64,000 nucleotides of DNA from Candidatus Spechtbacterales bacterium (GTDB taxonomy: Bacteria; Patescibacteriota; Minisyncoccia; Spechtbacterales; 2-12-FULL-38-22), in NCBI GenBank assembly GCA_040879145.1, contig JBBDKX010000021.1, forward strand, positions 29,256 through 93,255, in the 5' to 3' direction. The position numbers and the translations under genes were made by a program. This document shows, piece by piece, positions 1-64,000 of the stretch. A model generated the notes under the pieces. The model was not told where the DNA came from. It did no database searches and saw only the letters and a program-made list of their open reading frames with translations. Each line of letters opens with the position of its first letter. Position 1 is the stretch's first letter.

Positions 1-839
1 ATACTTGTTGGAAAAGTAGAAACACGAAAATCTATCTGCCTACCGTTAACCTTAGTGCTGAACCTTCCATCTTGAGGAATACGCGACTCGTCAAGGCGCA
101 GATTTGATAATATTTTTATTCTCGCAACTATTGAATTATGTATGGCAGACGGCAAAATCAAGCTCGGATAAAGAATACCATCAACACGAAAACGAACTTT
201 AGTCTCGGTATTCATCGCTTCTATATGAATATCGGAGGCATTACCCTCTATGGCGTGCTTTAAAATAACGGCAACTATCTTTGTGACGGGACTCTCTTTT
301 ATTTCCATCATTCTTTCCTTTATATCTGTTCCAACCTCCTTCTTTTCATCCAAGCTTTTTTCTATCTCATCCAAAGCGCTTTTTACCTCCACTTTTAATC
401 CCGAGTAAAGCGTTGCTATTTTTTTAAAATCACTTTCGCTAATTGCCACTATAGACGGCTGCAAATCACTTCTTAGCAGTATAAACCTCAACGCCTGTTG
501 GCTTTTTATGTTTGTAGGATCCACCATACCCACAGCAAGAACCTCTCCTTTCTTCTCCAATGGAACCATATGATACTGCTCTGCCGCTTCCTGTGGTACA
601 AGGCGAAGTATCTCTTTTGCCGGAGGGTTAGACTCATCATAGTTCCACGCCGGAACCTCGCCGAGCTTTGCCCTTACCTGTAATATATCTTCCTCTGACA
701 CCTTTATTTTGCGAATAAGATACTCCTCAAAACTCAGGGGCGAAGTTCCTGATTTTTCTTTTACTTCATTGAATTGAGCCTCACTGATAATTTTTTTATC
801 AGTGAGTGTCTTCAATATTTTTTCCTCAAATGGTGTCAT
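1..839 (-). CDS. pilB: Type IV pilus assembly ATPase PilB/GspE, N-terminal part (partial, continues past window start)
   Basis: Reverse-strand translation from ATG at 839 gives MTPFEEKILKTLTDKKIISEAQF...; T2SS/GspE N-terminal domain pattern followed by ...GNASDIHIE ATPase N2 start; downstream of pilMNO. Confidence 0.7.
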   Translation of the reverse strand, partial: MTPFEEKILKTLTDKKIISEAQFNEVKEKSGTSPLSFEEYLIRKIKVSEEDILQVRAKLGEVPAWNYDESNPPAKEILRLVPQEAAEQYHMVPLEKKGEVLAVGMVDPTNIKSQQALRFILLRSDLQPSIVAISESDFKKIATLYSGLKVEVKSALDEIEKSLDEKKEVGTDIKERMMEIKESPVTKIVAVILKHAIEGNASDIHIEAMNTETKVRFRVDGILYPSLILPSAIHNSIVARIKILSNLRLDESRIPQDGRFSTKVNGRQIDFRVSTFPTS

Positions 840-855
840 CTATAAATGGTATTTA

Positions 856-1242
856 TTACTCGCTTAAAATTTCTTCTTCCTCTTGAGCTTCAGGTTCTAC
901 ATTAATTATTTCCTGATCTACAAATTCTGCAGGGTCAAAAGGAGAAAATGGGTTCTCTCTTCCCCATTGAGCAGGGGCTTTAATGGGTTCATAGGGTGTA
1001 AACTTCCCTAAAATGTCGCTGCCGAAAAAACCTTCAGGCAAAATAACTTCGTTCTTTATATTCTGAATTTGTCTTCTCAAAAGCTCGGAGGAGGCCTCTG
1101 AGCCTTCAAATCTTTCAGCCCCTTCTCCGCTTGCCTGTGTAGTTATAAGTAAAACAACTCCGCCTAACAAGACGGCGCCAAATATTAGCGGTATAAATTT
1201 CTTAACTTTCTTTTGGCTTTGTAATATAGATATTCCTGCCAT
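856..1242 (-). CDS. Small secreted/membrane protein in pilus operon (PilP-like position); start chosen at internal Met
   Basis: ORF 856..1326 overlaps the upstream gene; internal start MAGISILQSQKKVKKFIPLIFGAVLLGG has a TM/signal segment; operon context. Confidence 0.4.
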   Translation of the reverse strand: MAGISILQSQKKVKKFIPLIFGAVLLGGVVLLITTQASGEGAERFEGSEASSELLRRQIQNIKNEVILPEGFFGSDILGKFTPYEPIKAPAQWGRENPFSPFDPAEFVDQEIINVEPEAQEEEEILSE

Positions 1243-1246
1243 AATT

Positions 1247-1795
1247 TTAGTTACCCGTCTCTGTAAAATATACATTACCCAGTATCTCAACGGAAAGAAG
1301 TCCGGGATTTTCAGCTTCCTCATCATTAGAATTTATGATTACGCGCTCAACATCAAATATTCTTAAACTATTTTCCGCGCGCAAGATAAAGGCCTTTACT
1401 GAAGAATAACTGCCTTCAGCTATAACGGTAACAGATATTTTTCGCAATATCTCACCCTCTGCCACGGGGGAATTTCCAGTTCTTATATCTTCAACCGAAA
1501 GTCCATTTTCCCTTGCAATTCTATCCAAAACAACAACCGCGTTAATCTCGTCTTTAAAGGATGGCGCCGCAAGCTCTATTAACTCCCGCTCATTAGGGCC
1601 CAGTGATGAAAAAAACGAAGCAGCCCGGTGAACTTCCGCGCGCGTTTCTTCTAAAAAGGCGACGTCCTCTCTTTCAAGTTCAATAGCTTTTTTTGCCGCA
1701 TCAATACCCTGCAAAGAGGGCCACACAAAAAACCACGCAAATACAAGCGACACTACTATGGAAACAAAAAAGACTGTTGATCTTGTGTTAGTCAT
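1247..1795 (-). CDS. pilO: Type IV pilus assembly protein PilO-like
   Basis: 182 aa, N-terminal TM helix then coiled-coil; position after pilN in pilMNO. Confidence 0.5.
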   Translation of the reverse strand: MTNTRSTVFFVSIVVSLVFAWFFVWPSLQGIDAAKKAIELEREDVAFLEETRAEVHRAASFFSSLGPNERELIELAAPSFKDEINAVVVLDRIARENGLSVEDIRTGNSPVAEGEILRKISVTVIAEGSYSSVKAFILRAENSLRIFDVERVIINSNDEEAENPGLLSVEILGNVYFTETGN

Positions 1796-1796
1796 T

Positions 1797-2351
1797 TTAT
1801 TTTAAGTAATCTTCTTTAATATCAAAGTCTACACTGAATACAACAATTCCGTCCTCGTCCCTACTAAAAGAGGTGAGTTGAACATCTTTAAACATAATAG
1901 ATTCATCTTTCCATATAACAAACTGCTCTCCCAGAGATTCAAAATCAGGAGCATTCCCCGAAACAGATAACACACTGTCCGAAACAGAAAGCTCCATGCT
2001 TGTTATAAATATTTGAGAATGAATACTGCCCTCTACTGGCCGGAAAACTTTTGAACTAACAACGTGGTTGCTTATAACATTTTCAAGGGCTCGAGCCCTT
2101 GAAACAAGAGAGCCAAATTCCGGTGTTTGAGCTCTTTTTATCTCATTCTCCAAGCTTGTTTTTTGAGCCTGTAAAGAGTCATACTCAGATATTAGACCAT
2201 TAAACCAAATAGATGTTCCTATATATATGCCTATTACTATTCCCAAAACAACAAGCGCGGGGAAAAAGTCTGCCATATATGACTTTACACCCAGCAGCAC
2301 GCCAGCTATTTTCCCTTTATTCTTTTTATTTGGAATTAATGAAATTGACAT
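1797..2351 (-). CDS. pilN: Type IV pilus assembly protein PilN-like
   Basis: 184 aa, single N-terminal TM (AGVLLGVKSYMADFFPALVVLGIVIGIYIG), coiled coil; 9 nt after pilM. Confidence 0.55.
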   Translation of the reverse strand: MSISLIPNKKNKGKIAGVLLGVKSYMADFFPALVVLGIVIGIYIGTSIWFNGLISEYDSLQAQKTSLENEIKRAQTPEFGSLVSRARALENVISNHVVSSKVFRPVEGSIHSQIFITSMELSVSDSVLSVSGNAPDFESLGEQFVIWKDESIMFKDVQLTSFSRDEDGIVVFSVDFDIKEDYLK

Positions 2352-2359
2352 AATCGCGG

Positions 2360-3400
2360 TTATCTTAGCGCAAGTCCTATTGCAACAGCATATTCGGGAG
2401 AATTAACACCCAAAGTGTGCTCCAATTCAGGAGGAATAATTATTTTTTTAAAAGGGTCGCCAACCTCTACATCAACACCTAAAGAACTCTTAAGATATTC
2501 AGTTAATCCGGGCATTCTCGCCTCTCCTCCGGTTAGTATTACGCGAACAACCTTTCTTCCGCCTTCTCTCACATAATCCTCAAACATCTGTTCTACCTCA
2601 AGTATTATCTTATCCATTGAGGGTTTTAACAGTTCGGATACTTCTCCGGCAGACTCCTGCACACCGTTTCTGCGCTTAAGCTCTTCTGCCCGAATGGGAT
2701 CTATTGCCATGCCACGCGCGAGAACCTGTACAAACTTGGAAGAGCCAGTATCTATATTGTGATGCATTACAACCAGCCCTCCATCTACAACACTCACGTC
2801 TGTTGCCCTCGCGCCTATATCTAAAATTGCAACAGGATCAGGGGAAGAGTCTACAAGTGCGCGCGCGCTGCTAAATGTTTCCAACTCTACATTAACAAGC
2901 TCTATTCCAACCATTTCAGCCATCCTGTTATACTTCTCTACTATCTCATTTGGCACCGCCACAGTCAGAACCTTTATTTTTTTGGCGTTTGAAAGATGAT
3001 CTACTTTAATCCAGTCAAATTGCACCTCCCCCATTGGGAGAGGAATATACTTTCTCGCTTCAAATCGGACTGCATTTTCAAGATCTTCATCGGCCATAGC
3101 GGGTAAATCTATTAGTGTAGAAAAGCTGGAAAACACAGGTAGTGATATTGAGGCCTCTTTTCCTCTAAACTTGGCGCTATCAAAAAGCCTATTAATAATA
3201 GTGGCTACCTGCGAATCTAAAATATTATAAGAACCGGCGTGAGCCGTTATATAGTTAGCTTTTGAAAAAAATTGGGCGTAATTAATCAAATAAACATCAT
3301 TGCCTTTTTGCAATAACTCAACCATCTTTAAAGAAGATGTTCCTATGTCAATGCCGAGTTTATATTTATAAGATTTTTTACTAAGCGGATTCCATATCAT
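2360..3400 (-). CDS. pilM: Type IV pilus assembly protein PilM (actin-like ATPase)
   Basis: 346 aa; LGIDIGTSSLKMVEL actin-fold phosphate-1 motif; operon with pilN/pilO/pilB. Confidence 0.8.
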   Translation of the reverse strand: MIWNPLSKKSYKYKLGIDIGTSSLKMVELLQKGNDVYLINYAQFFSKANYITAHAGSYNILDSQVATIINRLFDSAKFRGKEASISLPVFSSFSTLIDLPAMADEDLENAVRFEARKYIPLPMGEVQFDWIKVDHLSNAKKIKVLTVAVPNEIVEKYNRMAEMVGIELVNVELETFSSARALVDSSPDPVAILDIGARATDVSVVDGGLVVMHHNIDTGSSKFVQVLARGMAIDPIRAEELKRRNGVQESAGEVSELLKPSMDKIILEVEQMFEDYVREGGRKVVRVILTGGEARMPGLTEYLKSSLGVDVEVGDPFKKIIIPPELEHTLGVNSPEYAVAIGLALR

Positions 3401-3578
3401 ATTGGAGTATGTTTTTATTTACTTTTCCGTCTCTATCCTCTATTATAACAGTAATATAAAGTAAGAGCTATTGCTATTATCCACACTTAAATAAGCTAAA
3501 TGTTAGTATTTTGAACTCGTGCACACGATTGGATGCGCTTACAAGCAAGTACCTGCAAGATAAAGACGTATCATACAT

Positions 3579-6113
3579 ATGAAAAATATACCCACAAACT
3601 TAGAAAAACACCTGACAAAAAGAGCAAAAAATGCCTTGCGAAAATCTTTTAAGTTAGCCGCGCAATATCCCGATAAAACATCAAAAAACAAAGCAACACC
3701 AGCCCATCTTTTGTATGCCCTGGCGAAAGAGGAGGGTTCTATATCAAAAAACATACTTGAAGCTAATGACGTCAAAGCTACACGAATACTGACGGGGTTG
3801 AAAAAAATATCAGCTAAAAGCAGTTCAACAAACACAACGCCTGTAAGCGAGCTATCTCTTGATTATAAAAAGACCTTAAAAAAAGCGGCTAACTACGCTA
3901 TGAACCAAGGGCACTATTTTATAGGCACCGAACACCTGCTATATGGAACCCTTAACAAATCGCAGGGTGTTGAAGGATTTACACAACAAAAAATGAAAAA
4001 AGTAAAAGAGCATCTTGATGATATGATGGCAAGTTATCTTTCTCTTGAAACAGGGCTAAACCCAAACATGCAAAAACTTAGTTCTCTTGTAAGCGAGCAT
4101 GCAGACCATTCTCTTGAAGATGGCGAGTTGGAAGATGTTATTTTTTCAGATGTAAAGACAAAAACATCAAAAACCCCTGTGCTGGAATCTTTTTGTGAAA
4201 ATCTTTCCCAAAAAGCTGCAGATGGGAACTTAGACCCTTTAGTTGGAAGAGAAGCTGAACTAAACCGCCTGGTAAGAATACTTTCCAGAAAAACAAAGAA
4301 TAATCCCTTACTTGTAGGTGACGCGGGAGTTGGAAAAACAGCGCTTGTGCAGGGTCTCGCGCAAAAAATAAGCGAGGGTTATGTTCCGGCAAATCTTATA
4401 AACAAAACTGTGTATTCGTTAAACCTAAGCTCTCTTGTGGCCGGAACTCTTTATCGCGGGGAATTTGAAGAGAGGGTGCGCGACCTTCTTGAAGAAGCGG
4501 AAAAATCAAGTGTAATTCTTTTTATAGATGAGATACACATACTTCCCGGCGCGGGCTCAGCGCAGGGGTCGCTTGACGCGGCCAACATACTCAAACCGGC
4601 TTTGGTCAACGGAGCGTTTCAGTGTATAGGCGCCACAACATATGATGAGTATAAAAAAACCATAGAAAAAGATACAGCCCTGGACAGGCGTTTTCAAAAA
4701 ATATTTATTAAGGAGCAGACTCCTCAGGAGGCGATAAAAACCCTGGTGCACCTCAAGCCCTTCTATGAACAACATCACAACGTTGCTATATCCGACAAAA
4801 TTATTAACATGTGCGTTGATCTGTCTGTAAAATATATCCCCTCAAGATTCCTTCCCGACAAGGCGCTTGATATTCTTGATGAGGCTTCTTCGCTTACACG
4901 AACAGAAAAGATGATAAAAAAAGAGCATAGAGATATAAAGATACTGCAGGCAGAAATAATAGACGTAATTATGGACAAAGAAGAGGCTCTTAGAAAAGAG
5001 CATTATCAAAAGGCCATGCAACTAAAAAACAAACAGGAAGCGCTTGAGCAAAAAATATACAAGATGCACAAAGACAACCACGACCGCAATGCTTCGCCAA
5101 AAGTAACAGAAAAAGCTGTCTACGAAGTAATATCAGAGATAGCGGGGGTTCCTCTTCGTCAACTAACAAAACAGGACTCAGATGCGCTCTCCTCTATTGA
5201 AGCTCAAATTGGAAAACACCTTTTCGGACAGGATGACGCAATCAAAAAAGTTGCAAAAGCAATCCGCAGAAATCGAACAGGGGTTACCCGCGGAAATCGC
5301 CCCATAGCTTCCATGCTGTTCATGGGACCGAGCGGAGTTGGAAAAACAGAACTTGCAAAAATAATTGCCCACTCGTTTTCGGGCACAAACCCTTCCAGCG
5401 AGGGGGCTCCGGGAGCACTTATAAAACTGGATATGTCAGAATATTCAGAAGCGCATACAATATCACGCCTCATAGGCGCGCCTCCCGGATACGTAGGTTA
5501 TGAAGACGCGGGTCTTTTGACAGACAAGGTACGCAAGCATCCCTACTCAGTGGTGCTGTTTGATGAAATAGAAAAAGCACACCCAAAAATATTCAATGTA
5601 CTCTTACAGATACTGGAAGAGGGAACTCTAACTGATTCACAGGGAAAAAGCGCGAGTTTTAAAAATACATTTATAATACTCACATCCAACGTGGGGGCAA
5701 CTCTTTTCGGTAAAAATTCGGGGTTGGGATTTTCAGGAGCAGATTCCACAAATCGTGAAAAGAGCGCAATGGGAGCTCTTAAAGAGTTGATGAAACCGGA
5801 AATAATAAACCGGCTTGACGGCATAGTTGTATTCAATAATTTAGATTCCGCCACACTGGAGAAAATAGCAGAGGTACAAATTCACGAACTCAAAGAAAGA
5901 CTTAGCGACACAATTGAAATTACTTTCTCCAGTGCTGTCGCAAAATGGCTGGCACACAATACAGACGCGCAAGAAAAAGGAGCGCGTGGAATAAGAAAAG
6001 CAGTAGAAACACATTTAGAAGAGCCTATTTCAGACATCCTACTAAAAGAGAAGGTAAAAAACATAAAAATAGAAGTAAGACAAAATAAGCTTGTTGTTAA
6101 AACAAACAATTGA
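3579..6113 (+). CDS. clpC: ATP-dependent Clp protease ATP-binding subunit ClpC/ClpB-like AAA+ chaperone
   Basis: 844 aa; Clp_N repeats, two AAA modules (GDAGVGKTA... DEIH; FMGPSGVGKTELAK... DMSEYSEAHTISRLIGAPPGYVGY... FDEIEKAH). Confidence 0.85.
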   Translation: MKNIPTNLEKHLTKRAKNALRKSFKLAAQYPDKTSKNKATPAHLLYALAKEEGSISKNILEANDVKATRILTGLKKISAKSSSTNTTPVSELSLDYKKTLKKAANYAMNQGHYFIGTEHLLYGTLNKSQGVEGFTQQKMKKVKEHLDDMMASYLSLETGLNPNMQKLSSLVSEHADHSLEDGELEDVIFSDVKTKTSKTPVLESFCENLSQKAADGNLDPLVGREAELNRLVRILSRKTKNNPLLVGDAGVGKTALVQGLAQKISEGYVPANLINKTVYSLNLSSLVAGTLYRGEFEERVRDLLEEAEKSSVILFIDEIHILPGAGSAQGSLDAANILKPALVNGAFQCIGATTYDEYKKTIEKDTALDRRFQKIFIKEQTPQEAIKTLVHLKPFYEQHHNVAISDKIINMCVDLSVKYIPSRFLPDKALDILDEASSLTRTEKMIKKEHRDIKILQAEIIDVIMDKEEALRKEHYQKAMQLKNKQEALEQKIYKMHKDNHDRNASPKVTEKAVYEVISEIAGVPLRQLTKQDSDALSSIEAQIGKHLFGQDDAIKKVAKAIRRNRTGVTRGNRPIASMLFMGPSGVGKTELAKIIAHSFSGTNPSSEGAPGALIKLDMSEYSEAHTISRLIGAPPGYVGYEDAGLLTDKVRKHPYSVVLFDEIEKAHPKIFNVLLQILEEGTLTDSQGKSASFKNTFIILTSNVGATLFGKNSGLGFSGADSTNREKSAMGALKELMKPEIINRLDGIVVFNNLDSATLEKIAEVQIHELKERLSDTIEITFSSAVAKWLAHNTDAQEKGARGIRKAVETHLEEPISDILLKEKVKNIKIEVRQNKLVVKTNN

Positions 6114-6903
6114 GACATTTTTCCCAAGCCAATGTTACCATTGTAAAGCCCCCGGAAACTACCTTTGCGGGGACTGTTTTTGGGGGTTGGCCGTTATGTA
6201 CGAACCGGCATGCCCCCACTGTGAGACACGCCTTCCTTTCGGAGAACTGCCAAAAGAATGCCGGCAGGAAGTAAAGCTGCACCGCGTTTTTACCAGCGGG
6301 CTTTATTCAGACGCAACACTTAATGGTTTGATAAAAGACCTCAAATACAAAGGCGCCTGGCGCCTTGCGGAACCTCTTGCCCGCTTTGCGTATTGGCAAC
6401 TTGACCAAGGTGGCTACGCCGAAGTTATAAAAGAAAAGGTTGATATTATAATTCCCGTACCCCTTCATAAAAATAAATTAAAAAGACGCGGGTTTAACCA
6501 CACTCAAAAGATTGCGGAACATTTATCTGAATTGCTCGATATTCCCTTAGAGATTGACGCTTTAGTTAAGTCAAAAAAAACCGATTCGCAAGTTGAAACC
6601 GGCTCAAGAGAAGAGCGTGAAAAAAACCTTGCCGGCGCGTTCGCTATCACCAATACACAGGTTCAACCTGTGTATAAAACACCCCACACAGGTTCAACCT
6701 GTGTATCTCCTATTTTTAATAAAACCGTGCTTTTAGTTGACGATGTTATTACCACAGGCTCTACACTGCGCGAATGCGCTCTTGCCTTACGCTTTCCATA
6801 TAAATGCGCAAACGCGAAGCATAAAACATGCGAGCTTGGCAGTAGGTGTTATATGAAACAGTACGTGAGGGAGGTATGGGGGCTAACTGTAGCGAAGGAC
6901 TAA
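6091..6903 (+). CDS. comF: ComF family protein (ComFC-like phosphoribosyltransferase domain, N-terminal 4-Cys zinc finger); atypical C-terminus
   Basis: CYHCKAPGNYLCGDC...CPHCETRL zinc finger; PRTase motif VLLVDDVITTGSTL; contains in-frame palindromic repeat insertion. Confidence 0.7.
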   Translation: MLLKQTIETFFPSQCYHCKAPGNYLCGDCFWGLAVMYEPACPHCETRLPFGELPKECRQEVKLHRVFTSGLYSDATLNGLIKDLKYKGAWRLAEPLARFAYWQLDQGGYAEVIKEKVDIIIPVPLHKNKLKRRGFNHTQKIAEHLSELLDIPLEIDALVKSKKTDSQVETGSREEREKNLAGAFAITNTQVQPVYKTPHTGSTCVSPIFNKTVLLVDDVITTGSTLRECALALRFPYKCANAKHKTCELGSRCYMKQYVREVWGLTVAKD

Positions 6904-6953
6904 ATAAAAAGACACTGAATATTCAGCGTCTTTTTATTTAATCCTTACAATAT

Positions 6954-7421
6954 TTATTCTGACTCTTTCATTTCATCAACTCCTCTATTCCTTTTATTAG
7001 CCCTTTCAACCTCCTGCACTTCAGCTGCAAACGGATTCAAGCCTGTTACTTCCTCAGCTGTCGGGCTATCTTCATAATGTGAATAGGCATTAGCGGAGCC
7101 GAATTTATCCTCTGCTGTTTTGCGCGCATCAGAGACCATTTCCGGAAGGATCTTTGCCAGTCCTTCTGCTTGTTCCGGGGTCAAGTCAAAATGTGTTCGC
7201 GTGCCTTCCATAACCTTTCCATCTTCACCGATCACTCCTAAACTCACATCTAAGTGACCGTGCTTGTTGACATCAACATTAACCCTGTAGCCGTCCCTGG
7301 TTATCAACCCTGTCCTTTCGTGGTGAGCGTGAATTTCCGGCTTTATCCATCCGTTTCCAAGTTTTTCTTTAATGCTTTTTATTTTCTTCTCCCCTTGATT
7401 ATCAAATTTTTCTACAGACAT
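6954..7421 (-). CDS. Hypothetical protein
   Basis: 155-aa ORF, no recognisable motif; C9 homopolymer about 40 nt upstream. Confidence 0.4.
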   Translation of the reverse strand: MSVEKFDNQGEKKIKSIKEKLGNGWIKPEIHAHHERTGLITRDGYRVNVDVNKHGHLDVSLGVIGEDGKVMEGTRTHFDLTPEQAEGLAKILPEMVSDARKTAEDKFGSANAYSHYEDSPTAEEVTGLNPFAAEVQEVERANKRNRGVDEMKESE

Positions 7422-7489
7422 ATTTTTATAATTATTAAATTAATTATACTACCCTCATACTACCCCCCCCCTGCTGTTGATGTCAACAT

Positions 7490-7518
7490 AAAAACACGGT
7501 TTTAACCGTGTTTTTATG
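7490..7518 (-). terminator. Rho-independent terminator hairpin (AAAAACACGGTT/AACCGTGTTTTT)
   Basis: Perfect inverted repeat with T-run, directly downstream of the 7549..7872 gene on the minus strand. Confidence 0.55.
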
Positions 7519-7548
7519 TTTTAGTAAATGAGGTGAGATTCAATATTC

Positions 7549-7872
7549 TTATACATTAACCTCAAATCTCCAATCCATTGGAATTAATGTCAAATTAACC
7601 GGATGATTGAACCCGCTTTCTGTTTTCCACTTTGAAATTCCATCTCGAATATCGTTAAATAATCTGTCTCGGTCATCTGTCTTTGACGCACTCATGCGAA
7701 CAAAGACCTCAATCGGGGCAACACCGACCTTAATGCGCGCGCTATTGGCGTATACAAATACATCTTTTATTTGTGTTGCTTCTGAAACTATTTTCTGAAC
7801 CGCATTTGAAACCGCGATGATATCTTTGTCATCAAGCTTTGTGTCGTCATATTCAATGTGAATCATTGGCAT
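7549..7872 (-). CDS. Hypothetical protein; begins Met-Pro (tautomerase-superfamily-like beta-alpha-beta), weak
   Basis: 107 aa MPMIHIEYDD...; Pro1 start and two repeated beta-alpha-beta halves. Confidence 0.4.
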   Translation of the reverse strand: MPMIHIEYDDTKLDDKDIIAVSNAVQKIVSEATQIKDVFVYANSARIKVGVAPIEVFVRMSASKTDDRDRLFNDIRDGISKWKTESGFNHPVNLTLIPMDWRFEVNV

Positions 7873-7943
7873 AATTGTTTTGATTATTTTATTTTATAAT
7901 TAGTCTGAATTAACACCACGCACAGGTTCAACCTGTGTACCTT

Positions 7944-8552
7944 CTATTTTTTATAAAACGTTGCGATAAAATATGGGTGAATTTTTTTAAGGCGAAGTTT
8001 AAATTGGTTCCCCTCCCTGCTTCCAAAACGATTTTCAAACAAAGCTATATATTCTTCTTCGTTAAACCAGCGTTCAATTTCATTTACTCCGTCTGAATCA
8101 AGTTTTTTAAATACCCAATCAACAATTCCACCAAACACTCCATAACGACTTTTAAGATTGAGGAATGCGGGCTCCATCACAACCACTCGTTCTTTTGCAT
8201 TTGAATACACAAGATCAAATAATTCTTTGAGCTTTTTTTCAGGAATATGATGGACAACATCTACAAGTACTACTGTATCGCTTTTTTTATATGCACCTGG
8301 ATCAAAAATATTCCCTTTCTCAACCTGCCTTCCTCTTTTTTGAGCATATATAATAAATTCTTCATTTAAATCAATTCCTGAGTAAACATTGGAGGAATCA
8401 ATATACTTCTCCATCTGTCCGAAACCACACGCTACATCAAAAACACTAACATTCTTGCCCACCTCCTCGCTAAAAATTTTTAAAACAGATTTGCGATGAA
8501 TTATCGGAATTAATATTTTATATATCCAAGGATACTTATATTGTAGCATCAT
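7944..8552 (-). CDS. Class I SAM-dependent methyltransferase
   Basis: VFDVACGFGQ glycine-rich SAM-binding motif I; 202 aa. Confidence 0.7.
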   Translation of the reverse strand: MMLQYKYPWIYKILIPIIHRKSVLKIFSEEVGKNVSVFDVACGFGQMEKYIDSSNVYSGIDLNEEFIIYAQKRGRQVEKGNIFDPGAYKKSDTVVLVDVVHHIPEKKLKELFDLVYSNAKERVVVMEPAFLNLKSRYGVFGGIVDWVFKKLDSDGVNEIERWFNEEEYIALFENRFGSREGNQFKLRLKKIHPYFIATFYKK

Positions 8553-8618
8553 GTTTTATTATTTAAACGCTTAATAATTGCAGCTTCTGATTTGAAAATT
8601 TCTTCATTAAAATTCATA

Positions 8619-9152
8619 TCATTTGAAGAGTTCAAACATCTCAGTATCGGAGTCAATCTTTTTTGCTTTGTTATGAGCATCATCAACAGACAACTTTTTA
8701 GCAAAAAGATGATAGTAAAAATTCAAAACATAAAAAAGCGAAGCGTTGCCCATGGGATAATCTTTTGGCGCAATATAATTTTTTGCACCGGCATTGAGAA
8801 ACGCATCAGCAAAGTCTTTTATTCCTGTTTTGCAACCAGTGCTAACAACAATCTGCCCGTCAAGTTTCAAAAATTCCGAAAGATTTACTCCAGTAAGAAA
8901 CTTATCGTAGGGTTGTTGTTTCGCAATTTCTTCGCCAAGCTCGGGCAATACTATTCCCTCATCAACGCCATGACACATAAGCAGAATGTGTGGTGACAAT
9001 TTTTGCTTGCCATTCAAAATATCGACCAAATCTTGAGATTTGCCGATAAAAAAAGTTCTTGTAACAACTTGCCACCATTCTGCAGAAGCTCTCGCTGCGA
9101 GAGCTTCCAAGTCGTTGTCGATAACAATAATATCCAAAAAGTTTTTGTTCAT
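8619..9152 (-). CDS. Hypothetical protein with caspase/CHAT-like His...Cys dyad (clan CD peptidase-like mini-domain)
   Basis: HILLMCHG ...44 aa... IVVSTGCKTG followed by AFLNAGAKNYIAP, matching the His-Gly / Cys / AGA strand spacing of clan CD peptidases. Confidence 0.4.
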   Translation of the reverse strand: MNKNFLDIIVIDNDLEALAARASAEWWQVVTRTFFIGKSQDLVDILNGKQKLSPHILLMCHGVDEGIVLPELGEEIAKQQPYDKFLTGVNLSEFLKLDGQIVVSTGCKTGIKDFADAFLNAGAKNYIAPKDYPMGNASLFYVLNFYYHLFAKKLSVDDAHNKAKKIDSDTEMFELFK

Positions 9153-9242
9153 AAGATTAAAAAATTTCTTTTGCCATTACAAAATATGGTTCGAGCCGAT
9201 TTGTTTTCGGGTTCTTTGGCAGAAGATTCTTTATGGAAATTA

Positions 9243-9869
9243 CTAGGCTTTCAAATGCTTTACTATTGCATTACATTGAATCTCAAAATCATTGTCCATA
9301 TTGAAAATTTGAAAATCATATTTTTTAGCTTCTTTCTCAAAGTAGCGAGAATAACCAACAACCATTTTTGCAATCAACTCATACGTACTTTCATCTTTTG
9401 TTTTTCGTATAACCCAGTCATTGGGCGTAGTTGACTTGTGAATATCTTGAATGAATTTCTGTTCGTCATATTTTATGAGGAAAACCGCCTTGACATGTTC
9501 TTTACCAAACTTTTTGAAAATACTATCCACGATCTCAGGAGTAACCTGATATCCCTCAACAATAAAATCGTCTTTATCAGTCAGATACGTTTCTGCCATC
9601 ATGCTGATAGCATCATAAGTGGTTTTCCCTTGGGTGATGTAATTCTCGATAATCTGTTCCGCCGAGTGCTCCGAGTAAAACCCATCATTACTTTCTTCAC
9701 GAAGGTAACTATGAGGAAACAATGTAGAGTGTTTTTCTTTTGGAGTGTACGCCCAAATTATATTTTGAAGCGTATCAGCTGAAATCCAAGGAATCCGAAA
9801 CTCATTAGCCAGTTTTTTCGCTAACGTTGTTTTTCCACATTTCGGAGGACCGCCTATTAGATAAATCAT
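9243..9869 (-). CDS. P-loop NTPase / small-molecule kinase-like protein
   Basis: N-terminal Walker A IYLIGGPPKCGKTTLAKKL; 208 aa. Confidence 0.6.
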   Translation of the reverse strand: MIYLIGGPPKCGKTTLAKKLANEFRIPWISADTLQNIIWAYTPKEKHSTLFPHSYLREESNDGFYSEHSAEQIIENYITQGKTTYDAISMMAETYLTDKDDFIVEGYQVTPEIVDSIFKKFGKEHVKAVFLIKYDEQKFIQDIHKSTTPNDWVIRKTKDESTYELIAKMVVGYSRYFEKEAKKYDFQIFNMDNDFEIQCNAIVKHLKA

Positions 9870-9938
9870 ATTTTCGAAAATGTTTTACTGAAGACCACCT
9901 CCTGCCAAGACACAACGCGCCGAGGCAACCTTATTTAG

Positions 9939-10316
9939 TTAGTCTGAATTTTTTGCTGCAATGACATCTATCTCCAATGTCGCTCCAAGCGGAAGCGATT
10001 GGACACCAACAGCTGTTCTTGCCGGAAGCGGATGTTCAAAGTAATTTCCGTAAACTTTATTTAGCGCAGATAGCTCCCTAAGATCTGTCAGGTATAAATG
10101 AACCCTGATGACATCCGCCAACGTTAGTTCTGCTTCTGCAAGTATCTTTTCAATACGGCGTACCGTAATCTCAAATTTTTCTTCAATTGAGTCGCCGATA
10201 ATATTCCATTCGTCATCGGCATGAATTTGACCAGATATAAATACAAGGCCATTGACTTCAACAGCTCCCGACAACGGGGCTCCTGATTCTTCAGATGATT
10301 GATAAACCTGTTTCAT
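9939..10316 (-). CDS. ridA: RidA/YjgF family reactive-intermediate deaminase
   Basis: 125 aa; YjgF/chorismate-mutase-like pattern (ARTAVGVQSLPLGATLEIDVIA). Confidence 0.85.
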   Translation of the reverse strand: MKQVYQSSEESGAPLSGAVEVNGLVFISGQIHADDEWNIIGDSIEEKFEITVRRIEKILAEAELTLADVIRVHLYLTDLRELSALNKVYGNYFEHPLPARTAVGVQSLPLGATLEIDVIAAKNSD

Positions 10317-10337
10317 GATTTTGTTTAAATCTTATTT

Positions 10338-10729
10338 TGGCGGTGTTTTTTGATTGATGTTCGAACTTTTTTTGAGGAAAACCCCCAATAAGGAAGCCAG
10401 CCCCGCCACGGCTCGGAAACCTCGCCACACCACAGAAAAATACTCTTTGCTCTTTTCATTTTGCGCGCGCCGGATTTCTTTTTCTTCTAATGAAAAGAGT
10501 ATTTTTCTGCGGTGTTCTGCCCTCCAAGTATTCGGGCAGGTGGCGGGGCTGTCCTCAATTTGATTTCGTAAAGAAAAAGCGGAATTCCCCCCAAACCCCC
10601 CTTCCGCTTTTTCTTTTCTCAAACGGAACGGGAACGGAAGCAGTCGGGCAAAAATTCCTTCCCCCCAAACCCCTTCCTTTTTGCCCGCCTGCTTGGGCTT
10701 CGCCCACAAAACTTTTCGGCGGGACGGCG
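10338..10729. repeat. 392-bp inverted repeat, copy 1 (IR-A1); GC-rich, highly self-complementary; partner at 20572-20964
   Basis: Reverse complement matches 20572..20964 with only a few mismatches; ends in TTGGCGGTG. Confidence 0.9.
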
Positions 10730-11467
10730 TTATTTTATCAAATTCCAATTATCGAGGAAATATCCCATTTCGTGATCTTTATTTCCGAGATACACTTTTT
10801 CGTCTCTAAATTTGATATTCACTCGATAGCGTTTTCCATGCCCGACTTCCAAAATGGCTTTTTCGTGGACTTTCTTTTCAACTTCATGAAATGGCAAAAT
10901 CAAAAAATTGTTTTTCTTCTCGCCGTGCAAAACAAAAATATAGTAAATATTTCCGTTGCTGTGGCGTTCAAAAGACACTTTGCGAATATCAAAAACATAA
11001 GTATCAAAACTATTCAAATTTGAGGTTTTAACCTGTATGCCAAACAATTGATTTTCTTTGACCGCCACAATATCCATTCCCACATCTACGCTCATTATAC
11101 TGGCGTTGAAACCACGAAAAAGCAACTCGCTACAAACTAAATACTCGCCAGCTTTTCCGGTAAATCCACCAGCAATAACAATTTTTTCTTCTTCCTCTTT
11201 TTCCGCTTCAATAATCTTTGGCGTTTCTTTGATTTCTTTTTTGTTTGGATTGAGCGCAAAAGTTCCGGGTGCGGTTTTGATAAAATCCGAGCCTTCAACT
11301 TTGGTTTTAATATCTACCGTGATTTGCGCGTTCATTGATGCTTCTGGTGTTGCGCCTTCTGTTTCCAAAATACCAGACTCCAAAGCCAACCGAGTGATTT
11401 CGGTATAATGCAAGGGCGTTTTTGCCTTTTTCAATATTTCAATTGCCGATTGTTTGAATGTGTTCAT
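10730..11467 (-). CDS. HARE-HTH (Mrr_N-like winged helix) + restriction-endonuclease-fold protein; candidate Mrr-like nuclease
   Basis: N-term SAIEILKKAKTPLHYTEITRLALESG...GSDFIKTAPGTFAL (HARE-HTH); middle GEYLVCSELLFRG...DVGMDIVAVKE...IQVKT resembles a PD-(D/E)xK core; translationally coupled to upstream gene. Confidence 0.5.
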   Translation of the reverse strand: MNTFKQSAIEILKKAKTPLHYTEITRLALESGILETEGATPEASMNAQITVDIKTKVEGSDFIKTAPGTFALNPNKKEIKETPKIIEAEKEEEEKIVIAGGFTGKAGEYLVCSELLFRGFNASIMSVDVGMDIVAVKENQLFGIQVKTSNLNSFDTYVFDIRKVSFERHSNGNIYYIFVLHGEKKNNFLILPFHEVEKKVHEKAILEVGHGKRYRVNIKFRDEKVYLGNKDHEMGYFLDNWNLIK

Positions 11468-11468
11468 A

Positions 11469-12755
11469 TTATTCTAAGGTTTTATCGTTATCAGAAAGCT
11501 CTGCAAATTTAGCTTCCATTGTGGGATTTCCGCGCGTTAGTCTTTTGATTGTTAAATCTTCAGCTTTATTATTGGCAAGGCGAAGATTATTTTCAGAAGA
11601 CAAGAGAGCGTCTTTAGTTTTTTGAAGATGATCAATGGTTCTGTCTATTTCTTCAATAGCGGTTTTAAATTTGCGACTAGCAAGATCATAATTTTTGGCA
11701 AAACCTTCTTTAAACTTATTTATATTATCCTCAAAGTTTGTTATATCAACATTTTGGCTTTTAACTAAAGCGAGTTCAGCTTTATATTTCAGTGAGTTCA
11801 TCGCCGCGTTGCGAAGCAAGGTAATAATTGGAATGAAAAATTGTGGACGAACAACATACATTTTGGGGTATTTATGAGCAACATCAACAATTCCGGTGTT
11901 GTATAGCTCATTTTCAGCTTCCAAAAGCGAAACAAGAACGGCATACTCGCATTTCTTTTCAGTACGATCTTTGTCTAGTTCTCGCAAAAAATCGTCGTTT
12001 CGTTTTTTTGTAGCAGTTTCATCTCCCTCATTCTTCATCTCAAACATGATTGAGATAATTTCATTGCCGGTTTCGTCGGTCTCTCGATAAACATAATCAC
12101 CCTTACTTCCTGTTTTTGAATCGTTATCTTTTTCAAAATAAGCGTGTTGAAAAGCAGTCGCGCGAAGTTTGTTAAATTCGGTTTCGCAATGCTGTTCAAG
12201 TGTTTCCCCAACCATTTTGGTTGAGAGCTTGAGCTTCATATCTTTGCGAAGGGCGATCTCATCATCTTTCATCTTTATAATATCGTCTTTGGTTTTAAGA
12301 TCGGCTAAATACTTTTCAAGCAATGATTTTTCCAGCAGTTGTTTTTCGGTTTCTTTGCTTTTTAGGTCATTAGCCAGATCATCACGCTCTTTTTCAATCT
12401 TTTTGACTGCTTCGGTAACACTGAGTTTTTTCTCTACCTCAGATTTATCAATCTTTGATTTCATTTCGGCGAGTTCAGCTTCCTTCTTCGCCAATTGTTC
12501 AGCAAGACTGCGATCCTTCTCGGCTCTTAACTCCACCAGTTCTTTATCTTTCTTCGCGAGTTCGTCTTGTAATGTATTTTTGAGATTGGATTCGGCTAAT
12601 TTAACAGCACTTTCTTTTTCCTTTTCCGCAATATTTAATCGCTCACGCAATTCTTCTTCAAATTTATGATCACGAACCTGTTTGAGGATATCAGCAAAAC
12701 CAGCCTCATCGACTTTGAAAACTTTTTTACAATTTGGACATATAATATCTTGCAT
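11469..12755 (-). CDS. DUF2130-like protein: N-terminal zinc ribbon, long coiled coil, C-terminal globular (RmuC/nuclease-like) domain
   Basis: [20 protein letters not shown], then about 200 aa of Glu/Lys coiled coil, C-terminal [22 protein letters not shown]; 18 nt after hsdR. Confidence 0.5.
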
Positions 12756-12773
12756 ATTGATTATTTTATTTTG

Positions 12774-15700
12774 TTATAACTTACCACCTGAAATATCAAA
12801 GAATCGCTCAAAGAAACTTGTTAGCTTATACAAAACACTTTCTCGTTTCTGTGTTCTTTCACCAGTTGGAGAAAATCGAGACACGGGCGGTAATACTTTT
12901 GATATCGCAGTACCAGTTGTTGCAACGCTTCCGTCTCGAAAAGCATTTTTTATAAATTTATAGGTTGCCTCTTTATCAAGATTTTCATTTTCAATAATTT
13001 TTTCCAATTCCTCAATCTTCTTTTCTTCTACAAATTTTTGCCAATCTTCATCAACAATTGAATGCACATCAAGAGAGGTAATAAATTGATTAATGAGATC
13101 CTTTTTATTTCGGAGTTCAACGCTAGAATCAATCGCTTTATTAATATCAACCAAAAGTTCTTTATTCTTTGTATGATCTTCGTGATATCTTTTTATAAGC
13201 CCTAAAATATAATCAATATTAATCTCGACTTGCTTAATAAGCTCCATTTCAAAGACTAGATCGTCATTAACATTTTCTTGTTCTCCATCAACACCTTTGC
13301 GAAATTCATTATACAAATCAATATACATGCTGTGATAATCCTGCACATCACGCTCGGTCAGAATTTCATTACCTGCGAATTCATCAAAAGTTGTCAGGAT
13401 ATTTCGCACACGCAAAACCGCTCCATATAATTTGATAAAATCTTTTTGGTTCTGTTCTCCAACAATACTTTCACCGACTGGAAATTTCTCTAAAAGTTCG
13501 TCTATTAAACTTTTGTAACCCCGGACTTGTTTTTCGCCGTCTTTATAGCCATTGTAATAATCGGCATAGGCTTTCAGCAGGACAATGCCACATGCTTCTT
13601 TGTCTCCAAAAAGTGCAATAGATTCGTTAGTTGCTTTTTCTAGGTTGCGAAAACAAACAATATTTCCAAAGGTTTTTACACTGTTTAAAATGCGGTTTGT
13701 TCTGGAAAATGCTTGTAACAATCCATGTAAACGAAGATTTTTATCAACCCATAAAGTATTAAGAGTTGTTGCGTCAAATCCGGTCAAAAACATGTTTACC
13801 ACAATCAAAATATCTATTTCTCTTTTTTTAACTCTTTCGCTTACATCTTTATAATAATTTTGAAACTTATCTGACGAAGTATCATAGGAAGTTCCAAACA
13901 TCTTGTTATAATCAACGATAGCTTTTTCCAGAAAATCTCGAGAGCTGACATCAAGTCCGCTCGTATCTTCAGAATTTTCATCAATCATTCCGTCCGCGTC
14001 TTCATCATTGACCCCAAAACTAAAAATCGTAGCTATTTTAAGTCGTTTGTCGCTTGGCTCGTCGGTTAGTTGCTTTTTAAATTCAAGATAATACTTTTTT
14101 GCCACATCAATAGACGAAACGGCAAAAATAGAATTAAATCCCGCCAGTCTGCGATCCTGAATTTTATAAAAACTATTTCGTTTTGTCTTTTGGTCAAAAT
14201 GTTCTCGAATATATCGGACAATATTTTCCAGTCGCTCTGGGGCGCAAAGTATAGCCTCGCGATCAATATCTTTCACTTTTGCATCTTCAATATTTTCCGC
14301 TTCACGAACTGTAGAAACATAATCAACCTTAAACGGCAAAACATTTTTGTCAGCAATTGCATTGACGATTGTGTAAGTGTGCAATTTTTCTCCAAAAGCT
14401 TGTTCGGTAGTTTTGAAATCAATGCGACCGCCAGATGAAGAATTTACCGCAAAAATTGGCGTGCCGGTAAAGCCAAAAAGATGATAATTGTTAAATGCTT
14501 TGACGATACTCGCATGCATATCGCCAAATTGTGAACGATGGCACTCGTCAAAAATCAAAACAATATGTCCGTCAAAAATAGTGTGTCCAGAGTTTCGATT
14601 GATAAATCTGTCTAATTTTTGAATCGTTGTAATAATTATCCGAGAATTAGAATTTTCTAATTGTTTTTTCAAAATAGCGGTACTGGTATTGCTATTCGCC
14701 GCCCCTTTTTCAAATTTGTCATACTCTCGCATTGTTTGATAGTCCAAATCCTTACGATCAACTACAAATAAAACTTTATCTACATAAGGTAATTTGCTGA
14801 CGAGTTGAGCGGTTTTAAAACTGGTCAAAGTCTTTCCCGAACCTGTCGTATGCCAAATATAACCGCCTGCTTCTATTGTCCCTAGTTTTTTATAATTTGT
14901 ACTAACCTCAACTCTGCTCAATATTCGTTCGGTAGCAACTATTTGATATGGTCGCATCGCTAAAAGCTGTTTATCGGTAGTAAACACACAATATTTAGTC
15001 AAAATATTCAAAATCGTATGCTTGGCAAAAAATGTCTTGGCAAAATCCATCAGCTCGGTAATTGGTTTATTTGTCGCGTCTGCCCACCAGCTCGTAAATT
15101 CAAAACTATTGCTCGATCTTTTTCCTTTTTTGATTTTGCCTTCGCTTGCTTCTTTTATGTGCTGTGATCTGGTTGTATTGCTGTAATATTTGGTATGCGT
15201 TCCATTGGAAATAATAAAAAGTTGTACATATTCAAAAAGTCCGCTGGATGCCCAAAAACTTTCTCGTTGGTAACGATTGATTTGATTAAATGCTTCTTGG
15301 ATGGCGACACCACGGCGTTTTAGCTCGATATGAACAAGAGGAAGTCCGTTTACCAGAACTGTCACATCATAACGATTCACTCGCTGTCCGTCCTCGGTCG
15401 CATATTGATTGATCACCTGCAAGCTGTTGTTGTGAATATTTTTCTTGTCTATTAGATCAATATTCTTAAAAGTGCCGTCATCTCGGTCTAATATTTTTGT
15501 GCTATCTTCTTGAATAGTGGCGGTTTTTTCTTCAATGCTTTGATTTGGATTGGCAATAATACTGACAAAAAACTTTCCCCATTCGGTATCGGTAAAAGTA
15601 AAATTATTTAGTTTTTCCAACTGTTGACGCAGATTAAGAACAAGCTCATTTTCAGAAGTGATTTTCAAATATTCGTATGCTTGCGTTTCTAATTGTTTTA

Positions 15701-15827
15701 TAAAAACACTCTCAAGATCGGCTTCACTTTGGTAGTGAGCCACTCTTTTGGTATCTGGAACATACTCGGCAACAACCGTGCTTTGAGTGCTTTCGGCGAC
15801 TAAGTTGTATTTATTCTTATTTGGCAT
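12774..15827 (-). CDS. hsdR: Type I restriction enzyme R subunit (HsdR)
   Basis: 1017 aa; HsdR_N, helicase motif I HTTGSGKTLT, motif II FDECHRSQ, C-terminal HsdR_C; overlaps hsdS by 11 nt. Confidence 0.9.
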   Translation of the reverse strand: MPNKNKYNLVAESTQSTVVAEYVPDTKRVAHYQSEADLESVFIKQLETQAYEYLKITSENELVLNLRQQLEKLNNFTFTDTEWGKFFVSIIANPNQSIEEKTATIQEDSTKILDRDDGTFKNIDLIDKKNIHNNSLQVINQYATEDGQRVNRYDVTVLVNGLPLVHIELKRRGVAIQEAFNQINRYQRESFWASSGLFEYVQLFIISNGTHTKYYSNTTRSQHIKEASEGKIKKGKRSSNSFEFTSWWADATNKPITELMDFAKTFFAKHTILNILTKYCVFTTDKQLLAMRPYQIVATERILSRVEVSTNYKKLGTIEAGGYIWHTTGSGKTLTSFKTAQLVSKLPYVDKVLFVVDRKDLDYQTMREYDKFEKGAANSNTSTAILKKQLENSNSRIIITTIQKLDRFINRNSGHTIFDGHIVLIFDECHRSQFGDMHASIVKAFNNYHLFGFTGTPIFAVNSSSGGRIDFKTTEQAFGEKLHTYTIVNAIADKNVLPFKVDYVSTVREAENIEDAKVKDIDREAILCAPERLENIVRYIREHFDQKTKRNSFYKIQDRRLAGFNSIFAVSSIDVAKKYYLEFKKQLTDEPSDKRLKIATIFSFGVNDEDADGMIDENSEDTSGLDVSSRDFLEKAIVDYNKMFGTSYDTSSDKFQNYYKDVSERVKKREIDILIVVNMFLTGFDATTLNTLWVDKNLRLHGLLQAFSRTNRILNSVKTFGNIVCFRNLEKATNESIALFGDKEACGIVLLKAYADYYNGYKDGEKQVRGYKSLIDELLEKFPVGESIVGEQNQKDFIKLYGAVLRVRNILTTFDEFAGNEILTERDVQDYHSMYIDLYNEFRKGVDGEQENVNDDLVFEMELIKQVEINIDYILGLIKRYHEDHTKNKELLVDINKAIDSSVELRNKKDLINQFITSLDVHSIVDEDWQKFVEEKKIEELEKIIENENLDKEATYKFIKNAFRDGSVATTGTAISKVLPPVSRFSPTGERTQKRESVLYKLTSFFERFFDISGGKL

Positions 15828-16998
15828 ATTCTTTTTCTTTGAAAGTTAGAAGTTTCCCTCGGTAGTATTCATATTGTGATCGACGAGCTTTGAGTTCAGC
15901 CGGTAAGCCAATTGAAATATCATTTACAAGGGCATCAAATTTGTCGAGGATTGAAACAATTCGTTTTTGTTCGGGTAAGAGTGGAATAGGAATTTTAAAC
16001 TCTTTTACCTTGGCATCTGAAATTGATGGATATGCAGAACCTTCTTGCTTCTGTTCAACATAATCATTAAAACGACTAGAAGCAATATTGAAATATATCC
16101 ATTTTGGCAGAACTTTTTTTTCATCTGCTCTTAAAACACAATATCCAGTACTTGCAATCTGCCCGTCATAAACATCATCAATTAGAGTATATCGTCGTAG
16201 GGTTGGACGAGTGGTTGCAAAAATCACATCATCTTTTTGTATAAGTTTTTGCGCTCTACTAGGTGCGTTATTTGAATTAATTTCAACAGTTTCATTTATA
16301 CTATGATCATCACGGCTAACAGATGTTAAATCAATATATTTATAAATTTTGTCTATTTCTTTCCATTTTATATTTTGAGTTGAGAATGTTACTTCCCCCA
16401 AAGTTTTATATTCTACATCTTTTATATTCAACAAATCATCTCGATAATGCTCATACTGCTTCTTCCTCGCCTCCAGCTCTGCCTCCAGCTCTGCCTCCAG
16501 CTCTGTAAAACTATCAAGAATTTTGACGATTTCTTGTTGGACTGGGAGGGGTGGGATGGGGATTTTGATTTTTTCCATTACATTACTCATTATCTTGGGA
16601 TTTCCCATTCCAGCACTAACATATTTTTTAGATAATGTCGCCAAGATATATGAAAGGAACTTCATGTTCACATTCCTATCTTTAGCTTTCAAAAGTCCGC
16701 AAACATTCGTAATACTAAATTTTCCGTTACGATAGAAAATTGAACCAGCATATGCTCCGTCAGTTGTCCAAGTTATATACTCACCGTCATAGTCATAAGT
16801 ATTGATGCGACCAAAAACACCGTTGTCCGCTGTTTGAGATGAATACACTGGATACTCGCCGGCATTTTCATTCAAATAATCTTTTGACATTACTCTCCCG
16901 CGATTGATTTGGCAGATTTCACCAATACTCTTTAACTCAATCCCATTCGGGCAAAGTTCAGCAATTAGTTTTTCGATTTTAGATTGATTAGTTATCAT
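15817..16998 (-). CDS. hsdS: Type I restriction-modification specificity subunit (HsdS), two target-recognition domains
   Basis: 393 aa; conserved central region LPPLPVQQEIVKILDSFTELEAELEAELEARKKQYEHYRDDLL and C-terminal LPEQKRIVSILDKFDALV...LKARRSQYEYYRGKLL. Confidence 0.85.
   Translation of the reverse strand: MITNQSKIEKLIAELCPNGIELKSIGEICQINRGRVMSKDYLNENAGEYPVYSSQTADNGVFGRINTYDYDGEYITWTTDGAYAGSIFYRNGKFSITNVCGLLKAKDRNVNMKFLSYILATLSKKYVSAGMGNPKIMSNVMEKIKIPIPPLPVQQEIVKILDSFTELEAELEAELEARKKQYEHYRDDLLNIKDVEYKTLGEVTFSTQNIKWKEIDKIYKYIDLTSVSRDDHSINETVEINSNNAPSRAQKLIQKDDVIFATTRPTLRRYTLIDDVYDGQIASTGYCVLRADEKKVLPKWIYFNIASSRFNDYVEQKQEGSAYPSISDAKVKEFKIPIPLLPEQKRIVSILDKFDALVNDISIGLPAELKARRSQYEYYRGKLLTFKEKEYAK
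16468..16503. repeat. 12-bp tandem repeat x3 (CGCCTCCAGCTC / TGCCTCCAGCTC x2) encoding (ELEA)n in hsdS central conserved region
   Basis: Directly visible in sequence; in-frame 4-aa repeat ELEAELEAELEA. Confidence 0.9.
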
Positions 16999-18593
16999 AA
17001 TTTTTTAAGTGAATCGACATCGCTTTCTATATATCCTCTTAAGATATCAATTGACTCTTTCAGTTTTTCATCAAAATCACCCTTCTTGTTTGCCGGATAA
17101 TGGATACAATTTCTAATAAATGTTGGCAATGTTACTTTCGCATTTTTTACTTTAGGTTTACTTGTATCAGTACAGTCTTTTTCAGCTTTTTTTATTTGTT
17201 TGAGATATTGTTCATCAAAAGCATTTATACCTATACTTTCAATATGCTTTGATTCATCTTTTTCTTTAGAGTTCTTGTCATTAACAAACCAATCTCTTAA
17301 TTTATCGTAAAGTTCGTTGTGGTATTGTTCATCTAAAATGTCGAAAACTTCATATGACACTTCTGCATAGCTTGTTTGTTTTTTACCTAATTCATCAACC
17401 TCTCGTACATTTGTATATTCTTCATTATTTTGATTTTTTATCTTTTCAACTCGATAATATCTACCCAAATCTTTTTTATCAATCATGTAGTTCGAGTGTG
17501 TGGCGAATAAAACAATATTACTTTTGCTATTGTTTGTAATCTCTACAAGCTGAGCAAGTAAATGCTCTTGTGCTTTTGGATGTAAATGTGTTTCAGGCTC
17601 ATCAAGTAAAATAATTGTATTTTGCAGTTCCTCATTTTTATTTTCTGCAACGACAGTTAATAAAAAAGAAATGAATTGCTTAAAACCATCACTCCGCATG
17701 TCTGATGTCTGAGCTTTTCCTTCTGTATCAATATCTTTAACATGAAAATTAATATGCCCATCCATTATCTTAAATGTAATTTCTATAGGATGTTTGGGCC
17801 AAGCTGTATTAATATGCTCTGTTACATTTTTGCCAAGTCTCTTTTCAAGATATTCACAAGTTGGAGTATCAGCTAAAGCATCCTCTAGTTCCTGTTTTAT
17901 TTTATCTTGAGAAATTGAAGATAGTAAAAAACAGTTTCTCAGAGGTATTGAGGTGTTTGTGTCATTAATAAACTGTTCAATATTTATCGGTTTTGAAATT
18001 AGATAACGATCTTCTGCAGTCCAGAAAATTGTTTTATGTACATTTTCCTCTATAAAGTTATCAAATTCATCTTTGTTATTGATTTCAATTTCTTGATCTC
18101 CTTCAAAAACTGAAGTTGAATATTCAGGATCAGCACTAGCCTTAGAAAAACTAATAACATAATCTGCAATCAAAGAGCTCAAAATTTTATTCTTTGGTTT
18201 TTTAACTTCCTTAATTTTACTATCTTCAACATCTTGCGTCTGCCCACCTTCTATAGCAGAAACTTCTTTTTCTAAATTTGGGACTGGATTATCAACAGAA
18301 TCTTCTTTATTTAAAATCTCGTACAATTCCTTATCCTCTTTCGAAGTAATACTATATCGATAAGTAATTTTTATTTCTTCTTTTAATCTAAAGTCTTTTA
18401 ATAATGGAAGTTTTGTACCAGAGTCGTCAACTAATCCATCTTTTAAGCCAATCGCTTTTAATATAGATGATTTACCAGCTTCATTTATTCCTATTAATCC
18501 GTAAGTGAAACTATTGTCATCTCTTTTGATTATGTTAAAAGGAGTTTCTTTTATACTTCTATAATTTTCAATTGTAATTTTTGTGATTTTCAT
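16995..18593 (-). CDS. ABC/SMC-like AAA ATPase (OLD/AAA_15-like head) with about 130-aa C-terminal domain of unknown function, embedded between hsdM and hsdS
   Basis: Start reassigned to MKITKITIENYRSIK (ATG 18593, 4 nt after hsdM stop); Walker A GINEAGKSSILKAIGL; Walker B ILLDEPETHLHP; ATHSNYMID. Confidence 0.7.
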   Translation of the reverse strand: MKITKITIENYRSIKETPFNIIKRDDNSFTYGLIGINEAGKSSILKAIGLKDGLVDDSGTKLPLLKDFRLKEEIKITYRYSITSKEDKELYEILNKEDSVDNPVPNLEKEVSAIEGGQTQDVEDSKIKEVKKPKNKILSSLIADYVISFSKASADPEYSTSVFEGDQEIEINNKDEFDNFIEENVHKTIFWTAEDRYLISKPINIEQFINDTNTSIPLRNCFLLSSISQDKIKQELEDALADTPTCEYLEKRLGKNVTEHINTAWPKHPIEITFKIMDGHINFHVKDIDTEGKAQTSDMRSDGFKQFISFLLTVVAENKNEELQNTIILLDEPETHLHPKAQEHLLAQLVEITNNSKSNIVLFATHSNYMIDKKDLGRYYRVEKIKNQNNEEYTNVREVDELGKKQTSYAEVSYEVFDILDEQYHNELYDKLRDWFVNDKNSKEKDESKHIESIGINAFDEQYLKQIKKAEKDCTDTSKPKVKNAKVTLPTFIRNCIHYPANKKGDFDEKLKESIDILRGYIESDVDSLKKL

Positions 18594-18597
18594 AAAT

Positions 18598-20178
18598 TTA
18601 TCGTTTAGTATTTTCAATATCCGCCACAATCTCATCAATCGCAGTACGCAGTTCATTTTGTCTTGACACGATCTTGGCAATTTTTTCGTTGAGTTCCGTT
18701 ATATTCACCACCTCGCGTGTATCTTCCGCCATCACATAACTTGAAACCGCAATATTGTAATCATTCTCACCAATAGTTTTATTATCAACTAACTTTGCAA
18801 AATACTCTGCATCTTGTCGTAGCGTAAAAGCATCAAGAATTTTTTTGCGATTTCCTTCGCTCAATTTATTTTTATTTCCGCCCCGTACAAATTCAGCCGA
18901 GGCATCAATAAATAAAGTTTTGTTGTCTTTTTTGCTTTTTTTCAAAACAATAATGCAAGTAGCAATAGTCACCCCAAAAAATAGATCGGGGGGAAGCTGG
19001 ATAACCGTATCAATATAGTTATTATCAACCAAATACTTGCGGATTTTTTGTTCAGCTCCGCCACGATAGAGAACTCCCGGAAATTCAACAATCGCCGCCG
19101 TTCCGCTGGTTGAAAGCCACGCAAGCATGTGCATGGTAAAAGCGAGATCAGCTTTGCTCTTTGGCGCCAACACCCCAGCCGGCGAAAAACGCGGATCATT
19201 AATCATCAAAGGATTGGCATCGCCGTCCCACTTTATCGAATATGGCGGATTAGAAACAATGGCGTCAAACGGTTCATCATCCCAATGTTTTGGATCAGTG
19301 AGTGTGTCGCCGTGAGCAATATCAAAATGATTGTAATTAATATCATGCAAAAACATGTTGATACGGCAAAGATTGTAGGTAGTGAGATTTATTTCTTGAC
19401 CAAAAAATCCCTGCCTGACATTTTCCTTGCCAAGCACTTTTGCAAATTTCAAAAGAAGCGAACCAGATCCACAGGCTGGATCGTAGACTTTATTAACTTC
19501 TGTTTTGCCTGCTGTTGCGATTTCCGCCAAAAGCTCGCTCACTTCTTGAGGTGTATAATATTCTCCGCCAGATTTACCAGCATTAGATGCGAACATCGCC
19601 ATTAAATATTCGTAAGCATCACCAAAAGCGTCGATTGTATTATCTCCATAATTACCAAGACGAAGATCGCCGATGGCTTCTAAAAGTTTTACGAGTTTTT
19701 GATTTCTTTTCTCTACAGTTCCACCGAGCTTATTTGAATTCACATCTAAATCGTCAAATAATCCTTTCAAGTCATCTTCACTATCAAATCCTTTCGCAGA
19801 ATTTTCGATATTATCAAAAACATTTGAAAGTGTTTCGTTAAGTTTTGCATCGTTGCGAGCATTTTTACGAACATTTACAAAAAGAGCACTTGGTAAAATA
19901 TAAAAACCTTTTTCTTTTATAGTGTCGGCTCTTCCAAATTCAGCTTCTTTATCAGAAAGTGAAGCATAATCAAAATCTTTGTTGCCGGTGCGTCGCTCAT
20001 CGGCATTGATGTAATTTGTAAGATTTTCGCTGATGAAACGATAAAAAAGTATTCCAAGAACATATTGCTTGAAATCCCACCCATCAACGGCACCTCGCAA
20101 ATCATTGGCAATCTGCCAAATAGCACGATGAAGTTCGGCTCGTTCTTGTTCTTTGGTTGTATTTAGATTATTTGCCAT
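18598..20178 (-). CDS. hsdM: Type I restriction-modification DNA methyltransferase (HsdM), N6-adenine
   Basis: 526 aa; HsdM_N; SAM motif YDPACGSGSLL; catalytic SNPPYSIKW. Confidence 0.9.
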   Translation of the reverse strand: MANNLNTTKEQERAELHRAIWQIANDLRGAVDGWDFKQYVLGILFYRFISENLTNYINADERRTGNKDFDYASLSDKEAEFGRADTIKEKGFYILPSALFVNVRKNARNDAKLNETLSNVFDNIENSAKGFDSEDDLKGLFDDLDVNSNKLGGTVEKRNQKLVKLLEAIGDLRLGNYGDNTIDAFGDAYEYLMAMFASNAGKSGGEYYTPQEVSELLAEIATAGKTEVNKVYDPACGSGSLLLKFAKVLGKENVRQGFFGQEINLTTYNLCRINMFLHDINYNHFDIAHGDTLTDPKHWDDEPFDAIVSNPPYSIKWDGDANPLMINDPRFSPAGVLAPKSKADLAFTMHMLAWLSTSGTAAIVEFPGVLYRGGAEQKIRKYLVDNNYIDTVIQLPPDLFFGVTIATCIIVLKKSKKDNKTLFIDASAEFVRGGNKNKLSEGNRKKILDAFTLRQDAEYFAKLVDNKTIGENDYNIAVSSYVMAEDTREVVNITELNEKIAKIVSRQNELRTAIDEIVADIENTKR

Positions 20179-20182
20179 AATT

Positions 20183-20392
20183 TTATTTCATTAAATCATC
20201 AAGCGAAACGCCGAGAGCGTCCGCAATTTTTTTGACTGTATCAATAGTAGGGTTGGGAGTAGAGCCAGCTTCAATTTTGGCAATCGTATGAAAAGCCAAA
20301 TCTGCTTTTTTTGAAAGCACATCTTGAGAAATACCGAGCTTGTTTCGGTATTTCTTTATATTCTCGCCAATTGTGGATTTTTCGTTTGACAT
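20183..20392 (-). CDS. XRE-family HTH transcriptional regulator (candidate C-protein/controller of the R-M operon)
   Basis: 69 aa; IKKYRNKLGISQDVLSKKADLAFHTIAKIEAG HTH_XRE; first gene of operon, 4 nt before hsdM. Confidence 0.8.
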   Translation of the reverse strand: MSNEKSTIGENIKKYRNKLGISQDVLSKKADLAFHTIAKIEAGSTPNPTIDTVKKIADALGVSLDDLMK

Positions 20393-20397
20393 ATTCG

Positions 20398-20451
20398 TAT
20401 AGTTTTACTATTATAGTTGTATAGTATTAAAAACATCACTTATTTATAGTT
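20398..20451 (-). promoter_or_regulatory. Putative promoter/operator of XRE-hsdM operon: TATAAT -10 (minus strand, 20410-20415) and 4 copies of ACTATA(A)
   Basis: Minus-strand read: ...ACTATACAACTATAATAGTAAAACTATACGAAT-ATG; repeated half-sites resemble C-box operators. Confidence 0.3.
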
Positions 20452-20571
20452 AGTATATGAAATTTTTAGCATTTAGTCAAACAAAATTAGGGAGTTCTTT
20501 TGACATAACGCGCGCACGGGTGGGTGGGGCAAGCGTTATCCCTCTTTTATCCTCTCTTTTGTTTTCTGTCC

Positions 20572-20964
20572 CGCCGTCCCGCCGAAAAGTTTTGGGGGCG
20601 AAGCCCAAGCAGGCGGGCAAAAAGGAAGGGGGTTGGGGGGAAGGAATTTTTGCCCGACTGCTTCCGTTCCCGTTCCGTTTGAGAAAAGAAAAAGCGGAAG
20701 GGGGGTTTGGGGGGAATTCCGCTTTTTCTTTACGAAATCAAATTGAGGACAGCCCCGCCACCTGCCCGAATACTTGGAGGGCAGAACACCGCAGAAAAAT
20801 ACTCTTTTCATTAGAAGAAAAAGAAATCCGGCGCGCGCAAAATGAAAAGAGCAAAGAGTATTTTTCTGTGGTGTGGCGAGGTTTCCGAGCCGTGGCGGGG
20901 CTGGCTTCCTTATTGGGGGTTTTCCTCAAAAAAAGTTCGAACATCAATCAAAAAACACCGCCAA
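20572..20964. repeat. 392-bp inverted repeat, copy 2 (IR-A2)
   Basis: Near-identical reverse complement of 10338..10729; ends ...CACCGCCAA, overlapping the start of IR-B1. Confidence 0.9.
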
Positions 20965-21091
20965 TTTTCACTTTTTGTGAAATCGTAAGGAATTGCCTCG
21001 GCGCAAAGCGCCTCGGCATGGTATTTTTCCGCAATTTTGAAGGCATTTTTGAAATCCAAAAACAAAGAGCGGTCGGCAATGCGGAAGTTCG
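20958..21091. repeat. About 134-bp inverted repeat IR-B1 (inverted copy of the recombinase 3' coding end plus tRNA-Ser-proximal sequence)
   Basis: Reverse complement identical to 22575..22709. Confidence 0.85.
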
Positions 21092-21205
21092 CAGAGCGAA
21101 GCTCTGGCAAAATGAAATTTTGCAAACCAATCTTTTTTCTTTCGCTTTCAGCGAAAGGTTGAGCGTATTTTTCTTTGATTGCCCAAAAACTAATTTCAAA
21201 ACAAT

Positions 21206-22819
21206 ATGGACAACATAAATTTACAAACCAAAAAGTTTTTCCTCTATGCCCGTAAATCCACGGACGAACCCGAAAGGCAGGTTTTGAGTATTGAAGCGCA
21301 AATTTTCGAGCTGAAAGAATACGCCCGAAAAGAAAATTTGCAGATCGTCCGTGAATTTGTGGAAAGCAAAACCGCCAAAGAACCCGGGCGAGAAATTTTT
21401 AATGAAATGGTGGCGGGCATAGAGAAAAACGAAGCCGAGGGAATTTTAGCGTGGCACCCTGACCGTCTTGCTCGCAATTCCATAGACGGCGGACGAATAA
21501 TCTATCTTGTAGATACTGGAAAGATCACCACGCTAAAATTTCCAACTTTTTGGTTTGATTCAACTCCACAGGGAAAATTTATGTTGTCCATTGCTTTTGG
21601 GCAATCAAAATACTATGTGGATAATCTTTCGGAAAATATAAAGAGGGGTATTCGCCAGAAATTGCGAAATGGAATTTGGCCCGCTTGGGCGCCACTTGGC
21701 TATATAAACGATAAAAACGCTCGCTGTATCGCTGTGGACAAAGAAAAGGCGAAGTATATCAAGCGGGCTTTTGAAATGTATTCAACTGGCGAATATCCCC
21801 TCGCTCAAATCCGAAAGATTATCAATTCCTTGGGCTTGGTTGGCAAGAAAGGCAAAATGCTTTCCGTCTCAAATTATCAATATATGCTCAAGAACAAAAT
21901 ATATTTTGGCATGATTGAATATAACGGCGAATTGTATGACGGAAAGCATGAACCGATTATCACAAAGAAACTTTTTGATTCTGTTCAAGAAGTGATGATG
22001 AAAAAATCCAAACCGAAAACGCCAAAATTGAAACCGTATGTGTATAGAGGATTTTTCCGTTGCGGAGAGTGTGGCTGTTTCATAACTACCGAAACGCAGA
22101 AAGGTCATAACTACCTGCGATGCACTAAACGGAAAAATCCTTGCACGCAAAAATATGTTCGCGAGGAAATCATCACTTCTCAAATAAAAGAGGAAATCAA
22201 AAAAGTTTCTTTGTCTTCCGCTTGGGCAAACGCTTCAATCAATTATTTTGAAAATGAAAAATTGAAAACCGCCCAAGCGGAAAGCTCTTTTGCCCAAAAG
22301 TCGCGAGATGAGCTTGTGGAAACAGAAACAAAACTTGATCGTTTGCTTGATTTACATTTGGAAGGCAGTTTGTCGCAAACGGAATATGCTACTAAAAAGC
22401 ACAAGCTCATTCTCGCAAAAAAGGATTTGGAAGAAAAAATCTCGTCTTTTGGGCGAAAGAGCAATAATCGGTTCGAACTTGCCATAAACTTCATAAAAGA
22501 AGCCAACCAAGCCGAAAAATACGCTCAACAAGAAAATCCCGAAAGGATTCGGGATTTTCTCAAAAAGATTGGTTCGAACTTCCGCATTGCCGACCGCTCT
22601 TTGTTTTTGGATTTCAAAAATGCCTTCAAAATTGCGGAAAAATACCATGCCGAGGCGCTTTGCGCCGAGGCAATTCCTTACGATTTCACAAAAAGTGAAA
22701 ATTGGCGGAGGGGGTGGGACTCGAACCCACATAGGCTTGCGCCTGCCAGTTTTCAAGACTGGTTCCTTAGCCAATTCGGAGCACCCCTCCTTATTTATTT
22801 TTTCTTCTTTTTACCCTGA
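21206..22819 (+). CDS. Large serine recombinase (resolvase N-domain + recombinase domain + zinc ribbon + coiled coil)
   Basis: YARKSTDEPERQ catalytic Ser motif; PLGYIND recombinase domain; CGECGCFITTETQKGHNYLRC zinc ribbon; ORF as predicted runs through IR-B2 and antisense across tRNA-Ser, so true stop is uncertain. Confidence 0.8.
   Translation: MDNINLQTKKFFLYARKSTDEPERQVLSIEAQIFELKEYARKENLQIVREFVESKTAKEPGREIFNEMVAGIEKNEAEGILAWHPDRLARNSIDGGRIIYLVDTGKITTLKFPTFWFDSTPQGKFMLSIAFGQSKYYVDNLSENIKRGIRQKLRNGIWPAWAPLGYINDKNARCIAVDKEKAKYIKRAFEMYSTGEYPLAQIRKIINSLGLVGKKGKMLSVSNYQYMLKNKIYFGMIEYNGELYDGKHEPIITKKLFDSVQEVMMKKSKPKTPKLKPYVYRGFFRCGECGCFITTETQKGHNYLRCTKRKNPCTQKYVREEIITSQIKEEIKKVSLSSAWANASINYFENEKLKTAQAESSFAQKSRDELVETETKLDRLLDLHLEGSLSQTEYATKKHKLILAKKDLEEKISSFGRKSNNRFELAINFIKEANQAEKYAQQENPERIRDFLKKIGSNFRIADRSLFLDFKNAFKIAEKYHAEALCAEAIPYDFTKSENWRRGWDSNPHRLAPASFQDWFLSQFGAPLLIYFFFFLP
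22575..22709. repeat. IR-B2 (partner of 20958-21091), ending in the tRNA-Ser 3' terminus
   Basis: Sequence identity with reverse complement of IR-B1. Confidence 0.85.
22703..22790 (-). tRNA. tRNA-Ser (anticodon UGA), long variable arm, CCA encoded
   Basis: Minus-strand GGAGGGGTGCTCCGAATTGGCTAAGGAACCAGTCTTGAAAACTGGCAGGCGCAAGCCTATGTGGGTTCGAGTCCCACCCCCTCCGCCA; cloverleaf and anticodon loop CTTGAAA. Confidence 0.85.
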
Positions 22820-22998
22820 GTTCGTCGAATGGGCCAATCCTTTATCCTCAATCCTTTTCCAAATTTCTTAACAACCACCTTTTGATGCTCTTGCCATTTC
22901 AGTTCGCGCATTAACTCAATAGGGATGTTTATATGGTACATATCCCCTGACTTTTGTATATTCCTTATATTTTCTTCCTCTATCTTTCTTCTTGGCAT
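22795..22998 (-). CDS. AbrB/SpoVT(MazE)-like small DNA-binding protein
   Basis: 67 aa; YHINIPIELMRELKWQEHQKVVVKKFGKGLRI resembles a swapped-hairpin AbrB fold; Lys-rich tail. Confidence 0.4.
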   Translation of the reverse strand: MPRRKIEEENIRNIQKSGDMYHINIPIELMRELKWQEHQKVVVKKFGKGLRIKDWPIRRTQGKKKKK

Positions 22999-23083
22999 AA
23001 CAAAAAAAATAATATTATAAATAGTACTATTTATAATATTATTTTGGCGGTGTATTCTAAAAATAGCTTACTAAGATAAAAAA

Positions 23084-23500
23084 TTATTTATCTTGCTCCG
23101 CCAATAAATTCCTGACCTTTTTCATTGCTTCGGCTAATTGTCGGCGAGTCTCAACCCTTTCTGGGTTATCGTTTTGTTGTTCTGCGTTTTGAGCATCCTG
23201 CACAAGCCAGTCATGAAGAACTTCATCCAAGTAACCCGGGCCATTGAAGCCCGCATCAACATACAGCATGGTTTTAGCGAGGTTAGTTCGATGTTTTAAT
23301 TCATTGCTTCCTTCAGATCGTTTGTCTTCCTGTGCTTGCCACTTGTCAAAAAGCTCGTTTGCATCTTTTACTTCTGCGTTTTCAAAGTCTAAGTCATCAG
23401 GATTTTTAACGCCTTGCTCAACAAATTTCTTATACGCATTAATGACTTCTTCTCTTGTTATTTCTTTTTCTGATTCTGGCGATGGAAATGATTCCTTCAT
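23084..23500 (-). CDS. Hypothetical acidic protein (start moved to internal Met to avoid tRNA overlap)
   Basis: ORF 23084..23563 overlaps tRNA-Ser(GCT); MKESFPSPESEKEITREEV... Confidence 0.35.
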   Translation of the reverse strand: MKESFPSPESEKEITREEVINAYKKFVEQGVKNPDDLDFENAEVKDANELFDKWQAQEDKRSEGSNELKHRTNLAKTMLYVDAGFNGPGYLDEVLHDWLVQDAQNAEQQNDNPERVETRRQLAEAMKKVRNLLAEQDK

Positions 23501-23538
23501 ATAAAATATTAGCTTGTTCTGTTTAATTATTGCTGATG

Positions 23539-23623
23539 CGGAGGAGGTGGGATTCGAACCCACGGGCCGCTAACGCGGCACGGTTTAGCAAACCGTCCCA
23601 TTTGACCACTCTGGCACTCCTCC
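23539..23623 (-). tRNA. tRNA-Ser (anticodon GCU), long variable arm
   Basis: Minus strand GGAGGAGTGCCAGAGTGGTCAAATGGGACGGTTTGCTAAACCGTGCCGCGTTAGCGGCCCGTGGGTTCGAATCCCACCTCCTCCG. Confidence 0.8.
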
Positions 23624-23643
23624 TATTGTCCCCTGATTATACA

Positions 23644-24660
23644 TTAATTGTTGTATTTTTTCAAATGTTTAGGATTATTACTGCTTATTGTATCAAAATA
23701 AATTTTCATGTCATGCTTACTATCCAAACGCACATCCCGCCCTGCCAGTCTTGGATTTAAGCCAGTATTGCGCATTATTTTGAAAACTGAATTTCTAAGG
23801 GGTTCTGAATAAGATGTAAATGACAGTTTTTTATAAGAGTACTCCTTACTCTTAACTCTATATCTATGAATAAAAATAGAGCCATCTGTGTCAACCAAGC
23901 CCCGCAGGCACGCAATTTCGAAATCTTTATCACCCATTATCCATTTCGGTATATCTACCTGCTTTTTTATTTTATTACCTCTTACTAAACCCAGATTATT
24001 TTCACAAAACCTTACTAACTCTACTCGAGATACCGCATAAATACACGCATTAGCATCTTTTCGTTCGTGAATTCCCACATATACTCCAAACAGATTCTCC
24101 ATTAAATTTTTTACATATACGCCATATTTTTTATCATCTTTACTATGAAGTGTAACTGTAACCTGTTGATTAGATATACCCCCATCCCCTAACATTATTC
24201 CAACAAACTCTGCAAGGCTTTTTGAGTATTTAGGTTTTTTAATTTTTATTGGAGCACTTGTAAGCCCGCTTGACTTAAAACGCCCTTCTTTCTCCCACCA
24301 TTCATACCATTTCTGTTTTCTGTATTTCTCATTTTTTGGCATTTCCCCATACTTACTAATAACAGCCTCCCACCCCAACTTTGCGCCTTCATGCGCATAC
24401 CAATATTTATCTAACATCGTTATATCTTTAGGCCAAGATTGTTTAGATTTCTCACATAAAATTTTCAACGATTTTTCATTTATTAAAAATTTTTCACGTC
24501 GCCAATCTCTAACAGTACGCTCAGACCTACCACACCACTTTGCCATTTGTTCAACTGAAAACTCTTTTTCTATATTTTCTATAAAAGCTTTTTGTTTTCC
24601 TTTTGGAAATCTTATTCTGCTATCTTTAATCTTTTCAGCCATATCTCCATAATACACCAT
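23644..24660 (-). CDS. Free-standing LAGLIDADG homing endonuclease (two motifs) with N-terminal HTH-like region
   Basis: LAEFVGIMLGDGGIS and LRGLVDTDGSIF LAGLIDADG motifs; 338 aa; 21 nt upstream of tRNA-Ser(GCT). Confidence 0.8.
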   Translation of the reverse strand: MVYYGDMAEKIKDSRIRFPKGKQKAFIENIEKEFSVEQMAKWCGRSERTVRDWRREKFLINEKSLKILCEKSKQSWPKDITMLDKYWYAHEGAKLGWEAVISKYGEMPKNEKYRKQKWYEWWEKEGRFKSSGLTSAPIKIKKPKYSKSLAEFVGIMLGDGGISNQQVTVTLHSKDDKKYGVYVKNLMENLFGVYVGIHERKDANACIYAVSRVELVRFCENNLGLVRGNKIKKQVDIPKWIMGDKDFEIACLRGLVDTDGSIFIHRYRVKSKEYSYKKLSFTSYSEPLRNSVFKIMRNTGLNPRLAGRDVRLDSKHDMKIYFDTISSNNPKHLKKYNN

Positions 24661-24719
24661 TCTAACACACTTTTCAATGTGCCCTTATAAATATAGACAA
24701 AATACGCTAAAATAAGTAC

Positions 24720-25160
24720 ATGGAAAACTTTAGATGGCAAATATCTAAAAAGGATAGAGCTACCCCTTGGGGCGTATTAAGTATTTTATTTGTTATATCT
24801 TTGGCCGCCGGAGCGTACCAATTATTAACAGAAAACTATTTTGGAGCAGCTCTCTTTGTTGTAGCTCCCGTTATTATGTTTATGGTATCTACACAAGGGC
24901 AAAAGGAATTTTACTGCGAAATAACTGATGAGGGAATAAAAGCAAACAACAAGTTTTACCCCTTTAAAAAATTGAACTTCTTTGCTATAATAGCGGACAG
25001 TTTAATAGTGAAGGTTAAAAAAGAAAAAGATGTTGTTTATATGCCCATACATTTTGAAGACGCGGAATTAATAAGAGAAGTTTTATCTCCGCAGCTAAAA
25101 GAGAAGGAGTACGAAGAGAACTTTTCAGAGATTGTAAACAGGTTTTTAAGGATACACTAA
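24720..25160 (+). CDS. Hypothetical membrane protein
   Basis: 146 aa, two TM helices near N-terminus. Confidence 0.4.
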   Translation: MENFRWQISKKDRATPWGVLSILFVISLAAGAYQLLTENYFGAALFVVAPVIMFMVSTQGQKEFYCEITDEGIKANNKFYPFKKLNFFAIIADSLIVKVKKEKDVVYMPIHFEDAELIREVLSPQLKEKEYEENFSEIVNRFLRIH

Positions 25161-25199
25161 CTGTCCCCGTGGCTTAACAAGACCCCGCACTAAAAATAT

Positions 25200-25272
25200 G
25201 CGCCCGTAGTTCAGCGGATAGAACGCTTCCTTGCGGAGGAAGAGGCCGCAGGTTCAATTCCTGCCGGGCGCA
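25200..25272 (+). tRNA. tRNA-Arg (anticodon GCG by my fold; anticodon assignment tentative)
   Basis: GCGCCCGTAGTTCAGCGGATAGAACGCTTCCTTGCGGAGGAAGAGGCCGCAGGTTCAATTCCTGCCGGGCGCA; flanked by 18-bp inverted repeat CCGCACTAAAAATATGCG / CGCATATTTTAGTGCGG. Confidence 0.7.
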
Positions 25273-25426
25273 CAAATCGCATATTTTAGTGCGGGACATG
25301 TGCCGCGCAACTACAAAGTCGCAGGCGAAGTCCCGTCACCAAAAAAGTATTTTATTTTTGATTGAGCGAAGCGAAAGATATACTTTTTCTGGTGCGGGAT
25401 TCGACTCCTGTCGGGGACGCCAAAAA

Positions 25427-26290
25427 ATGATTTTTATAGCTACAATTGGCGGACTTGCCGCGTTAATATTTTGGGGCTTAAGTGACTACTTTGGAGGTAA
25501 AAGTAGTCAAAATGCAGGACCGCACTTAACAAATATAGTAATACAATTTTCAAGCGTTATAGCATTACTGCCTATTGTCTTGTTTTCAGGTATAGATTTT
25601 AATTTTAACCTTTCCTTTGTTGTGGTCATGGCTATAGCTGCTCTTTTCACTATTGCGTATGTTTCTTTTCTTAAGTCACTACAAATAGGTCCTTATGGTG
25701 TTGCAGCACCCGTTGCGAACAGTTACGCATTAATTACTTTGATAGTTAGTCTTTTAATTTTTAAAACCCAAATTTCCGGTTTACAACTTATAGCATTGAT
25801 TATAATAATTATAGGAGTAATAATGCTTGCGATTGACAAAACAACATTCCATCATAAAAAAATTAAAGGAACTACCGCCTATCTTGCGGGTATCGCAGCC
25901 ATATTTTGGGGAATAGGATTTGCCTTGATGGATACAGTTTTAGGAGACTTTACATGGTATCAATTATTTTTTCTGATATCTCTTTGGATGGTTATATTTG
26001 GGTCTATTTATTACTTGAAAGAACATAAAAAAATTCCAAAGAAAGAGGAGTTGACCACCGAAAAACTAAGGGAAGCCTGGATCGCCGGAATCCTAATTAC
26101 TGTGGGTTCCTCAATATTTTTTATATCACTTGAAAAAACCTTAAGTGTTGCAGTTCCTGCAGTTATAGCATCCGCATCACCGCTGGTTACTTCGTTTACA
26201 GCCTGGGTAAAAGAACAAGAGCGCCTTTCTGTATATAAAAGAATAGGTGCTGTAATAATAGTTATTGGCTTAATGCTTTTAAACGTTTAG
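25427..26290 (+). CDS. DMT/EamA-family membrane transporter
   Basis: About 10 predicted TM helices, two EamA-like halves; start chosen at MIFIATIGG. Confidence 0.65.
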   Translation: MIFIATIGGLAALIFWGLSDYFGGKSSQNAGPHLTNIVIQFSSVIALLPIVLFSGIDFNFNLSFVVVMAIAALFTIAYVSFLKSLQIGPYGVAAPVANSYALITLIVSLLIFKTQISGLQLIALIIIIIGVIMLAIDKTTFHHKKIKGTTAYLAGIAAIFWGIGFALMDTVLGDFTWYQLFFLISLWMVIFGSIYYLKEHKKIPKKEELTTEKLREAWIAGILITVGSSIFFISLEKTLSVAVPAVIASASPLVTSFTAWVKEQERLSVYKRIGAVIIVIGLMLLNV

Positions 26291-26299
26291 CCCGTTTAT

Positions 26300-28411
26300 A
26301 TGAATCTCTCCACTCCAACAGAAGAAATACAGAGGATAGGCTCAGTTTACGCAAAGCGTCTGAAGAAATTAGGGATTGAGAAGGTCCGGGACCTTCTTTT
26401 TCATTTTCCTTCCCGTTATGAGGACTACTCTAAAATAACGTCCATAGCGAATGTAAACCCAGATGATTTTGTAACCATACAGGGCAAAATAGTGCATATA
26501 TCAGAGAGAAACTCATTTAAGAGAAATTTAAAAATTATAGAAGCCGTAATAGAGGATGAAACAGACACAATAAAGGCAGTCTGGTTTAACCAATCTTATG
26601 TAAAAAATCGGCTTGATACCAACTCCCCAGTGCTTTTGGCGGGAAAAGTAACACACGGCAAAGATGGAATTTATCTGTCTAATCCTGCATCCGAAGTAGT
26701 ACGCTTAGACTCTGTCCCTATACATACAGGGCGCATAGTTCCTATATACCCCGAAACAAGGGGGGTAACTTCCAGATGGCTACGGTATATTATTTATAAA
26801 CTCCTGCCACTTGCCGAAAACATAGAGGACCCTATGCCGGAGGAAATTCTAAAAGCTCACGACCTGCTCCCGCTTAAAGACGCTCTATATACTATACATT
26901 TTCCAGCAAATATGGAGATTGCGCAAAAAGCAAAAAGAAGGTTTGAGTTTGAACAGCTTTTTTATGTTCAACTCTCCGCCTTAAAAACCAAACTAGACCT
27001 GCAAAAAGAAAATTCTCCCAAAATTAAAACGGAGGTAGAACTTACCAAAAAATTTGTAAAATCGCTTCCTTTCACTCTTACAGATTCTCAAAAAAAGGCT
27101 TCATGGCAGATATTAAAAGACATGGAAAGAAAAGTGCCTATGAACAGAATGCTGGAGGGAGACGTGGGAAGCGGCAAAACTATTGTAGCGGCTTTAGCAG
27201 CTTTAAATGTTGCAAAAGCAGGGTTTCAAACAGCTTTAATGGCGCCCACAGAAATACTCGCGGAACAGCATTTTAAATCATTAAGTGAACTTTTTAAAAA
27301 TCAAGATATACAAATTGCTCTTTTTACCCGCAGTCACCAAAAAACTACAATACACGAAAAAAAACTAACAAAAGAAACTATAAAAAAAGAGATAGCAACA
27401 GGCGCGGTAGATTTGATTATAGGCACGCATACTCTCGCGCAAGAAAATGTTAAATTTAAAAATTTAGGACTTGTGGTAATAGATGAACAGCACCGCTTCG
27501 GAGTCTCTTATCGAGCGGCGCTTGCCAAAAAAACAGGGCAATCCTCCTCCGCCAAGGCTTCGGCGAGACACGGAAAATCCTCCCCTATCCCCCATCTTTT
27601 GAGCATGACAGCAACTCCGATACCCAGAAGCTTGGCGCTTACAATATATGGAGATCTTGATATATCCCTGCTAAAAGAGATGCCGGAGGGAAGGAAGGAA
27701 ATAATAACAAAAATAGTTCCGCCATCAAAAAGAAACGAAGCATACAAACTTATACAAAAAGAGCTTGATGTGGGAAGACAGGCCTTTTGCATATTCCCCC
27801 TTATTGAAGTTTCAGAAAAACTGGAGGCAAAAGCGGCAAAAGAAGAGTACGAAAAATTATCAAGCGGACCTTTCAAAAATTACAACGTAGGGCTTTTGCA
27901 TGGAAAAATAAAAGCAAAAGAAAAAGAGGAAATAATGCGCGATATGAAGGAAGGTAAAATAGACTTGCTTGTTGCAACATCGGTTGTAGAGGTTGGTATA
28001 GATATTCCAAACGCCACCATAATGATGGTAGATGGCGCCGAACGTTTTGGATTGGCGCAACTGCACCAGTTCCGGGGAAGAGTAGGGCGTGACAAGCACC
28101 AGTCTTACTGCTTCCTCCTAACAGAATCTAACACAGACAGTACAGCGAAACGCCTCCAAGCCTTGACCAAGGCAAAAAACGGCTTTGAGCTTGCTGAATA
28201 CGACCTGAAGTTCCGTGGCGCGGGAGATCTTTACGGTGTGCGCCAAAGCGGAATGCCAGATATCGCTATGGCATCTTTAAGTAATATGGAGCTTATTGAA
28301 GAGACAAGGGATAGCGCGAACAAAATTCTTGAAAAAGATGGTGATTTAAAAAAATGGACAGTACTAAAAGAAATAGTAGAAGAGATGCAAAAGACTATGC
28401 ACTTTGAGTAA
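26300..28411 (+). CDS. recG: ATP-dependent DNA helicase RecG
   Basis: 703 aa; wedge/OB domain, helicase motif I GDVGSGKT, motif II DEQHRFG, HQFRGRVGR. Confidence 0.85.
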   Translation: MNLSTPTEEIQRIGSVYAKRLKKLGIEKVRDLLFHFPSRYEDYSKITSIANVNPDDFVTIQGKIVHISERNSFKRNLKIIEAVIEDETDTIKAVWFNQSYVKNRLDTNSPVLLAGKVTHGKDGIYLSNPASEVVRLDSVPIHTGRIVPIYPETRGVTSRWLRYIIYKLLPLAENIEDPMPEEILKAHDLLPLKDALYTIHFPANMEIAQKAKRRFEFEQLFYVQLSALKTKLDLQKENSPKIKTEVELTKKFVKSLPFTLTDSQKKASWQILKDMERKVPMNRMLEGDVGSGKTIVAALAALNVAKAGFQTALMAPTEILAEQHFKSLSELFKNQDIQIALFTRSHQKTTIHEKKLTKETIKKEIATGAVDLIIGTHTLAQENVKFKNLGLVVIDEQHRFGVSYRAALAKKTGQSSSAKASARHGKSSPIPHLLSMTATPIPRSLALTIYGDLDISLLKEMPEGRKEIITKIVPPSKRNEAYKLIQKELDVGRQAFCIFPLIEVSEKLEAKAAKEEYEKLSSGPFKNYNVGLLHGKIKAKEKEEIMRDMKEGKIDLLVATSVVEVGIDIPNATIMMVDGAERFGLAQLHQFRGRVGRDKHQSYCFLLTESNTDSTAKRLQALTKAKNGFELAEYDLKFRGAGDLYGVRQSGMPDIAMASLSNMELIEETRDSANKILEKDGDLKKWTVLKEIVEEMQKTMHFE

Positions 28412-28450
28412 ATTGATAAAACTGATAATAGTTGATTCACGCTGAAAACA

Positions 28451-28483
28451 AAAACGATTGAAGTTAAACTTCAATCGTTTTTA
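28451..28483 (+). terminator. Rho-independent terminator hairpin after recG
   Basis: AAAAACGATTGAAGTTAAACTTCAATCGTTTTT. Confidence 0.55.
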
Positions 28484-28560
28484 TAAGTCGTACGCTTTTC
28501 GGCGACTATTGCTAATAAAGTGTGTATATCTCATATATCTTCATTATGAGGTATTGCACT

Positions 28561-29184
28561 TCAAACGAAACTAGAGAGATAAAGCTCTCCCTTTATCTTG
28601 CCCTCTTCTCTCATTTTTATCAGTTTTCCTCTTAAGTCAGGAGTTAGGGATGAGCAGCCTGTAAAATAAGCATCTCCGTTGAATATAATATTGTCGGGTA
28701 TTTCTTTGAGAGATGTGCAGCCTCCAAAATAAGCCCTTCTTTCAAAGGTTGTGTTGTCGGGTATTTCTTTGAGAGATGTGCAGTGCCCAAAATTAGCATC
28801 TCCTTCAAAGGTTGTGTTGTCGGGTATTTCTTTTAATGTTTCCGCATAGGGACTAAAATCTATATTCTTGGACACGATGATCTTCTCTTTTTCTGTATCT
28901 ATTTTAAAATTGGCTTCAATAAATTCTCCCGCCTCCTCTTCGCTGTTACCCAGGTTTTCCCGCGCCCATTGTATGAGTTTTTCTTTTTCTCTTTCTGGGT
29001 TGAACTCCTGTTCTTGAGCGCCACTATCTGCATTATCATATTTTTCTAATTCATCTAGATCTTGAGGATCATCATCCTGAGGCATCGCACCTCCTAGTTT
29101 TTCTATACTCATAATATTAAAATTTAATTCTACTCTTCCATAATACCCCCCCCGACCTAAAAATGCAAGCGTTTTTATACACAA
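28561..29184 (-). CDS. Leucine-rich-repeat (BspA/TpLRR-like) repeat protein; true start uncertain (29184 or 29112)
   Basis: 21-aa repeats IPDNTTFEGDANFGHCTSLKE x3; 63-bp nucleotide tandem repeats. Confidence 0.5.
   Translation of the reverse strand: MCIKTLAFLGRGGYYGRVELNFNIMSIEKLGGAMPQDDDPQDLDELEKYDNADSGAQEQEFNPEREKEKLIQWARENLGNSEEEAGEFIEANFKIDTEKEKIIVSKNIDFSPYAETLKEIPDNTTFEGDANFGHCTSLKEIPDNTTFERRAYFGGCTSLKEIPDNIIFNGDAYFTGCSSLTPDLRGKLIKMREEGKIKGELYLSSFV
28681..28828. repeat. 63-bp tandem repeats (about 2.3 copies plus a degenerate copy upstream) inside LRR gene
   Basis: TTGTCGGGTATTTCTTTGAGAGATGTGCAG... repeated. Confidence 0.85.
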
Positions 29185-29246
29185 AATTAATCTTAGCTCA
29201 TGAAGCTTTTTAATCTATGCACTATCCGTAAGTTAAATACTCGCCA

Positions 29247-29312
29247 TACAACAAGTACAACCTATTAAAAGAGAGACGGCCGTCTCTCTTTTAATAGGTT
29301 GTACTTGTTGTA
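29247..29312. repeat. 66-bp perfect palindrome (33+33, no loop)
   Basis: Checked base-by-base: 29247..29279 is the reverse complement of 29280..29312. Confidence 0.9.
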
Positions 29313-29388
29313 CAAAGCGCGGCACAAAAAAGAATGACCCATACATGTGAGTCATTATTTTTTGTAAGTAATCTAAAATATATTATGC

Positions 29389-29670
29389 TTATAGCACTTT
29401 ATCTTTCTTCTTTTTACTGGAATACTGGTGCAAAAGAGAACTTATAAGCGTTTGGTAAGGCATGCCTTTTTCCACAGCTATTGCCTTTAACTTTTGAAGG
29501 TCGCGCTCAGAAAGGCGAATATTGATGCTCTTGGACTTGCCGAGAGTATTCTTGGCATACTTACCATAGCGCTCCTTTTCTTTTTCAATACCGCGCACAC
29601 GCTTTAATTCCTCTTTGTCAAAATCTTCCAGTATCTTTTTTTCTTCTTTATTTAATTTAATGTTGTCCAT
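29389..29670 (-). CDS. brnA: BrnA-family antitoxin (CopG/RHH-like)
   Basis: 93 aa; INIRLSERDLQKLKAIAVEKGMPYQTLISSLLHQY; immediately downstream of BrnT. Confidence 0.65.
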   Translation of the reverse strand: MDNIKLNKEEKKILEDFDKEELKRVRGIEKEKERYGKYAKNTLGKSKSINIRLSERDLQKLKAIAVEKGMPYQTLISSLLHQYSSKKKKDKVL

Positions 29671-29675
29671 ATGTT

Positions 29676-29951
29676 TTAATTTAAGTTTATGTAATTTTGG
29701 GTTGCCTTGCGGCTGGGAATAATGGTCTTTAAAAATATTTTTTCTTCATCTTCAACAAACGGAACCAGATACGCGTAATCCTCTACACCTACAACAAATA
29801 TTCGCTGCTGAGGATATTTTTCTTTATTATGATGTTCCAAAATATCCAAAAGGCCACCTTCGTTAATAGCCACCAACACCTCCTCAAAACTTATTCTTCT
29901 TTCCTTAATAAGTTGTTCGTTTTTCTCCGGGTCCCAGTCAAAATATTTCAT
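29676..29951 (-). CDS. brnT: BrnT-family toxin (DUF497)
   Basis: 91 aa; MKYFDWDPEKNEQLIKERRISFEEVLVAI pattern typical of BrnT. Confidence 0.65.
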   Translation of the reverse strand: MKYFDWDPEKNEQLIKERRISFEEVLVAINEGGLLDILEHHNKEKYPQQRIFVVGVEDYAYLVPFVEDEEKIFLKTIIPSRKATQNYINLN

Positions 29952-30306
29952 ATTGCTTTATATACATTGTATATACATTATTTATGAGTGTCAAGTGAAA
30001 AATCGGTTTCTGGATTAACTTGTACTTCCTTGTGCGCTACAAGTGATTTTGATATTTGGATGAAGCGCAAGGAAGCGCCGAGCAACGGAACGGAGCTTAG
30101 TTACTGCTAAGTGGAGTGAGTAGCGCAGGTACTGACACAGCGGTTCGCCAAATAGGAAATCGCTACTCCTCGCGATGCTTCGGAGTAACCCATCCCCACG
30201 GTCACTTGATTTTCCCCGACCCCCTTCTTTTAAAACCTTGCGGTTTCAACATTTTGCGCCTACTGGCGCAAAACTACTTCCACCACGGGGAAAATCGGTT
30301 TCTGGC

Positions 30307-31905
30307 TTACTCCTCTCGAAACTTCGGAGTAACCCAGAAACCCATATACTTACCGAACATTAACCTCGTTTGGGCCTCTATGGCGGGGAAAGCGCCGAAT
30401 ATTATTAAGTGAAAAGGAATTAAGAGCCACTGGAGAACCATAATTACATACTTATGCTTTCCGTATTTTGGAGGACGCGGAGGTAAAAGCAAAATACTCA
30501 AATATGCGGACGAGACAAGACCAATCATAGCTATGGTTAAAAGCCAGCGAACAGTAACTAACTGATTATATGACTGTAATGTGCTGTTATACTCATCACC
30601 TCCTAAAACAAGGGGCAACCAACCCATTATAAACAATAGTAAGGCATGTGTTGCCCAGGAGTAAAATCCCTCTATTTTATTAAACGCGTGGCGGAAAAAC
30701 GACCAGAAAGGAATAATATTACCATTATCTCCTGACAACTTAGCGTTTTTGTGCGACTTATAATACCCAAACAGAAGATAAGGAATATTCTCCGCCCCGT
30801 AAGCCCACCTGCGCATTTGTTTATATATATTTTTTAAAGTCTTAAAATAGGAACCTGCAACATTGGCGTCCATTGCCACAGGATAATACAGGCTTGTAAC
30901 CCGGTAATCTCCGCCATATTTTAAAAAGCATTGAAAAAATATCCTAGAATCTTCCGAAACCACATTTGTCTGCCAGAAGCCCACATCTACAAGTGTCTTA
31001 AATGGCATAGAATGAGACGAAAAAGTTGTTTGCTTCTCAGGCCGCTCCTGGCTTAAGGTGTGCCAAAAGGTGGTAGAAAACGCGCTTATCCTGCTTAAAG
31101 CCGGGGCTTGCCATATGTTATTTATAAACATTGGGATTGGCTGATAGCTTGAGCGATAAGGGTTTTCAATTGTGAGAAAATGATAACTTAAGCAGGAAAA
31201 ATATCTAGGGTAAACAACGGTATCCACATCAAATGTAGATACAAGAATATTGTCATAAGGAATATTGTGGGTATCTAGTACCTCCTCTTTAACTCTTTTT
31301 GCGGCCCATGTTTCATTTGAACCCTTACCTGCAACTTCACCGGGCAAACCCTCCGGATGGCGTGTTACAAAAATCTTATAAAATTTATCACCATATTTTT
31401 TCTCAATTCGCGCAGCAACATCTAAAGCATGCTCCCCTGCCCTCTCTTCTGTTGCTAAAACAACTATCATCTTCTCCTTTGGCCAATCTGTATCAAGCAA
31501 AGACTCAAACGAGCCATCCACTATTTCAAATGACTCTGTGTACATAGGCAAAATAACAAGATGCCAGATGTCACTCCAGTCACCAACTTTTGCTTTATAG
31601 CTTTCCCTGGGTAAATGTTTTAATTTTTCTATCCAGTTTATCTTTTCGTGACGAAGCATTATCTTATAAGCGCTTCTTGTGTGAATAGCCAAATAAACAG
31701 ATTTTAAAAGCCAAAAGAAAGCAAACGCGATAATAAGCATGCTCATCCACAAGGGCTTCCGCCATGAAAGAAACACAACAAAAATAAAAGTAAACCAAAC
31801 CAAAAAGCCGGGTATCATCTCAAATGCCCTATATAATCTTCTCTCTTTTTTATCTTTTATGTCGGCGGCACGACCAACAAACAAATGTTTATACGAGTCT
31901 TCCAT
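30307..31905 (-). CDS. Membrane glycosyltransferase family 2 (processive synthase-like)
   Basis: 532 aa; N- and C-terminal TM helices, DVDT, QMRRW (QxxRW) motif. Confidence 0.7.
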   Translation of the reverse strand: MEDSYKHLFVGRAADIKDKKERRLYRAFEMIPGFLVWFTFIFVVFLSWRKPLWMSMLIIAFAFFWLLKSVYLAIHTRSAYKIMLRHEKINWIEKLKHLPRESYKAKVGDWSDIWHLVILPMYTESFEIVDGSFESLLDTDWPKEKMIVVLATEERAGEHALDVAARIEKKYGDKFYKIFVTRHPEGLPGEVAGKGSNETWAAKRVKEEVLDTHNIPYDNILVSTFDVDTVVYPRYFSCLSYHFLTIENPYRSSYQPIPMFINNIWQAPALSRISAFSTTFWHTLSQERPEKQTTFSSHSMPFKTLVDVGFWQTNVVSEDSRIFFQCFLKYGGDYRVTSLYYPVAMDANVAGSYFKTLKNIYKQMRRWAYGAENIPYLLFGYYKSHKNAKLSGDNGNIIPFWSFFRHAFNKIEGFYSWATHALLLFIMGWLPLVLGGDEYNSTLQSYNQLVTVRWLLTIAMIGLVSSAYLSILLLPPRPPKYGKHKYVIMVLQWLLIPFHLIIFGAFPAIEAQTRLMFGKYMGFWVTPKFREE

Positions 31906-31945
31906 TACAGTGTATTAGTGTACACAATTAAACGCTGTTTTGCAA

Positions 31946-31970
31946 TAAAAAAACCCCGTAAATACGGGGT
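31946..31970 (-). terminator. Rho-independent terminator (CCCCGTAAATACGGGG + T-run on minus strand)
   Basis: Hairpin directly downstream of 31971..32444. Confidence 0.6.
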
Positions 31971-32444
31971 TCAATTTCTTGCCAAAATTTTAAAACACCA
32001 TGAAATAGCCTTTTCCTCTGCCTGTATTTCACATGTCCTTTCTTCATAATCTTTGGAGTAATCAATCTTAATTCCCTCGAAACCTTGAAGTGTGTGTGTA
32101 AGTTCATGAAACAGCGTCTCAAGAAAATCGCGCTCATCTTTTATGCTTTTAACAAACACAACAATGTCTCCCCAGGCAAAAGCGTTGCCTTCATCTTCTC
32201 TAAAGGTATGCGAGGCACGCCCCCACACCTTAGATTTTCTAAAAAGTATGGCAACTCTTCGCTCCTTACACAAAGGAAAGCCCTCTTCTTCAAAAAATTT
32301 CTCAATGTATTCAATGAGGCGCTCTTTTGATACGAATTTTTTGGCAAAACCAAAATGTCCCAAAAGAATGTAAGGATGTTCTGATAACTCAAAAAGGTCG
32401 GGGTCGTCATGACCTGTCATTACATAATCCGGGGCATCTTTCAA
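31971..32444 (-). CDS. Putative HExxH zinc metallopeptidase-like protein
   Basis: 157 aa; HELTHTLQ motif. Confidence 0.4.
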   Translation of the reverse strand: MKDAPDYVMTGHDDPDLFELSEHPYILLGHFGFAKKFVSKERLIEYIEKFFEEEGFPLCKERRVAILFRKSKVWGRASHTFREDEGNAFAWGDIVVFVKSIKDERDFLETLFHELTHTLQGFEGIKIDYSKDYEERTCEIQAEEKAISWCFKILARN

Positions 32445-32540
32445 GTTAAACCTCCTTTATTGTATAAAGTAACTGCTTTGTCTATATCACAGAAAAAATT
32501 TTATGTCCAATATTAACGCTTTTAAACTACCTGCAAACCA

Positions 32541-32575
32541 AAATAAAAACCCCCTGCTACCAGGGGGTTAAAAAT
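32541..32575 (-). terminator. Rho-independent terminator (CCCCCTGCTACCAGGGGG)
   Basis: Hairpin plus T-run downstream of spoVR-like gene. Confidence 0.6.
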
Positions 32576-32582
32576 TAAAGTG

Positions 32583-34253
32583 CTAATCATCAGAATCTTC
32601 AACAGTTTTCTCTTTTTCTGTGTGATTTTTTCCATCATAAGAATGTACTATCACGCGCATATTTCTCATTACAACAACTTCAGATTTTCCATGCTTTGGC
32701 TTTACTTCCACCTCTTTTTCATCTAATATCTCTACAGTTTCCAGATGCACGGGCTTGCTCCACATTCTGTAAATGTGCTCAAGAGTTCCCGATTCAAACC
32801 TCGGATCAAGCTCAAATCCTGTGAAATGATGCTTCAGGTAAAGCTCGCCTCTGCGTTTGTAATTTCCATCTTCAACAGTAACCAGAGGGCTGTTGTAAAG
32901 GCCGTGGAAGTTCTTCAACTGTTGTCTTATAACTTCCGGGCGGTCTTCAACAATGACATCCACATATTCGCCATTCCAGTAAACCTGTTCCCAAATATAC
33001 AGCTCCTGTTCTCTTATGAACTCGTCTGTAAAAAATTCCTCTATTGCCATCCTGTCGCTATAAGCAGTTCTTATTTCAAAAAGCTTTTCTCTGCCTTTCA
33101 TAGCTCCCATATCCCAGGTTAAATGCTTACGCGGGTCATTAGAGTCTTCATACTCTATACCGAACTGTCCTTTATTCCATCTATCTTCAACATACCCGTA
33201 CATGGCAACACCAATCCTGTACCAGTTCATAGATTTTTTGTTTTCCGCTAAGACTGCAGAGTTATACTGGTTGAAAACTCCATGCTCTCTTTCAGTTAAA
33301 AGACCTTCTTCAAAAAGTTGTCTGATTATCTTCGTGTGCCAGTAAGTGGCCCAACCTTCGTTAAGAAGTTTTGTTCTCCTTTGTGGAGCAAGATATCTTG
33401 CCTGGTGTCTTACAACCTGCAATACGTCGCGCTCCCAGTCGCGCAAGGGCTTTGGAGAGTGGTCTGTAATGTATTTGAGAACATCGTGCGTTGGCACGGG
33501 GGGTGTTCGGTATTTCAATCTCTTAAGACGGGAGTTTATACTGATTAATTCTTTATCAGTATAATTTTTCAAGTTAAACTCGGAGCTTAATCCGCCTTTT
33601 GCTCTTTCCAGTTTTGCGCGTTCTCTTTCCATAAGATCTTCTCTTACCGCTTCTTCATCAAGATCTTCCGCGAACGGATCAGGATCCTGAATCCACTGAA
33701 TCGTCATAGCGGCATCTATCATCTGCTCTACGGCATCTACACCGTATATTTTTTCATATTCCTGAAAACGCTTTGCGGCATTGCGCGCTTCACGCGCCAT
33801 GTCCGCGATTTCACGACCGCGATTTAGATACCTGCTTCCCAGAAAGAAATCAACATGGCCATAAACATGACACAAGATAACAACATTCAACGCAAACGGG
33901 TTGGTGTCTACAAGAAAGGCGCGCGGAGTATCAAAATTCCACACAACCTCGTAAGGTATTCCCGCACCCGTATGGTCATAAATTGTCCTCTGTCTCTCAA
34001 AGTCGCGTCCGCGACTCCAGTGTGAAAAGTTGGTTGGAAACCCGTAAGCCATGGCTTCTATCATTCTTTTTGGAGGTACAAGTTCAAAAATAATCTCAGT
34101 TGTTATAAGCCCGTTTTCTTGTGCTATCTCATGAACTCTTTTTTCTATGGTTTTTAAGCGTTCTATCTCCTCTCTATTCACTTTGACCACCTCTCTCTGT
34201 AAAGAAATTCGCGAATAACTGCCCATAACTGTTCTTTTTCTTCTATCTTGCAC
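32583..34253 (-). CDS. SpoVR/YcgB family protein
   Basis: 556 aa; third gene of conserved prkA-yeaH-ycgB module. Confidence 0.7.
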   Translation of the reverse strand: MQDRRKRTVMGSYSRISLQREVVKVNREEIERLKTIEKRVHEIAQENGLITTEIIFELVPPKRMIEAMAYGFPTNFSHWSRGRDFERQRTIYDHTGAGIPYEVVWNFDTPRAFLVDTNPFALNVVILCHVYGHVDFFLGSRYLNRGREIADMAREARNAAKRFQEYEKIYGVDAVEQMIDAAMTIQWIQDPDPFAEDLDEEAVREDLMERERAKLERAKGGLSSEFNLKNYTDKELISINSRLKRLKYRTPPVPTHDVLKYITDHSPKPLRDWERDVLQVVRHQARYLAPQRRTKLLNEGWATYWHTKIIRQLFEEGLLTEREHGVFNQYNSAVLAENKKSMNWYRIGVAMYGYVEDRWNKGQFGIEYEDSNDPRKHLTWDMGAMKGREKLFEIRTAYSDRMAIEEFFTDEFIREQELYIWEQVYWNGEYVDVIVEDRPEVIRQQLKNFHGLYNSPLVTVEDGNYKRRGELYLKHHFTGFELDPRFESGTLEHIYRMWSKPVHLETVEILDEKEVEVKPKHGKSEVVVMRNMRVIVHSYDGKNHTEKEKTVEDSDD

Positions 34254-35557
34254 CCTATGAAAGGATATTCTCCCGAACCAACAATCATGTCTTCACCATC
34301 TCCGCCATCAGAACCCACATGGTTAAGAGGCATATTTAGATAAAACTCATTAAAGAGATTGCTCATGCTTTTGAAATATTCATCCACATGAATTTCCGCG
34401 TAACCAAACATGTTTATCTTCAACTTCTCTATCATCATCTTGGCGCCCTCAACAGCTTTTTCAGGGTTGAAGTCCCACCCGTCGGAAAATTGAAAAACAT
34501 AAACATTCCATTGTTTGGTTGGATACTGCGTCTCTATCAGGTCAATGGCCTTTTTATGCGCCTCATAAGCCACAGTACCACCGCTCTCCATGGTGTGAAA
34601 AGCGGTGTGTTCATCTACAATCCTCGCGGTTGAGTGGTAAATTATAAAGCGTATTTCCACATTGTCGTAAATCTTGCGCAAAAACTCCGTGAGCCAAAAC
34701 GCGATAGAACGAGCGAGATACTTCTTTACAGTGGTCATAGACCCCGAAACATCCAGCTCTATAATTATTACAGCATTGGATTCGTGAGTAGTCTGCTCCT
34801 CAAGATTGTGAAATCTTAGGTCTTCTTCTTCAAATATGGGGAAGGGATTGATGTCGTCTTCATCCCAATCATCATCTTCTCCGGCTAAAAATTCCGCATC
34901 CGACAAGAGCTCTCTTGCCTCATTAAGGTTTCCGTTAGAATCCTCAAGGGCTTTAGCGCAAAGGAATTTATTCTTTCCTGTTTCATCTTCCAGTATGTCC
35001 AAAAGCATATAAAAACGCTTGATACCTTCTCTGGCCGTCCTTTTTTTGAAAAGAAGGGCCGGAGGACCGCTCTTTCGCAATCCTGATATCTTAAATCCCA
35101 TATCAATTTCCAGCTGTTCTACATCCTTCTTTTCAATGTTAGGCAGCCCGAGATCTTCAAGCATCATCTCTATAACTTCTTCGATATCAATCTCTGTTTC
35201 AATGAAATCTTCTCCGGGCTCTTCTCCGGCTTCTCCGGGCTCTCCCCCTCCACCGGGAGCGGGTTTGCGACCTATAACATCGCCTTGCTTGCCTTTGCCT
35301 TGGCCTATGCCACCTCCACCGGGATTGGCTCCCGAACCACCACCCTCTTCTTTCTTCCTTTTTCCCGGACGCAAGTCCGGAATAACAACACCTCTAATAG
35401 GTACTTTAACTTTTCTGCCCTTTTTATCGGTAATTATGTTTTCTTCAGAAATTATGTCGGGAAGTTTTTTGCGAATTATCTCTCTCTGCTTGTCTCTATG
35501 GCGCTTAGCGTCTTTTCTGCCGCGCTCACCCTTTGGACTTGAATGCACTATTGGCAT
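34178..35557 (-). CDS. YeaH/YhbH family protein (DUF444, vWA-like)
   Basis: 459 aa; Gly-rich linker, C-terminal vWA-like IIELDVSGSM. Confidence 0.7.
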   Translation of the reverse strand: MPIVHSSPKGERGRKDAKRHRDKQREIIRKKLPDIISEENIITDKKGRKVKVPIRGVVIPDLRPGKRKKEEGGGSGANPGGGGIGQGKGKQGDVIGRKPAPGGGGEPGEAGEEPGEDFIETEIDIEEVIEMMLEDLGLPNIEKKDVEQLEIDMGFKISGLRKSGPPALLFKKRTAREGIKRFYMLLDILEDETGKNKFLCAKALEDSNGNLNEARELLSDAEFLAGEDDDWDEDDINPFPIFEEEDLRFHNLEEQTTHESNAVIIIELDVSGSMTTVKKYLARSIAFWLTEFLRKIYDNVEIRFIIYHSTARIVDEHTAFHTMESGGTVAYEAHKKAIDLIETQYPTKQWNVYVFQFSDGWDFNPEKAVEGAKMMIEKLKINMFGYAEIHVDEYFKSMSNLFNEFYLNMPLNHVGSDGGDGEDMIVGSGEYPFIGCKIEEKEQLWAVIREFLYRERWSK

Positions 35558-35653
35558 TGCACTCCTCCTTTCTTATTGAGTGTCGTGTTAAAAAATAGGC
35601 GGGGTTCCCGACGCTCCCAGAAGGAACGCCGGGAAATCCCCGCCATAAGTACA

Positions 35654-37771
35654 TTACTCATTAAGTATCTCAGAAGCGGTTCGCACCGCCTCTTTCGCGC
35701 CTGTTCTGCAAAATCCGCGCTCTTTAAGGCCATCATACAGATCTTTTGCTCTCTGCTTGATATCAGCGTCCTCTGGACGATCAGATGCCAAGACAAGTGT
35801 AAGAGATGTGCGGGAACGCTCCAAGAGCATTCTTTCCACAGCCCTTCTCAGGGGCTGATAATTGTCGTATCCAAAACCAGGCTGACTGATTCTCTCAAGG
35901 ATTTCTCCCCTGAAAACATCAGCTTGATTCTTGGGTATAGGAATCTGGTCTTCAACCGCGCGCATGAATTTTTCATCAGGCTCGCTCGGCTTACCCGTTA
36001 TAGGGTCACGCCTTATGTTGCTTTTATCTCCGCGTACAAATTTCCTCTTGCGCTCTCTATCGTAAGTTATCTCTTCAACATATTTATCAAAGATCTCTTC
36101 TGCCTGGTCACGATATGCTCCCAGGTAAGCGCGCTGTACCTCGTTAAGGATAAACTCCTTATAGAGCTCAATAACGCTTCCGCCTTCTTCTGAACTTAAA
36201 AGGTCCTGGAAAAACTTAATCTGCTCAGGCTCATAACCCATTCTATGGTTGAACACCTCACGCAGAGAACGAATCGCCTTAAGGGGTGTAAGACACCCAT
36301 TTTCAGCACCTTCCTCTTTTACAAGTCCGTTGTTTAAAGCGGCAAGAATATCTCGACTGGAAACGCCGAACATTCCTTCCCGTTCAGCTATGTCATCGTT
36401 TTTTTGACCCTCTTCAATAAGAGATTCTATGTCAACTGCCTGATTTTCATCATCAACGGCGTCTGTAAAAATCTTTTCGCCGTTATACAGCTGAAGCTTA
36501 GTTATAGGATCAACATTCATGTTGCTCTTAACAAGACGTGACAACACCGCGAACGATGCGGCAAGCTTGAAAGTTCCGGGGCAAATATGGCAACTCTGAA
36601 GCTGATCCAGGTCGCTTTCGCCCTGAATTAGCTTTTCATAAACCCTGATTTCATCCTGCACTCTGAGCGGATAAGGAAAGGGTACAACATAGATTCTGTC
36701 GTGAAGGGCTTCATGAGCCTGATTACTTGAGAACCACTTGTATCCTGTAAGGTTGCAGTGGCCTACTACCACAGTATCCACGGATACATGGCTAAAGTTA
36801 GAACCCTGAACCTTAATTTCCTGCTCTTCAGCAACATTGATGAATACCCAGAGAATGCGCTCGTCAATACCTTTTTTGATAAACTCGCGACCTTCAACTA
36901 TTCCACGGTTTCCTTTTTCTATCTCACCGTTTAAGTGGAAGGAATTTCTGTCTCGATAACCCTTTTTACTGCTTGTAACGCGGAAGTTCTCACGACCGAC
37001 AAGGTCGCTTACATCCTGGCTTTTTTCATCACTTGGCTCAAAAGAGCCGATACCCTGACTTTCCTGCATAGAAAACGAAAAGGTTTCAACTTTAATCTCC
37101 CACCATCTCAAAACTCCGTCTTCATCTGCAAAATCTTCCTTCATCGCGATGCGGCAATGAGGGCAAAGATCTCCCTTGATATCAGAGATACCAAGCTCAT
37201 CTTCAATAGGCTTATCGAGACCCACTTTTAACGCCTTCTCTTTGTCAAAATGACTTCGGCGCATATACCTGGGGAGCGCATGGAGCGGCTCCTCGTTCAT
37301 AGGGCAGTTCATAATCCTGTAAACAGGCCTAATGTTGTAACCCTCAAGTGCTCTTTTGATAATATTAGCAAAAGAGCTCTTGCCGGATGCTGTAGGACCC
37401 ACCAAGAGCAAAATCTGTTTACCTGTAGAAAGGCGATTTGCTCCCGCCTTAAGATATTCAAGCACCTGTTCGGTGGGCTTTTCTACTCCATAAAGAGTAT
37501 CACTAATAAGTTTGCGCCTAACAGTAGAACCAAGCCACTGCTCATCATAAGGAATTTCCTCAAAACCCGCCTCTTCAAACAACTCCAGAAGCCGGGCCGG
37601 AGACACCTGTGAAACCTTCGGATCCTCCCTGACCACATCAAGATACTCACGCAGAGTCATCTCTACGTGGTCTTTCTTTTTGTTGCGCTTAATCTCCGCA
37701 TCTTTTTGTATAATGGCATCAATATCAAAACTTCTTTCATTTGACATAAAGTCCTCCTTCCTTTCGTTCAC
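35654..37771 (-). CDS. prkA: PrkA-family serine protein kinase (AAA+ / Lon-like)
   Basis: 705 aa; Walker A LLLVGPTASGKSSFANIIK; PrkA C-terminal region. Confidence 0.85.
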   Translation of the reverse strand: MNERKEDFMSNERSFDIDAIIQKDAEIKRNKKKDHVEMTLREYLDVVREDPKVSQVSPARLLELFEEAGFEEIPYDEQWLGSTVRRKLISDTLYGVEKPTEQVLEYLKAGANRLSTGKQILLLVGPTASGKSSFANIIKRALEGYNIRPVYRIMNCPMNEEPLHALPRYMRRSHFDKEKALKVGLDKPIEDELGISDIKGDLCPHCRIAMKEDFADEDGVLRWWEIKVETFSFSMQESQGIGSFEPSDEKSQDVSDLVGRENFRVTSSKKGYRDRNSFHLNGEIEKGNRGIVEGREFIKKGIDERILWVFINVAEEQEIKVQGSNFSHVSVDTVVVGHCNLTGYKWFSSNQAHEALHDRIYVVPFPYPLRVQDEIRVYEKLIQGESDLDQLQSCHICPGTFKLAASFAVLSRLVKSNMNVDPITKLQLYNGEKIFTDAVDDENQAVDIESLIEEGQKNDDIAEREGMFGVSSRDILAALNNGLVKEEGAENGCLTPLKAIRSLREVFNHRMGYEPEQIKFFQDLLSSEEGGSVIELYKEFILNEVQRAYLGAYRDQAEEIFDKYVEEITYDRERKRKFVRGDKSNIRRDPITGKPSEPDEKFMRAVEDQIPIPKNQADVFRGEILERISQPGFGYDNYQPLRRAVERMLLERSRTSLTLVLASDRPEDADIKQRAKDLYDGLKERGFCRTGAKEAVRTASEILNE

Positions 37772-37899
37772 CTCTTTAGATTGTTAAGGAACTGAAACTA
37801 TCCCTATCATAGAAAAGAGAGGGTACTACGTCAATCTTGATAAAATTAAATTGTGTTGTATTATAGGTTGCTTTAAATAGAAGAGGGCACATTTTTAAA

Positions 37900-37930
37900 A
37901 TAAAAAAAGACCCCTAAATAGGGGTCTTGG
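37900..37930 (-). terminator. Rho-independent terminator (GACCCCTAAATAGGGGTC)
   Basis: Hairpin plus T-run downstream of 37939..39429. Confidence 0.6.
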
Positions 37931-37938
37931 AACTGTTT

Positions 37939-39429
37939 TTATTCCTCTTCATCAGAATCATCATCATGGTCATATATATCAGAGTCGTCATCTAAATCAT
38001 CAATGTCGTCATCAGAATTATCATCCGAAGAAGGTTTGGGAATTTTTCTCTTTATTCTTTGCCTTGCTTCGTCTTCAAGTATCATCCGATACACATCTCC
38101 AATGTCGCTGAAGAACTCTTTTTCAAGAGATTTTTCATCAACCTCTTTATGTCCTCCGGAAAGGGTATGAAGTTCCATGCCATCCAGACGGGGCATCATC
38201 TTGAGTTTAACCTCTTTATCTACAACGGTAACCAATACAACATCACCTGCCATAAAATCTCCAGAATTTATTCTTTTAGCCAACGGAAGGCGCATATATT
38301 TATCAATTAACCTTGACATCATTCTGGCTCCCTCTACGGAAGAATCCGCCTCTTCAAGAATAAAATCTTTAAACTCCTGTGTTACATGGACAAATAAAAA
38401 GTCTTCGCGAAACTCCTCTCTAACCTCATTTATCTCTTTTTCTACAATATTCTCAAATCCCCGCGCGGATAATTTATGAAACACCACTAAGCCATCATGC
38501 CCTATTCTGCTGTAAAGCTCCGGCGGAAGGTTTTTTTCAACCGCTCGCTTTACTGTTTCATATATACGCTGGTCCATATCCTCCACGGAACGCTTATCTT
38601 TTTTCAAGGAGTGAAAACCTATGGGTTTTTGGTCTATAAATTTTGATATCTCGCCTGTTCCTATATTGCTTGTAAAAATTATAAGACATCCCCTAAAATC
38701 TATAACGCGCGCCCTGTTGCTTCTTAACTGCAGGAAGCCATCATTGAGAATAGTCAAAAACTGCTTTTGCACCTCTTCGTGCATCTTTTCAAACTCATCA
38801 ACACGCAAAACGGAACGATAAGGCATGGAGGTTTTTGATTCCTCTATATCAAGTAGCTTACGCTCAATAAACATCTCTTTAAGATCTTCCAGGGATTCCC
38901 TGTATTCATTGGGTGAGTTTCCGGTATACTCTGACATTTCGCTATTTACCCACTTCTCGCCTATCTCATCCAGAAGATAGTCGTTGCGGTACATATCAAA
39001 TGTACCCAACTTTTCCAAGGGAGACTTGGTTGCCGCCGAACCGGAACCGCCATGTCCTATATATCCTGCAGGTGCGCCAAGCAACGCGGATATGGTATGG
39101 CTCTCTCTAAAGTTTTCACCGGCGATGCTTACAAGAGGACCATCCTCAGCACCTCTTGGTTTTCCAAGCCACGCATAGGCGGCAACTTCTGCAAGATAAC
39201 TCTTTCCGCTACCGGGAGGTCCCGCGAAAAACAACGGCGATGGGCGCTTTTGTTTTCCTGAGTCTATAAGCGCTATGCGCTGTAAAACTTTTCTTATGGC
39301 TCTGTCCTGTTCAAAAACTTCACCGGATATCTTTTCTCGCAGTTTTTCAATATAGGGAGGGTCTCTGTCAGAAAGCTCCACAGTAAAATCCTCAAATCTG
39401 GGATTTGGCAAAACAAGGTCGGAGGACAT
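37939..39429 (-). CDS. Stand-alone Clp-type D2-like AAA+ ATPase with acidic C-terminal tail
   Basis: FFAGPPGSGKSYLAEV; ISALLGAPAGYIGHGGSG; EMSEYTG; RVDEFEKMHEEVQKQFLTILNDG; sensor region FTSNIG; Asp/Glu-rich tail. Confidence 0.6.
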   Translation of the reverse strand: MSSDLVLPNPRFEDFTVELSDRDPPYIEKLREKISGEVFEQDRAIRKVLQRIALIDSGKQKRPSPLFFAGPPGSGKSYLAEVAAYAWLGKPRGAEDGPLVSIAGENFRESHTISALLGAPAGYIGHGGSGSAATKSPLEKLGTFDMYRNDYLLDEIGEKWVNSEMSEYTGNSPNEYRESLEDLKEMFIERKLLDIEESKTSMPYRSVLRVDEFEKMHEEVQKQFLTILNDGFLQLRSNRARVIDFRGCLIIFTSNIGTGEISKFIDQKPIGFHSLKKDKRSVEDMDQRIYETVKRAVEKNLPPELYSRIGHDGLVVFHKLSARGFENIVEKEINEVREEFREDFLFVHVTQEFKDFILEEADSSVEGARMMSRLIDKYMRLPLAKRINSGDFMAGDVVLVTVVDKEVKLKMMPRLDGMELHTLSGGHKEVDEKSLEKEFFSDIGDVYRMILEDEARQRIKRKIPKPSSDDNSDDDIDDLDDDSDIYDHDDDSDEEE

Positions 39430-39543
39430 AATTATCTCCTTTCTTTTTTAAGGTTCTATTTTCTGAACTTATCATACTTTCTATAAACCCCATACGTCAA
39501 CTTGATTTTTTATAAAAACTTGGTAAAATAAATACACGTTACT

Positions 39544-39558
39544 GGTCCCATCGTCTTA
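39544..39558 (+). other. 15-nt 5' fragment of a tRNA-Glu (acceptor 5' strand + D-stem), followed by 31-bp IR arm
   Basis: GGTCCCATCGTCTTA matches the 5' end of tRNA-Glu at 39714. Confidence 0.5.
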
Positions 39559-39559
39559 G

Positions 39560-39939
39560 AGCCCGTTCTTTGCAATCTAAAATCAATTTGACGGAGCGAA
39601 TTTTCAAATGAATGCTAGGCGTGAGGAGCGAAGCGATGCCAGGAGCATCGTGAGCAACGAACAACAACGCAGGCATTGAAAATTCGCCCGCCGACTCATT
39701 TAATTTACATTGCGGTCCCATCGTCTAGTCTGGCCTAGGACGCCAGGTTTTCATCCTGGTAACACGGGTTCGAATCCCGTTGGGACCGCAATGTACGTTA
39801 GTAAAAGGAAACAAAATAGTACGCCATCTGCTTCGTTACGCTTTCCTAGAAGTAATATAAATTACTCCTTCGTCACCGCGCCTACCATATGGCGCACTCT
39901 TTTGTTTTCAAATTGATTTTAGATTGCAAAGAACGGGCT
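39560..39939. repeat. Segment bounded by perfect 31-bp inverted repeat (39560-39590 / 39909-39939) enclosing an intact tRNA-Glu
   Basis: AGCCCGTTCTTTGCAATCTAAAATCAATTTG and its exact reverse complement. Confidence 0.85.
39714..39788 (+). tRNA. tRNA-Glu (anticodon UUC)
   Basis: GGTCCCATCGTCTAGTCTGGCCTAGGACGCCAGGTTTTCATCCTGGTAACACGGGTTCGAATCCCGTTGGGACCG; close to the E. coli tRNA-Glu pattern. Confidence 0.85.
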
Positions 39940-39942
39940 GAA

Positions 39943-39991
39943 GCCTAGGACGCCAGGTTTTCATCCTGGTAACACGGGTTCGAATCCCGTT
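39943..39991 (+). other. 3' two-thirds of a second tRNA-Glu copy (D-loop to CCA), lacking its own 5' end
   Basis: GCCTAGGACGCCAGGTTTTCATCCTGGTAACACGGGTTCGAATCCCGTTGGGACCGCCA identical to intact copy; CCA encoded here but not in intact copy. Confidence 0.6.
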
Positions 39992-40058
39992 GGGACCGCC
40001 ATATAAATTACCAAAAGGAAAACGGCTTATTAAGCCGTTTTCCTTTATAGATCAATTA

Positions 40059-41249
40059 ATGAGAGTGCTTGGCATAGAAACATCATGCGATGACACAGCC
40101 ATCGCCCTGCTTGAAGCCAAAAGAGAACTCCCCTCTCCCGAACTTAAGTTGCTTAAAAATATAGTATCTTCACAGGTAAAAATGCACTCCGAATACGGAG
40201 GAGTTGTGCCGGGATTAGCAAAGAGAGAACATCAAAAGAATTTAATTCCGGTGTTGTTTGAAGCACTGGAATTAAATTCCATGAAACATGAAACAGGAAA
40301 CATGAAACAGGCCCAAAAAATTAAAAACATTGAAAAAATATTAGAAAGATATGATGACCTGCTTGAGGAATTTAAAGAAAAGGTAGTACCGATTGAAAAG
40401 CCTGCTGTAGATTTAATCGCTGTAACTCATGGTCCAGGGCTTGAGCCCGCACTGTGGGTGGGAGTTAATTTTGCCCGCGCTTTGTCCGCTTTATGGGATA
40501 TTCCCATAATTGGAGTGGACCATATGGAAGGCCACATTGCAGTAAATTTACTGCAATGTGGAAATTCAAAATTCAAAATTCAAAATTCGAAATTAGCGAG
40601 AGAAATTGAATTTCCTGCAATTTCTCTCGCTGTATCGGGTGGGCATACCCAGCTTATACTTATTAAAAACTGGATGGATTATGAAATTTTAGGCGAAACT
40701 CTTGACGATGCGGCGGGTGAAGCATTTGATAAAGTAGCCCGCTTAATTGGGCTTGGATTTCCCGGAGGGCCTGAAATTGAAAAAATCGCAAAAAAGGGAG
40801 ACCCTAAGGCCTTTGATTTTCCCCGCCCCATAATGAACAGGCCGGATTATAACTTCAGTTTTTCAGGCTTAAAAACTGCAGTTATGTATAAAGTCAAAGA
40901 AATGACAGAAAAAGAAATAAAAAGCAGGCAAGCCGATATTGCCGCTTCTTTCCAGCAGGCGGCAATTGATACACTTGTTAAAAAATCTATAAAAGCGGCA
41001 AAAGCGCATAATATAAAAACATTTATGCTTGCGGGAGGAGTTGCGGCAAATACAGCGTTGCGCGAACAAATGAAAGAAGCTCTAAAAAAAGAGCTTCCCG
41101 AAGCTCAGTTTATGGTTCCCGAAATAAAACTGGCAACAGACAACGGTGCCATGATAGCGGTTGCCGGTTACATGCGCTATAAAGCGGGACAAAAAAGCAA
41201 CTGGCACACACTTAAAGCAGACAGTTCAAAGTTGATTACAGAGGAATAA
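40059..41249 (+). CDS. tsaD: tRNA N6-adenosine threonylcarbamoyltransferase TsaD (Kae1/Gcp)
   Basis: MRVLGIETSCDDTAIAL...; HMEGH; SGGHTQL; in-frame (AAAATTC)x4 SSR insertion. Confidence 0.85.
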   Translation: MRVLGIETSCDDTAIALLEAKRELPSPELKLLKNIVSSQVKMHSEYGGVVPGLAKREHQKNLIPVLFEALELNSMKHETGNMKQAQKIKNIEKILERYDDLLEEFKEKVVPIEKPAVDLIAVTHGPGLEPALWVGVNFARALSALWDIPIIGVDHMEGHIAVNLLQCGNSKFKIQNSKLAREIEFPAISLAVSGGHTQLILIKNWMDYEILGETLDDAAGEAFDKVARLIGLGFPGGPEIEKIAKKGDPKAFDFPRPIMNRPDYNFSFSGLKTAVMYKVKEMTEKEIKSRQADIAASFQQAAIDTLVKKSIKAAKAHNIKTFMLAGGVAANTALREQMKEALKKELPEAQFMVPEIKLATDNGAMIAVAGYMRYKAGQKSNWHTLKADSSKLITEE

Positions 41250-41257
41250 TTAACTCA

Positions 41258-41335
41258 ATACTATGAGTTAATTATAATAATTAACTCATGCTCATGAGTT
41301 AATTATAATAATCGACTCACAGGCATGAGTCGATT
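41258..41335. terminator. Three consecutive hairpins sharing stem TAACTCA/TGAGTTA (bidirectional terminator cluster)
   Basis: TTAACTCAATACTATGAGTTAA; TTAACTCATGCTCATGAGTTAA; TCGACTCACAGGCATGAGTCGA between convergent genes. Confidence 0.5.
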
Positions 41336-42341
41336 ATTGTTTAACAAGATTTTCAAATATTTTTTCCAACTTGTCTAAATCTTCCTGTAAATCTCCCAGC
41401 TCCGCGTCTTCACTATCAAGCGCTTCAATTATACTGTAAGCGCTTTTTATATTATCCAAAAATTCTTTGTCAGCATTTTCGCTTTGCTCCCCTATTTGCA
41501 AATAAACTTCAAGTTGTTTTTTTATCTGTTTTATAAAAAGCCACCGCGCGGGATGTTTTGTAGCCTCGCTTTTTAATTCCTGCAATTTTTCTATATTTTT
41601 TTCCAGCATTTCATCCTCTACAGAAGATAAAACCTCACCGGCTCTTTTTCTTTGATATAAAGCGCCGGCTATATTTTCAGCTCTCATTATTTCAGCTGTA
41701 GTTTTAAACATATCGCTCGCATTAGGGCCACTCAAAGATACCGCAACAGGTGGAAGATTGGATAGCCCCCCTTTGTACCTGTTTCCGTCTTTATCTTTTA
41801 TGGCAGATTGAAAATAGTCTACCCGTGCAAAGGTGTCGGCATACGGCTTGCCCGTAGCTGTATTTGTCTCGCCCCTCACAGCTTTTGCAAATCTTTCGGC
41901 TTTTTTAGATAGACTGGCAAGACTTTTTCCACTATAAGCATCTATGGCAAGGCCTAATCTTTTTACCTCTTTATCTTCTAAGTCTCCGCCTATGGCGGAA
42001 AACTCTACCACCATGTCTATTCCATGGGCTATGTCGTCATATTCTGAAGTATTTACAGCATGTCCGCCCTCTCCAAGCCAGTGCATGTTTTCAATATAAT
42101 ACGCGGCTAAAATTTCAAGCGCCTTTGCTTTTTTTTCAATAATGTCATTATACTCTTCCATCTTAGCGCGTACTTTTTGAACATAACCTGTATCACGCTT
42201 TATTTTCTCCTCATCGTAAACATCTAAAAAATCTTCGGGGTTTGGCCGTTTTATCATATCTCCACGCGCAATAATAATATCCAGATATTTTTCAATATCC
42301 AAATCTTCACGTTTTTCTTGTTGTGGGAAGGTTTCGGGCAT
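41334..42341 (-). CDS. Hypothetical protein (last gene of 4-gene operon)
   Basis: 335 aa, no recognisable motif. Confidence 0.4.
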   Translation of the reverse strand: MPETFPQQEKREDLDIEKYLDIIIARGDMIKRPNPEDFLDVYDEEKIKRDTGYVQKVRAKMEEYNDIIEKKAKALEILAAYYIENMHWLGEGGHAVNTSEYDDIAHGIDMVVEFSAIGGDLEDKEVKRLGLAIDAYSGKSLASLSKKAERFAKAVRGETNTATGKPYADTFARVDYFQSAIKDKDGNRYKGGLSNLPPVAVSLSGPNASDMFKTTAEIMRAENIAGALYQRKRAGEVLSSVEDEMLEKNIEKLQELKSEATKHPARWLFIKQIKKQLEVYLQIGEQSENADKEFLDNIKSAYSIIEALDSEDAELGDLQEDLDKLEKIFENLVKQ

Positions 42342-42358
42342 GTTGAATTTTAGTTTGA

Positions 42359-44674
42359 TTACGAAATATTAATTCTAAACGGTCTTGTTGTCTGATTGTT
42401 TATTAAAAGTTTAGCATGCGCTTTAAAATTGTCTATGTTGCTTAAATCTTCTTCGGTAAAAGCCGGTTCAAATTGTTCTTTTAAAAATTGGGCATCTTCT
42501 ATCCCCACGCGCAAAGCAAGCATGGAACCCACATTGCCAAACACAGCTTTTTGTATCTTATCTTCCAATTGCGCTATAAACTGATGCGCCATAATAAGAT
42601 TCAGGTGGTACTTTCTCGCTTCAGATAAAATAGTAGCTATGCTGTCTGTAGAAAAATTTTGAAACTCATCCATATACAGATAAAAGTCGTTCCTAGTCTC
42701 CTCTTCTATGTCTACGCGCGAAAGCGATGCAATAAGCAATTTTCCCACAATAACAAGCCCTACAAGGTTGGCGTTAAGTTCGCCAAGTTTTCCTTTGCTC
42801 AGGTTCACCAGTATTATCTTCTTTTCGTCCATCGCAGTCCTAAAATTGAGCGAACTTTGCTTATGGCTTATTATCGGTCGTAGAAACTCATCCGAGACAA
42901 AACCGTTTATCTTGCTTGTAATATATGGCGCTATGTTTGCAAGGGCCGCATCCCCTCCCGCCTTTTCGGCTTCTTTCTCCCAAAAGTTCTTAACTACCTC
43001 GTTGGTTTCCCGGCTCAACTTATCACTTCTAAACTCGGAATCTGTAAGAACACGTGATACATCTAAAAGTGTGGGAATTTCATATTCGTAATCATCTAAT
43101 AGAAGGAGGCAGGCATTTCTAAAATACTGGTCAAACATGGGACCCATTGTCTCTTCATGAAAAAGTTTGCGAAATATTCCCAGGAGTTCGTTCACCACAA
43201 GCGTCTTTTGCTGCGGACGACTTGTGTCATATTCAAGCATATTTAACCCGAAAGGACGGCTGGGGTCGCCCGGGTCAAACCACACAATATCATCCCAGCG
43301 CTCTTTGGGAACTACCTCAAGTATCTTATGCGCCAAATCTCCGTGAGGGTCTAAGAGTGCCACGCCTTCTCCATTAGCTATATCCTGCTTTATCATATTA
43401 TAAATAAGCCTACTCTTACCGGTTCCCGTCTGCCCTATTATATACATGTGTCTGCGCCTGTCATTTTTTGATATTCGTACAAGATGCCTCTCACCCCTGT
43501 AAACATTTTCCCCGAGCACAAGACCTTCAGCAGGCAACGTGGGTGGTGGTGGTGCCGCCTTGCTACGCAAGCTGCGCATCTTTGTCATTTCTGTATCTAC
43601 AACAGGAAAGTGGTAAAAACTTACAACTTCATCAATTGAAAAATTAGACGCGTTTGCCGAACGGGGTATTCTAAATGAATAATCAAAGATAAACTTACGC
43701 ATACTTCTTGCCGGAACTTTTTTAAATACCAGAGAGTTGCCACTGGCTGAATTAAACTGCGCAAAAGCGGCTTCAAGCTCACTCAATACCTGCTCAGCCC
43801 TGCCTTTATCTTCAGCCGCGGAAACAAGGCGCAAATTAACATTAAAGTGCGTCTTATAAGCCTTATCGCGCACCATCTGTACAGTGTGTTCGTCTACCGG
43901 CTTGCGATACATTTCCTGTTGCTCTTCAGGTTTTGGAGGTTTGCTGGTAAACTCTTTAAACACATCCTTTGCCAAACTACCGCTGCCTTCATGCGATGCC
44001 TCGTTAAAGCTTTTACCTTTATACATCTCCTGCACTATCTTTTCCGCCATACTCTGTTGGTTTTTAGAACTTACCGGCTTTAACACTAACTGTACCACAA
44101 CCCCCTCCCCTTCTGCTTTTAACTTGCTCATTGCTGTAGCTATGTTGTTAAGAGGGTCGGCATTCATTTCATGATAAGTTACAAGAGGAAGCACAGAAGG
44201 CCGGCGCAATTGGGCAAAAGATGCCGCTGAAGCGCCTCCGGGATTAAAAATGCTATAATCTTTTACCTGCTCCACCTCTGCGTGAGGGAAAAAACCATGT
44301 ACCTGTTTTTCTAATATATTTTCCATATTGCGAGGCACAGCAATATATGTATGAATATGCTCGCCTTTGTGATGTACCGCCATCTCCAGTGCTATATACG
44401 GCTTACCGTAAAGAGTTTCTCTCAACCAGCCTCCGGCTTCCAGTGTACTAAAAGAGGCAAGGAGCTGTTCCATTAAAGATATCTTTTCTTTTACCGCCTC
44501 GTGACCCTGGCCTCCTTCTGCCTTATTTGCAAGCGGAAGAGTTACCAAAAAAAGACTCATGTTTAAAGAGCGGGTAACTACTCCGCGTTTTGCAAGATGG
44601 CGCATCCAAACTAAAACACCACCCATGAGAGCAAAAAGTAAAACAAGTCCTGAAATTATAAAAAACTGTGTCAT
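42359..44674 (-). CDS. AAA_10/DUF87-type ATPase (VirB4/TraG/HerA-like) with N-terminal TM helix
   Basis: 771 aa; Walker A IIGQTGTGKSRL; ALLDPHGDL; Walker B YLYMDEFQNF. Confidence 0.5.
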   Translation of the reverse strand: MTQFFIISGLVLLFALMGGVLVWMRHLAKRGVVTRSLNMSLFLVTLPLANKAEGGQGHEAVKEKISLMEQLLASFSTLEAGGWLRETLYGKPYIALEMAVHHKGEHIHTYIAVPRNMENILEKQVHGFFPHAEVEQVKDYSIFNPGGASAASFAQLRRPSVLPLVTYHEMNADPLNNIATAMSKLKAEGEGVVVQLVLKPVSSKNQQSMAEKIVQEMYKGKSFNEASHEGSGSLAKDVFKEFTSKPPKPEEQQEMYRKPVDEHTVQMVRDKAYKTHFNVNLRLVSAAEDKGRAEQVLSELEAAFAQFNSASGNSLVFKKVPARSMRKFIFDYSFRIPRSANASNFSIDEVVSFYHFPVVDTEMTKMRSLRSKAAPPPPTLPAEGLVLGENVYRGERHLVRISKNDRRRHMYIIGQTGTGKSRLIYNMIKQDIANGEGVALLDPHGDLAHKILEVVPKERWDDIVWFDPGDPSRPFGLNMLEYDTSRPQQKTLVVNELLGIFRKLFHEETMGPMFDQYFRNACLLLLDDYEYEIPTLLDVSRVLTDSEFRSDKLSRETNEVVKNFWEKEAEKAGGDAALANIAPYITSKINGFVSDEFLRPIISHKQSSLNFRTAMDEKKIILVNLSKGKLGELNANLVGLVIVGKLLIASLSRVDIEEETRNDFYLYMDEFQNFSTDSIATILSEARKYHLNLIMAHQFIAQLEDKIQKAVFGNVGSMLALRVGIEDAQFLKEQFEPAFTEEDLSNIDNFKAHAKLLINNQTTRPFRINIS

Positions 44675-44676
44675 AT

Positions 44677-45096
44677 CTATAATTTTTCCAGTTTTCCCGT
44701 GTTGACTAAGTGGTCATGCAGCTCGTCAACTAAGGCATCGTGAAAAGCATCTATAAGCGCGGCGTCATCAGTTGCCCGCACCTCTTTTACAGCGCTGTCT
44801 AAATCTTTTTCAAATACACTATTAACAAGTTTCTGCACTCTCTCATGAAGCTCCGGTAAGTTGTAGGACTGCTCCTCACCTCCATGGGTGGCCGGCAGCT
44901 CTTCGTGCCTTTCTTCTTCGTGCGGTGAATGTTCGGTTTCACCATACAGTTTTTCACCGACAATATCATGCAGGTGCTCTTTTTCCGGCTTTGGTTCGGA
45001 TTCAATACGGCGTCCATCCACGGGCAACTGCTTTCTCTTTTCTATTTCCTGCGTTAAGGTTTCAAGTTGTTGTTCTAATGTTTGGTTGTCTGCCAT
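44677..45096 (-). CDS. Hypothetical acidic His/Glu-rich protein
   Basis: 139 aa; 2-nt spacing to neighbours. Confidence 0.35.
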   Translation of the reverse strand: MADNQTLEQQLETLTQEIEKRKQLPVDGRRIESEPKPEKEHLHDIVGEKLYGETEHSPHEEERHEELPATHGGEEQSYNLPELHERVQKLVNSVFEKDLDSAVKEVRATDDAALIDAFHDALVDELHDHLVNTGKLEKL

Positions 45097-45097
45097 A

Positions 45098-45748
45098 TTA
45101 ATTTTCTGAGTTTATTTTTTCGTTATATTTTTCTAAAACTTTTTTTGCTTCTTGCTGCACAGCGGGGTCTTGGTCAGATTCGGCTCTTCTTTTTATATTT
45201 TCCAAAATAAAACCCTTGTCTGCACCCTCTGTAACTTCAAATAAAACCTCCGCATAAGCTTCCAGGTTTTTCAGCCTTTTGTTTACTTTTTTATCTTCTT
45301 CTTTAAGCATTTCTTTTATCTGTTTCATTCCTTCGCTCGCTTCTCTTTCCATCCCCTCCTCTGTGTTAGCTTTCAACATCTCCTCTATTTGCTCTATGCC
45401 TTCATTTGCTTCTTTCTTCACCCGCTCTTCTCTTTGTTGTTCTATATTAGCTTCTAATAGTTCCGTGATTCTTTCAGCCTCTTGTCGCACCTGATTATTT
45501 TCACCTTCATCATCCGCTGTTCTCATATAACTCTCTAAAACTTTTTCCTTGTCTGAAAAGGTCGCATCTTCAATCGCCTTCTCTGCAAAAAGACGCATAT
45601 CTCTTATCTTGTTTTTAATATCTTGTTCTTGCTCGCGGGCTTCTTTTTTAAGAATATCTTCTAACTCCTCTATGCCCTGTTTCGCATAGTTTTTAAGATC
45701 TTTGCTTTTGTTTAAATCTTTGTTATTATCAAAATTTTCAAGTCCCAT
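45098..45748 (-). CDS. Hypothetical Glu/Lys-rich coiled-coil protein with internal repeats
   Basis: 216 aa; repeated EG(I/M)EQIEEMLK-like segments. Confidence 0.35.
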   Translation of the reverse strand: MGLENFDNNKDLNKSKDLKNYAKQGIEELEDILKKEAREQEQDIKNKIRDMRLFAEKAIEDATFSDKEKVLESYMRTADDEGENNQVRQEAERITELLEANIEQQREERVKKEANEGIEQIEEMLKANTEEGMEREASEGMKQIKEMLKEEDKKVNKRLKNLEAYAEVLFEVTEGADKGFILENIKRRAESDQDPAVQQEAKKVLEKYNEKINSEN

Positions 45749-46081
45749 ATTTTTGATTAATTAATTTTTTGCCTAATATTATTCTAACATAAAAACAGCT
45801 ACAAAAATTGAAAAATCAGAAAATTAAGCTATAATGTAAAGGTTCGCGCTTTACGCGCTCAACTTTGAAAAATACAAAGCACGAAATCCGATATTCGGAT
45901 TTTGAAATTAATTTTGTTGAGCGTTAGCGCCTGCCTGCCGGCAGGCAGGCCTGCCTGCCGCGCTAGCGTAGCGGCGCAGGTAGGAAATCCCGACGCTATC
46001 AAAATCTTTGATTTTGATAGCGTCGAGGATCCACGATACCGCAAGCGAATCAAAGATTTGGGCGGTATCGGGACAAAAATT

Positions 46082-46582
46082 ATGGAAAAACCTGTTATCC
46101 AAGCGCCGGCAGAGGTTTTGCGCAAAAAAAGTGAACCAATAAAGCAATACAATACCCCCGATTTAAAAGGGTTAATTTCGGATATGATGGACACGGTTAT
46201 AAAAGAAGACGGCGTAGGCCTTGCAGCTCCTCAAATAAATATCTCAAAAAGAATTTTTATAATACCCGAGGATTACGCCCCTGAGATAAAAAACCTAAAC
46301 CCCAAAACATGGTTGCGTCCCAAAACGCAAACTGTATTTATTAATCCTGAAATAATTTTTTACAGCGATGTTAAAGAGGAGACAGAAGAAGGTTGTCTAA
46401 GTGTAAAAGGAGCAAATATGTACCACCCAACAAACCGCTCTTATGAAGTTGTAATACGCGCGCAAAATGAAAAAGGTAAAAAGTTCAAAATACGAGGACG
46501 GGGTTTTTTGGCGCGTATATTCCAACACGAAACAGACCACTTAAACGGAATTCTGTTTATAGACAGAATGCATGAAAAATAG
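46082..46582 (+). CDS. def: Peptide deformylase
   Basis: GLAAPQI, EGCLSV, HETDHLNG motifs; start at ATG 46082. Confidence 0.85.
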   Translation: MEKPVIQAPAEVLRKKSEPIKQYNTPDLKGLISDMMDTVIKEDGVGLAAPQINISKRIFIIPEDYAPEIKNLNPKTWLRPKTQTVFINPEIIFYSDVKEETEEGCLSVKGANMYHPTNRSYEVVIRAQNEKGKKFKIRGRGFLARIFQHETDHLNGILFIDRMHEK

Positions 46583-46714
46583 ACAAGCAAATTAACGATA
46601 TATAAATTTAGACCGTTGCAAGCGCCTACCTTATAACCCAAATTTGTTATTAATGAATTCTAAGATAGAAAAAGTGGGGTCTAAATTTATATATCGTTAA
46701 TTTGCTTTTACATA

Positions 46715-47656
46715 ATGAAAAATAAATCAAAAATTATCTTCTTTGGAACTCCGAAATTCGCTGATATTATCTTAAAAGAGCTTATAGCTGCTGACTATAA
46801 GCCCTGTTTGATTGTAACAGCTCCCGACAAACCCGTGGGTAGAAAACAAGAACTTGTGCCGCCTGCAACCAAAATCACAGCAAAAAAACATGGCATAGAA
46901 GTTTGGCAGCCCGAAAAATTGGAAATTGGAAATTGGAAATTGGAAATTAACAAACTTGGTCATATTGATTTTGCTGTAGTAGCGGCATACGGTAAAATTA
47001 TCCCGAAAGAAATTTTAGATACTTTAAAAAACAGATTTGCAAATATTCACCCCTCTCTTTTGCCTAAATGGCGCGGTCCCTCGCCTGTGCACTCCGCTCT
47101 TTTGCATGGTGATACAACAACAGGAAGTACAATTATTTTACTGGATGAAAAAATGGACCATGGACCAATACTTGCACAGGAGGCATTAAAAATATCGGAA
47201 ACAGACACAACAGAAAGCCTCACAGAAAAACTCGCTATACACGGAGCTAAAGTCTTAATAAAAACTATTCCCGATTGGACAAGCGGTAAAATTAAATCAA
47301 AAGAACAAGACCACAACAGCGCTTCATACACAAAAATAATAACCCGTGAAGATGGGCGAGTAGATTGGCACGAGAGCGCGCCAAGCTTAGAGCGCAGGTT
47401 ACGAGCTTTTACTCCTTGGCCGGGACTATTTACATACTGGGAAGAAAAAAGATTAAAAATACTATCATTAGACACAGAAAAAAACGAACAAAAAATAAAC
47501 CCCGGACAGGTTGTACAACATAAAAATATTTTCGCAATACAAACCGGAAGGGGGCTTGTACTGCCGAGGGAAGTGCAGTTAGAGGGTGGCAAGCCAATGG
47601 AAGTAAAAGAGTTCTTAAAAGGCCACCCCGGCATAATAGGCGTTCAGCTTCTGTAA
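46715..47656 (+). CDS. fmt: Methionyl-tRNA formyltransferase
   Basis: IIFFGTP...; HPSLLPKWRGPSP; C-terminal domain; contains (GGAAATT)x4 SSR. Confidence 0.85.
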   Translation: MKNKSKIIFFGTPKFADIILKELIAADYKPCLIVTAPDKPVGRKQELVPPATKITAKKHGIEVWQPEKLEIGNWKLEINKLGHIDFAVVAAYGKIIPKEILDTLKNRFANIHPSLLPKWRGPSPVHSALLHGDTTTGSTIILLDEKMDHGPILAQEALKISETDTTESLTEKLAIHGAKVLIKTIPDWTSGKIKSKEQDHNSASYTKIITREDGRVDWHESAPSLERRLRAFTPWPGLFTYWEEKRLKILSLDTEKNEQKINPGQVVQHKNIFAIQTGRGLVLPREVQLEGGKPMEVKEFLKGHPGIIGVQLL

Positions 47657-47692
47657 AAAATAAACGGGTCACTGCAGTGACCCGTTTATTTT
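47655..47692. terminator. Bidirectional terminator hairpin (AAACGGGTCACTGCAGTGACCCGTTT)
   Basis: Between convergent fmt and 47693..47884. Confidence 0.6.
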
Positions 47693-47884
47693 TTACATAT
47701 GTTTTTTTAAAAGATTAGTCAGCTCGCTTGTGTGCTCTTCCTTATCTTTTTGCATTTTTTCCCAAAAGGCTTTACAATCCGCGCACTCCCCTGCATCTTT
47801 TAAATAATTGTTTTTAATGCGCCACAAGGCCTTGTTCTCCTGCGTTAACTGCAACATTAAATTGTATAAATGATTATCTAACAT
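47693..47884 (-). CDS. Small hypothetical protein
   Basis: 63 aa. Confidence 0.3.
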   Translation of the reverse strand: MLDNHLYNLMLQLTQENKALWRIKNNYLKDAGECADCKAFWEKMQKDKEEHTSELTNLLKKHM

Positions 47885-47920
47885 AGTGTGTTTTAAATTT
47901 TAATTATATTTTTAATTATA

Positions 47921-48475
47921 TCATTCTATTGGGCAAACTAAAGGATCATTAATCTTTTTAGCTAGTACGTATATTGAAACAAGAAGAAGCATAACCCCCA
48001 AAATGCCAAACTCAGCCCCTTTAAACGGCAAAATAACTAAAAGCCCTGTAGCGCCGAGGGATGCTAAAAGAGGAGTTAAAATAAGCGAGCCGCAAGCCGC
48101 ACAGCCTACTCCCAAAAAACCGCTCATAGTACCGCCTATGCTTGAAAAGACTCCCCTCTTTTGTATTCTCTGTTTAGATAAACGATTTTTACTTATCATA
48201 AACACAAGCATTGGTATATTTACCCCTAAAAGAATTGATATCGCAATGGTGCTAAATGCGGACAAAGGAATAACACTTGTCTGTAAACCTCCCACAAGTC
48301 CCCAAAAAAAGTGAAGTTTATACCAAATACTTACAGTCGGTGCCATTAGTACCTTTCCCACAAGTGTGGCATTTGGCGCCAATACAGAAGTAAAAAAAAC
48401 CAAAAACGAAACAGCCACTCCCATCACAACATAGAGTGGCTGTTTAAAAACCCGTTTTAAAGATTTTAGCAACAT
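47921..48475 (-). CDS. Membrane protein with in-membrane CxxC motif (GVGCAACG); thiol-disulfide-related?
   Basis: 184 aa, 4-5 TM; adjacent to DsbA-like gene. Confidence 0.4.
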   Translation of the reverse strand: MLLKSLKRVFKQPLYVVMGVAVSFLVFFTSVLAPNATLVGKVLMAPTVSIWYKLHFFWGLVGGLQTSVIPLSAFSTIAISILLGVNIPMLVFMISKNRLSKQRIQKRGVFSSIGGTMSGFLGVGCAACGSLILTPLLASLGATGLLVILPFKGAEFGILGVMLLLVSIYVLAKKINDPLVCPIE

Positions 48476-48495
48476 TATTGCTATATTATACCTCC

Positions 48496-49302
48496 TTAAT
48501 TGGCCTGAAGCGCTAAGTCAACAATGGCCTTTATGCTGTCGTAAGGTTGTGCTCCATCTACAGGGTATGTTTCACCGTTAGGTGCTACAACTACACTGTA
48601 AGGAGTGCCCCTCAAGCCCGCGTTAAACGCATCTTCCAGGCTGTCTGCAACCTTATCTGCATACCTGCCACTATCTAAGCAAGTCTGGAAAGCTGACCTG
48701 TTAACACCCGCGTAAACCGCTATTTCCGGCAACTGAGAATCCGCAAGTCCATTATTCATTGGACCTACTTCAAACACTCTGTCAATAAAAGCCCAAAAAG
48801 CATCATTTCCGCCAAGCTCTCCCGCGCATTCCGCGGCCTCTGCCTCCCTCGGTGCTTTTGAATGCAGTTGTTCAAGAGGCGCGTGCCTGTAAACCCATGC
48901 CACCTGCCCGTCGTAATCTTCTACAATCTGGTTAAGTGTTGAATGTATTCTTTGGCAAAATGGACACTCTAAGTCTGAATACTCAACTATCTTTACAGGC
49001 GCGTTTGAATCACCTTTTATCCAGTCGTCAGAAGTTACTTCTTTCATCTCTATCTCAGCGGAAGTTCCGGGAGGTACCGGTTCTGCCGTGTTGCCGGGCT
49101 GGTTATTATTTGCCACCTGGTTAGTTCCTGTAGTAGCCCCTCCCGATAAATAAACAGCGGCTGCAATAAACATGCCCGCTATTATTATGGACAAAGGAAT
49201 AAGAAACTGATTATTGTCTCCGCCTTTATCTTCTTTTTTGAGATCTTTTAACTTTGATTCAAGTTCTTTTATCTCGACTTCTGAAGTTTTTTTCTCTGTC
49301 AT
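48496..49302 (-). CDS. DsbA-family thioredoxin-fold thiol:disulfide oxidoreductase, membrane-anchored
   Basis: N-terminal TM, ECPFCQ CxxC active site. Confidence 0.7.
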   Translation of the reverse strand: MTEKKTSEVEIKELESKLKDLKKEDKGGDNNQFLIPLSIIIAGMFIAAAVYLSGGATTGTNQVANNNQPGNTAEPVPPGTSAEIEMKEVTSDDWIKGDSNAPVKIVEYSDLECPFCQRIHSTLNQIVEDYDGQVAWVYRHAPLEQLHSKAPREAEAAECAGELGGNDAFWAFIDRVFEVGPMNNGLADSQLPEIAVYAGVNRSAFQTCLDSGRYADKVADSLEDAFNAGLRGTPYSVVVAPNGETYPVDGAQPYDSIKAIVDLALQAN

Positions 49303-49443
49303 TGTTTGTTTTTAGGAATAAAATTTTTAAAAAATCCTATATCCAAATTAATTATTTATTTTATATGGCAACTTACCTAATTAAGTATATCACAATTTAA
49401 ATAATTTATAAAAGCAAAAGCACCAGAAAAACTCTGATGCTTT

Positions 49444-50325
49444 TTATGAAGCTATAAATTCTTTCACCACTTTATTAAATTCCTCAGGATTTTCGCGGGC
49501 CGGCCAATGTCCGGCATTTTTGAATATATAAAGTTTGCAATCCTGAAAAAGTGTGGATGCTCTGCGGGCTTGCTCAACAGAAAACAGTGGATCAAGCTCT
49601 CCCCAAATAACAAGAGTTGGCACTTCAATACGATGAAGCTTGTCGTCTCTTCTTATCGCTTTTTTCTGTCCACGCAGGCCAAATCCGTGCCTGAACAGCT
49701 TAAGAAACGTACCCCTGTTCTCCTCTCGGGTATTTTTAAGCCGCGCGGGCTCAGGAGGAGTAAGGGCATATTCAAAAATTGCTCCCAATATCTTACCTAT
49801 CTTCGGGACCGCACTTGCTCTGCTTATCCAGTTCTCCGCGTCTTCAATGCCATGATAGTCCAAATACTTCCATAGCTCCCCAACTCCAGGAAGGGTTAAA
49901 AGACGGTACGCAAACTTAATATCTTTACTAAGTCCCGCGCTACCCATAAGAATAAGTTTAGAAATATTCCCTGAAAACTCAAGGGCATAGTCCAGTGCCG
50001 CCAACCCGCCCAAAGAGCCACCAAGTAGCACGGGATTTTCTATATCAAAATGCCTGCGAAACTGCTCTATAAACACCGTTGCTGAAAATATTGACATCTC
50101 ATGTCTATACAAAGGTTCGGATTGACCGAATCCCGGAAAATCAAAAGCGTAAACAGTGTTTGTTTTAGCAAGCTCAGGAAAATGTTCTTCCCACTGAAAT
50201 AGAGACCTTCCAAGGCCGTGAAGAAGTATTATAGGAGGGCCACTGCCGGCCTTCGCGTAATGTATCCTTCTTCCCGCAATTTCTACAAAATCAGGTACAA
50301 ATTGGAACTCTTCACTCAAGGTCAA
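49444..50325 (-). CDS. Alpha/beta hydrolase fold protein
   Basis: ILLHGLGRS, GGSLGG nucleophile elbow. Confidence 0.7.
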   Translation of the reverse strand: MTLSEEFQFVPDFVEIAGRRIHYAKAGSGPPIILLHGLGRSLFQWEEHFPELAKTNTVYAFDFPGFGQSEPLYRHEMSIFSATVFIEQFRRHFDIENPVLLGGSLGGLAALDYALEFSGNISKLILMGSAGLSKDIKFAYRLLTLPGVGELWKYLDYHGIEDAENWISRASAVPKIGKILGAIFEYALTPPEPARLKNTREENRGTFLKLFRHGFGLRGQKKAIRRDDKLHRIEVPTLVIWGELDPLFSVEQARRASTLFQDCKLYIFKNAGHWPARENPEEFNKVVKEFIAS

Positions 50326-50389
50326 TCACCTCCTTTCTTTTACCCTAAGTTGTGTGATGAATTTTTATGTACTGTGTAATTTATATCAC

Positions 50390-50438
50390 AACTAACTAAA
50401 AAAAACAAGGTTGACACCTTGTTTTTTTTAGTTAGTTG
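50390..50438. terminator. 49-bp palindrome / terminator (AACTAACTAAAAAAAACAAGGTTGACACCTTG...)
   Basis: Extended perfect inverted repeat with A/T runs on both sides. Confidence 0.6.
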
Positions 50439-50454
50439 ATATGTTTATTTGTAT

Positions 50455-51096
50455 TTACTGCGTTATTGAAATTCCTGTTGCATAAGCATCCCTGTCTGTT
50501 GTGTTAATTGTGTATATTGCGTCCCAGTCCCAGTCATTATTTAAAAATACACTCTCACTGGTTATCCATCTCTTTGTTCCTGTGTCTCCCTTAGGAACAA
50601 GCATATACACTTTAGGGTCTCCCGCTGATGTGGCGCGTACAAAATTAGACGTCGTAAAAGAATCAAGAGTAGTCTTATTTACAGTCTGCACATCGTTCCA
50701 GTTAAAGTGCCCGTAGCTATCAAAAACATGGGGACTTAAAATAAGTCTCTTAAACTTCTCATTGCAAACATATTTTACAATGTAAATATCAATATCACCC
50801 TGTGCGCGTATAAGAGCGCCGTCAGTGATTCCTGTGATAGTTGTTGCTGCCTGATTAAACGCGCACACTTGGGAATTAACACCGCCCAAAGTATTGACTC
50901 CCGCAACCGTCCCTCCTGTGCTACCGGATGTGCTACCCCCTCCCGTATTGGGCACCTGATTAGCGCAACGATAAATATATCCGTTACTATCTTTGCAAAG
51001 ATAGTTTGCAAAAACATCGGCGGGTACGATAAAAACACCCGCAATCATAGATATCGCCACCCAGAAAACTACTGTTTTTTTGATGTTTAATGTCAT
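50455..51096 (-). CDS. Secreted hypothetical protein (signal/TM anchor, Gly/Thr-rich linker)
   Basis: 213 aa. Confidence 0.4.
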   Translation of the reverse strand: MTLNIKKTVVFWVAISMIAGVFIVPADVFANYLCKDSNGYIYRCANQVPNTGGGSTSGSTGGTVAGVNTLGGVNSQVCAFNQAATTITGITDGALIRAQGDIDIYIVKYVCNEKFKRLILSPHVFDSYGHFNWNDVQTVNKTTLDSFTTSNFVRATSAGDPKVYMLVPKGDTGTKRWITSESVFLNNDWDWDAIYTINTTDRDAYATGISITQ

Positions 51097-51184
51097 AATA
51101 TTTTATTCTCACTAAGTGGACATATTATAACATGTAACTAATTATTTGTAAATACCTACGTATGCACACAAAACTTCCTTTACC

Positions 51185-51790
51185 CTAAGACAACTTATGC
51201 AATAAGTTTGATAGTATCTTTATATCTTTTTCTGCCTTTTCTTTTGTGGTTTTAGAGTAAAGAGAGGCCGCGGGATGGTACATAGGCACTAAATATGCAT
51301 TTCCATATTCTGTTTTAACCCGTATAGAATGCCCGTGAATTTCCCTCATTGGCGCTAAACTATCTATGAGGCCATATTTTTTCATTAAGTACTCTGCCGA
51401 AAACCTACCAAGCGTTACAATTATAGCAGGTTTTATTATGTTTATCTCTCTGTCTAAAAAGGGGGCGTAAAGCTCTATTTCTTCAGAAGAAGGGTCTCTG
51501 TTTTCAGGGGGTCTGTCTTTAACTATATTTGTTATATAGACATCGCTTCTGCTTATTCCCGCAACAGATAAAAGTTTGTCTAAAACCCTGCCGGAAGCCC
51601 CGCAAAAGGGACTGCCTTGTTCTGCTTCGTTCTTTCCGGGAGCTTCGCCTACAAATACTATTTTTGCATCACAACTACCCTCGCCCATAACGTGAAGGTA
51701 GTCATTCTTTTTTCTATACTCATACAAAAGAGAGGTCCGCAGATTAGCGACCTCTCTTTTTATTTTTTCAAGTTCTTTTGCTTTATTCAT
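51185..51790 (-). CDS. Uracil-DNA glycosylase, family 4
   Basis: VFVGEAPGKNE (GEAPG variant of GEGPG), FCGASGRVL; HPAA near the C-terminus. Confidence 0.75.
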   Translation of the reverse strand: MNKAKELEKIKREVANLRTSLLYEYRKKNDYLHVMGEGSCDAKIVFVGEAPGKNEAEQGSPFCGASGRVLDKLLSVAGISRSDVYITNIVKDRPPENRDPSSEEIELYAPFLDREINIIKPAIIVTLGRFSAEYLMKKYGLIDSLAPMREIHGHSIRVKTEYGNAYLVPMYHPAASLYSKTTKEKAEKDIKILSNLLHKLS

Positions 51791-51889
51791 ATCTCAACGC
51801 TTCAATAGGACTCTTTTGGGCCGCCTGCCGCGCGGGGCAAATACCAAAAACTAATCCAACCAGACTTGATACCACAACTCCAAGAAAAG

Positions 51890-52540
51890 TTAACTTTTAG
51901 AAGCACGAATCATGAAAAGCCCTCCCACAGCAAAGGTGCCTCCAAATCCCATTATTAGAAGACTGATGAAAAAAGCAAATTGCGCCAAATAGTCAGCACT
52001 CACTCCCGCGCTAAGCTCTGCTAATAAGCCATGAACAAGCGGACTCCATGCAAGTTCCCTGACTTGAGAGTCCAGTGGATGCATGCGGTCAAAGTCAGAC
52101 CAGTACCTGCCATCAACAGGAACATCATACTCCCCCGCTTCAAATACTTCTCCCATGTACTCAGCATCTTCTTCAAGAGTAACTGTATGTTCGCCGTGCA
52201 TTACGTGATAACTAATTGTGGAAAACTGCACCATCAACTCATCAGATGTATTTACCAAAGGGTCGCCGGGATCCAAATTCCTTTCATTAAGCGGATATTT
52301 CCAATCATCTTTAAGCAGTGACAGAATTTCATTACCCGTATCCACGCTTCCTCTATCAACAAATTCGCCATTTTCGTTGTAGCTTAATTCTATCCCTTGT
52401 GCCTCATATACTGCACCCAGAGATTCCAGACCGGCCTGCGCTCTTAAAAACACAGCGCCTCCGACAGCCATAAAACCAAGTCCCGCCAACATAAATACAA
52501 CCCCGGCAAGTTTTAGATTTTTTTGCATTTTATTTTGCAT
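51890..52540 (-). CDS. Hypothetical membrane-anchored protein
   Basis: 216 aa, TM at both ends. Confidence 0.35.
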   Translation of the reverse strand: MQNKMQKNLKLAGVVFMLAGLGFMAVGGAVFLRAQAGLESLGAVYEAQGIELSYNENGEFVDRGSVDTGNEILSLLKDDWKYPLNERNLDPGDPLVNTSDELMVQFSTISYHVMHGEHTVTLEEDAEYMGEVFEAGEYDVPVDGRYWSDFDRMHPLDSQVRELAWSPLVHGLLAELSAGVSADYLAQFAFFISLLIMGFGGTFAVGGLFMIRASKS

Positions 52541-53107
52541 ATGAATATTATTTTAATTTTTAACTGTAAATAATAAATTATAGCAAACAAACTTTGCGGC
52601 CTTTTTTATTATACACCCGCCTTAACAAAAGAGGAAATATCAGCGGTATTTTTATGAAACAAGATATTTATTTATAGCTTTCTAAGATACCATCTGAATC
52701 ATGGCATATTGACCATAAGAGAAACCAACAAACATTATAAGAAAGCTGAGCAACAGAGCGTAAAATGCAGTTTCTAAGTATTCGTGTATGGTCTTCATGG
52801 TAATGTGTTAGATATTAAAATTTTTTATAACTTTATTCACATTATACAATCATACAAAATAACACGCAAGTCCTTAGTTACTTGCAACAACACGCCTGTG
52901 TCAGCGCTTTCACTCTTTATCTTCGTCCAAAGTTCCCTATATAGCTTGTTCATTTCTTTTTCATAAAACCAAACCCTTTGAAGAAGTTTTGGATACACCA
53001 AAAAAACAACTAAAACAAACACTACTCCATACAGGTAACGGTTTGGGTCGTCTATGCCAAAAAGAATTCTCAATATGGCCGTTACATATATTTTATAATG
53101 CCTATAC

Positions 53108-53136
53108 TATAAAAACCCCGCAAAACGGGGTTTAAA
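53108..53136 (-). terminator. Terminator hairpin CCCCGCAAAACGGGG
   Basis: Downstream of 53139..53549. Confidence 0.55.
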
Positions 53137-53138
53137 AA

Positions 53139-53549
53139 CTAACATCCGGGAAAACCGTCCTCCCAACTACAGGGTCCTGAGTGGTTTTCATAGTACTCAC
53201 ATATCGCAGAACGTCCGCAACCGCCGAGCTTTATCAATTCCTGAGAAAGCTTCTGTCTTGTGTAATCTGCCTCTTCAGACTGCTTTCTCATTACCTGCAT
53301 AAACGAGCGTATAAGTGCCTTCTTCTTTAAGGGATCTGTCTCCCGCTCAACACTTGTGAACAGTTCGTCGTGCATGGCCTTTTTCATGTCACCTCCTATT
53401 TTCTCCCAATCACCCCTCAGGCGCTCACTGTCTGCTCCGTAATATTCTTCATATTTCCAATCAGCAGGACTCCAAAATGATGGGTAGAAAGAAAATATTT
53501 GGCTCATGCCGCGCAAAACGTTTTTCCATGAAATTCTAAACCTCTTCAA
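53139..53549 (-). CDS. Hypothetical protein
   Basis: 136 aa. Confidence 0.3.
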   Translation of the reverse strand: MKRFRISWKNVLRGMSQIFSFYPSFWSPADWKYEEYYGADSERLRGDWEKIGGDMKKAMHDELFTSVERETDPLKKKALIRSFMQVMRKQSEEADYTRQKLSQELIKLGGCGRSAICEYYENHSGPCSWEDGFPGC

Positions 53550-53624
53550 GTTATTCCTCCTTTTTATGTACTGAACTTAAGATACATTAGCTCCCCTGTT
53601 TTTGCAACTATTGCGTTAACGCGT

Positions 53625-53948
53625 CTAACTTACGGAACTACCGGGCTCTACATCTTTTTCCGGAATCAAAAGAACAGGACCATCCTCAGAGCTTGCGGCA
53701 AGTAGCATTCCCTGAGATTCAAGTCCCATTAATTTACGGGGCTCAAGATTGGCAACTACAACTATCTGTCTGCCGACAATATCTTGAAAATTATATTTTT
53801 TTGCTATTCCGGCAAGTACCTGCCTTTCCTCTTCTTCTCCAACATCTACCACCAGCCTGAGTAGCTTATCAGAACCATCTACATTTTCCGCGCTCTTTAT
53901 CGTGGCTATTTTTAATTCAATTTTTGCAAAATCTTCAAAATTTATCAT
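53625..53948 (-). CDS. tRNA-binding domain protein (CsaA / EMAP-like OB fold)
   Basis: 107 aa; FAKIELKIATIKSAENVDGSDKLLRLVVDVG...VVANLEPRKLMG. Confidence 0.7.
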   Translation of the reverse strand: MINFEDFAKIELKIATIKSAENVDGSDKLLRLVVDVGEEEERQVLAGIAKKYNFQDIVGRQIVVVANLEPRKLMGLESQGMLLAASSEDGPVLLIPEKDVEPGSSVS

Positions 53949-54096
53949 GATTTTATTTATTAAATTATAGATTTTATACTAACACCCAAAACAAAAAAAG
54001 GGAATTTATTATTGACGCCAAAAATCAAAAGTGGTATGCTATGTGCAGTTACTTAAACAAATAAATTTCTGGCACCAATACGAAAGGAGGGAGATA

Positions 54097-54393
54097 GTGA
54101 CAACCATAAAAACAACATGCGACAATTGCAGGAATGTTGAAATCTTGGTCAAAGAAATGAAGGGTATAGTCCAAAACCCTGAAACAGGAAATGGTTTTTA
54201 TATATTCTTGTGTGTGGAGTGTGATACGCACCAAAAAAATCCCGCGAACAAAGAGGTAATCGCAGTTCTCTCAGCTTTAGGTATTTCCATCACTCTTGAA
54301 TTGACAGAAAAAGAAATTGATAATTTCTCCGTACAACTTGATAAATTGGAGGATGTAGTTGGCGCAATGGAAGCTGCCAAAAAAGAAAAATAG
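54097..54393 (+). CDS. Hypothetical zinc-ribbon protein (start GTG after GGAGGG RBS)
   Basis: CDNC...CVEC. Confidence 0.35.
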   Translation: MTTIKTTCDNCRNVEILVKEMKGIVQNPETGNGFYIFLCVECDTHQKNPANKEVIAVLSALGISITLELTEKEIDNFSVQLDKLEDVVGAMEAAKKEK

Positions 54394-54489
54394 CACAAAA
54401 AAAATCCGCATACTAAATGCGGATTTTGTTTTGAAATTAAAAATATTTACCTTACGTCCCCTTCTGTTATATGCGTTTCCGGCATATTT

Positions 54490-57186
54490 TTAATTTATAG
54501 CGGGCTTTATTTCGGGATTTCCACCTGTTGCGCGATGAAATAATCCACCTCTTCGCATAACCCACTTTGTAAGCTCGATAAATAGTAATCTCACAATTCC
54601 CGATCCAAGAGCAAGAGATATGCCAAACATATCCAGAGGAACCGTTGAAAGCAATGTGTTTAACGCAGGTACATAAACTGAAGAAAACATAAGGAGCATA
54701 CCTACAACAATACCCATTATCAGATATTTATTGTTGGTAATGGAGGAATGGAAAATAGACTTATGCAGCCGCTTTACAGAAAATACATATATTAGCGTGT
54801 CTGTTGCTACCGCTGCAAAAATAACTGTCTGAATATACTGGGTCGGGTAGCCGGCCCAAACCAGCCAAAGGAATAAGCCGACTAAAATTAAATTACTAAA
54901 TATTCCAACAATACCGATAATGTACATCCCTAATCTGTCTAAAATAGGCTCTTTGCGCTTAAAAGGCTTTCGTTTCATTATATCTTCCTCTCCCGGTTCA
55001 AACGCAAGCGCTATGGCAGGTAAGCCGTCCTCAACAAGATTTGCCCACAGTATCTGCACTGCTGTAATAGGCAAAGGTAAGCGCAATATTAAAGCGGTTA
55101 AAACAAGCATTATCTCTGTAAACGCGTTTGAAATAACAAATATAGATACTTTGCGTATATTATCAAAAGCGATTCTGCCTTGGCGTATGGCCTCGCTTAT
55201 AGTAGTAAAACTATCATTCATTAAAACCAAGTCAGAAGCTTCCTTTGTTACATCCATGCCTGTACCCAAGGCAACTCCAATATCCGCATTTTTTAAAGCC
55301 GGAGCATCATTTACACCATCGCCGGTCATAGCTACAACTTCTTCCTTCAACCGTAAGGCCTCAATTATCTGCATTTTGTGTTTAGGGCTGGCGCGAGAAA
55401 TTATATCCACGTCCCCTATAATATTAGCCAACTCTTCCGCACTCATCTTGTCCAACTCACTTCCTTCAAGAATTGACTTTTCGGTATTCCTAAAACCGAG
55501 TTTGTCACCTATGGAGAGTGCTGTAAGCTTATGGTCGCCCGTTATCATAATTATCCTTATACCCGCCTCTCTGGCTGTTTGCAGAGATTCTGAAACATCC
55601 GACCTTATCGGATCACCAATAATAGCCGTGCCTGTATAAACAAGATTTTTAATCTCTTTTCGCAAAGATTCTGAATCTTCAAAATCCGTCTTTGCGCTAT
55701 CTTCCAAAACGCGTTCGGCAAGTCCTATTAACCGATAACCACTACTTGCAAGCTCATCAATTTCTCCCTGAATTTTTTTCTTCTCAGCATCGCTTTTTGT
55801 AGATATCTCAAGAAGTTCTTCGGGCGCTCCTGTAACAAAAACCTTAGTACCCCCCTCTGAATTGTGAAAAGACGCTATATATTTAGAATCAGAGTCAAAA
55901 GGAAGTGTTGCAATTCGCGGCATCTCGTCCAATGCTTTTTCTAAATCCCCCCCATTATCTATAAAGTATTGTAATTTGGCTTTATCGGTTGATTCTCCGC
56001 TTATCTCACCACCTTCCATTATCATCGCCTCATTAGCAAAAGCGAGCGCGAAACCTGCATTGTGTGCTTTATCTGTGTGCTTAAGATCTTCAACTTTCAT
56101 CTTGCCCTCTGTTAAAGTTCCGGTCTTATCTGTACAAATAACACTTGTAGAGCCCAAAATTTCCGCTCCAAGAAGTGTTTTTACTAATCCTTTTTTAGAA
56201 AGTATTCGCTGAGAAGCAACAGCAAGAACTACAGACATGGCAGCGGGTAAACCTTCAGGAATAGCGGCAACCGCAACCGCGACTGCAAGAGTAAACATCT
56301 CTGTAACATCCTCGCGCGCCAGCTCAGAAAAACTTCCGGCTCTTTCAAAAAGCCCTACTGCAACTATCACAGCAGCAAAAAATACAACAATCCAAGATAT
56401 TTTCTTACTCAAGCCCTCAAGACGTTTTTGAAGGGGTGTTTTTTCTTCTTCAACACTCGCTGTAAGTTTTGCTATCTCCCCAAGTTCGGTGTGCTCTCCT
56501 GTTGCAACAACAAGTGCCACACCATCGCCCTTTTCTATTACAGTTCCCGCGTGAACCATATTTACGCGTTCCGCCAAGTCTGTTTTCTCATCTAAATCCG
56601 CAACCTCTTTTTTAACAGGCATAAATTCACCTGTAAGTAGGGCCTCGTTAGTCTCTATATTCTTTGCTTCTATAATACGCGCGTCAGCGGGAACTTTTAC
56701 TCCGGCATGTAGTAATATAATATCCCCGGGTACCAATTCTTTAGAATCAACCTCTTTTAATCCGCCACCTCTTTTTACCTGAGCCTTTATGTTTACAAGT
56801 TTTTCAAGTTTCTCAAATAAGTTGTTAGAACGAAACTCCTGCCAAAAACCTATTAAAACGTTTATTAAAACGGCAAGAGTTATTACCAATGTATCTGCGT
56901 AAAGTTCTAAACTCCCGCTATGCCCGGCCTTGGATTCATGCACAGCAATCCACAAGGTAAGGCCGGCAGCTATCAGTAATATAAAAATTAAAGGGTTAAT
57001 AAACTGACTAAAAAACATTTGCCACCAGTGTTTTTCTTTTCCGCGCGGAAGTTCATTCAAACCAAAAGAGACCTGCCTTTCAGCAACCTCTTTTGTGGAG
57101 AGACCTCTTTCTGTGTCCACAGAAAGCTTCTCTTTTATCTCATCAAGAGTTTTTAAGTGCCAAAGCACACTTTCTTGCTTGTCCAT
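54490..57186 (-). CDS. Cation-transporting P-type ATPase (type IIA, Ca2+-type)
   Basis: 898 aa; CTDKTGTLT, MITGDHKLTA, TGDGVNDAPAL. Confidence 0.9.
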   Translation of the reverse strand: MDKQESVLWHLKTLDEIKEKLSVDTERGLSTKEVAERQVSFGLNELPRGKEKHWWQMFFSQFINPLIFILLIAAGLTLWIAVHESKAGHSGSLELYADTLVITLAVLINVLIGFWQEFRSNNLFEKLEKLVNIKAQVKRGGGLKEVDSKELVPGDIILLHAGVKVPADARIIEAKNIETNEALLTGEFMPVKKEVADLDEKTDLAERVNMVHAGTVIEKGDGVALVVATGEHTELGEIAKLTASVEEEKTPLQKRLEGLSKKISWIVVFFAAVIVAVGLFERAGSFSELAREDVTEMFTLAVAVAVAAIPEGLPAAMSVVLAVASQRILSKKGLVKTLLGAEILGSTSVICTDKTGTLTEGKMKVEDLKHTDKAHNAGFALAFANEAMIMEGGEISGESTDKAKLQYFIDNGGDLEKALDEMPRIATLPFDSDSKYIASFHNSEGGTKVFVTGAPEELLEISTKSDAEKKKIQGEIDELASSGYRLIGLAERVLEDSAKTDFEDSESLRKEIKNLVYTGTAIIGDPIRSDVSESLQTAREAGIRIIMITGDHKLTALSIGDKLGFRNTEKSILEGSELDKMSAEELANIIGDVDIISRASPKHKMQIIEALRLKEEVVAMTGDGVNDAPALKNADIGVALGTGMDVTKEASDLVLMNDSFTTISEAIRQGRIAFDNIRKVSIFVISNAFTEIMLVLTALILRLPLPITAVQILWANLVEDGLPAIALAFEPGEEDIMKRKPFKRKEPILDRLGMYIIGIVGIFSNLILVGLFLWLVWAGYPTQYIQTVIFAAVATDTLIYVFSVKRLHKSIFHSSITNNKYLIMGIVVGMLLMFSSVYVPALNTLLSTVPLDMFGISLALGSGIVRLLFIELTKWVMRRGGLFHRATGGNPEIKPAIN

Positions 57187-57194
57187 AAGTTAAA

Positions 57195-58292
57195 TTAAAC
57201 TAATTTTCCCCTGCTCACCCCCTTTTGCCACATCATCGCAACAATCACTGCTAAAGCTAAAAATACTCCGTACGCAAACAGCAATGTACCCAAACTATAC
57301 CCTTTCACGTAATCCATAAAAAACGCGAAATACAAAGATGCCATAACTAACGCGCCGTTTACAAATATTGGCTTCCTTAAACTTGCCAGTACGGACGTTT
57401 TTTCTTTTTCCAAATCACCCGCTTTAAAAGGTACAGCTGTAGCAAGCGGCGCAAAAATTATCATTAAAACTGCCGCAAATCCTGCCGTAAAAAGTAAGGA
57501 TAGTGTTTGTAAAATAAAGGCGGGAGATGATAATGTTGCATCGGCGTTCACAACATAGGATGCGAACTGACCCATGAGGGCAAGTCCCAACCCAACCCAT
57601 ACAATCTCAGCAATGCTCTGTATTGACCACATCTCTCTGTCGTCTAAACTAAAATCTCGCAGTGACCTGAAAAACACAAAAGACGCTATTGTGGTACCAC
57701 CTAAACTAAGCGCAAAACCAAGAGAGTGAATTGAAGACACTAAATCTCCGACGCCCGCAAATGACCCTATATTTATACCGAGACTTTCAAGACTAACCAA
57801 AGACACTATGAATATCAGCATAGAGCACATTGACGCAAACAGACACCATATACACCACTGCCTTAACAAAAACGCCTGCACAAACAAGAGATAGCAGGAA
57901 AAAAGAAAGGCTCCCGCTGTAAATAAAAGCACCAGCCAAATGGCTGTAGTATTAAAGTAATCTAAAAAGAAAACCATAATCCCATATATAAGGAATATCA
58001 AACCATAATAAAGCATTCCCAAATACTCAAGATGTATGCCCATAAATTTTGCGAAGCGACTATTAACAACGGTGTTGCAATTAGAACCCGTAGGACACAC
58101 AAGTTCTTTACCACTTCTTTTCGTTCTAAAAATATAGGTTGCTATACCAAAACCAACGGCCCCCACGGTCGCTACAAACGCGTAAAAACCCGCGGGCTTA
58201 GGCAAAAGAGGTAAAAAAGAAAACCCCACTATAGCAAGTAATAATAGAGAAAAGTATATATAATAGCTCTTGTTTATTTTTATTTTCATCAT
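57195..58292 (-). CDS. Vitamin K epoxide reductase (VKOR) family protein with C-terminal membrane extension
   Basis: Loop cysteines CPTGSNC, active-site CIWC in TM; 365 aa. Confidence 0.65.
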   Translation of the reverse strand: MMKIKINKSYYIYFSLLLLAIVGFSFLPLLPKPAGFYAFVATVGAVGFGIATYIFRTKRSGKELVCPTGSNCNTVVNSRFAKFMGIHLEYLGMLYYGLIFLIYGIMVFFLDYFNTTAIWLVLLFTAGAFLFSCYLLFVQAFLLRQWCIWCLFASMCSMLIFIVSLVSLESLGINIGSFAGVGDLVSSIHSLGFALSLGGTTIASFVFFRSLRDFSLDDREMWSIQSIAEIVWVGLGLALMGQFASYVVNADATLSSPAFILQTLSLLFTAGFAAVLMIIFAPLATAVPFKAGDLEKEKTSVLASLRKPIFVNGALVMASLYFAFFMDYVKGYSLGTLLFAYGVFLALAVIVAMMWQKGVSRGKLV

Positions 58293-58343
58293 TTTAAATT
58301 ATACCATCCATTGTTAATAATATAATATGGACAAAACCTATTT

Positions 58344-58787
58344 TTAAACCTTATCTCTATTCCCACCGACACCATTTTTCGAAGCACGTTTTTTATATAA
58401 TTCCACAATTCCGCCTTCAATATTTTGCACGATATTGCCTGCCCGCAAAAGCCGCGTTAATCTGGCAAATCTCAATATTCTCAATGCCTGGAAAAATCCG
58501 TTTGAAAACGGTATAGAGCCGAAAAAATCCAATAAATTCTGTTTAATATGCCTCCACTTTTTAGGAGCAAAATATACTCCCGCGCTAAAATCAGCAAGGA
58601 ATATATACGCTATTATAAGATCCAGCGCATTCATTCGCCTTAATGTTTCTTCCGTAACATTGTCGCCAAAAAACTCATAAGCAAGCATTCCCCCGCTGAT
58701 AAGTGCTAATGCGGCTATGATTATTATATACCAAAGCTTTTCCCTTAATTCTATTACAAAATATTTTATTTTATTAATGTTTTTCAT
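58344..58787 (-). CDS. Ion-transport family fragment with S4-like voltage-sensor segment
   Basis: RILRFARLTRLLRAG, Arg at every third position; 147 aa, 3 TM. Confidence 0.4.
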   Translation of the reverse strand: MKNINKIKYFVIELREKLWYIIIIAALALISGGMLAYEFFGDNVTEETLRRMNALDLIIAYIFLADFSAGVYFAPKKWRHIKQNLLDFFGSIPFSNGFFQALRILRFARLTRLLRAGNIVQNIEGGIVELYKKRASKNGVGGNRDKV

Positions 58788-58790
58788 ACA

Positions 58791-59777
58791 TTAAAGATTA
58801 ACAAACAGCTGTGAGGCAGCAAAAAGAATATATATAGCAACGAGAACAAAGCCCTCTTTTCTGCTAATAGTGCTTTTTTTCTTGCGTAAGAAAAAAAGCA
58901 CTGTCAAAAATGCTGCCACTGTAAAAATAAGTCCAACAAAAAGGCTTAGTTTGTTCTCTAAATGTATTGGAGAAATTAAACTCACAATACCCAAAATCAA
59001 AGTGGAATTTATAACTCCGGAACCAAAAATATCGCCTAAAGATATGCCGCCCATTTTTCTGCGCACGCTTCTTATGCCTATTGTAAGTTCGGGCAAGCTT
59101 GTGCCCACACCTACTACTAAGACACCTACCAATATCCGGGATAAACCAAAGGCGACAGACAGGTTGCGCACACTATAGACTATAAGTATTGCTGCGGAAA
59201 TTAAAAAGGTAACGCTTGCTAAAAATACGGCTAAATTCTTAAAAAATTCTTTCCTGGTTTCTGCTTTATGGTGCACATGCTCAGCCAGATGCGGGCGGAA
59301 AACTTTTTTGCCCAATATCATATCATCAACATCAAGAAGGCGGATTATATTCCACGTAAAAAGCAGAAGTAAAATAGTTCCGTCTATTCTTGAAAGAGCT
59401 CCATCAAGCATCAAAACAAGAGGCGAGAGAAGCAGTGCCAGCTCAAAAAATCTGTTCTTGCGGAAATGCTCATAGTCTTTGAGGGCAATGTTCCCTCCGA
59501 CAATCGCAACTGTTCCTAAAATAAGAGTAAAATTTATAACATTGGTTCCTAAAATATCCCCGAACGAAAGTTCGGAAATCCCAAGAAGCGCGGAATTTAT
59601 TCCTACAGTGAGCTCAGGCAAAGAAGTTGCAAAGGCGACAAGCACAAACGAAAGCACAAATTCAGATATGCCTAAAAACCGGGCCATAGCTCCCAAAGAG
59701 CCTACAACACGTTTTCCGGATTGGATTAAAAGGAATATTCCAACTACTATAGCTAATACTGAAAACCCTATATGCAT
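58791..59777 (-). CDS. Na+/Ca2+ exchanger (CaCA family, YrbG-like)
   Basis: Two alpha-repeats GTSLPEL; 328 aa. Confidence 0.8.
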   Translation of the reverse strand: MHIGFSVLAIVVGIFLLIQSGKRVVGSLGAMARFLGISEFVLSFVLVAFATSLPELTVGINSALLGISELSFGDILGTNVINFTLILGTVAIVGGNIALKDYEHFRKNRFFELALLLSPLVLMLDGALSRIDGTILLLLFTWNIIRLLDVDDMILGKKVFRPHLAEHVHHKAETRKEFFKNLAVFLASVTFLISAAILIVYSVRNLSVAFGLSRILVGVLVVGVGTSLPELTIGIRSVRRKMGGISLGDIFGSGVINSTLILGIVSLISPIHLENKLSLFVGLIFTVAAFLTVLFFLRKKKSTISRKEGFVLVAIYILFAASQLFVNL

Positions 59778-59897
59778 GTTTTGTAATTATTTTTTATCTC
59801 TATTACTTTTAAATATAAATTTACGCGATATTACTCCCGTAGCTCCCAACACTACAAAAAGATGCTTATCCAAGTATTTAAAAACACAATTTTCATA

Positions 59898-60368
59898 CTA
59901 ATAAAACACTTTCATTATAACTACAACACTCCACCAGCACACAAAAGAAACCGTCGTCGATATGCCGGCTATTACCATAAACTTTTTCACGCGCGGAGTT
60001 TTTTGCTCCCACTCAGGCGCTAATTCGCTGAACTTGGGAGTAACCCACACATTCAGAAATATCCCGTTCAAAAAAAGTCCCAGCACTAAAAGCATTTTAA
60101 GCTTAAAAAGCCAGTACTGCTCTAAGCCCTCCAGGGGAATAAAGAGCAAAAAACCGCTCAAAGATATTAAAATCAAGCCGAGCCAAACTTGTATAGATAA
60201 TATGGGCGCTACTCGTGAAATTACAGAAATAAGCCCGGGCTTAAGTTTAAAAAAAAGTAAAAGCAGGTCTGTCGCAGTAACAGCTCCAATGGCAATAATA
60301 GATCCGGCAATATGAGTGAAAAGTATCCAGTTGCGATACTCTACAGCAAATTCTGTAATAAGTTCCAT
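59898..60368 (-). CDS. Hypothetical membrane protein
   Basis: 156 aa, 4 TM. Confidence 0.35.
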   Translation of the reverse strand: MELITEFAVEYRNWILFTHIAGSIIAIGAVTATDLLLLFFKLKPGLISVISRVAPILSIQVWLGLILISLSGFLLFIPLEGLEQYWLFKLKMLLVLGLFLNGIFLNVWVTPKFSELAPEWEQKTPRVKKFMVIAGISTTVSFVCWWSVVVIMKVFY

Positions 60369-60567
60369 GTTTATTATTATTATTCTTTTTCTTTATCACG
60401 ATTTTCAAACTCGCGATAAATACCCGCGAACGCAAACCACAGCGAAGTTAAAAAAATTACAAGTGCGAATAAAATAATTAACTTGTACATATCTTTATTC
60501 TATCATGTGTAGGTGTTTTTACAGAAAAAAATGGCGCAAAATTGCGCCATTTTAATAAAAGAACTAT

Positions 60568-60813
60568 TTATTCCTGTCCCCCAAAATGGTCAAGCCATTT
60601 TTTCTCTTCCGGATGGAGGACATAACAACCAAGATCTCTGTCATAGACTGTCACAACGTTCACAACAGGCTTAATGCCTACCCCCAAAAACTCTTCTGCC
60701 TGAACCCTTGAAAATCCATCCTCAAGCATTCTCGCTACTTTTTTAGCATGCCGCGCGCGCTTTATTTTCTCTTCCTCCGCTTTGACAAGCTGGAGTCTGA
60801 ATTCGTCCGACAT
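60568..60813 (-). CDS. Small hypothetical protein
   Basis: 81 aa. Confidence 0.3.
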   Translation of the reverse strand: MSDEFRLQLVKAEEEKIKRARHAKKVARMLEDGFSRVQAEEFLGVGIKPVVNVVTVYDRDLGCYVLHPEEKKWLDHFGGQE

Positions 60814-60892
60814 TTACAACCTCCGTATAAGGAACGTAGCGATTATAACATTGTAATTACTGAAAAGAAATACTTACTGTTATAAAAAACAA

Positions 60893-61786
60893 TCAACTGT
60901 TTATCCAAAAATTCCATATATCTCGGGTAACTTCAGGGACCCTGTAATCAAAATCCCACACTCTCCTCTCTGGCCACGAGTGCTCCTGTCCAAAATACAT
61001 GCGGAACAAAACTTTAACCTCATCATTATTTGCATATGTCTTTTCTTTGTACATATCTGTCTCTTTTTCTCCCACCAACTCCGCTTTGTAATGTTCCTGC
61101 CACGCCAAAAGTGTTTCCTCAGCGGAAATAAAATTAAAACCATCTATTGGTGTGTCACTCTTGTTTATTCTTATATATTTATCCATGTCTCCCTGTACAA
61201 GCATTATCGGCGCGCGCGCGTCCGAAATATCCAGTACACCTCCATCTGCTCCAACACCACTCATTAAAGAAGCGCCGGCTCTAAATATGTCCGGAGATTC
61301 GACAAGAAGTTTTTGTGCCAAAAGCCCTCCATTAGAAAACCCTGCTACATAAACTTTTGAATTATCTATTTTATATTTTTGTTTCGCATCCTCTACTACT
61401 TTTAAGATAAAACCCACATCATCTACATTGTTCTGGAAACTATACCCACAACAAAACCCGCCATTCCATGACATTTTCAATCCTTCTGGCAAAAGAAGCG
61501 CAAAACCTTTTTCCTGAGCCAAAATATTAAAGCCTGAATAGGCGCTTATCCACTCTGACCGGTCTTTAAACCCATGTAAAAGCACAAGGAGCGGCTGCGA
61601 CGGACCATCTTCTCTCGCATTGAACACGCGGTATTTTCTAACAGTTCCATCTACTTCTATAGATGTTCGGCTCAACTTCACAACACTCCTGTCCACGGGT
61701 TTTAAAACAAAAAACCAGACATACAAAAGTCCTGCAACCAAAGCAAGTATTATCACCAAAACAAATACAGAAATAAATTTAACCAT
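60893..61786 (-). CDS. Alpha/beta hydrolase (esterase / PHB-depolymerase-like), N-terminal TM anchor
   Basis: LVLLHGFKD, GFSNGG nucleophile elbow. Confidence 0.6.
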   Translation of the reverse strand: MVKFISVFVLVIILALVAGLLYVWFFVLKPVDRSVVKLSRTSIEVDGTVRKYRVFNAREDGPSQPLLVLLHGFKDRSEWISAYSGFNILAQEKGFALLLPEGLKMSWNGGFCCGYSFQNNVDDVGFILKVVEDAKQKYKIDNSKVYVAGFSNGGLLAQKLLVESPDIFRAGASLMSGVGADGGVLDISDARAPIMLVQGDMDKYIRINKSDTPIDGFNFISAEETLLAWQEHYKAELVGEKETDMYKEKTYANNDEVKVLFRMYFGQEHSWPERRVWDFDYRVPEVTRDIWNFWINS

Positions 61787-61818
61787 ATATCCTTAATGTT
61801 ACTATTTCAAAACTTACA

Positions 61819-62784
61819 CTATTCTAATAACTTTAAAAGCTCGTCTCTAAAATTTTTCACTTCCCCATCATCCAAAACAGATAATGCATAAACCTCATCT
61901 GAAAACTCTTTCATTTTTTTAATGTGTTTTTTAACTTCCTTATCATCCATGGCAAGATCAGTCTTTGTTATTAAAATTATCTCCCGCTTTTTTAAAAGAT
62001 TGGGGTCAAACTCTTCAAGTTCTTTTCTTACTGTTTTGTATGTAGCTTCCATATCACTATTCTCACACGATACAAGATGTACGAGTATCTTTGTACGTCT
62101 TATGTGGCGTAAAAATTTATGCCCAAGCCCTTTTCCTTGCGCGGCACCCTCTATAAGCCCGGGGATATCAGAAATTATGTATCCAAAACACTCGCCCAAA
62201 GCCGGCTCAAGCGTAGTAAAAGGATACGCGCCAACTTTTCCCGCGGCGCGCGTTAATTCATTAAGTAAGCTGGTTTTTCCCGCGTTTGGAAGCCCTATAA
62301 GCCCCACGTCTGCTATAAGTTCTACCTCTATATAAAACTCCCCCTCTTCACCAGATTTCCCTGTTGTAAACTTGTCAGGACTTCTATTTTTTGACGATTT
62401 AAAAGATTCATTCCCGCGTCCTCCCCTGCCGCCCTTTAATAGCAAAAACCTATCATCCTCTTTATCCAGTGAAATCTTTCCTCCGGTTTTGGTGTTTGTG
62501 ATACGCGACCCTACAGGCAAAAGAATATCCAAATCTTCCCCGTTAGCGCCTTCCAGGCTGTTTCTGTCACCGTCTTCTCCGCGCTCTGCCGCAAATTCTT
62601 TTTTTGTACGATATTTAGAAAGCAGGTGAACATCGCGAACGGCGTGTACATAAACATCTCCGCCTTTTCCACCATCTCCACCAGTGGGACCTCCATACTC
62701 GGTATTTTTATCATGCCTCCAACGCACAACACCATCTCCCCCGTCTCCGGCCTTTGCATAAATTGTTATCTCATCAACAAACAT
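61819..62784 (-). CDS. obg: GTPase Obg (short form, no TGS domain)
   Basis: MFVDEITIYAKAGDGGDGVV Obg fold; G1 GLPNAGKTSLL; start moved to Met15 of the predicted ORF. Confidence 0.85.
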   Translation of the reverse strand: MFVDEITIYAKAGDGGDGVVRWRHDKNTEYGGPTGGDGGKGGDVYVHAVRDVHLLSKYRTKKEFAAERGEDGDRNSLEGANGEDLDILLPVGSRITNTKTGGKISLDKEDDRFLLLKGGRGGRGNESFKSSKNRSPDKFTTGKSGEEGEFYIEVELIADVGLIGLPNAGKTSLLNELTRAAGKVGAYPFTTLEPALGECFGYIISDIPGLIEGAAQGKGLGHKFLRHIRRTKILVHLVSCENSDMEATYKTVRKELEEFDPNLLKKREIILITKTDLAMDDKEVKKHIKKMKEFSDEVYALSVLDDGEVKNFRDELLKLLE

Positions 62785-62839
62785 ATACATTACAGTACCA
62801 TGTAAAGCAAAATAAAGAAAAACCAAACCTATCCCTGAG

Positions 62840-63400
62840 TTATTCTATGTTTTTGAGTTTTTCACTAAAGAGTTCTTTAATCTTTTCAATTTTTGGATTA
62901 ATAACAATACTACAATAAGGCGCGCTTGTGTTTTTGTTGTAATAATCCTGATGATAGCCCTCCGCGGGATAAAAATTCTTAAATGGCAGAACTTTTGTAA
63001 CTATTGGCTTATCATAAACACTCTCATCTTCAAGATTTTTTTTAGAACTTTCTGCCAAATCTTTTTGTTCATCATTGTGGTAAAGAATAACGGCCTCGTA
63101 CTGCGGGCCCATGTCACTCCCCTGCCCGCCTGCCTGAGTCGGATTATGCGAAGTCCAAAAGATTTCCAGCAAATCGTTATAGCTTACTTCATCCGGATTA
63201 TACTCTATTTGTATCGCCTCAAGATGTCCGGTGTCGCCTCTTGTTACCTGTTCATAGGTTGGGTTTTCTATATCTCCTCCCGAATAACCCGAAGTAACTG
63301 ACTCAACGCCTTTGAGCATACGAAATACGGCATCTTGGCACCAGAAACACCCCCCTGCAAATGTAGCTTTTTGTGAATTATTTTCCATTTTTTTAAACAA
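62840..63400 (-). CDS. msrA: Peptide methionine sulfoxide reductase MsrA
   Basis: ATFAGGCFWC active site. Confidence 0.9.
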   Translation of the reverse strand: MFKKMENNSQKATFAGGCFWCQDAVFRMLKGVESVTSGYSGGDIENPTYEQVTRGDTGHLEAIQIEYNPDEVSYNDLLEIFWTSHNPTQAGGQGSDMGPQYEAVILYHNDEQKDLAESSKKNLEDESVYDKPIVTKVLPFKNFYPAEGYHQDYYNKNTSAPYCSIVINPKIEKIKELFSEKLKNIE

Positions 63401-63407
63401 TACTAAT

Positions 63408-63653
63408 CTACTTTCTGTTTATATCTTGCCAAAGCCATACTACAGCAAGAATGCCTACCACGAGCCATACAAGCCATGTAAGAAGTGCAAAAAATCCAAA
63501 GACTCCTCCTCCCATCATTCCTACTCCGTTACCCATATGCCAGTCCATCATGTGGAATGAACCTCCATCGCTGTAAGTATCCTCTGTGTGTGCCAATGTA
63601 AACATGGGAAATGCCAAAAAAAAGTTAGTTACAAAAATAAATGTTTTTTTCAT
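63408..63653 (-). CDS. Small secreted/membrane His/Met-rich protein (possible metal-binding)
   Basis: HMMDWHMGNGVGMMGGG, signal peptide and C-terminal TM. Confidence 0.35.
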   Translation of the reverse strand: MKKTFIFVTNFFLAFPMFTLAHTEDTYSDGGSFHMMDWHMGNGVGMMGGGVFGFFALLTWLVWLVVGILAVVWLWQDINRK

Positions 63654-63695
63654 GTTTTTTGGTTTTAATTATTAAACTTTTAATCTTTTCTTGCA

Positions 63696-63998
63696 CTATA
63701 AAACCGGGACACTTCCTTCAGGAAGTGTTTCTCTGCCTTCCGAATTCCAATCATGCAAGCCTCCCGTTAACTCATAAACATTAGTATAACCCATATCAGC
63801 CAGTTTCTGAGCCGCAATCTTGCTCATAGAACCCGAGCGGCAATATAAAACAACTTTTGTATTTTTATTCTCAACAACAGACACTATGCTGTCTGTGTCG
63901 TTATAAGAAATAAAATAATCCGTTCCCGGAACATGACGCTGTTCTGGTGTGTGTACATCTATAAAAACAAAATCTTTATCTTCCAGCATAACTTCCAA
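63696..63998 (-). CDS. Rhodanese-domain sulfurtransferase
   Basis: YCRSGSMS active-site Cys loop; 100 aa. Confidence 0.8.
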   Translation of the reverse strand: MEVMLEDKDFVFIDVHTPEQRHVPGTDYFISYNDTDSIVSVVENKNTKVVLYCRSGSMSKIAAQKLADMGYTNVYELTGGLHDWNSEGRETLPEGSVPVL

Positions 63999-64000
63999 TT

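Follow-up and report, generated by a model that had tools for sequence, protein, structure and literature searches.

A 21-nt palindrome occurs twice, in tandem and in frame, inside the comF gene of a Candidatus Spechtbacterales bacterium, and a third time close by. Comparison with other genomes makes it probable that this palindrome is a REP-type element belonging to a family of the ultra-small Patescibacteria, and that its partner is a candidate RAYT-like Y1 (HUH) tyrosine transposase. We favour a REP–RAYT (REPtron) arrangement because a Y1 gene is bracketed by the palindrome, because solo hairpins are found 3' of genes, and because the hairpins are specific to individual lineages (PMC3733652, PMC3337134). 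A first reading of the sequence alone had proposed a MITE/REP-like element: The REP-like half of this proposal holds, whereas the MITE-like half does not, since there is neither a body bounded by terminal inverted repeats nor a consistent target duplication, and the enzyme is of the Y1 type. Neither this kind of element nor its insertion in frame is new; what the present case adds in detail is its phylum, its sequence family, comF as the target and the depth of its conservation.

Three copies of the palindrome in the window

The stretch of DNA that was analysed (the window) has a length of 64 kb. Exact matches to CACAGGTTCAACCTGTG are present at 6656-6672, 6687-6703 and 7921-7937; for the last two of these the start positions of the sequence-only reading were correct, whereas the first match starts at 6656 rather than at 6657. 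No fourth match to CACAGGTTCAACCTGTG was found in the 64 kb with up to two mismatches allowed, and there was none in 100 dinucleotide shuffles of the window, i. e. 0 matches are expected by chance. The full palindrome comprises 21 nt, TACACAGGTT-N-AACCTGTGTA, and the features that concern us are the following:

6091..6903, plus strand: comF, encoding a ComFC-type phosphoribosyltransferase with an N-terminal double zinc ribbon; intact, 270 aa from TTG 6091
6654..6674, plus strand: candidate REP copy 1, perfect palindrome TACACAGGTTCAACCTGTGTA, C loop, in comF, translated (N)TQVQPVY
6675..6684, plus strand: spacer between the comF copies, TAAAACACCC, about 10 nt
6685..6705, plus strand: candidate REP copy 2, CACACAGGTTCAACCTGTGTA, in comF, one frame over, translated (H)TGSTCV
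7919..7939, plus strand: candidate REP copy 3, CGCACAGGTTCAACCTGTGTA, outside comF, between a methyltransferase gene and the next minus-strand gene (start 7872)

Compared with copy 1 over the 21-mer, copy 2 has one mismatch and copy 3 has two, and these differences are confined to the outermost bases. The comF copies are arranged head-to-tail and lie 31 nt apart; they are therefore read in different frames (TQVQPVY versus TGSTCV). The 21-mer with a C loop is free of stop codons in all three frames, whereas the version with a G loop has a TGA in one of them. Both comF copies have the C loop, and copy 2 is read in exactly the frame in which a G would be lethal.

The stem of the palindrome has 9-10 bp. 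As RNA, the hairpin of copy 1 has a folding energy of -13.2 kcal/mol and the copies in the window range from -9 to -13 kcal/mol; with flanks of A5 and T5 the value is -15.8 kcal/mol. Copies 1 and 2 together may fold into one long composite structure (-28.5 kcal/mol, z = -8.0). The window copies lack A/T runs, the closest T-run starting about 9 nt past the stem, and terminator prediction gave only marginal calls for them. Neither for the region of the copies nor for the whole window did Rfam return anything near threshold.

Only these three copies are present in the 64 kb, clustered within 1.3 kb, and two of the three are intragenic. The half-site is not enriched in the window, its counts being explained by the three palindromes alone, so that the palindrome is not a high-density word of the uptake type; a DNA uptake sequence (about one word per kb) was rejected for this reason. 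The DNA uptake sequence of Neisseria is a fixed 10-mer; inverted pairs of it make up terminator-like hairpins downstream of genes, and it is also found inside genome-maintenance genes. In contrast to these uptake sequences and to the Correia elements, the density of the palindrome is roughly a hundred-fold lower, its half-site is not enriched in the window, and nothing ties it to the specificity of uptake.

The palindrome family in Patescibacteria

Other genomes were searched with the pattern CACAGGTTNAACCTGTGTA, using one genome per species. The genome scan with CACAGGTTNAACCTGTGTA returned 28 loci, 24 of which belong to metagenome-assembled genomes (MAGs) of Patescibacteria, and a metagenome scan added 37 further loci. 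Viral contigs gave no match, and an association with phages was rejected on these grounds. The copy number is low, about 5-10 exact copies per genome in the loci that were fetched: UBA6816 has at least 10 (7 contigs, 8 loci), STA_78 has 7 and H14-bin043_1 has 5. The full 21-mer is present in 28 of the 49 non-redundant contexts, and most matches read as such on both strands; decayed copies are very rare. Its commonest form is AAAAA-palindrome-TTTTT, with both runs in 16 of these 49 contexts and one run in 14. In the other genomes the copies are mostly intergenic, located between convergent genes or a few bases past a stop codon; several directly follow tRNA genes, and some are found in divergent promoter regions (L014, L026). 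Arrays of TTTTTACACAGG in L028 had suggested a DnaA box/oriC or an operator, an idea which was set aside since most copies are at 3' ends. The ordinary copies of the family probably serve their hosts as bidirectional terminators or as stabilisers of 3' ends.

The carriers of the identical 21-mer are far apart from each other: proteins encoded in the window have only 42-50% identity to their orthologues in L064 and L037. Such an identity of sequence in so diverged genomes is unusual for REPs, which are normally specific for a species or genus. None of the copies has a GTAG or CGTC tag; instead, the feet are TACA…TGTA on both sides. These tags define two REP super-families rather than REPs in general (PMC3733652).

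A glycosyltransferase gene of the GT4 family (L033, L067) also contains the palindrome, which there encodes …NTQVQPVY…. This gene was considered as a second case of insertion in frame, an interpretation that was rejected as homologues have the same length at this position (TRVRPVY, AQVTPVY, TQVEPVY). At the DNA level, relatives of the gene retain the hairpin to different degrees: L073 has a version with a G loop, the 9-bp stem of L074 is perfect and shows a compensatory change of one pair (CAG to CGG together with CCT to CCC), and the stem of L075 contains one wobble and one mismatch. Since the hairpin is maintained in relatives, a constraint at the nucleotide level inside genes is possible. 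This points to selection on the hairpin and argues against a purely selfish spread.

The same observations fit another reading, i. e. that the palindrome is a cis-element of the host under selection (a bidirectional terminator, an RNA 3'-end hairpin or the site of a DNA- or RNA-binding protein), which is not currently mobile, local copying or conversion having produced the copies in comF. We consider it rather unlikely that this is the better account. It would, however, agree well with a 21-mer that is perfectly conserved at 42-50% identity of housekeeping proteins and of which degenerate copies are almost absent, with the A5/T5 flanks and the frequent positions 3' of genes or at tRNAs, and with the GT4 hairpin, which is part of a coding sequence of native length and has both a compensatory change (L074) and a G-loop variant (L073). 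Moreover, the three copies of the window are clustered locally, and flanks are shared between copies 2 and 3. It is less easily reconciled with the window copies, which without A/T runs are poor terminators, with the copies in divergent promoter regions, and with the differences in presence and absence in comF and inside a transposase gene. Finally, the tight linkage to a Y1 transposase, together with the different palindromes that other homologues of this enzyme have, is not expected of a pure terminator or operator. The host-element reading is compatible with an origin as a REP, i. e. with a domesticated REP–RAYT system, and the two can coexist.

A Y1 transposase gene linked to the palindrome

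The palindrome adjoins a Y1/HUH transposase gene in at least three independent loci, two of which have it on either side of the gene:

L044, 2554-3297: Y1 transposase gene, with palindrome copies at 2512-2532 (G loop) and 3305-3325 (C loop)
L043, 108-833: homologous Y1 transposase gene (55% identity), with palindrome copies at about 4-24 and 52-72 (C loop) and at 837-857 (G loop)

The gene of L044 encodes a protein of 247/248 aa; L011, L023 and L036 have it as well (one gene, four loci). The palindrome is found about 20 nt upstream of its start codon, immediately past its stop codon and once inside the gene, in frame (…EKYTGSTCVSK…). Because the homologue from L043 lacks the 7-aa block YTGSTCV, this internal copy is a second case of insertion in frame. 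The homologue of L043 and a further one in L006 (37% identity) were found by tblastn; in L006 a copy of the palindrome is located about 95 nt downstream of the gene. Judged by the loop base, the bracketing copies are opposite in orientation. More distant homologues pair with different palindromes of their own: the one in L005 (31% identity) has GTTTACTTCC-G-GGAAGTAAAC on both sides, and the one in L052 is flanked by ACCACGGAAGT…ACTTCCGTGGT and ACATTGGAAGT…ACTTCCAATGT. A tblastn search of the window (64 kb, E up to 10) gave no homologue of the transposase. Each genome that was sampled shows one copy of the transposase gene and many solo palindromes, and in the genomes of L044 and L023 the gene is at the same syntenic position.

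Which kind of Y1 enzyme this is cannot be read from its sequence alone, because the best match in the PDB is of the IS200/IS605 type and the NCBIfam score is below the cut-off. Pfam assigns the proteins to Y1_Tnp ('Transposase IS200 like') with 26.3 and 25.1 bits as compared to a gathering cut-off of 23. The sole match in NCBIfam is NF047646 REP_Tyr_transpos (E 7.7e-9), with 35.6 bits as compared to a curated cut-off of 80. A search of the PDB with phmmer gave nothing useful; with a profile of six sequences, the HUH motif (LMPNHYHL) and the catalytic tyrosine (CYIFTNP) align with TnpA of ISDra2 (E 0.004), and TnpA-REP of E. coli (4er8) is a weak match (E 0.45). The transposases have about 245 aa and a conserved C-terminal extension. 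In public records they are named only 'transposase' or 'hypothetical', and their likeness to RAYTs is not recognised there.

An ordinary insertion sequence of the IS200/IS605 type would account for these matches: the palindrome would then form its end hairpins, and the solo copies would be remnants of ends or derivatives resembling PATEs. The name of the Pfam family, ISDra2 TnpA as the best relative of solved structure and a RAYT score below the NCBIfam cut-off all speak for it. We nevertheless regard this possibility as improbable, as a single gene copy per sampled genome stands against many solo palindromes, as the genes of L044 and L023 are syntenic, and as the same perfect palindrome is present at both ends rather than the distinct left and right hairpins of IS200/IS605. 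In addition, the proteins have about 245 aa including the C-terminal extension versus 130-150 aa for TnpA of IS200, and the only model returned by NCBIfam is that of the RAYTs.

The third copy and its resemblance to copy 2

Copies 2 and 3 have a longer stretch in common, 6678-6730 versus 7912-7964, with 87% identity over 53 nt:

6678..6725, plus strand: longer unit of copy 2, AACACCnnn + palindrome + yCTyCTATTTTTwATAAAAC; it ends in AAT AAA AC(C), codons (N-K-T) that are native to comF
7912..7959, plus strand: longer unit of copy 3, with 87% identity to 6678-6725; on the right it extends into the final codons and the stop codon of the methyltransferase gene
7944..8552, minus strand: class I SAM methyltransferase gene (Pfam Methyltransf_11), the 3' end of which abuts copy 3

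Beyond these two copies, neither the head (AACACCnnn) nor the tail (yCTyCTATTTTTwATAAAAC) occurs elsewhere in the window, and the pattern AACCTGTGTAYCTYCTATTTTT had no match in metagenome contigs; a dispersed 40-nt element was therefore rejected. Thus, the 40-bp unit that had been noted from the sequence is shared by copies 2 and 3 only, and the unit of the family is the palindrome of 21 nt. AACACC in the spacer between the comF copies is similar to the sequence on the left of copy 3.

The heptamer ATAAAAC directly follows copy 1 (6674-6680) and is found again 13 nt after copies 2 and 3. In both longer units this right end is coding sequence of the host: In comF, AAT AAA ACC GTG CTT (N-K-T-V-L) is native since the orthologue in L031 has the same AAT AAA ACC, and in the methyltransferase gene the F and Y codons of the terminal …ATFYKK* come from its reverse complement, GTTTTAT. 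We considered that copy 3 had donated this C-terminus and rejected the idea, as …ATFYKK* aligns with the native C-termini of homologues. In the unrelated contig L047, a copy of the palindrome is followed by TAAAACAC. Judged from three copies, ATAAAAC may be the tail of the element, a favoured target of the kind next to which IS200/IS605 elements insert, or a microhomology through which local copying took place. Copy 3, located 1.2 kb from the comF dimer, is related to it via local copying or a common source. With all window copies inside 1.3 kb and no further enrichment of the half-site, they may have multiplied by local copying that needed no transposase.

A MITE with terminal inverted repeats and a target-site duplication, moved by a DDE transposase, might also display such inverted-repeat symmetry and a direct heptamer like ATAAAAC, which comes right behind copy 1 and, for copies 2 and 3, at a distance of 13 nt. 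Yet this reading is very improbable: the unit has only 21 nt with no body between the arms, ATAAAAC is coding sequence of both host genes and not a duplication flanking each copy, and the associated gene is of the Y1 type with no DDE transposase accompanying the palindrome.

The stop codon of the methyltransferase gene is at 7944-7946 on the minus strand, so that on the strand of the mRNA the hairpin of copy 3 begins about 6 nt after it. In this apparent operon, an effect of the hairpin on mRNA stability or on the termination of translation seems more likely. We looked for the empty site of copy 3 in the contig of the closest relative, and synteny is lost there after comF.

An intact comF gene with two insertions

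The comF gene has the domains Pribosyltran and DZR_2 of Pfam, and 4778 homologues were found; in the NCBI annotation the protein is called with 235 aa from an ATG start at 6196. In an alignment with 22 ComF orthologues, among them the closest ones, the protein of the window is alone in having two extra segments, and it has kept every invariant column:

6655..6705, plus strand: 51 nt of DNA that are extra as compared to ComF orthologues, 17 aa TQVQPVYKTPHTGSTCV, from a codon alignment with L029, L030 and L031; these edges are the best estimate and ambiguous by a few bases
about 6793..6864, plus strand: second extra segment of comF, FPYKCANAKHKTCELGSRCYMKQY, in frame, +63 nt (21 aa) as compared to the closest orthologue

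The first segment, about 17 aa between GAFAITN and KTVLLVDDVITTGST, just precedes the PRPP motif and is made up of palindrome, spacer of about 10 nt and palindrome. It is lacking from all 22 orthologues, none of which has it as conserved protein sequence, and the proposed insertion of two tandem copies in frame is thus confirmed both by the protein and by the codon alignment. Its size had been overestimated at about 24 aa; the net gain is 51 nt, i. e. 17 aa. A tblastx comparison with the closest contig (L029) agrees with this, with a gap of 28 nt there versus 79 nt in the window (+51) and a second gap of +63 nt. The second segment, about 21 aa between ALR and REVWGL, explains the C-terminus of ComF that had appeared atypical from the sequence alone. 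It contains no palindrome and no repeat known from anywhere in the sequences examined, its folding is unremarkable (z = -0.58), and it is unrelated to the REP family.

A search of the PDB with ComF (phmmer) gave nothing useful. In the AlphaFold2 model, which was computed on the alignment and has a mean pLDDT of 87.3, residues 189-209 and 235-258 are coil of low confidence. As this coil is modelled between well-defined elements of the core, both insertions are placed in loops; according to the model, the palindromic one is in the loop that joins a core strand to the strand binding PRPP. The question whether comF is decaying can be answered: with all invariant columns retained and a confident model, comF is intact, and to label it a pseudogene would be wrong.

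ComF proteins differ in the length of the linker in front of the PRPP motif, and the GT4 palindrome is part of a coding sequence of native length; one might therefore suppose a lineage-specific loop of ComF that is palindromic by chance, or else an artefact of assembly. Both ideas are largely refuted and hardly credible: comF has two copies, each in a reading frame of its own, and a third is outside the gene as against 0 expected, the same 21-mer recurs across the phylum, and the closest orthologues lack exactly 51 nt. For the same sample (run SRR27977663), a second and independent assembly (Logan, L072) matches positions 6408-9206 of the window with 100% identity including all three copies, which shows that the arrangement is not an artefact of MAG assembly.

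How the palindrome may have reached comF, and relation to known systems

If the palindrome is a REP-type element with a Y1 partner, the transposase would bind the hairpin on single-stranded DNA and cut and rejoin alongside it, as TnpA-REP of E. coli and TnpA of IS608 and ISDra2 do. This activity could disperse single copies of the palindrome or dimers. A dimer would have arrived in comF by one such event, or from a neighbouring donor joined at the shared ATAAAAC, and it may have survived because the frame was kept and a tolerant loop was hit. The consequence for the cell would mainly be a surface loop of 17 aa, although the strong structure in the mRNA could dampen expression.

Short hairpin palindromes that are mainly 3' of genes, a Y1/HUH gene bracketed by inverted cognate palindromes, palindromes that are specific to lineages and the occurrence of dimers are features which our system has in common with the REP/BIME sequences and the RAYT (TnpA-REP, YafM) of E. 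coli and with the REPIN–RAYT systems of Pseudomonas (PMC3733652, PMC3337134). There are several differences: (i) The GTAG/CGTC tag is missing, and sampled genomes have a few to about 10 copies rather than hundreds as in E. coli and Pseudomonas. (ii) The palindrome is perfect and symmetric, so that only the loop base marks its orientation. (iii) Its sequence is identical in deeply diverged genomes, and the transposase has about 245 aa, a C-terminal extension and an NCBIfam RAYT score below the cut-off. (iv) The comF pair is head-to-tail, whereas a REPIN is an inverted pair. From its sequence, the candidate transposase could be nearer to the IS200-type enzymes than to the proteobacterial RAYTs.

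Intragenic REPs are known from several species; more than half of them are dimers or groups that encode 20-30 aa (Di Nocera et al. 2013, PMC3733652). Many are in genes for DNA replication and repair, while REPs in general are mainly 3' of ORFs, and REPtrons were described in the same work (PMC3733652). The dimer in comF fits this pattern. The likeness extends to the Rickettsia palindromic elements (RPEs), as these and the intragenic REPs are inserted in frame, often as dimers of about 20-30 aa and often in genes of DNA metabolism, in a region that tolerates them and thereby leaves the host protein intact (PMC3733652). Also as in those cases, the segment is missing from orthologues, frame and residues are kept, and the same repeat is found outside genes. 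The phylum Patescibacteria and comF as the host gene set our case apart from them. The RPEs are moreover longer (about 100-150 bp for RPE-1), carry a CGTC tag and have no known transposase, whereas here a unit of 21 nt comes with a candidate enzyme.

With the IS200/IS605 elements (IS608, ISDra2) and their PATE derivatives, the system shares the Y1 HUH enzyme, in which the HUH and tyrosine motifs align. Recognition of hairpins in single-stranded DNA and insertion without target duplication by a short specific sequence, as in IS200/IS605, would fit ATAAAAC. Those elements, however, move as a whole, are multicopy and have distinct end hairpins, whereas here only the hairpin is dispersed and the gene is apparently single and syntenic.

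Significance for the biology of Patescibacteria

REP–RAYT systems and palindromic insertions in frame are documented mainly in Proteobacteria and in a few other phyla, and we found no paper in the literature that ties RAYTs, REPINs or palindromic insertions in frame to Patescibacteria. For annotation, the palindrome explains odd extra loops in conserved proteins of these tiny and reduced genomes and flags likely terminators. With a perfect palindrome of 21 nt and an enzyme of 245 aa, the system would also be a compact test case for single-strand transposition directed by a hairpin. The identical repeat in diverged lineages and the compensatory change in a coding region bear on whether REPs are parasites or domesticated elements.

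A more far-reaching view, to which we give only a small chance of being right, is that the 21-nt hairpin is a domesticated cis-element common to the Patescibacteria, with a single-copy Y1 transposase. It would act as a standard bidirectional 3'-end signal and be kept in coding sequence by compensatory evolution, and in comF and in the transposase gene it could act as a regulatory hairpin in mRNA or single-stranded DNA. If this were true, the hairpin in comF would link the element to the DNA-uptake machinery on which these bacteria are thought to depend.

A second in-frame segment and the start codon of comF

Besides two in-frame copies of the 21-nt perfect palindrome (REP), comF, the gene of a ComFC-type phosphoribosyltransferase, contains another extra segment, and a different palindrome lies at its 3' end:

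6793-6864: second in-frame extra segment of comF, FPYKCANAKHKTCELGSRCYMKQY, +63 nt relative to the closest orthologue
6895-6946: palindrome with 26-nt arms AAAAAGACACTGAAT/ATTCAGCGTCTTTTT, 92% complementary, between the convergent comF and a gene for a 155-aa protein

The extra segment is neither palindromic nor repeated. Two other Spechtbacteria-type ComF proteins (P0005 and P0006) carry a shorter insert, YPYKDS, at the same site, and the loop encoded there therefore takes insertions repeatedly. In the public annotation (P0001, 235 aa), comF begins at ATG 6196, and the protein thereby loses the first of the zinc ribbon's CxxC pairs. This start is probably placed too far downstream, since the ORF that begins at TTG 6091 overlaps the clpC stop codon and has an N-terminus that aligns with those of the orthologues.

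The palindrome at 6895-6946 is a bidirectional terminator composed of an A-run, a hairpin and a T-run, and its stem sequence differs from that of the REP: the design is therefore general in this genome.

Hairpins in and near genes of other loci

The REP hairpin is also found within a GT4 glycosyltransferase gene of other loci, and related sequence units occur elsewhere:

L033 3061-3081; L067 6201-6221; also L073, L074 and L075: REP hairpin in the GT4 glycosyltransferase gene
L028 2520-2960; L002 and L035 about 800-880; L014 1400-1540: arrays of half-sites, TTTTTACACAGG three to five times, with partial hairpins
L017 1300-1380 and 1590-1660: twofold repeated unit with a TATAAT-like box, a four-codon ORF and an A-run/palindrome/T-run

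In this conserved CPR glycosyltransferase, the hairpin occupies coding sequence of native length and is kept among relatives at 70-78% amino-acid identity: L073 has a G-loop variant, L074 a compensatory stem change and L075 a partly decayed stem. L033 and L067 agree at all 21 nt, while their flanking codons differ synonymously.

The half-site arrays, with partial hairpins that share the centre GGTT[C/G]AACC, adjoin full palindromes upstream of genes, and a simple terminator role does not explain them. In L017, the ORF (ATG GGT TGG ATA TAA) lies between the TATAAT-like box and the A-run/palindrome/T-run; the unit may represent a very short leader plus terminator, or it could be due to chance.

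Other repeats and the recombinase region of the window

The window contains further repeats and genes:

7549-7872: gene for a 107-aa protein starting MPMIHIEY
10730-11467: gene for a HARE-HTH/PD-(D/E)XK protein
21206-22819: large serine recombinase gene (Resolvase, Recombinase and Zn ribbon domains)
28646-28834: three 63-nt tandem units, 73-75% identical
29247-29312: perfect 66-nt palindrome
39560-39939: perfect 32-nt inverted repeat around tRNA-Glu
39733-40021: 79-nt direct duplicate (92%) of the 3' part of tRNA-Glu
41245-41338: nested AT-rich palindromes, ATAATTAACTCAT…
46585-46707: perfect 30-nt inverted repeat, arms 63 nt apart

The 107-aa protein has no Pfam match; judged by its sequence, which has a proline after the initiator methionine, it appears to belong to the tautomerase superfamily. 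The 63-nt units probably encode a 21-aa protein repeat. A perfect 134-nt inverted repeat (20958-21091/22575-22708) flanks the recombinase gene, whose 3' end overlaps tRNA-Ser(tga) (22703-22790); a 393-nt inverted repeat with 99% identity has its copies 9.8 kb apart (10337-10729/20572-20964). This region probably represents an element that is integrated or can invert.

REPs and RAYT-like transposases

Palindromes are associated with Y1 transposase genes in several loci:

L044 2755-2775; L011 183-203; L023 and L036 with 3 extra nt: RAYT-like transposase gene with its own REP inside, in frame (…EKYTGSTCVSK…)
L005 about 2325-2350 and 3100-3125: Y1 homologue bracketed by its own palindrome GTTTACTTCCGGGAAGTAAAC
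L052 about 3720-3760 and 4058-4090: Y1 homologue bracketed by its own palindromes ACCACGGAAGT…ACTTCCGTGGT

The loop of the REP in the transposase gene of a related genome is expanded by 3 nt (…YTGSTTCV…), and the 55%-identical homologue of L043 lacks the in-frame block. Since the homologues of L005 and L052 are each bracketed by palindromes of their own, our analysis suggests that several REP–RAYT-like pairs exist in Patescibacteria.

Follow-up and report, generated by a model that had tools for sequence, protein, structure and literature searches.

A modular element integrated at a tRNA-Ser gene of Candidatus Spechtbacterales, with a large serine recombinase as its probable sole mobility gene

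Positions 10337-22708 of the window, as we call the 64-kb stretch of DNA analysed here, very probably represent a single integrated copy of a modular mobile element whose only mobility gene encodes a large serine recombinase (LSR). This 12.4-kb element is inserted between tRNA-Ser(UGA) and RidA, and both its integration at the tRNA and the assignment of its att sites are well supported. The family to which it belongs, with long inverted repeats formed from the att-site arms of the recombinase itself, is widespread in ultra-small (CPR) bacteria and apparently undescribed, as we found no published account of such elements in the literature.

The integration target is tRNA-Ser(UGA) (22703-22790, minus strand, anticodon tga), the acceptor and T arm of which form the right half of attB. 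The first-pass annotation of this DNA had proposed that an LSR-driven integrative element carrying a restriction-modification (R-M) cassette with extra genes was inserted at the tRNA-Ser 3' end, and had suggested looking for an empty site. Such a site exists in the relative L089, where tRNA-Ser(UGA) directly adjoins RidA (84% identical to that of the window) in the order ...CCCTCCGCCA, then 25 nt, then the ATG of RidA; the flank to the left of the element is found directly after the tRNA in this genome. The proposal is further supported by junction sequences that behave as attR, attP and attL and by the location of 59 of 67 related LSR loci at the 3' end of a tRNA-Ser gene.

The core sequence TTGGCGG is present in direct orientation at 10337-10343 and 22702-22708 and inverted, as CCGCCAA, at 20958-20964. 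This pattern of two direct sites and one inverted site had been recognized in the first reading, with positions that were off by one at two of the sites. The core corresponds to the discriminator and acceptor end of the tRNA, and a junction table of 19 loci plus the window narrows the minimal shared sequence to the CGG inside it. Since repeat B is the LSR 3' end and repeat A starts with the native LSR tail (see below), the three junctions read as attR, attP and attL. The left junction (plus strand) joins the RidA-side host flank to the A arm and is of the attR type; the right junction (plus strand) joins the B arm to the tRNA, whose CCA end is supplied by the element, and is of the attL type. 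The middle junction, which on the minus strand reads B arm, TTGGCGG, A arm and encodes ...SENWRCFLIDVRTFFEENPQ followed by a stop codon, is an intact, inverted copy of attP. In 50 A arms the motif TCGAA follows the core at a distance of 17 nt, and in 62 tRNA arms at a distance of 12 nt, an offset that matches the 5-bp shift of the ZD motif between attP and attB described for serine integrases (PMC3783163). An inverted attP duplicate is not producible by conservative recombination alone.

These junctions are embedded in two pairs of long inverted repeats, both of which had been noticed at first reading and are confirmed here. IR-A (393 nt, 99% identity) occupies 10337-10729 (plus strand) and 20572-20964 (minus strand), while IR-B (134 nt, 100% identity) occupies 20958-21091 (minus strand) and 22575-22708 (plus strand); the 7-nt core is common to IR-A2 and IR-B1, which overlap there, and neither repeat has a further copy within the 64-kb window. 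Repeat B is the final 134 nt of the LSR gene as far as the crossover core, with IR-B2 being the genuine 3' coding end, which has the core at its own end, and IR-B1 an inverted pseudo-copy; both correspond to the left arm of attP. Repeat A opens with the native 15-aa tail of the LSR, which is encoded when the repeat is read in frame. IR-A1, the distal copy of the attP right arm and putative insulator, contains a pseudo-copy of this tail (CFLIDVRTFFEENPQ followed by a stop codon; 10344-10391), a TTCGAAC motif (10360-10366), a hairpin with a 22-bp stem (10427-10515), a bidirectional terminator-like hairpin (10570-10616), and a conserved distal hairpin segment (10636-10729), while IR-A2 is the inverted, proximal copy. 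Across 34 distinct A arms, variability at third codon positions is 2.3-2.8 times that at positions 1 and 2, and the native tail encoded in repeat A is under protein-level selection. The two B copies are a median of 99.2% identical within a locus versus a median of 67% between loci. Chance can be excluded as the source of these features, since the repeats measure hundreds of nucleotides and are present in over 40 independent assemblies, and since 0.33 matches at one mismatch are expected for a 12-mer around the core.

The LSR (21206-22819, plus strand) has the Pfam domains Resolvase, Recombinase and Zn_ribbon_recom. As read in the window it is 537 aa long, with residues 1-501 conserved in the family and residues 502-537 being an antisense translation of tRNA-Ser. 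The gene had been described as abutting tRNA-Ser(UGA); the adjacency holds, but the ORF, which includes the crossover core, runs antisense through the entire tRNA gene to a stop at 22817-22819. LSR homologs have identical sequence up to ...SENW and then diverge into two tail types, the tRNA-antisense tail (WRRGRDSNPR, 77 clusters) and the native tail (WRCFL(I/D)(D/E)VRTFF(E/Q)NP, ~20 clusters). The best PDB match of the LSR, 3guv (E=3e-6), is to the catalytic domain only, and IMG/VR yielded one match, which was distant. No recombination directionality factor (RDF) was identified for the element.

The cargo is a seven-gene, minus-strand operon, and its genes and the LSR were confirmed with Pfam and PADLOC in agreement with the first-pass annotation, as was their tight packing (spacing of 1-18 nt or overlapping). 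The operon begins with a C-protein-like XRE/HTH_3 gene (20183-20392; Control_protein E=8.9e-12), followed by the type I methyltransferase HsdM (18598-20178), an ABC-type ATPase (AAA_15/AAA_21; OLD/AbiL/AriA/GajA-like; 16995-18593) with MKITKI as its true start, the specificity subunit HsdS with two TRDs (15817-16998), and the restriction subunit HsdR (12774-15827; PADLOC REase_I, 1166 bits), all five with Pfam and PADLOC matches. Next come a DUF2130 protein (11469-12755; PF09903 E=4.8e-87), which had no match in PADLOC, and a HARE-HTH protein with a PD-(D/E)XK nuclease-like domain (10730-11467; PF05066 E=1.9e-18; PF11645 E=7.5e-4, below the gathering score), the stop codon of which abuts IR-A1. 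A conserved divergent promoter/operator region (20386-20480), with hexamers invariant in six elements, contains a predicted minus-strand promoter for the XRE operon (TTGACT-17-TATACT, 20480-20452) and a predicted plus-strand promoter directed at IR-A2 and the LSR (TTGACA-17-TATTAT, 20386-20414), with palindromic TATAGT repeats between the two.

Patescibacteria and Elusimicrobiota MAGs share the conserved arrangement [A - XRE-led cargo - A'][B - LSR - B'] tRNA-Ser, in which the cargo is exchangeable. The first reading had missed this family-wide conservation, as well as the position of the att core within the LSR ORF and the identity of the inner junction as inverted attP. Repeat B is present in 49 of 50 related LSR loci, and IR-A pairs enclose cargo of 1.3-7.3 kb at 19 loci. 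Family cargoes measure 1.3-9.8 kb, are XRE-led and consist chiefly of R-M or defence genes; XRE is a backbone gene (16 of 19 related elements), and the other contents include methylases, REases, ResIII and ABC ATPases. Three loci (L031, L091 and L024) depart from the simple plan.

Among elements that are identical or nearly so, either segment, cargo or LSR, can face either way (L003 versus L004 and the window). Two LSRs that are 99.6% identical (P0061 and P0055) differ in their tails, and the identical LSRs P0093 and P0064 accompany cargo in both orientations, in k141 and JGI contigs with inverted repeats of only 56-70 bp; in short-read assemblies, orientation is unreliable where a repeat exceeds the assembler's k. 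The XRE-proximal cargo orientation is uniform in most GTDB loci, so cargo inversion is not random. The earlier suggestion that the repeats are serine-recombinase inversion sites is borne out in part, in that both segments flip in relatives, with the LSR and homologous recombination as candidate agents. Catalysis by the LSR would be unexpected, as attP does not recombine with attL or attR in canonical serine integrase systems (PMC3783163), and the flips could stem from homologous recombination across the repeats. Between L091 and L092 the crossover took place within 28 identical bp at the inner end of a 56-bp repeat and not at the TTGGCGG core.

We propose that the free form of the element is a circle whose two inverted attP copies mark off one arc with the cargo and another with the LSR. 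If one of these attP copies recombined with the 3' end of tRNA-Ser, exactly the structure observed would result, with the tRNA rebuilt including its CCA. Integration at this in-gene attP would swap the native LSR tail for the tRNA-antisense tail, as with the Mx8 integrase, and a flip of the LSR segment between the B repeats would regain the native tail without excision. The bidirectional terminator-like hairpins of the A repeats may insulate the self-promoted cargo operon on both sides, and cargo may also be inverted and exchanged through these repeats, acting as arms of homology or recombination. The defence cassette would combine type I R-M under C-protein control with an OLD/AbiL-like ATPase, a DUF2130 protein and a HARE-HTH nuclease. 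In this scheme we infer both the reasons for keeping the inverted attP copy and the agent catalysing the inversions.

A dedicated inversion switch, in which the LSR acts chiefly as an invertase that uses the inverted att-like sites to flip the R-M operon, its own gene or both, phase-varying defence or its own activity, and the tRNA is only a historical insertion site, would account for the occurrence of both segments in both orientations and for a recombinase gene within its own invertible segment, reminiscent of Hin. The crossover between L091 and L092 is also limited to 28 bp, and, because a conserved plus-strand promoter runs from the cargo to the LSR, LSR orientation could matter. We nevertheless consider such a switch unlikely. 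Because the cargo has its promoter within the invertible segment and is bordered on either side by the same repeat with its terminator-like hairpins, inversion should not turn the operon on or off. Elements sharing 86-96% identity occupy four different tRNA-Ser isoacceptors across many CPR classes, and one MAG may contain two copies, indicating that the elements are actively mobile; the empty site in L089 and the site rules disfavouring attP x attL/attR (PMC3783163) likewise argue against a switch. It is more doubtful that two independent elements, a non-autonomous A...A' cargo (393-bp) and an autonomous B...B' LSR (134-bp), are nested at one tRNA site and separately mobilised. Modules are sometimes mismatched (B1 and B2 of L013 share 75% identity; B1 of L020 shares 99% with the B of another element), two tRNA-Ser copies flank an LSR-only module in L031, L024 is an array with two LSRs, and many ~2-kb contigs comprise just B-LSR-B'. 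However, such contigs are the expected assembler product of breaks at repeats, and no cargo module was seen without an adjacent LSR module. Moreover, the cores are inverted at the two ends of each module, which is not obtainable from one conservative insertion of a single-att circle, and A and B overlap at a shared core to form one ORF-continuous attP, with B/A encoding the native LSR C-terminus.

The operon is boxed by long, near-identical inverted repeats, and MITE/IS ends of a composite transposon had been offered as an alternative. In such an island the 393-bp repeats would be IS/MITE ends that moved the R-M operon, and the LSR would be a bystander. This now seems highly improbable: the repeats are built from the 3' end and native tail of the LSR gene itself, A starting with the tail-coding sequence; A has no other copy in the window and is always LSR-linked and abutting B in 19 other genomes; and the flanking 7-mers are the att core, with neither a transposase nor a target-site duplication present. 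That the repeats and gene order are an artefact of mis-joined repeats is scarcely credible, although the window derives from a MAG and Logan contigs from the same sample break at the repeats. The architecture recurs in those more than 40 assemblies (MEGAHIT k141, SPAdes, scaffolders), which include a single-cell genome and a contig with a name suggesting long-read assembly, while k141 contigs span the 134-bp repeat and the repeat boundaries match a codon-level feature of the LSR.

The modular, tRNA-integrated element favoured here shares features with several known systems. Like the Hin H segment and the Gin G segment, it contains inverted-site-bounded DNA that occurs in both orientations, and the hin gene also lies inside its own segment. 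However, Hin and Gin are small invertases that use 26-bp sites, an enhancer and Fis to switch a promoter, whereas the window has an LSR, which is only a putative inversion catalyst, repeats of 134-393 nt, and a cargo promoter inside the segment. An LSR is likewise the sole mobility function of small cargo elements such as Tn4451 (TnpX), Tn5397 (TndX) and SCCmec (Ccr), for which excision and insertion may need no separate RDF, but these follow other target logic and have no tRNA target, att-derived long inverted repeats or intragenic att core. tRNA-targeting genomic islands and tycheposons share the small cargo or defence island beside a tRNA, the tRNA-proximal integrase and the rebuilt 3' end, but use tyrosine integrases nearly throughout (910 of 937 tycheposons). 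Phage-type large serine integrases (Listeria A118/LI, phiC31, Bxb1, SPbeta) share with the window the Resolvase, Recombinase and zinc ribbon domains, short sites with a small shared core, and a motif whose distance from the centre is 5 bp shorter in attB-type than in attP-type half-sites (PMC3783163). The window LSR is only distantly related to the solved structures, and its element differs in targeting a tRNA gene with an att core inside the integrase ORF, in retaining a copy of attP that is intact and inverted and has arms of 134 and 393 nt, and in having neither a phage nor an identified RDF. In the Ralstonia filamentous phages phiRSM1 and phiRSM3, a serine recombinase uses an attP/attB core, TGGCGGAGAGGGT, that is the 3' end of tRNA-Ser(UCG) (PMC3816273), matching the window in both the tRNA family and the part of the tRNA used (TTGGCGGAG...). 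However, phiRSM Int is a small resolvase/invertase-type enzyme of an inovirus with a 13-nt core, whereas the window has an LSR, a minimal 3-nt shared core, defence cargo and a double inverted-repeat plan. Finally, attP lies inside the integrase ORF in both myxophage Mx8 (IntP) and the fusellovirus SSV, and the gene acquires a new 3' end upon integration, which in Mx8 alters integrase properties (PMC6070905; PMC4383910). Both enzymes are tyrosine recombinases, and neither system has a second, inverted attP, whereas in the window the inverted duplicate of the gene's 3' end would let inversion restore the native end.

The element, at window positions 10337-22708, is built around two pairs of inverted repeats, both of which we found where the first-pass annotation had placed them. 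The IR-A arms lie at 10337-10729 and 20572-20964 (393 nt, 99% identical) and the IR-B arms at 20958-21091 and 22575-22708 (134 nt, 100% identical), and neither repeat has an additional copy within the 64-kb window. A core, TTGGCGG, is present in direct orientation at 10337-10343 and 22702-22708 and inverted at 20958-20964, and the overlap of IR-A2 with IR-B1 is exactly this core. ARAGORN and Rfam both detected two tRNA-Ser genes, one with anticodon tga (22703-22790, minus strand) and one with gct (23538-23623); an Rfam scan of 9-26 kb at E<=1 returned tRNAs only, with no match to repeats A or B. As in a tRNA-gene island, the tRNA-Ser(tga) gene is intact and TTGGCGG recurs directly at 10337 and 22702.

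The large serine recombinase (LSR) gene (21206-22819, plus strand) encodes 537 aa with the Resolvase, Recombinase and zinc-ribbon domains of a serine integrase. Its catalytic domain (PF00239, E=2.3e-20, residues 12-157) contains a YARKST motif with S17 as the nucleophile, and PF07508 (E=2.6e-16) and PF13408 (E=1.6e-8) follow C-terminally; the assignment is by domain content, solved structures being only distantly related. Rather than ending before the tRNA, the open reading frame reads antisense across the whole tRNA-Ser gene. Among thousands of relatives, the best 120 (60-93% identical) are colinear through ...SENW, where the TGG of the core codes for W, and then divide into two tail classes. 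In 77 clusters the tail is WRRGRDSNPR-like, which is the tRNA acceptor and T arm translated antisense, and in about 20 clusters a native tail, WRCFL(I/D)(D/E)VRTFF(E/Q)NP, is followed by a stop, making the tRNA-antisense tail the common state by about 4:1 among clusters. Repeat A, when read in the LSR frame from its outer end, encodes exactly the native tail (CFLIDVRTFFEENPQ, then a stop). Across 34 distinct A arms, codon position 3 is 2.3-2.8 times as variable as positions 1 and 2, indicating that the native tail is a selected part of the protein and not a DNA site alone. An IMG/VR scan with the LSR gave one distant match (56%) and thus no link to phages.

Since the relatives have two tail classes and repeat A encodes the native one, both repeats derive from the LSR gene: B is the 134-nt stretch of that gene leading to the core, and A its native continuation plus downstream DNA. 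By this sequence-based assignment, the inner junction J2, which reads B/core/A on the minus strand, is an attP-type site without interruption that also forms a pseudo 3' end of the gene; J1 (host flank/core/A) is attR-type and J3 (B/core/tRNA) attL-type. A 253-aa ORF across A2 and B1 (20457-21218) had no Pfam match and was set aside as spurious.

In the window and 19 related loci, J1, J2 and J3 have between seven (TTGGCGG) and three (CGG) bases in common, with the minimum of CGG found where the host tRNA gene does not itself encode the CCA. This places the exchange in the discriminator and last acceptor bases, with the CCA supplied by the element. Counted downstream from the core, the distance to a TCGAA motif is 17 nt in 50 A arms and 12 nt in 62 tRNA arms, where the motif derives from the T arm; clear motifs of this type occur in right half-sites only. 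Rutherford et al. described a 5-bp shift of the zinc-ribbon-domain (ZD) motif between attP and attB half-sites (PMC3783163), so the 5-bp TCGAA offset independently supports A as a P-type and the tRNA as a B-type half-site. We also considered orientation-free recombination through a palindromic CG crossover and rejected it: a flank/B or A'/tRNA junction is absent from every locus, indicating that polarity is kept. Catalysis of attP x attB recombination by the LSR, with a 2-bp crossover, is predicted from the products observed.

The first-pass annotation had proposed an integrative element at the tRNA-Ser 3' end, and the empty site that it called for exists in a related species. The window RidA, the gene beyond the 10337 end, is 100% identical to a protein on a 104-kb contig of a Candidatus Spechtbacterales NCBI MAG. 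The closest other RidA (84% identical), in the related genome L089, starts 25 nt downstream of a tRNA-Ser(tga) nearly identical to that of the window (tRNA at 33-120, RidA from 146; sequence across the junction ...CCCTCCGCCA/taatattttg...ATG), so that the tRNA directly precedes RidA. RidA relatives in L085-L088 (78% identical) have other neighbours and are uninformative on this point. A metagenome scan with the RidA-side flank plus core gave 0 matches, and querying with the 67-aa ORF at 22795-22998 for a same-sample Logan contig carrying tRNA-Ser(tga) returned no record. The RidA-bearing Logan contig of SRR27977663 (L001) stops exactly after ...TTATTTTGGCGG (TTGGCGG; window 10343). In a k=31 graph, repeat A by itself should cause a break 23 nt further on; the early stop hints that the core has another continuation in this sample, possibly the empty site. 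Emptying of the window site, whether by excision or in an empty-site subpopulation, would join ...AAATCTTATTTTGGCGG to AGGGGGTGGGACTC. Taken together, we consider it very likely that the LSR integrated the element at the tRNA with the site assignment proposed here.

A 15-nt direct repeat (10332-10346 and 23039-23053) could instead have marked the true ends, with the tRNA inside the element, and was rejected because tRNA-Ser(tga) adjoins RidA in L089. The copy at 23039-23053, TTATTTTGGCGGTGT, equals the J1 junction (core, 3 nt of the A arm and 5 nt of flank) and is located 250 nt upstream of tRNA-Ser(tga), where a perfect 40-nt palindrome (23006-23045) ends within it. An older element at tRNA-Ser(gct) may have left this copy behind as a relic attR. 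A 338-aa ORF (23644-24660) with a faint LAGLIDADG_3 match lies immediately upstream of tRNA-Ser(gct).

The same plan recurs widely. A scan of species-representative genomes identified at least 495 LSR relatives, of which 80 loci were fetched; these represent many Patescibacteria classes, in MAGs with 86-96% identity, and Elusimicrobiota (~60%). Where the LSR 3' end was on the contig, it ran into tRNA-Ser in 59 of 67 loci (isoacceptors cga in 21, gct in 16, gga in 12 and tga in 10), with tRNA-Gln in two others, tRNA-Glu in one and no detected tRNA in five. Repeat B was present in 49 of the 50 loci with enough upstream DNA and was nearly always 133-137 nt, the distant Elusimicrobiota included. 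A repeat-A pair of 156-423 nt was found in 19 loci, its proximal arm abutting B1 and its distal arm 1.3-7.3 kb away. Median identity of B1 to B2 is 99.2% inside a locus, against 67% between loci, indicating concerted evolution or recent formation; where they differ, B1 matches the B of another element (99% identity between L020 B1 and L028 B), which points to module exchange between elements. Two MAGs carry two copies each at different tRNA-Ser genes (L063/L075 and L064/L077).

Near-identical LSR elements also occur in MAGs labelled Gammaproteobacteria, Pacearchaeota, Dehalococcoidia, Caldisericales and Verrucomicrobiota (L010, L018, L023, L027, L028, L029, L033, L037, L044 and L058, on short to 775-kb contigs); these labels are probably binning or labelling problems rather than true hosts. 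The simple model only partly accounts for three loci, in which modules are rearranged or form arrays. In L031 (9661-11596) an LSR module without a cargo module lies between two inverted, identical, full tRNA-Ser(gga) genes whose outer flanks differ, and its B arms have diverged; here an internal attP may have recombined with a second tRNA-Ser site. In L091 (11499-11693) a remnant attL adjoining tRNA-Ser(cga), with a B arm of ~35 nt, is fused to a shortened A', and a complete native-tail LSR lies across the cargo from it, which looks like the deletion of one LSR module from an array. Module arrays do exist: an 8.7-kb contig (L024:232-7701) has two LSR matches and three inverted-repeat pairs.

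Among relatives, both segments of the element are found in either orientation. Locus L004 has the window arrangement, and L003 has the same arrangement with the LSR segment inverted, that is, tRNA-Ser, an LSR reading away from it with the native tail, core, A and the same XRE gene. P0061, an LSR with the native tail, and P0055, one with the tRNA-antisense tail, share 99.6% identity across 497 residues. Downstream of the identical LSR P0093, the cargo starts with XRE in L092, L093, L094 and L096 and with the far end of the operon in L091 and L095, and P0064 occurs with both cargo orientations in two JGI samples of one project (L097 and L098). The cargo repeat is 56-70 nt in P0093 and P0064 elements, so contigs assembled at k=141 resolve this repeat. 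The crossover between L091 and L092 falls within the innermost 28 identical bases, and the cargo of L042 is inverted relative to the common orientation. Judging from these relatives, the only genomes in which both orientations were seen, the LSR and cargo segments both invert in nature.

These orientation states bear on the suggestion in the first-pass annotation that the repeats are recombinase inversion sites. That suggestion holds insofar as both orientations exist, but the enzyme and sites are not of the Hin/Gin type: those invertases are ~190 aa with a C-terminal HTH and act, with an enhancer, at inverted sites of ~26 bp, whereas here an LSR of more than 500 aa is accompanied by repeats of 134 and 393 nt. 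In canonical serine integrases attP is not a partner for attL or attR, which makes RecA-mediated recombination between the repeat copies the default account of the inversions. The other alternative raised there, that IR-A represents the MITE or IS ends of a composite transposon, did not hold up, as we found no transposase domain and no further copy in the window, and in other genomes the repeat always accompanies the LSR. An assembly artefact is excluded because the same architecture was recovered by different assembly pipelines and in a single-cell genome (L009).

The window cargo consists of seven minus-strand genes, confirmed by Pfam and PADLOC, encoding an XRE/C-protein-like regulator, HsdM, an OLD/AbiL/AriA-like ABC ATPase, HsdS, HsdR, a DUF2130 protein and a HARE-HTH protein with a weak PD-(D/E)XK match. 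HsdM, HsdS and HsdR occur together (MTase_I, Specificity_I and REase_I), forming a type I R-M system that is complete; three further genes accompany it, as read from the sequence in the first pass. PADLOC relates the embedded ATPase to the OLD, AbiL, AriA and GajA families and had no match for the DUF2130 and HARE-HTH proteins. In nearly all loci the cargo is a single operon on the strand opposite the LSR, reaching the distal A arm, and in 16 loci a 64-70-aa XRE protein heads it at the LSR-proximal end. Most of the variable genes encode methyltransferases, restriction enzymes (NgoPII, CfrBI, ResIII-type and GmrSD) and ABC/SMC-type ATPases. Since the XRE gene and its upstream region remain 84-97% conserved beside A2 despite unrelated downstream genes, they belong to the backbone. 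Two divergent promoter-like sites, one for the XRE operon and the other aimed through A2 and B1 to the LSR, are invariant in six elements, as are the palindromic TATAGT repeats between them. Repeat A contains a hairpin (AAAAAGCGGAA-loop-TTCCGCTTTTT; z = -6.6 and -3.0) that looks like a bidirectional terminator. The cargo thus appears self-promoted, and the insulator-like sequence on either side of it is the same. A conserved ~45-nt distal hairpin segment of A is opposite to the core-proximal part in several short-A elements (L007, L021, L029, L032 and L042; L007:7240-7284 compared with window 10645-10689), so this sub-module has itself flipped in some lineages.

How might this arrangement arise? 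A circle with two inverted attP copies that recombined, through one of them, with the tRNA-Ser attB would yield exactly F/A-cargo-A'/B-LSR-B'/tRNA; we regard such a double-attP circle as evenly balanced between right and wrong. The B/A junction by which an excised circle would be recognised is already present inside the integrated element, so contigs with and without excision would look alike at this joint. If the in-gene attP were used, the native tail would be replaced by tRNA-antisense sequence, and the native tail would be kept if the LSR segment inverted between the B repeats or if the pseudo-copy served for integration. Integration of Mx8 gives its int gene a different 3' end and thereby changed properties (PMC6070905). 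By analogy, the tail swap could modulate LSR activity or direction, and the B duplicate could exist so that the tail change is reversible; a functional tail switch of this kind is possible and on the unlikely side. More doubtful still is a full cassette platform, in which the two inverted attP copies would let the element integrate in either orientation, the in-gene att core would tie the recombinase C-terminus to the state of the element, the native tail (in the circle or after an LSR flip) and the tRNA-antisense tail (after integration) would form a built-in directionality switch replacing a separate RDF, and the inverted A arms would let defence operons invert and swap between elements, as in recombinase-mediated cassette exchange. 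If true, this would explain how one ~90%-identical backbone comes with dozens of different R-M/defence cargoes throughout CPR classes lacking conjugation machinery.

Other repeats were observed elsewhere in the window. A perfect 32-nt inverted repeat (39560-39591/39908-39939) surrounds tRNA-Glu(ttc) (39714-39789), and a 92%-identical copy of the 3' two-thirds of this gene (39943-40021) follows 210 nt on, an arrangement that resembles the scar, or the ends, of a further small insertion at a tRNA. There are also three tandem 63-nt repeats (28646-28834), a perfect 66-nt palindrome (29247-29312), a cluster of 30-46-nt palindromic repeats (41245-41338) and, at 46585-46707, a 30-nt inverted repeat whose perfectly matching arms are 63 nt apart.

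With at least 495 relatives in species-representative genomes, this LSR family is found at the 3' end of all four tRNA-Ser isoacceptors and spreads R-M/defence cassettes among Patescibacteria and Elusimicrobiota, with ~90% protein identity across classes. Gene-exchange routes in both groups are poorly known, and an account of gene exchange in Patescibacteria does not mention recombinases (PMC12455944). An att core within the ORF, a selected native tail and an inverted attP copy lead to testable predictions about RDF-independent control of directionality. For annotation, the family explains LSR ORFs that seem to cross tRNA genes and CPR assemblies that break at these loci. A compact enzyme whose target, the tRNA-Ser acceptor and T arm, is well-defined as well as highly conserved could also be of interest for genome engineering.

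Serine integrases have protein-coding or intergenic sequences as textbook targets and need a separate directionality factor, and in Hin the recombinase gene lies inside the invertible segment. tRNA genes count as tyrosine-integrase territory, and integrase ORFs that cross attP are known from the tyrosine enzymes of Mx8 and SSV (PMC4383910). A known exception is the phiRSM phages, in which a small serine recombinase uses a core, TGGCGGAGAGGGT, that is the 3' end of tRNA-Ser(UCG) (PMC3816273). In the literature on LSRs, tRNA-Ser, CPR and inverted repeats we found no account of the features described here in combination. This combination comprises an LSR, a tRNA-Ser target, an intragenic core, a retained inverted attP (arms of 134 nt and 156-423 nt) and an XRE-led, exchangeable defence cassette.

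Follow-up and report, generated by a model that had tools for sequence, protein, structure and literature searches.

The 393-nt inverted repeat in the window (the whole 64,000-nt stretch of Candidatus Spechtbacterales DNA analyzed here) consists of the two cargo-side arms of a serine-recombinase island specific for tRNA-Ser. The island covers approximately 12.4 kb (10337-22708) and is sited at the 3' end of a tRNA-Ser(tga) gene. The explanation that we consider probable as a whole is that the two copies form the inverted ends ("P arms") of the cargo module in an island that a large serine recombinase (LSR) would have inserted into the 3' end of this tRNA gene, together with the roles proposed below for the individual arms.

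A repeat search placed the arms 9842 nt apart, 393 nt each and 99% complementary, and a direct arm-to-arm comparison displayed two mismatches (10669/20632 and 10706/20595), confirming the near-identical pair described in the first-pass annotation apart from the outer coordinate of the left arm, which had been off by one base. The GC content was 50.9% in the arms compared to 39.4% in the window, and the stems quoted previously were present, including GGGCAAAAA...TTTTTGCCC, GCGGAA-G6TTTG6-(AA)TTCCGC, and the long AAAAATACTCTTT.../...AAAGAGTATTTTT. Folding surpassed that of dinucleotide shuffles (z = -5.7 and -4.9 for the two strands; 0/100 shuffles as good). The GC-rich and highly self-complementary character of the repeat was upheld. 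The 138-aa ORF running through the arm had been regarded as spurious and is non-coding, because homologous arms differ by 1-nt and other non-triplet indels and the ORF lacked a Pfam match. At the gathering score, Rfam recognized four tRNAs and nothing else in the whole window, the arm alone gave noise and no credible match at E<=10, and BLAST searches with the arm against phage and plasmid collections returned no match.

The first-pass annotation had also suggested a MITE. Long inverted repeats around a cargo and a non-coding repeat with many internal palindromes are features of such an element, or of remnant ends left by an IS or a composite transposon that had picked up the R-M system. However, the 64-kb window contained no arm copies besides the two, related elements carried two each in >100 loci with none outside the arms, and neither a transposase nor a target-site duplication was identified around the arms, the flanks of which had nothing in common beyond the att core. 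In addition, the neighboring enzyme is an LSR with canonical attP/attB geometry at a tRNA gene. An origin as a MITE or as transposon ends is thus largely refuted already and very improbable. The same annotation had named a known IS terminal region as an outcome that would overturn it; the arms are indeed termini of a mobile element, although one with a serine recombinase in place of a transposase.

Read from the tRNA, the island is ordered as tRNA, core, P' (134 nt, the recombinase 3' end), recombinase, 114-nt spacer, inverted P', core, inverted P arm, promoters with the XRE regulator and the type I R-M cargo, P arm, core, and host DNA (Table 1). The second inverted repeat, P', abuts the right arm, and its two 134-nt copies surround the recombinase gene. 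The recombinase matched PF00239, PF07508, and PF13408, all above the cut-offs, and its ORF meets no stop codon ahead of the core and stays open into the tRNA as far as 22819. The tRNA-Ser(tga) was intact according to ARAGORN and Rfam, i.e., the target gene is restored; it ends ...CTCCGCCA, followed by the same 127 nt as those after the right arm, and P' comes after G73 plus CCA. The arm ends with the heptamer CCGCCAA, P' begins with it, and the tRNA end coincides with it. The 134-nt perfect inverted repeat, the adjoining recombinase and tRNA-Ser, and the type I R-M operon between the arms were absent from the first-pass annotation.

Table 1. Coordinates of the island features, given as positions in the window.
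Feature	Position	Strand	Description
attR	10320-10366	-	Host DNA (AATAAGATTT...) next to a P-type half-site with TTCGAA, 16 nt, and a central CC (about 10343-10344)
Left (distal) cargo arm P	10337-10729	-	G-rich sense on minus strand; ends ...GTTCGAAC-ATCAATCAAAAAACA-CCGCCAA
Cargo operon	10730-20178	-	Six genes
HARE-HTH/PD-(D/E)XK protein	10730-11467	-	
DUF2130 protein	11469-12755	-	
HsdR	12774-15827	-	
HsdS	15817-16998	-	
OLD/AriA-like ATPase	16995-18680	-	
HsdM	18598-20178	-	
XRE/Cro-type HTH regulator	20183-20392	-	69 aa; best PADLOC match is an R-M "control protein" model
Face-to-face promoter-like sites	20386-20480		
P_int, promoter-like	20386-20414	+	TTGACA-17-TATTAT; overlaps XRE start; directed through right arm to recombinase
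P_xre, promoter-like	20480-20452	-	TTGACT-17-TATACT; for XRE, faces P_int
Leader element outside repeat	20487-20539	+	(TT)AGGGAG, then hairpin ATAACGC[GCGCACGGGTGGGTGGGGCAA]GCGTTAT
Right (internal) cargo arm P	20572-20964	+	G-rich sense on plus strand; hairpin modules A to E, invariant G-rich loops
Internal attP, intact	20936-20981	+	TTCGAA, 16 nt, CC (20958-20959), 16 nt, TGTGAA; dyad-symmetric, ~46 bp
P' leader copy	20958-21091	+	Inverted copy of recombinase 3' codons
Spacer u	21092-21205	+	Opens with ~33-nt double hairpin (CAGAGCGAAGCTCTG, GCAAAATGAAATTTTGC) inserted in GTTCGAAC, between GTTCG and AAC
Large serine recombinase (LSR)	21206-22702	+	Resolvase, Recombinase, Zn_ribbon_recom domains
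P' recombinase 3' copy	22575-22708	-	100% identical to leader copy; last ~45 recombinase codons; abuts tRNA-Ser(tga) 3' end
tRNA-Ser(tga)	22703-22790	-	attB-type half-site of attL: TTCGAG, 11 nt, CC at about 22707-22708
tRNA-Ser(gct)	23538-23623	-	Unoccupied potential attB; ...TTCGAATCCCACCTCCTCCG followed by CATCAGC

The junctions of the island are arranged as att sites. The tRNA with P' has the structure of an attL, the right arm with the neighboring leader copy of P' is a complete second attP in inverted orientation, and the element order read from the tRNA gives the left arm and the adjoining host DNA, which lies upstream of a RidA-family gene (9939-10316), the structure of an attR. Each arm carries in its outer ~25 nt an attP-type half-site with a T-loop look-alike, TTCGAA, 16 nt from the central CC, and every arm, distant relatives included, ends ...GGrTTTTsyTCAAAAAAwGTTCGAAC-N-AAAAAACA-CCGCC. 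P' carries a mirrored T(G/T)CGAA likewise 16 nt from the central CC, which is non-palindromic. The spacing from TTCGAN to CC was 16 nt in 33/35 arms and 11 nt in 37/41 tRNA-Ser genes, where the motif is the T-loop; the outer motif of the attB half-site is therefore 5 bp closer to the center than in attP. In LSR systems the ZD motif lies 5 bp closer to the center in attB and this offset distinguishes attP from attB (Rutherford et al., 2013; PMC3783163), and the 16 vs. 11 nt spacing of the island sites fits this published offset. The sequence downstream of the tRNA (B') was not conserved. The internal, tRNA, and distal junctions have only CCG in common, usually followed by CCAA.

Given the junction and spacing data, the CACCGCCAA shared by the outer ends of both arms is the crossover core plus part of an integrase half-site. 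The outer ends do copy the tRNA-Ser 3' end, as had been reported, while mimicry of the tRNA as such did not hold. The crossover would occur at CC, the last two acceptor-stem bases, with the CCA end of the tRNA supplied by P'; the empty site would read GGGTTCGAGTCCCACCCCCTCCGCCAAAATAAGATTT and the junction of an excised circle would read distal arm, P', and recombinase codons (AACCAATC). Neither an empty site nor an excised circle was found for the window island, and no fetched locus was syntenic with the host flanks of the window. Several other schemes were considered and rejected. A crossover at the T-loop TTCGAA was excluded, since between TTCGAA and CCG the tRNA has a sequence specific to the host and the arm one specific to the element, and the different spacing (16 vs. 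11 nt) argues against the arm end being functionally equal to the tRNA end with integration reversible without an RDF. Two independent symmetric cassettes with a non-polar CG crossover were discarded because the site symmetry centers on CC rather than CG, and the palindromic junctions predicted by such cassettes (P'*|P', P|P*, and B|P*) were absent from 86 loci and from the viral collection. Finally, hairpin-capped or fold-back integration of a single-stranded dumbbell predicts inverted host flanks on both sides of the recombinase, which were identified only in one odd locus (L035) with two identical inverted tRNA-Ser(gga) genes, an arrangement for which the P-arm island does not account either.

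Recombinase homologs numbered in the thousands (closest at 93% identity), and a relative was encoded in at least 517 matched stretches from the species-representative genome set with one genome per species. Identities of at least 90% were maintained across many class-level lineages of Patescibacteria, with 61-65% in Elusimicrobia. Self-comparison and tRNA prediction were run on all fetched loci, of which 80 were kept, and nearly all of these displayed the recombinase between ~134-nt inverted repeats, mostly 98-100% identical, with an opposite-strand tRNA-Ser gene (tga, gct, cga, or gga) after it. Approximately 25 loci, most of them with long upstream flanks, further contained an inverted repeat of 150-420 nt around 1.3-9.8 kb of varied cargo, such as a DpnII-type R-M system, a GmrSD/HNH protein with a methylase, and transporters with GreA. 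The cargo-bracketing repeats were mostly 97-100% identical (90-94% in two elements) and end exactly at the P' start. Near-identical recombinases were identified in unrelated hosts, where they adjoin different tRNA-Ser genes and accompany different cargo, and relatives with 48-53% recombinase identity (L019 and L087) had the same layout, both loci holding tandem arrays; this tandem accretion counts in favor of the island. A viral origin of the element was rejected, as the element was absent from the viral contig collection, the attP 23-mer being missing from IMG/VR. No recombination directionality factor was identified. Inverted duplications are known to arise from amplification and from repeat resolution during assembly, and a fold-back chimera in the window might be suspected on that ground; at the level of the family such an artefact is refuted by the same architecture in dozens of independent assemblies from different projects, contigs of 0.5-1 Mb among them, and by element-specific arm sequences with precise boundaries, leaving it a negligible probability.

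All genes between the arms are on the minus strand, and HsdR, HsdS, the OLD/AriA-like ATPase, and HsdM make up a complete type I R-M system. The left arm starts directly after the stop codon of the last cargo gene. At the other end of the operon, an ORF of 62-71 aa adjoined the internal arm in 19/23 complete elements, and a homolog of the 69-aa XRE regulator was detected in 17 of them. P_int is a strong promoter-like site, and its -35 TGACA was invariant in 10 elements, some with a regulator only ~50% identical to the XRE of the window. The 114-nt spacer ahead of the recombinase gene yielded no promoter-like site. The AGGGAG of the leader element was likewise invariant, its hairpin stem covaries between elements while the G-rich loop is conserved, and covariation between elements was also displayed by the double hairpin of the spacer. 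If the promoter-like sites are real, the G-rich sense is the transcribed sense at both arm copies.

Outside the half-site, arms of different elements were homologous yet modular, with whole hairpins present or absent as units and the distal parts sorting into several types. RNAalifold on 13 arms of the window type, which stand for only 3-4 lineages, gave 54 consensus pairs, of which 19 were changed on both sides. Paired cells amounted to 97.5% vs. 88.5% in column shuffles (0/500 reached it) and ~50% with the partners slid, and the covariation score was 0.251 vs. 0.125 in shuffles (0/500) and about 0.05-0.07 with the partners slid. The comparison across homologous copies therefore indicates selection for pairing in the arm hairpins. 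The loops GGAAGGGGGTTGGGGGGAAGGAA and GGAAGGGGGGTTTGGGGGGAATTCC were essentially invariant (L001B differs at two loop positions), and the G-loop modules were confined to the arms, with two per complete element and none elsewhere in the window or in the flanks of >100 loci. The consensus fold had nearly equal energies on the G-rich and reverse strands (-62.2 vs. -57.3 kcal/mol), and the shared helices contained 11 G.U cells vs. 3 A.C cells on the G-rich strand, suggesting a mild preference for this strand. The arm covariation could also reflect a single-stranded DNA or cruciform function of a DNA palindrome.

These data bear on the structured RNA proposed in the first-pass annotation, which stands with respect to selected pairing and fails as a free-standing RNA gene. 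A structured non-coding RNA gene, or a cis-regulatory RNA with no connection to mobility, present as two copies that flank the R-M operon by chance, would account for the low folding energy, the strong covariation with invariant loops, and the agreement of the G-rich sense with the local direction of transcription at both copies. The arms nevertheless belong to no Rfam family even at E<=10, relatives without exception have the sequence solely as the two arms at the boundaries of a recombinase island, where it ends at the crossover core, the hairpin modules come and go as units, and the terminal part is an integrase half-site, making an RNA gene independent of the island quite improbable. For the island arms, the remaining ~345 nt is instead proposed to form conserved hairpins that act as a structured RNA barrier or regulator, a role suggested by the G-rich sense coinciding with the local sense of transcription at both copies. 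The right arm, which lies in the ~785-nt leader that separates P_int from the recombinase gene, may serve as an attenuator of recombinase expression, and the left arm, at the 3' end of the cargo operon, as a terminator or insulator limiting read-through. We infer this RNA role from the promoter-like matches and the covariation.

A recombination role falls short of explaining the 393-nt identity of the arms because an LSR site needs only ~46 bp. Between the window and L003, 83 differences were common to both arms and one was arm-specific, and the corresponding comparison with L059 gave 18 shared vs. 3 arm-specific differences, signaling that the arms evolve in concert; gene conversion between the copies may keep them identical. 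A few elements had mismatched arms (L057 and L021) and several had mismatched P' copies with 75-90% identity, which together point to exchange between elements.

The two inverted-repeat pairs would make both the recombinase segment and the cargo-plus-promoter segment invertible, and either inversion would uncouple the recombinase from P_int, as the promoters lie in the arm-bounded segment and the recombinase in the P'-bounded segment. The pattern of arm end, P', and recombinase 3' codons was absent from the 86 genome-derived loci and was found in 28 metagenome contigs of four groups, namely standard elements in which the leader copy lacks the small hairpin insertion and the repeats are longer; tandem arrays; two contigs (L097 and L100) with the junction expected of an excised circle or, equally, of a tandem array; and contigs with the recombinase segment inverted. 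Three of the latter (L089, L090, and L093) have P' arms that differ by 8-14%, which excludes an assembly ambiguity as the source of their orientation. The cargo was reversed in L049 and L052 (standard in 21/23), the latter being trustworthy because its arms are only 94% identical. A flipped recombinase segment occurred in 0 of ~60 genome loci, meaning that inversion is rare or that the other form is selected against.

The element might accordingly be thought of as primarily a DNA inversion switch, in which the cargo-plus-promoter and recombinase segments flip via RecA or the recombinase to turn the recombinase on or off or to phase-vary the defense cargo, with the hairpins secondary. P_int and P_xre inside the arm-bounded segment and pointing outward, the trustworthy isomers of both the recombinase segment and the cargo (L052), and a concerted evolution as expected of recombining inverted repeats all fit such a switch. 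This is countered by the uniform recombinase orientation in the genome loci and the predominantly standard cargo, by canonical LSRs not recombining attP with attL or attR, and by hairpin covariation and invariant loops that a switch leaves without explanation; we regard it as rather unlikely, if worth keeping in mind. Patescibacteria are naturally competent, which, like recombinases with at least 90% identity across very distant Patescibacteria, is in line with another proposal, that the repeats serve transfer or establishment and that the mobile form is either a circle with two inverted 527-bp attP regions, resembling the 2-micron plasmid, or a fold-back single strand giving a double-stranded attP after uptake. 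By construction, attL x attR excision would yield a circle with two inverted attP regions between unique segments of 1.5 kb and 9.8 kb. Nonetheless, no circular contig (none with a terminal overlap among the 28 metagenome matches) and no palindromic junction was found, the element has no replication gene, and the central dinucleotide CC is non-palindromic, rendering this proposal improbable. For the island with paired P arms that we favor, a further arrangement suggests that the internal attP is active: L006 contains an intact second tRNA-Ser gene, inverted and joined to a leader-type copy of P', the product expected of internal attP x a second tRNA-Ser attB. A second attP and long identical arms may be retained for a switch, for autoregulation combined with gene conversion, for 5'-3' RNA pairing, for a circle with two attP sites, or for folding back once DNA has been taken up.

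Judged by its domains and the geometry of its sites, the island is a member of the large serine integrase systems. It resembles phiC31, Bxb1, A118/LI, SPbeta, and the SCCmec Ccr enzymes in its set of Resolvase, Recombinase, and zinc-ribbon domains, the short core, the ~46-bp dyad-symmetric attP, the shorter attB with a 5-bp motif offset, and an island bounded by attL and attR. Unlike those systems, it targets the 3' end of any tRNA-Ser gene, the recombinase ORF spans the crossover site, a complete second attP lies inverted in the recombinase leader, the arms measure 134 nt and 150-420 nt rather than ~25 bp, and phage genes and a recognizable RDF are lacking. The nearest functional analogue is the Tycheposons, tRNA-integrating cargo elements of Prochlorococcus (bioRxiv 10.1101/2020.12.28.424599). 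These are similarly small cargo islands at tRNA genes of streamlined genomes, with tandem accretion at the same tRNA and variable cargo modules behind a conserved integrase, and differ in the host phylum. Tycheposons mostly carry a tyrosine recombinase and replication genes, and we know of no double inverted-repeat layout or internal attP described for them.

Other parallels concern the repeats. The yeast 2-micron plasmid, with Flp/FRT in 599-bp inverted repeats, also has long identical repeats containing the recombinase target, and 2-micron and plastid inverted repeats share with the island the division into small and large unique segments, as would apply to its excised circle, as well as concerted evolution and orientation isomers. 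In contrast to 2-micron, the island enzyme is a serine rather than a tyrosine recombinase, the isomers are rare rather than equimolar, and the island is not known to have a replication function or a free circle. Hin/Gin/Pin-type segments and invertible promoters are alike in having a serine recombinase gene between inverted repeats and an outward promoter inside the repeat-bounded segment, whereas the island enzyme is large and integrase-type with attP/attB geometry, the repeats measure 134-393 nt vs. ~26 bp, and the element is a mobile one that targets tRNA genes. Integron attC sites, REP elements, and MITEs are comparable as non-coding GC-rich imperfect palindromes with pairing conserved rather than sequence, although the island arms are not dispersed and occur as one pair per element at fixed positions and, unlike attC, do not serve a tyrosine integrase as folded single-stranded substrates.

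A full-text search of a literature library found no published description of the double inverted-repeat layout. The internal inverted attP, a recombinase ORF running through the crossover, long concerted arms, and a covarying hairpin element set the island apart from the LSR systems that we could find described. As a tentative proposal, to which we would give somewhat less than an even chance, the elements may constitute an undescribed class of LSR element widespread in Patescibacteria and Elusimicrobia, with a self-complementary double inverted-repeat design, a second attP in the recombinase leader, an excised form with two inverted attP regions, both segments invertible, and arms whose structured RNA or single-stranded DNA element with G-rich loops gates recombinase expression or establishment after uptake.

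The importance of the element lies mainly in its spread in Patescibacteria and in a design so far without explanation. The retained internal attP and the long concerted arms with covarying structure go beyond current serine-integrase models and hint at an unstudied layer of control. The site rules, i.e., a ~46-bp attP and an attB extending from the T-loop to the acceptor end of any tRNA-Ser, could, if confirmed, provide an integration tool with a broad host range for organisms in which genetic manipulation is very difficult. In Patescibacteria (CPR), genomes are tiny and few mobile elements have been recognized. One recombinase family carries R-M systems and other defense and transport cargo into their tRNA-Ser genes, and its spread and cargo therefore make it a candidate for a major route of gene exchange and defense-island turnover in Patescibacteria.

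Within the large serine recombinase gene of the tRNA-Ser(tga) island, the sequence GGTTCGAAC-N10-CCGAC sits right at the inner edge of the 134-nt repeat (P') and has a counterpart in the leader copy; with its 11-nt spacing, it is an attB-type pseudo half-site. In most elements, the leader copy of this repeat carries a ~33-nt covarying double hairpin inserted between GTTCG and AAC.

Odd tRNA contexts were identified at two loci encoding relatives of the recombinase. The recombinase cassette of locus L035 is situated between two identical inverted tRNA-Ser(gga) genes and the adjoining 134-nt repeat alleles differ, a combination that one canonical recombination event does not explain. At locus L111, the tRNA beside a 91%-identical recombinase was called by ARAGORN as tRNA-Trp(cca) and not tRNA-Ser; despite this call the junction sequence was unchanged (CTCCGCCA). 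Either ARAGORN misassigned the gene or the target here lies outside the tRNA-Ser family.

Within the island cargo, hsdS and hsdM enclose an OLD/AriA-like ABC ATPase gene. A small conserved XRE regulator matched the R-M "control protein" model best; in relatives, this regulator was also found with non-R-M cargo. Outside the island, a 28-nt stretch with 86% identity to part of the long hairpin in the 393-nt inverted repeat arms is probably a chance match.

The window also displayed possible traces of other mobile elements. The 3' part of tRNA-Glu(ttc) was present again 210 nt downstream as a 79-nt direct repeat (92%), with a perfect 32-nt inverted repeat around it, and this arrangement resembles a scar, or the att sites, of a further small element that used tRNA-Glu. 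An intergenic 67-nt sequence shared 94% identity with the post-core sequence of a second island family (locus L087) and is possibly the relic of an older island beside the RidA-family gene. Finally, a 338-aa ORF that separates tRNA-Ser(gct) from the genes beyond it contained LAGLIDADG-like motifs (LGDGGIS and LVDTDGSI) and may represent a free-standing homing-endonuclease-like gene.

Coordinates of the sites, genes, and repeats in the window and related loci
Feature	Sequence	Position	Remark
Pseudo half-site	window	22566-22592	
Leader-copy counterpart	window	about 21076-21100	
tRNA-Ser(gga) pair	L035	9667-9885, 11371-11589	
Region with tRNA-Trp(cca) call	L111	1331-2902	
ABC ATPase	window	16995-18680	
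XRE regulator	window	20183-20392	
Arm-hairpin match	window	46457-46484	matches 20832-20859
tRNA-Glu(ttc) region	window	39714-40021	
Direct repeat	window	39733-39811, 39943-40021	
Inverted repeat	window	39560-39591, 39908-39939	
Post-core match	window	9156-9222	
Post-core counterparts	L087	2636-2702, 3937-4001	after crossover core
338-aa ORF	window	23644-24660 (-)	
Three 63-nt tandem repeats	window	28646-28834	73-75% identity to first copy
Palindrome	window	29247-29312	33+33 nt, perfect
AT-rich palindromes	window	41245-41338	cluster
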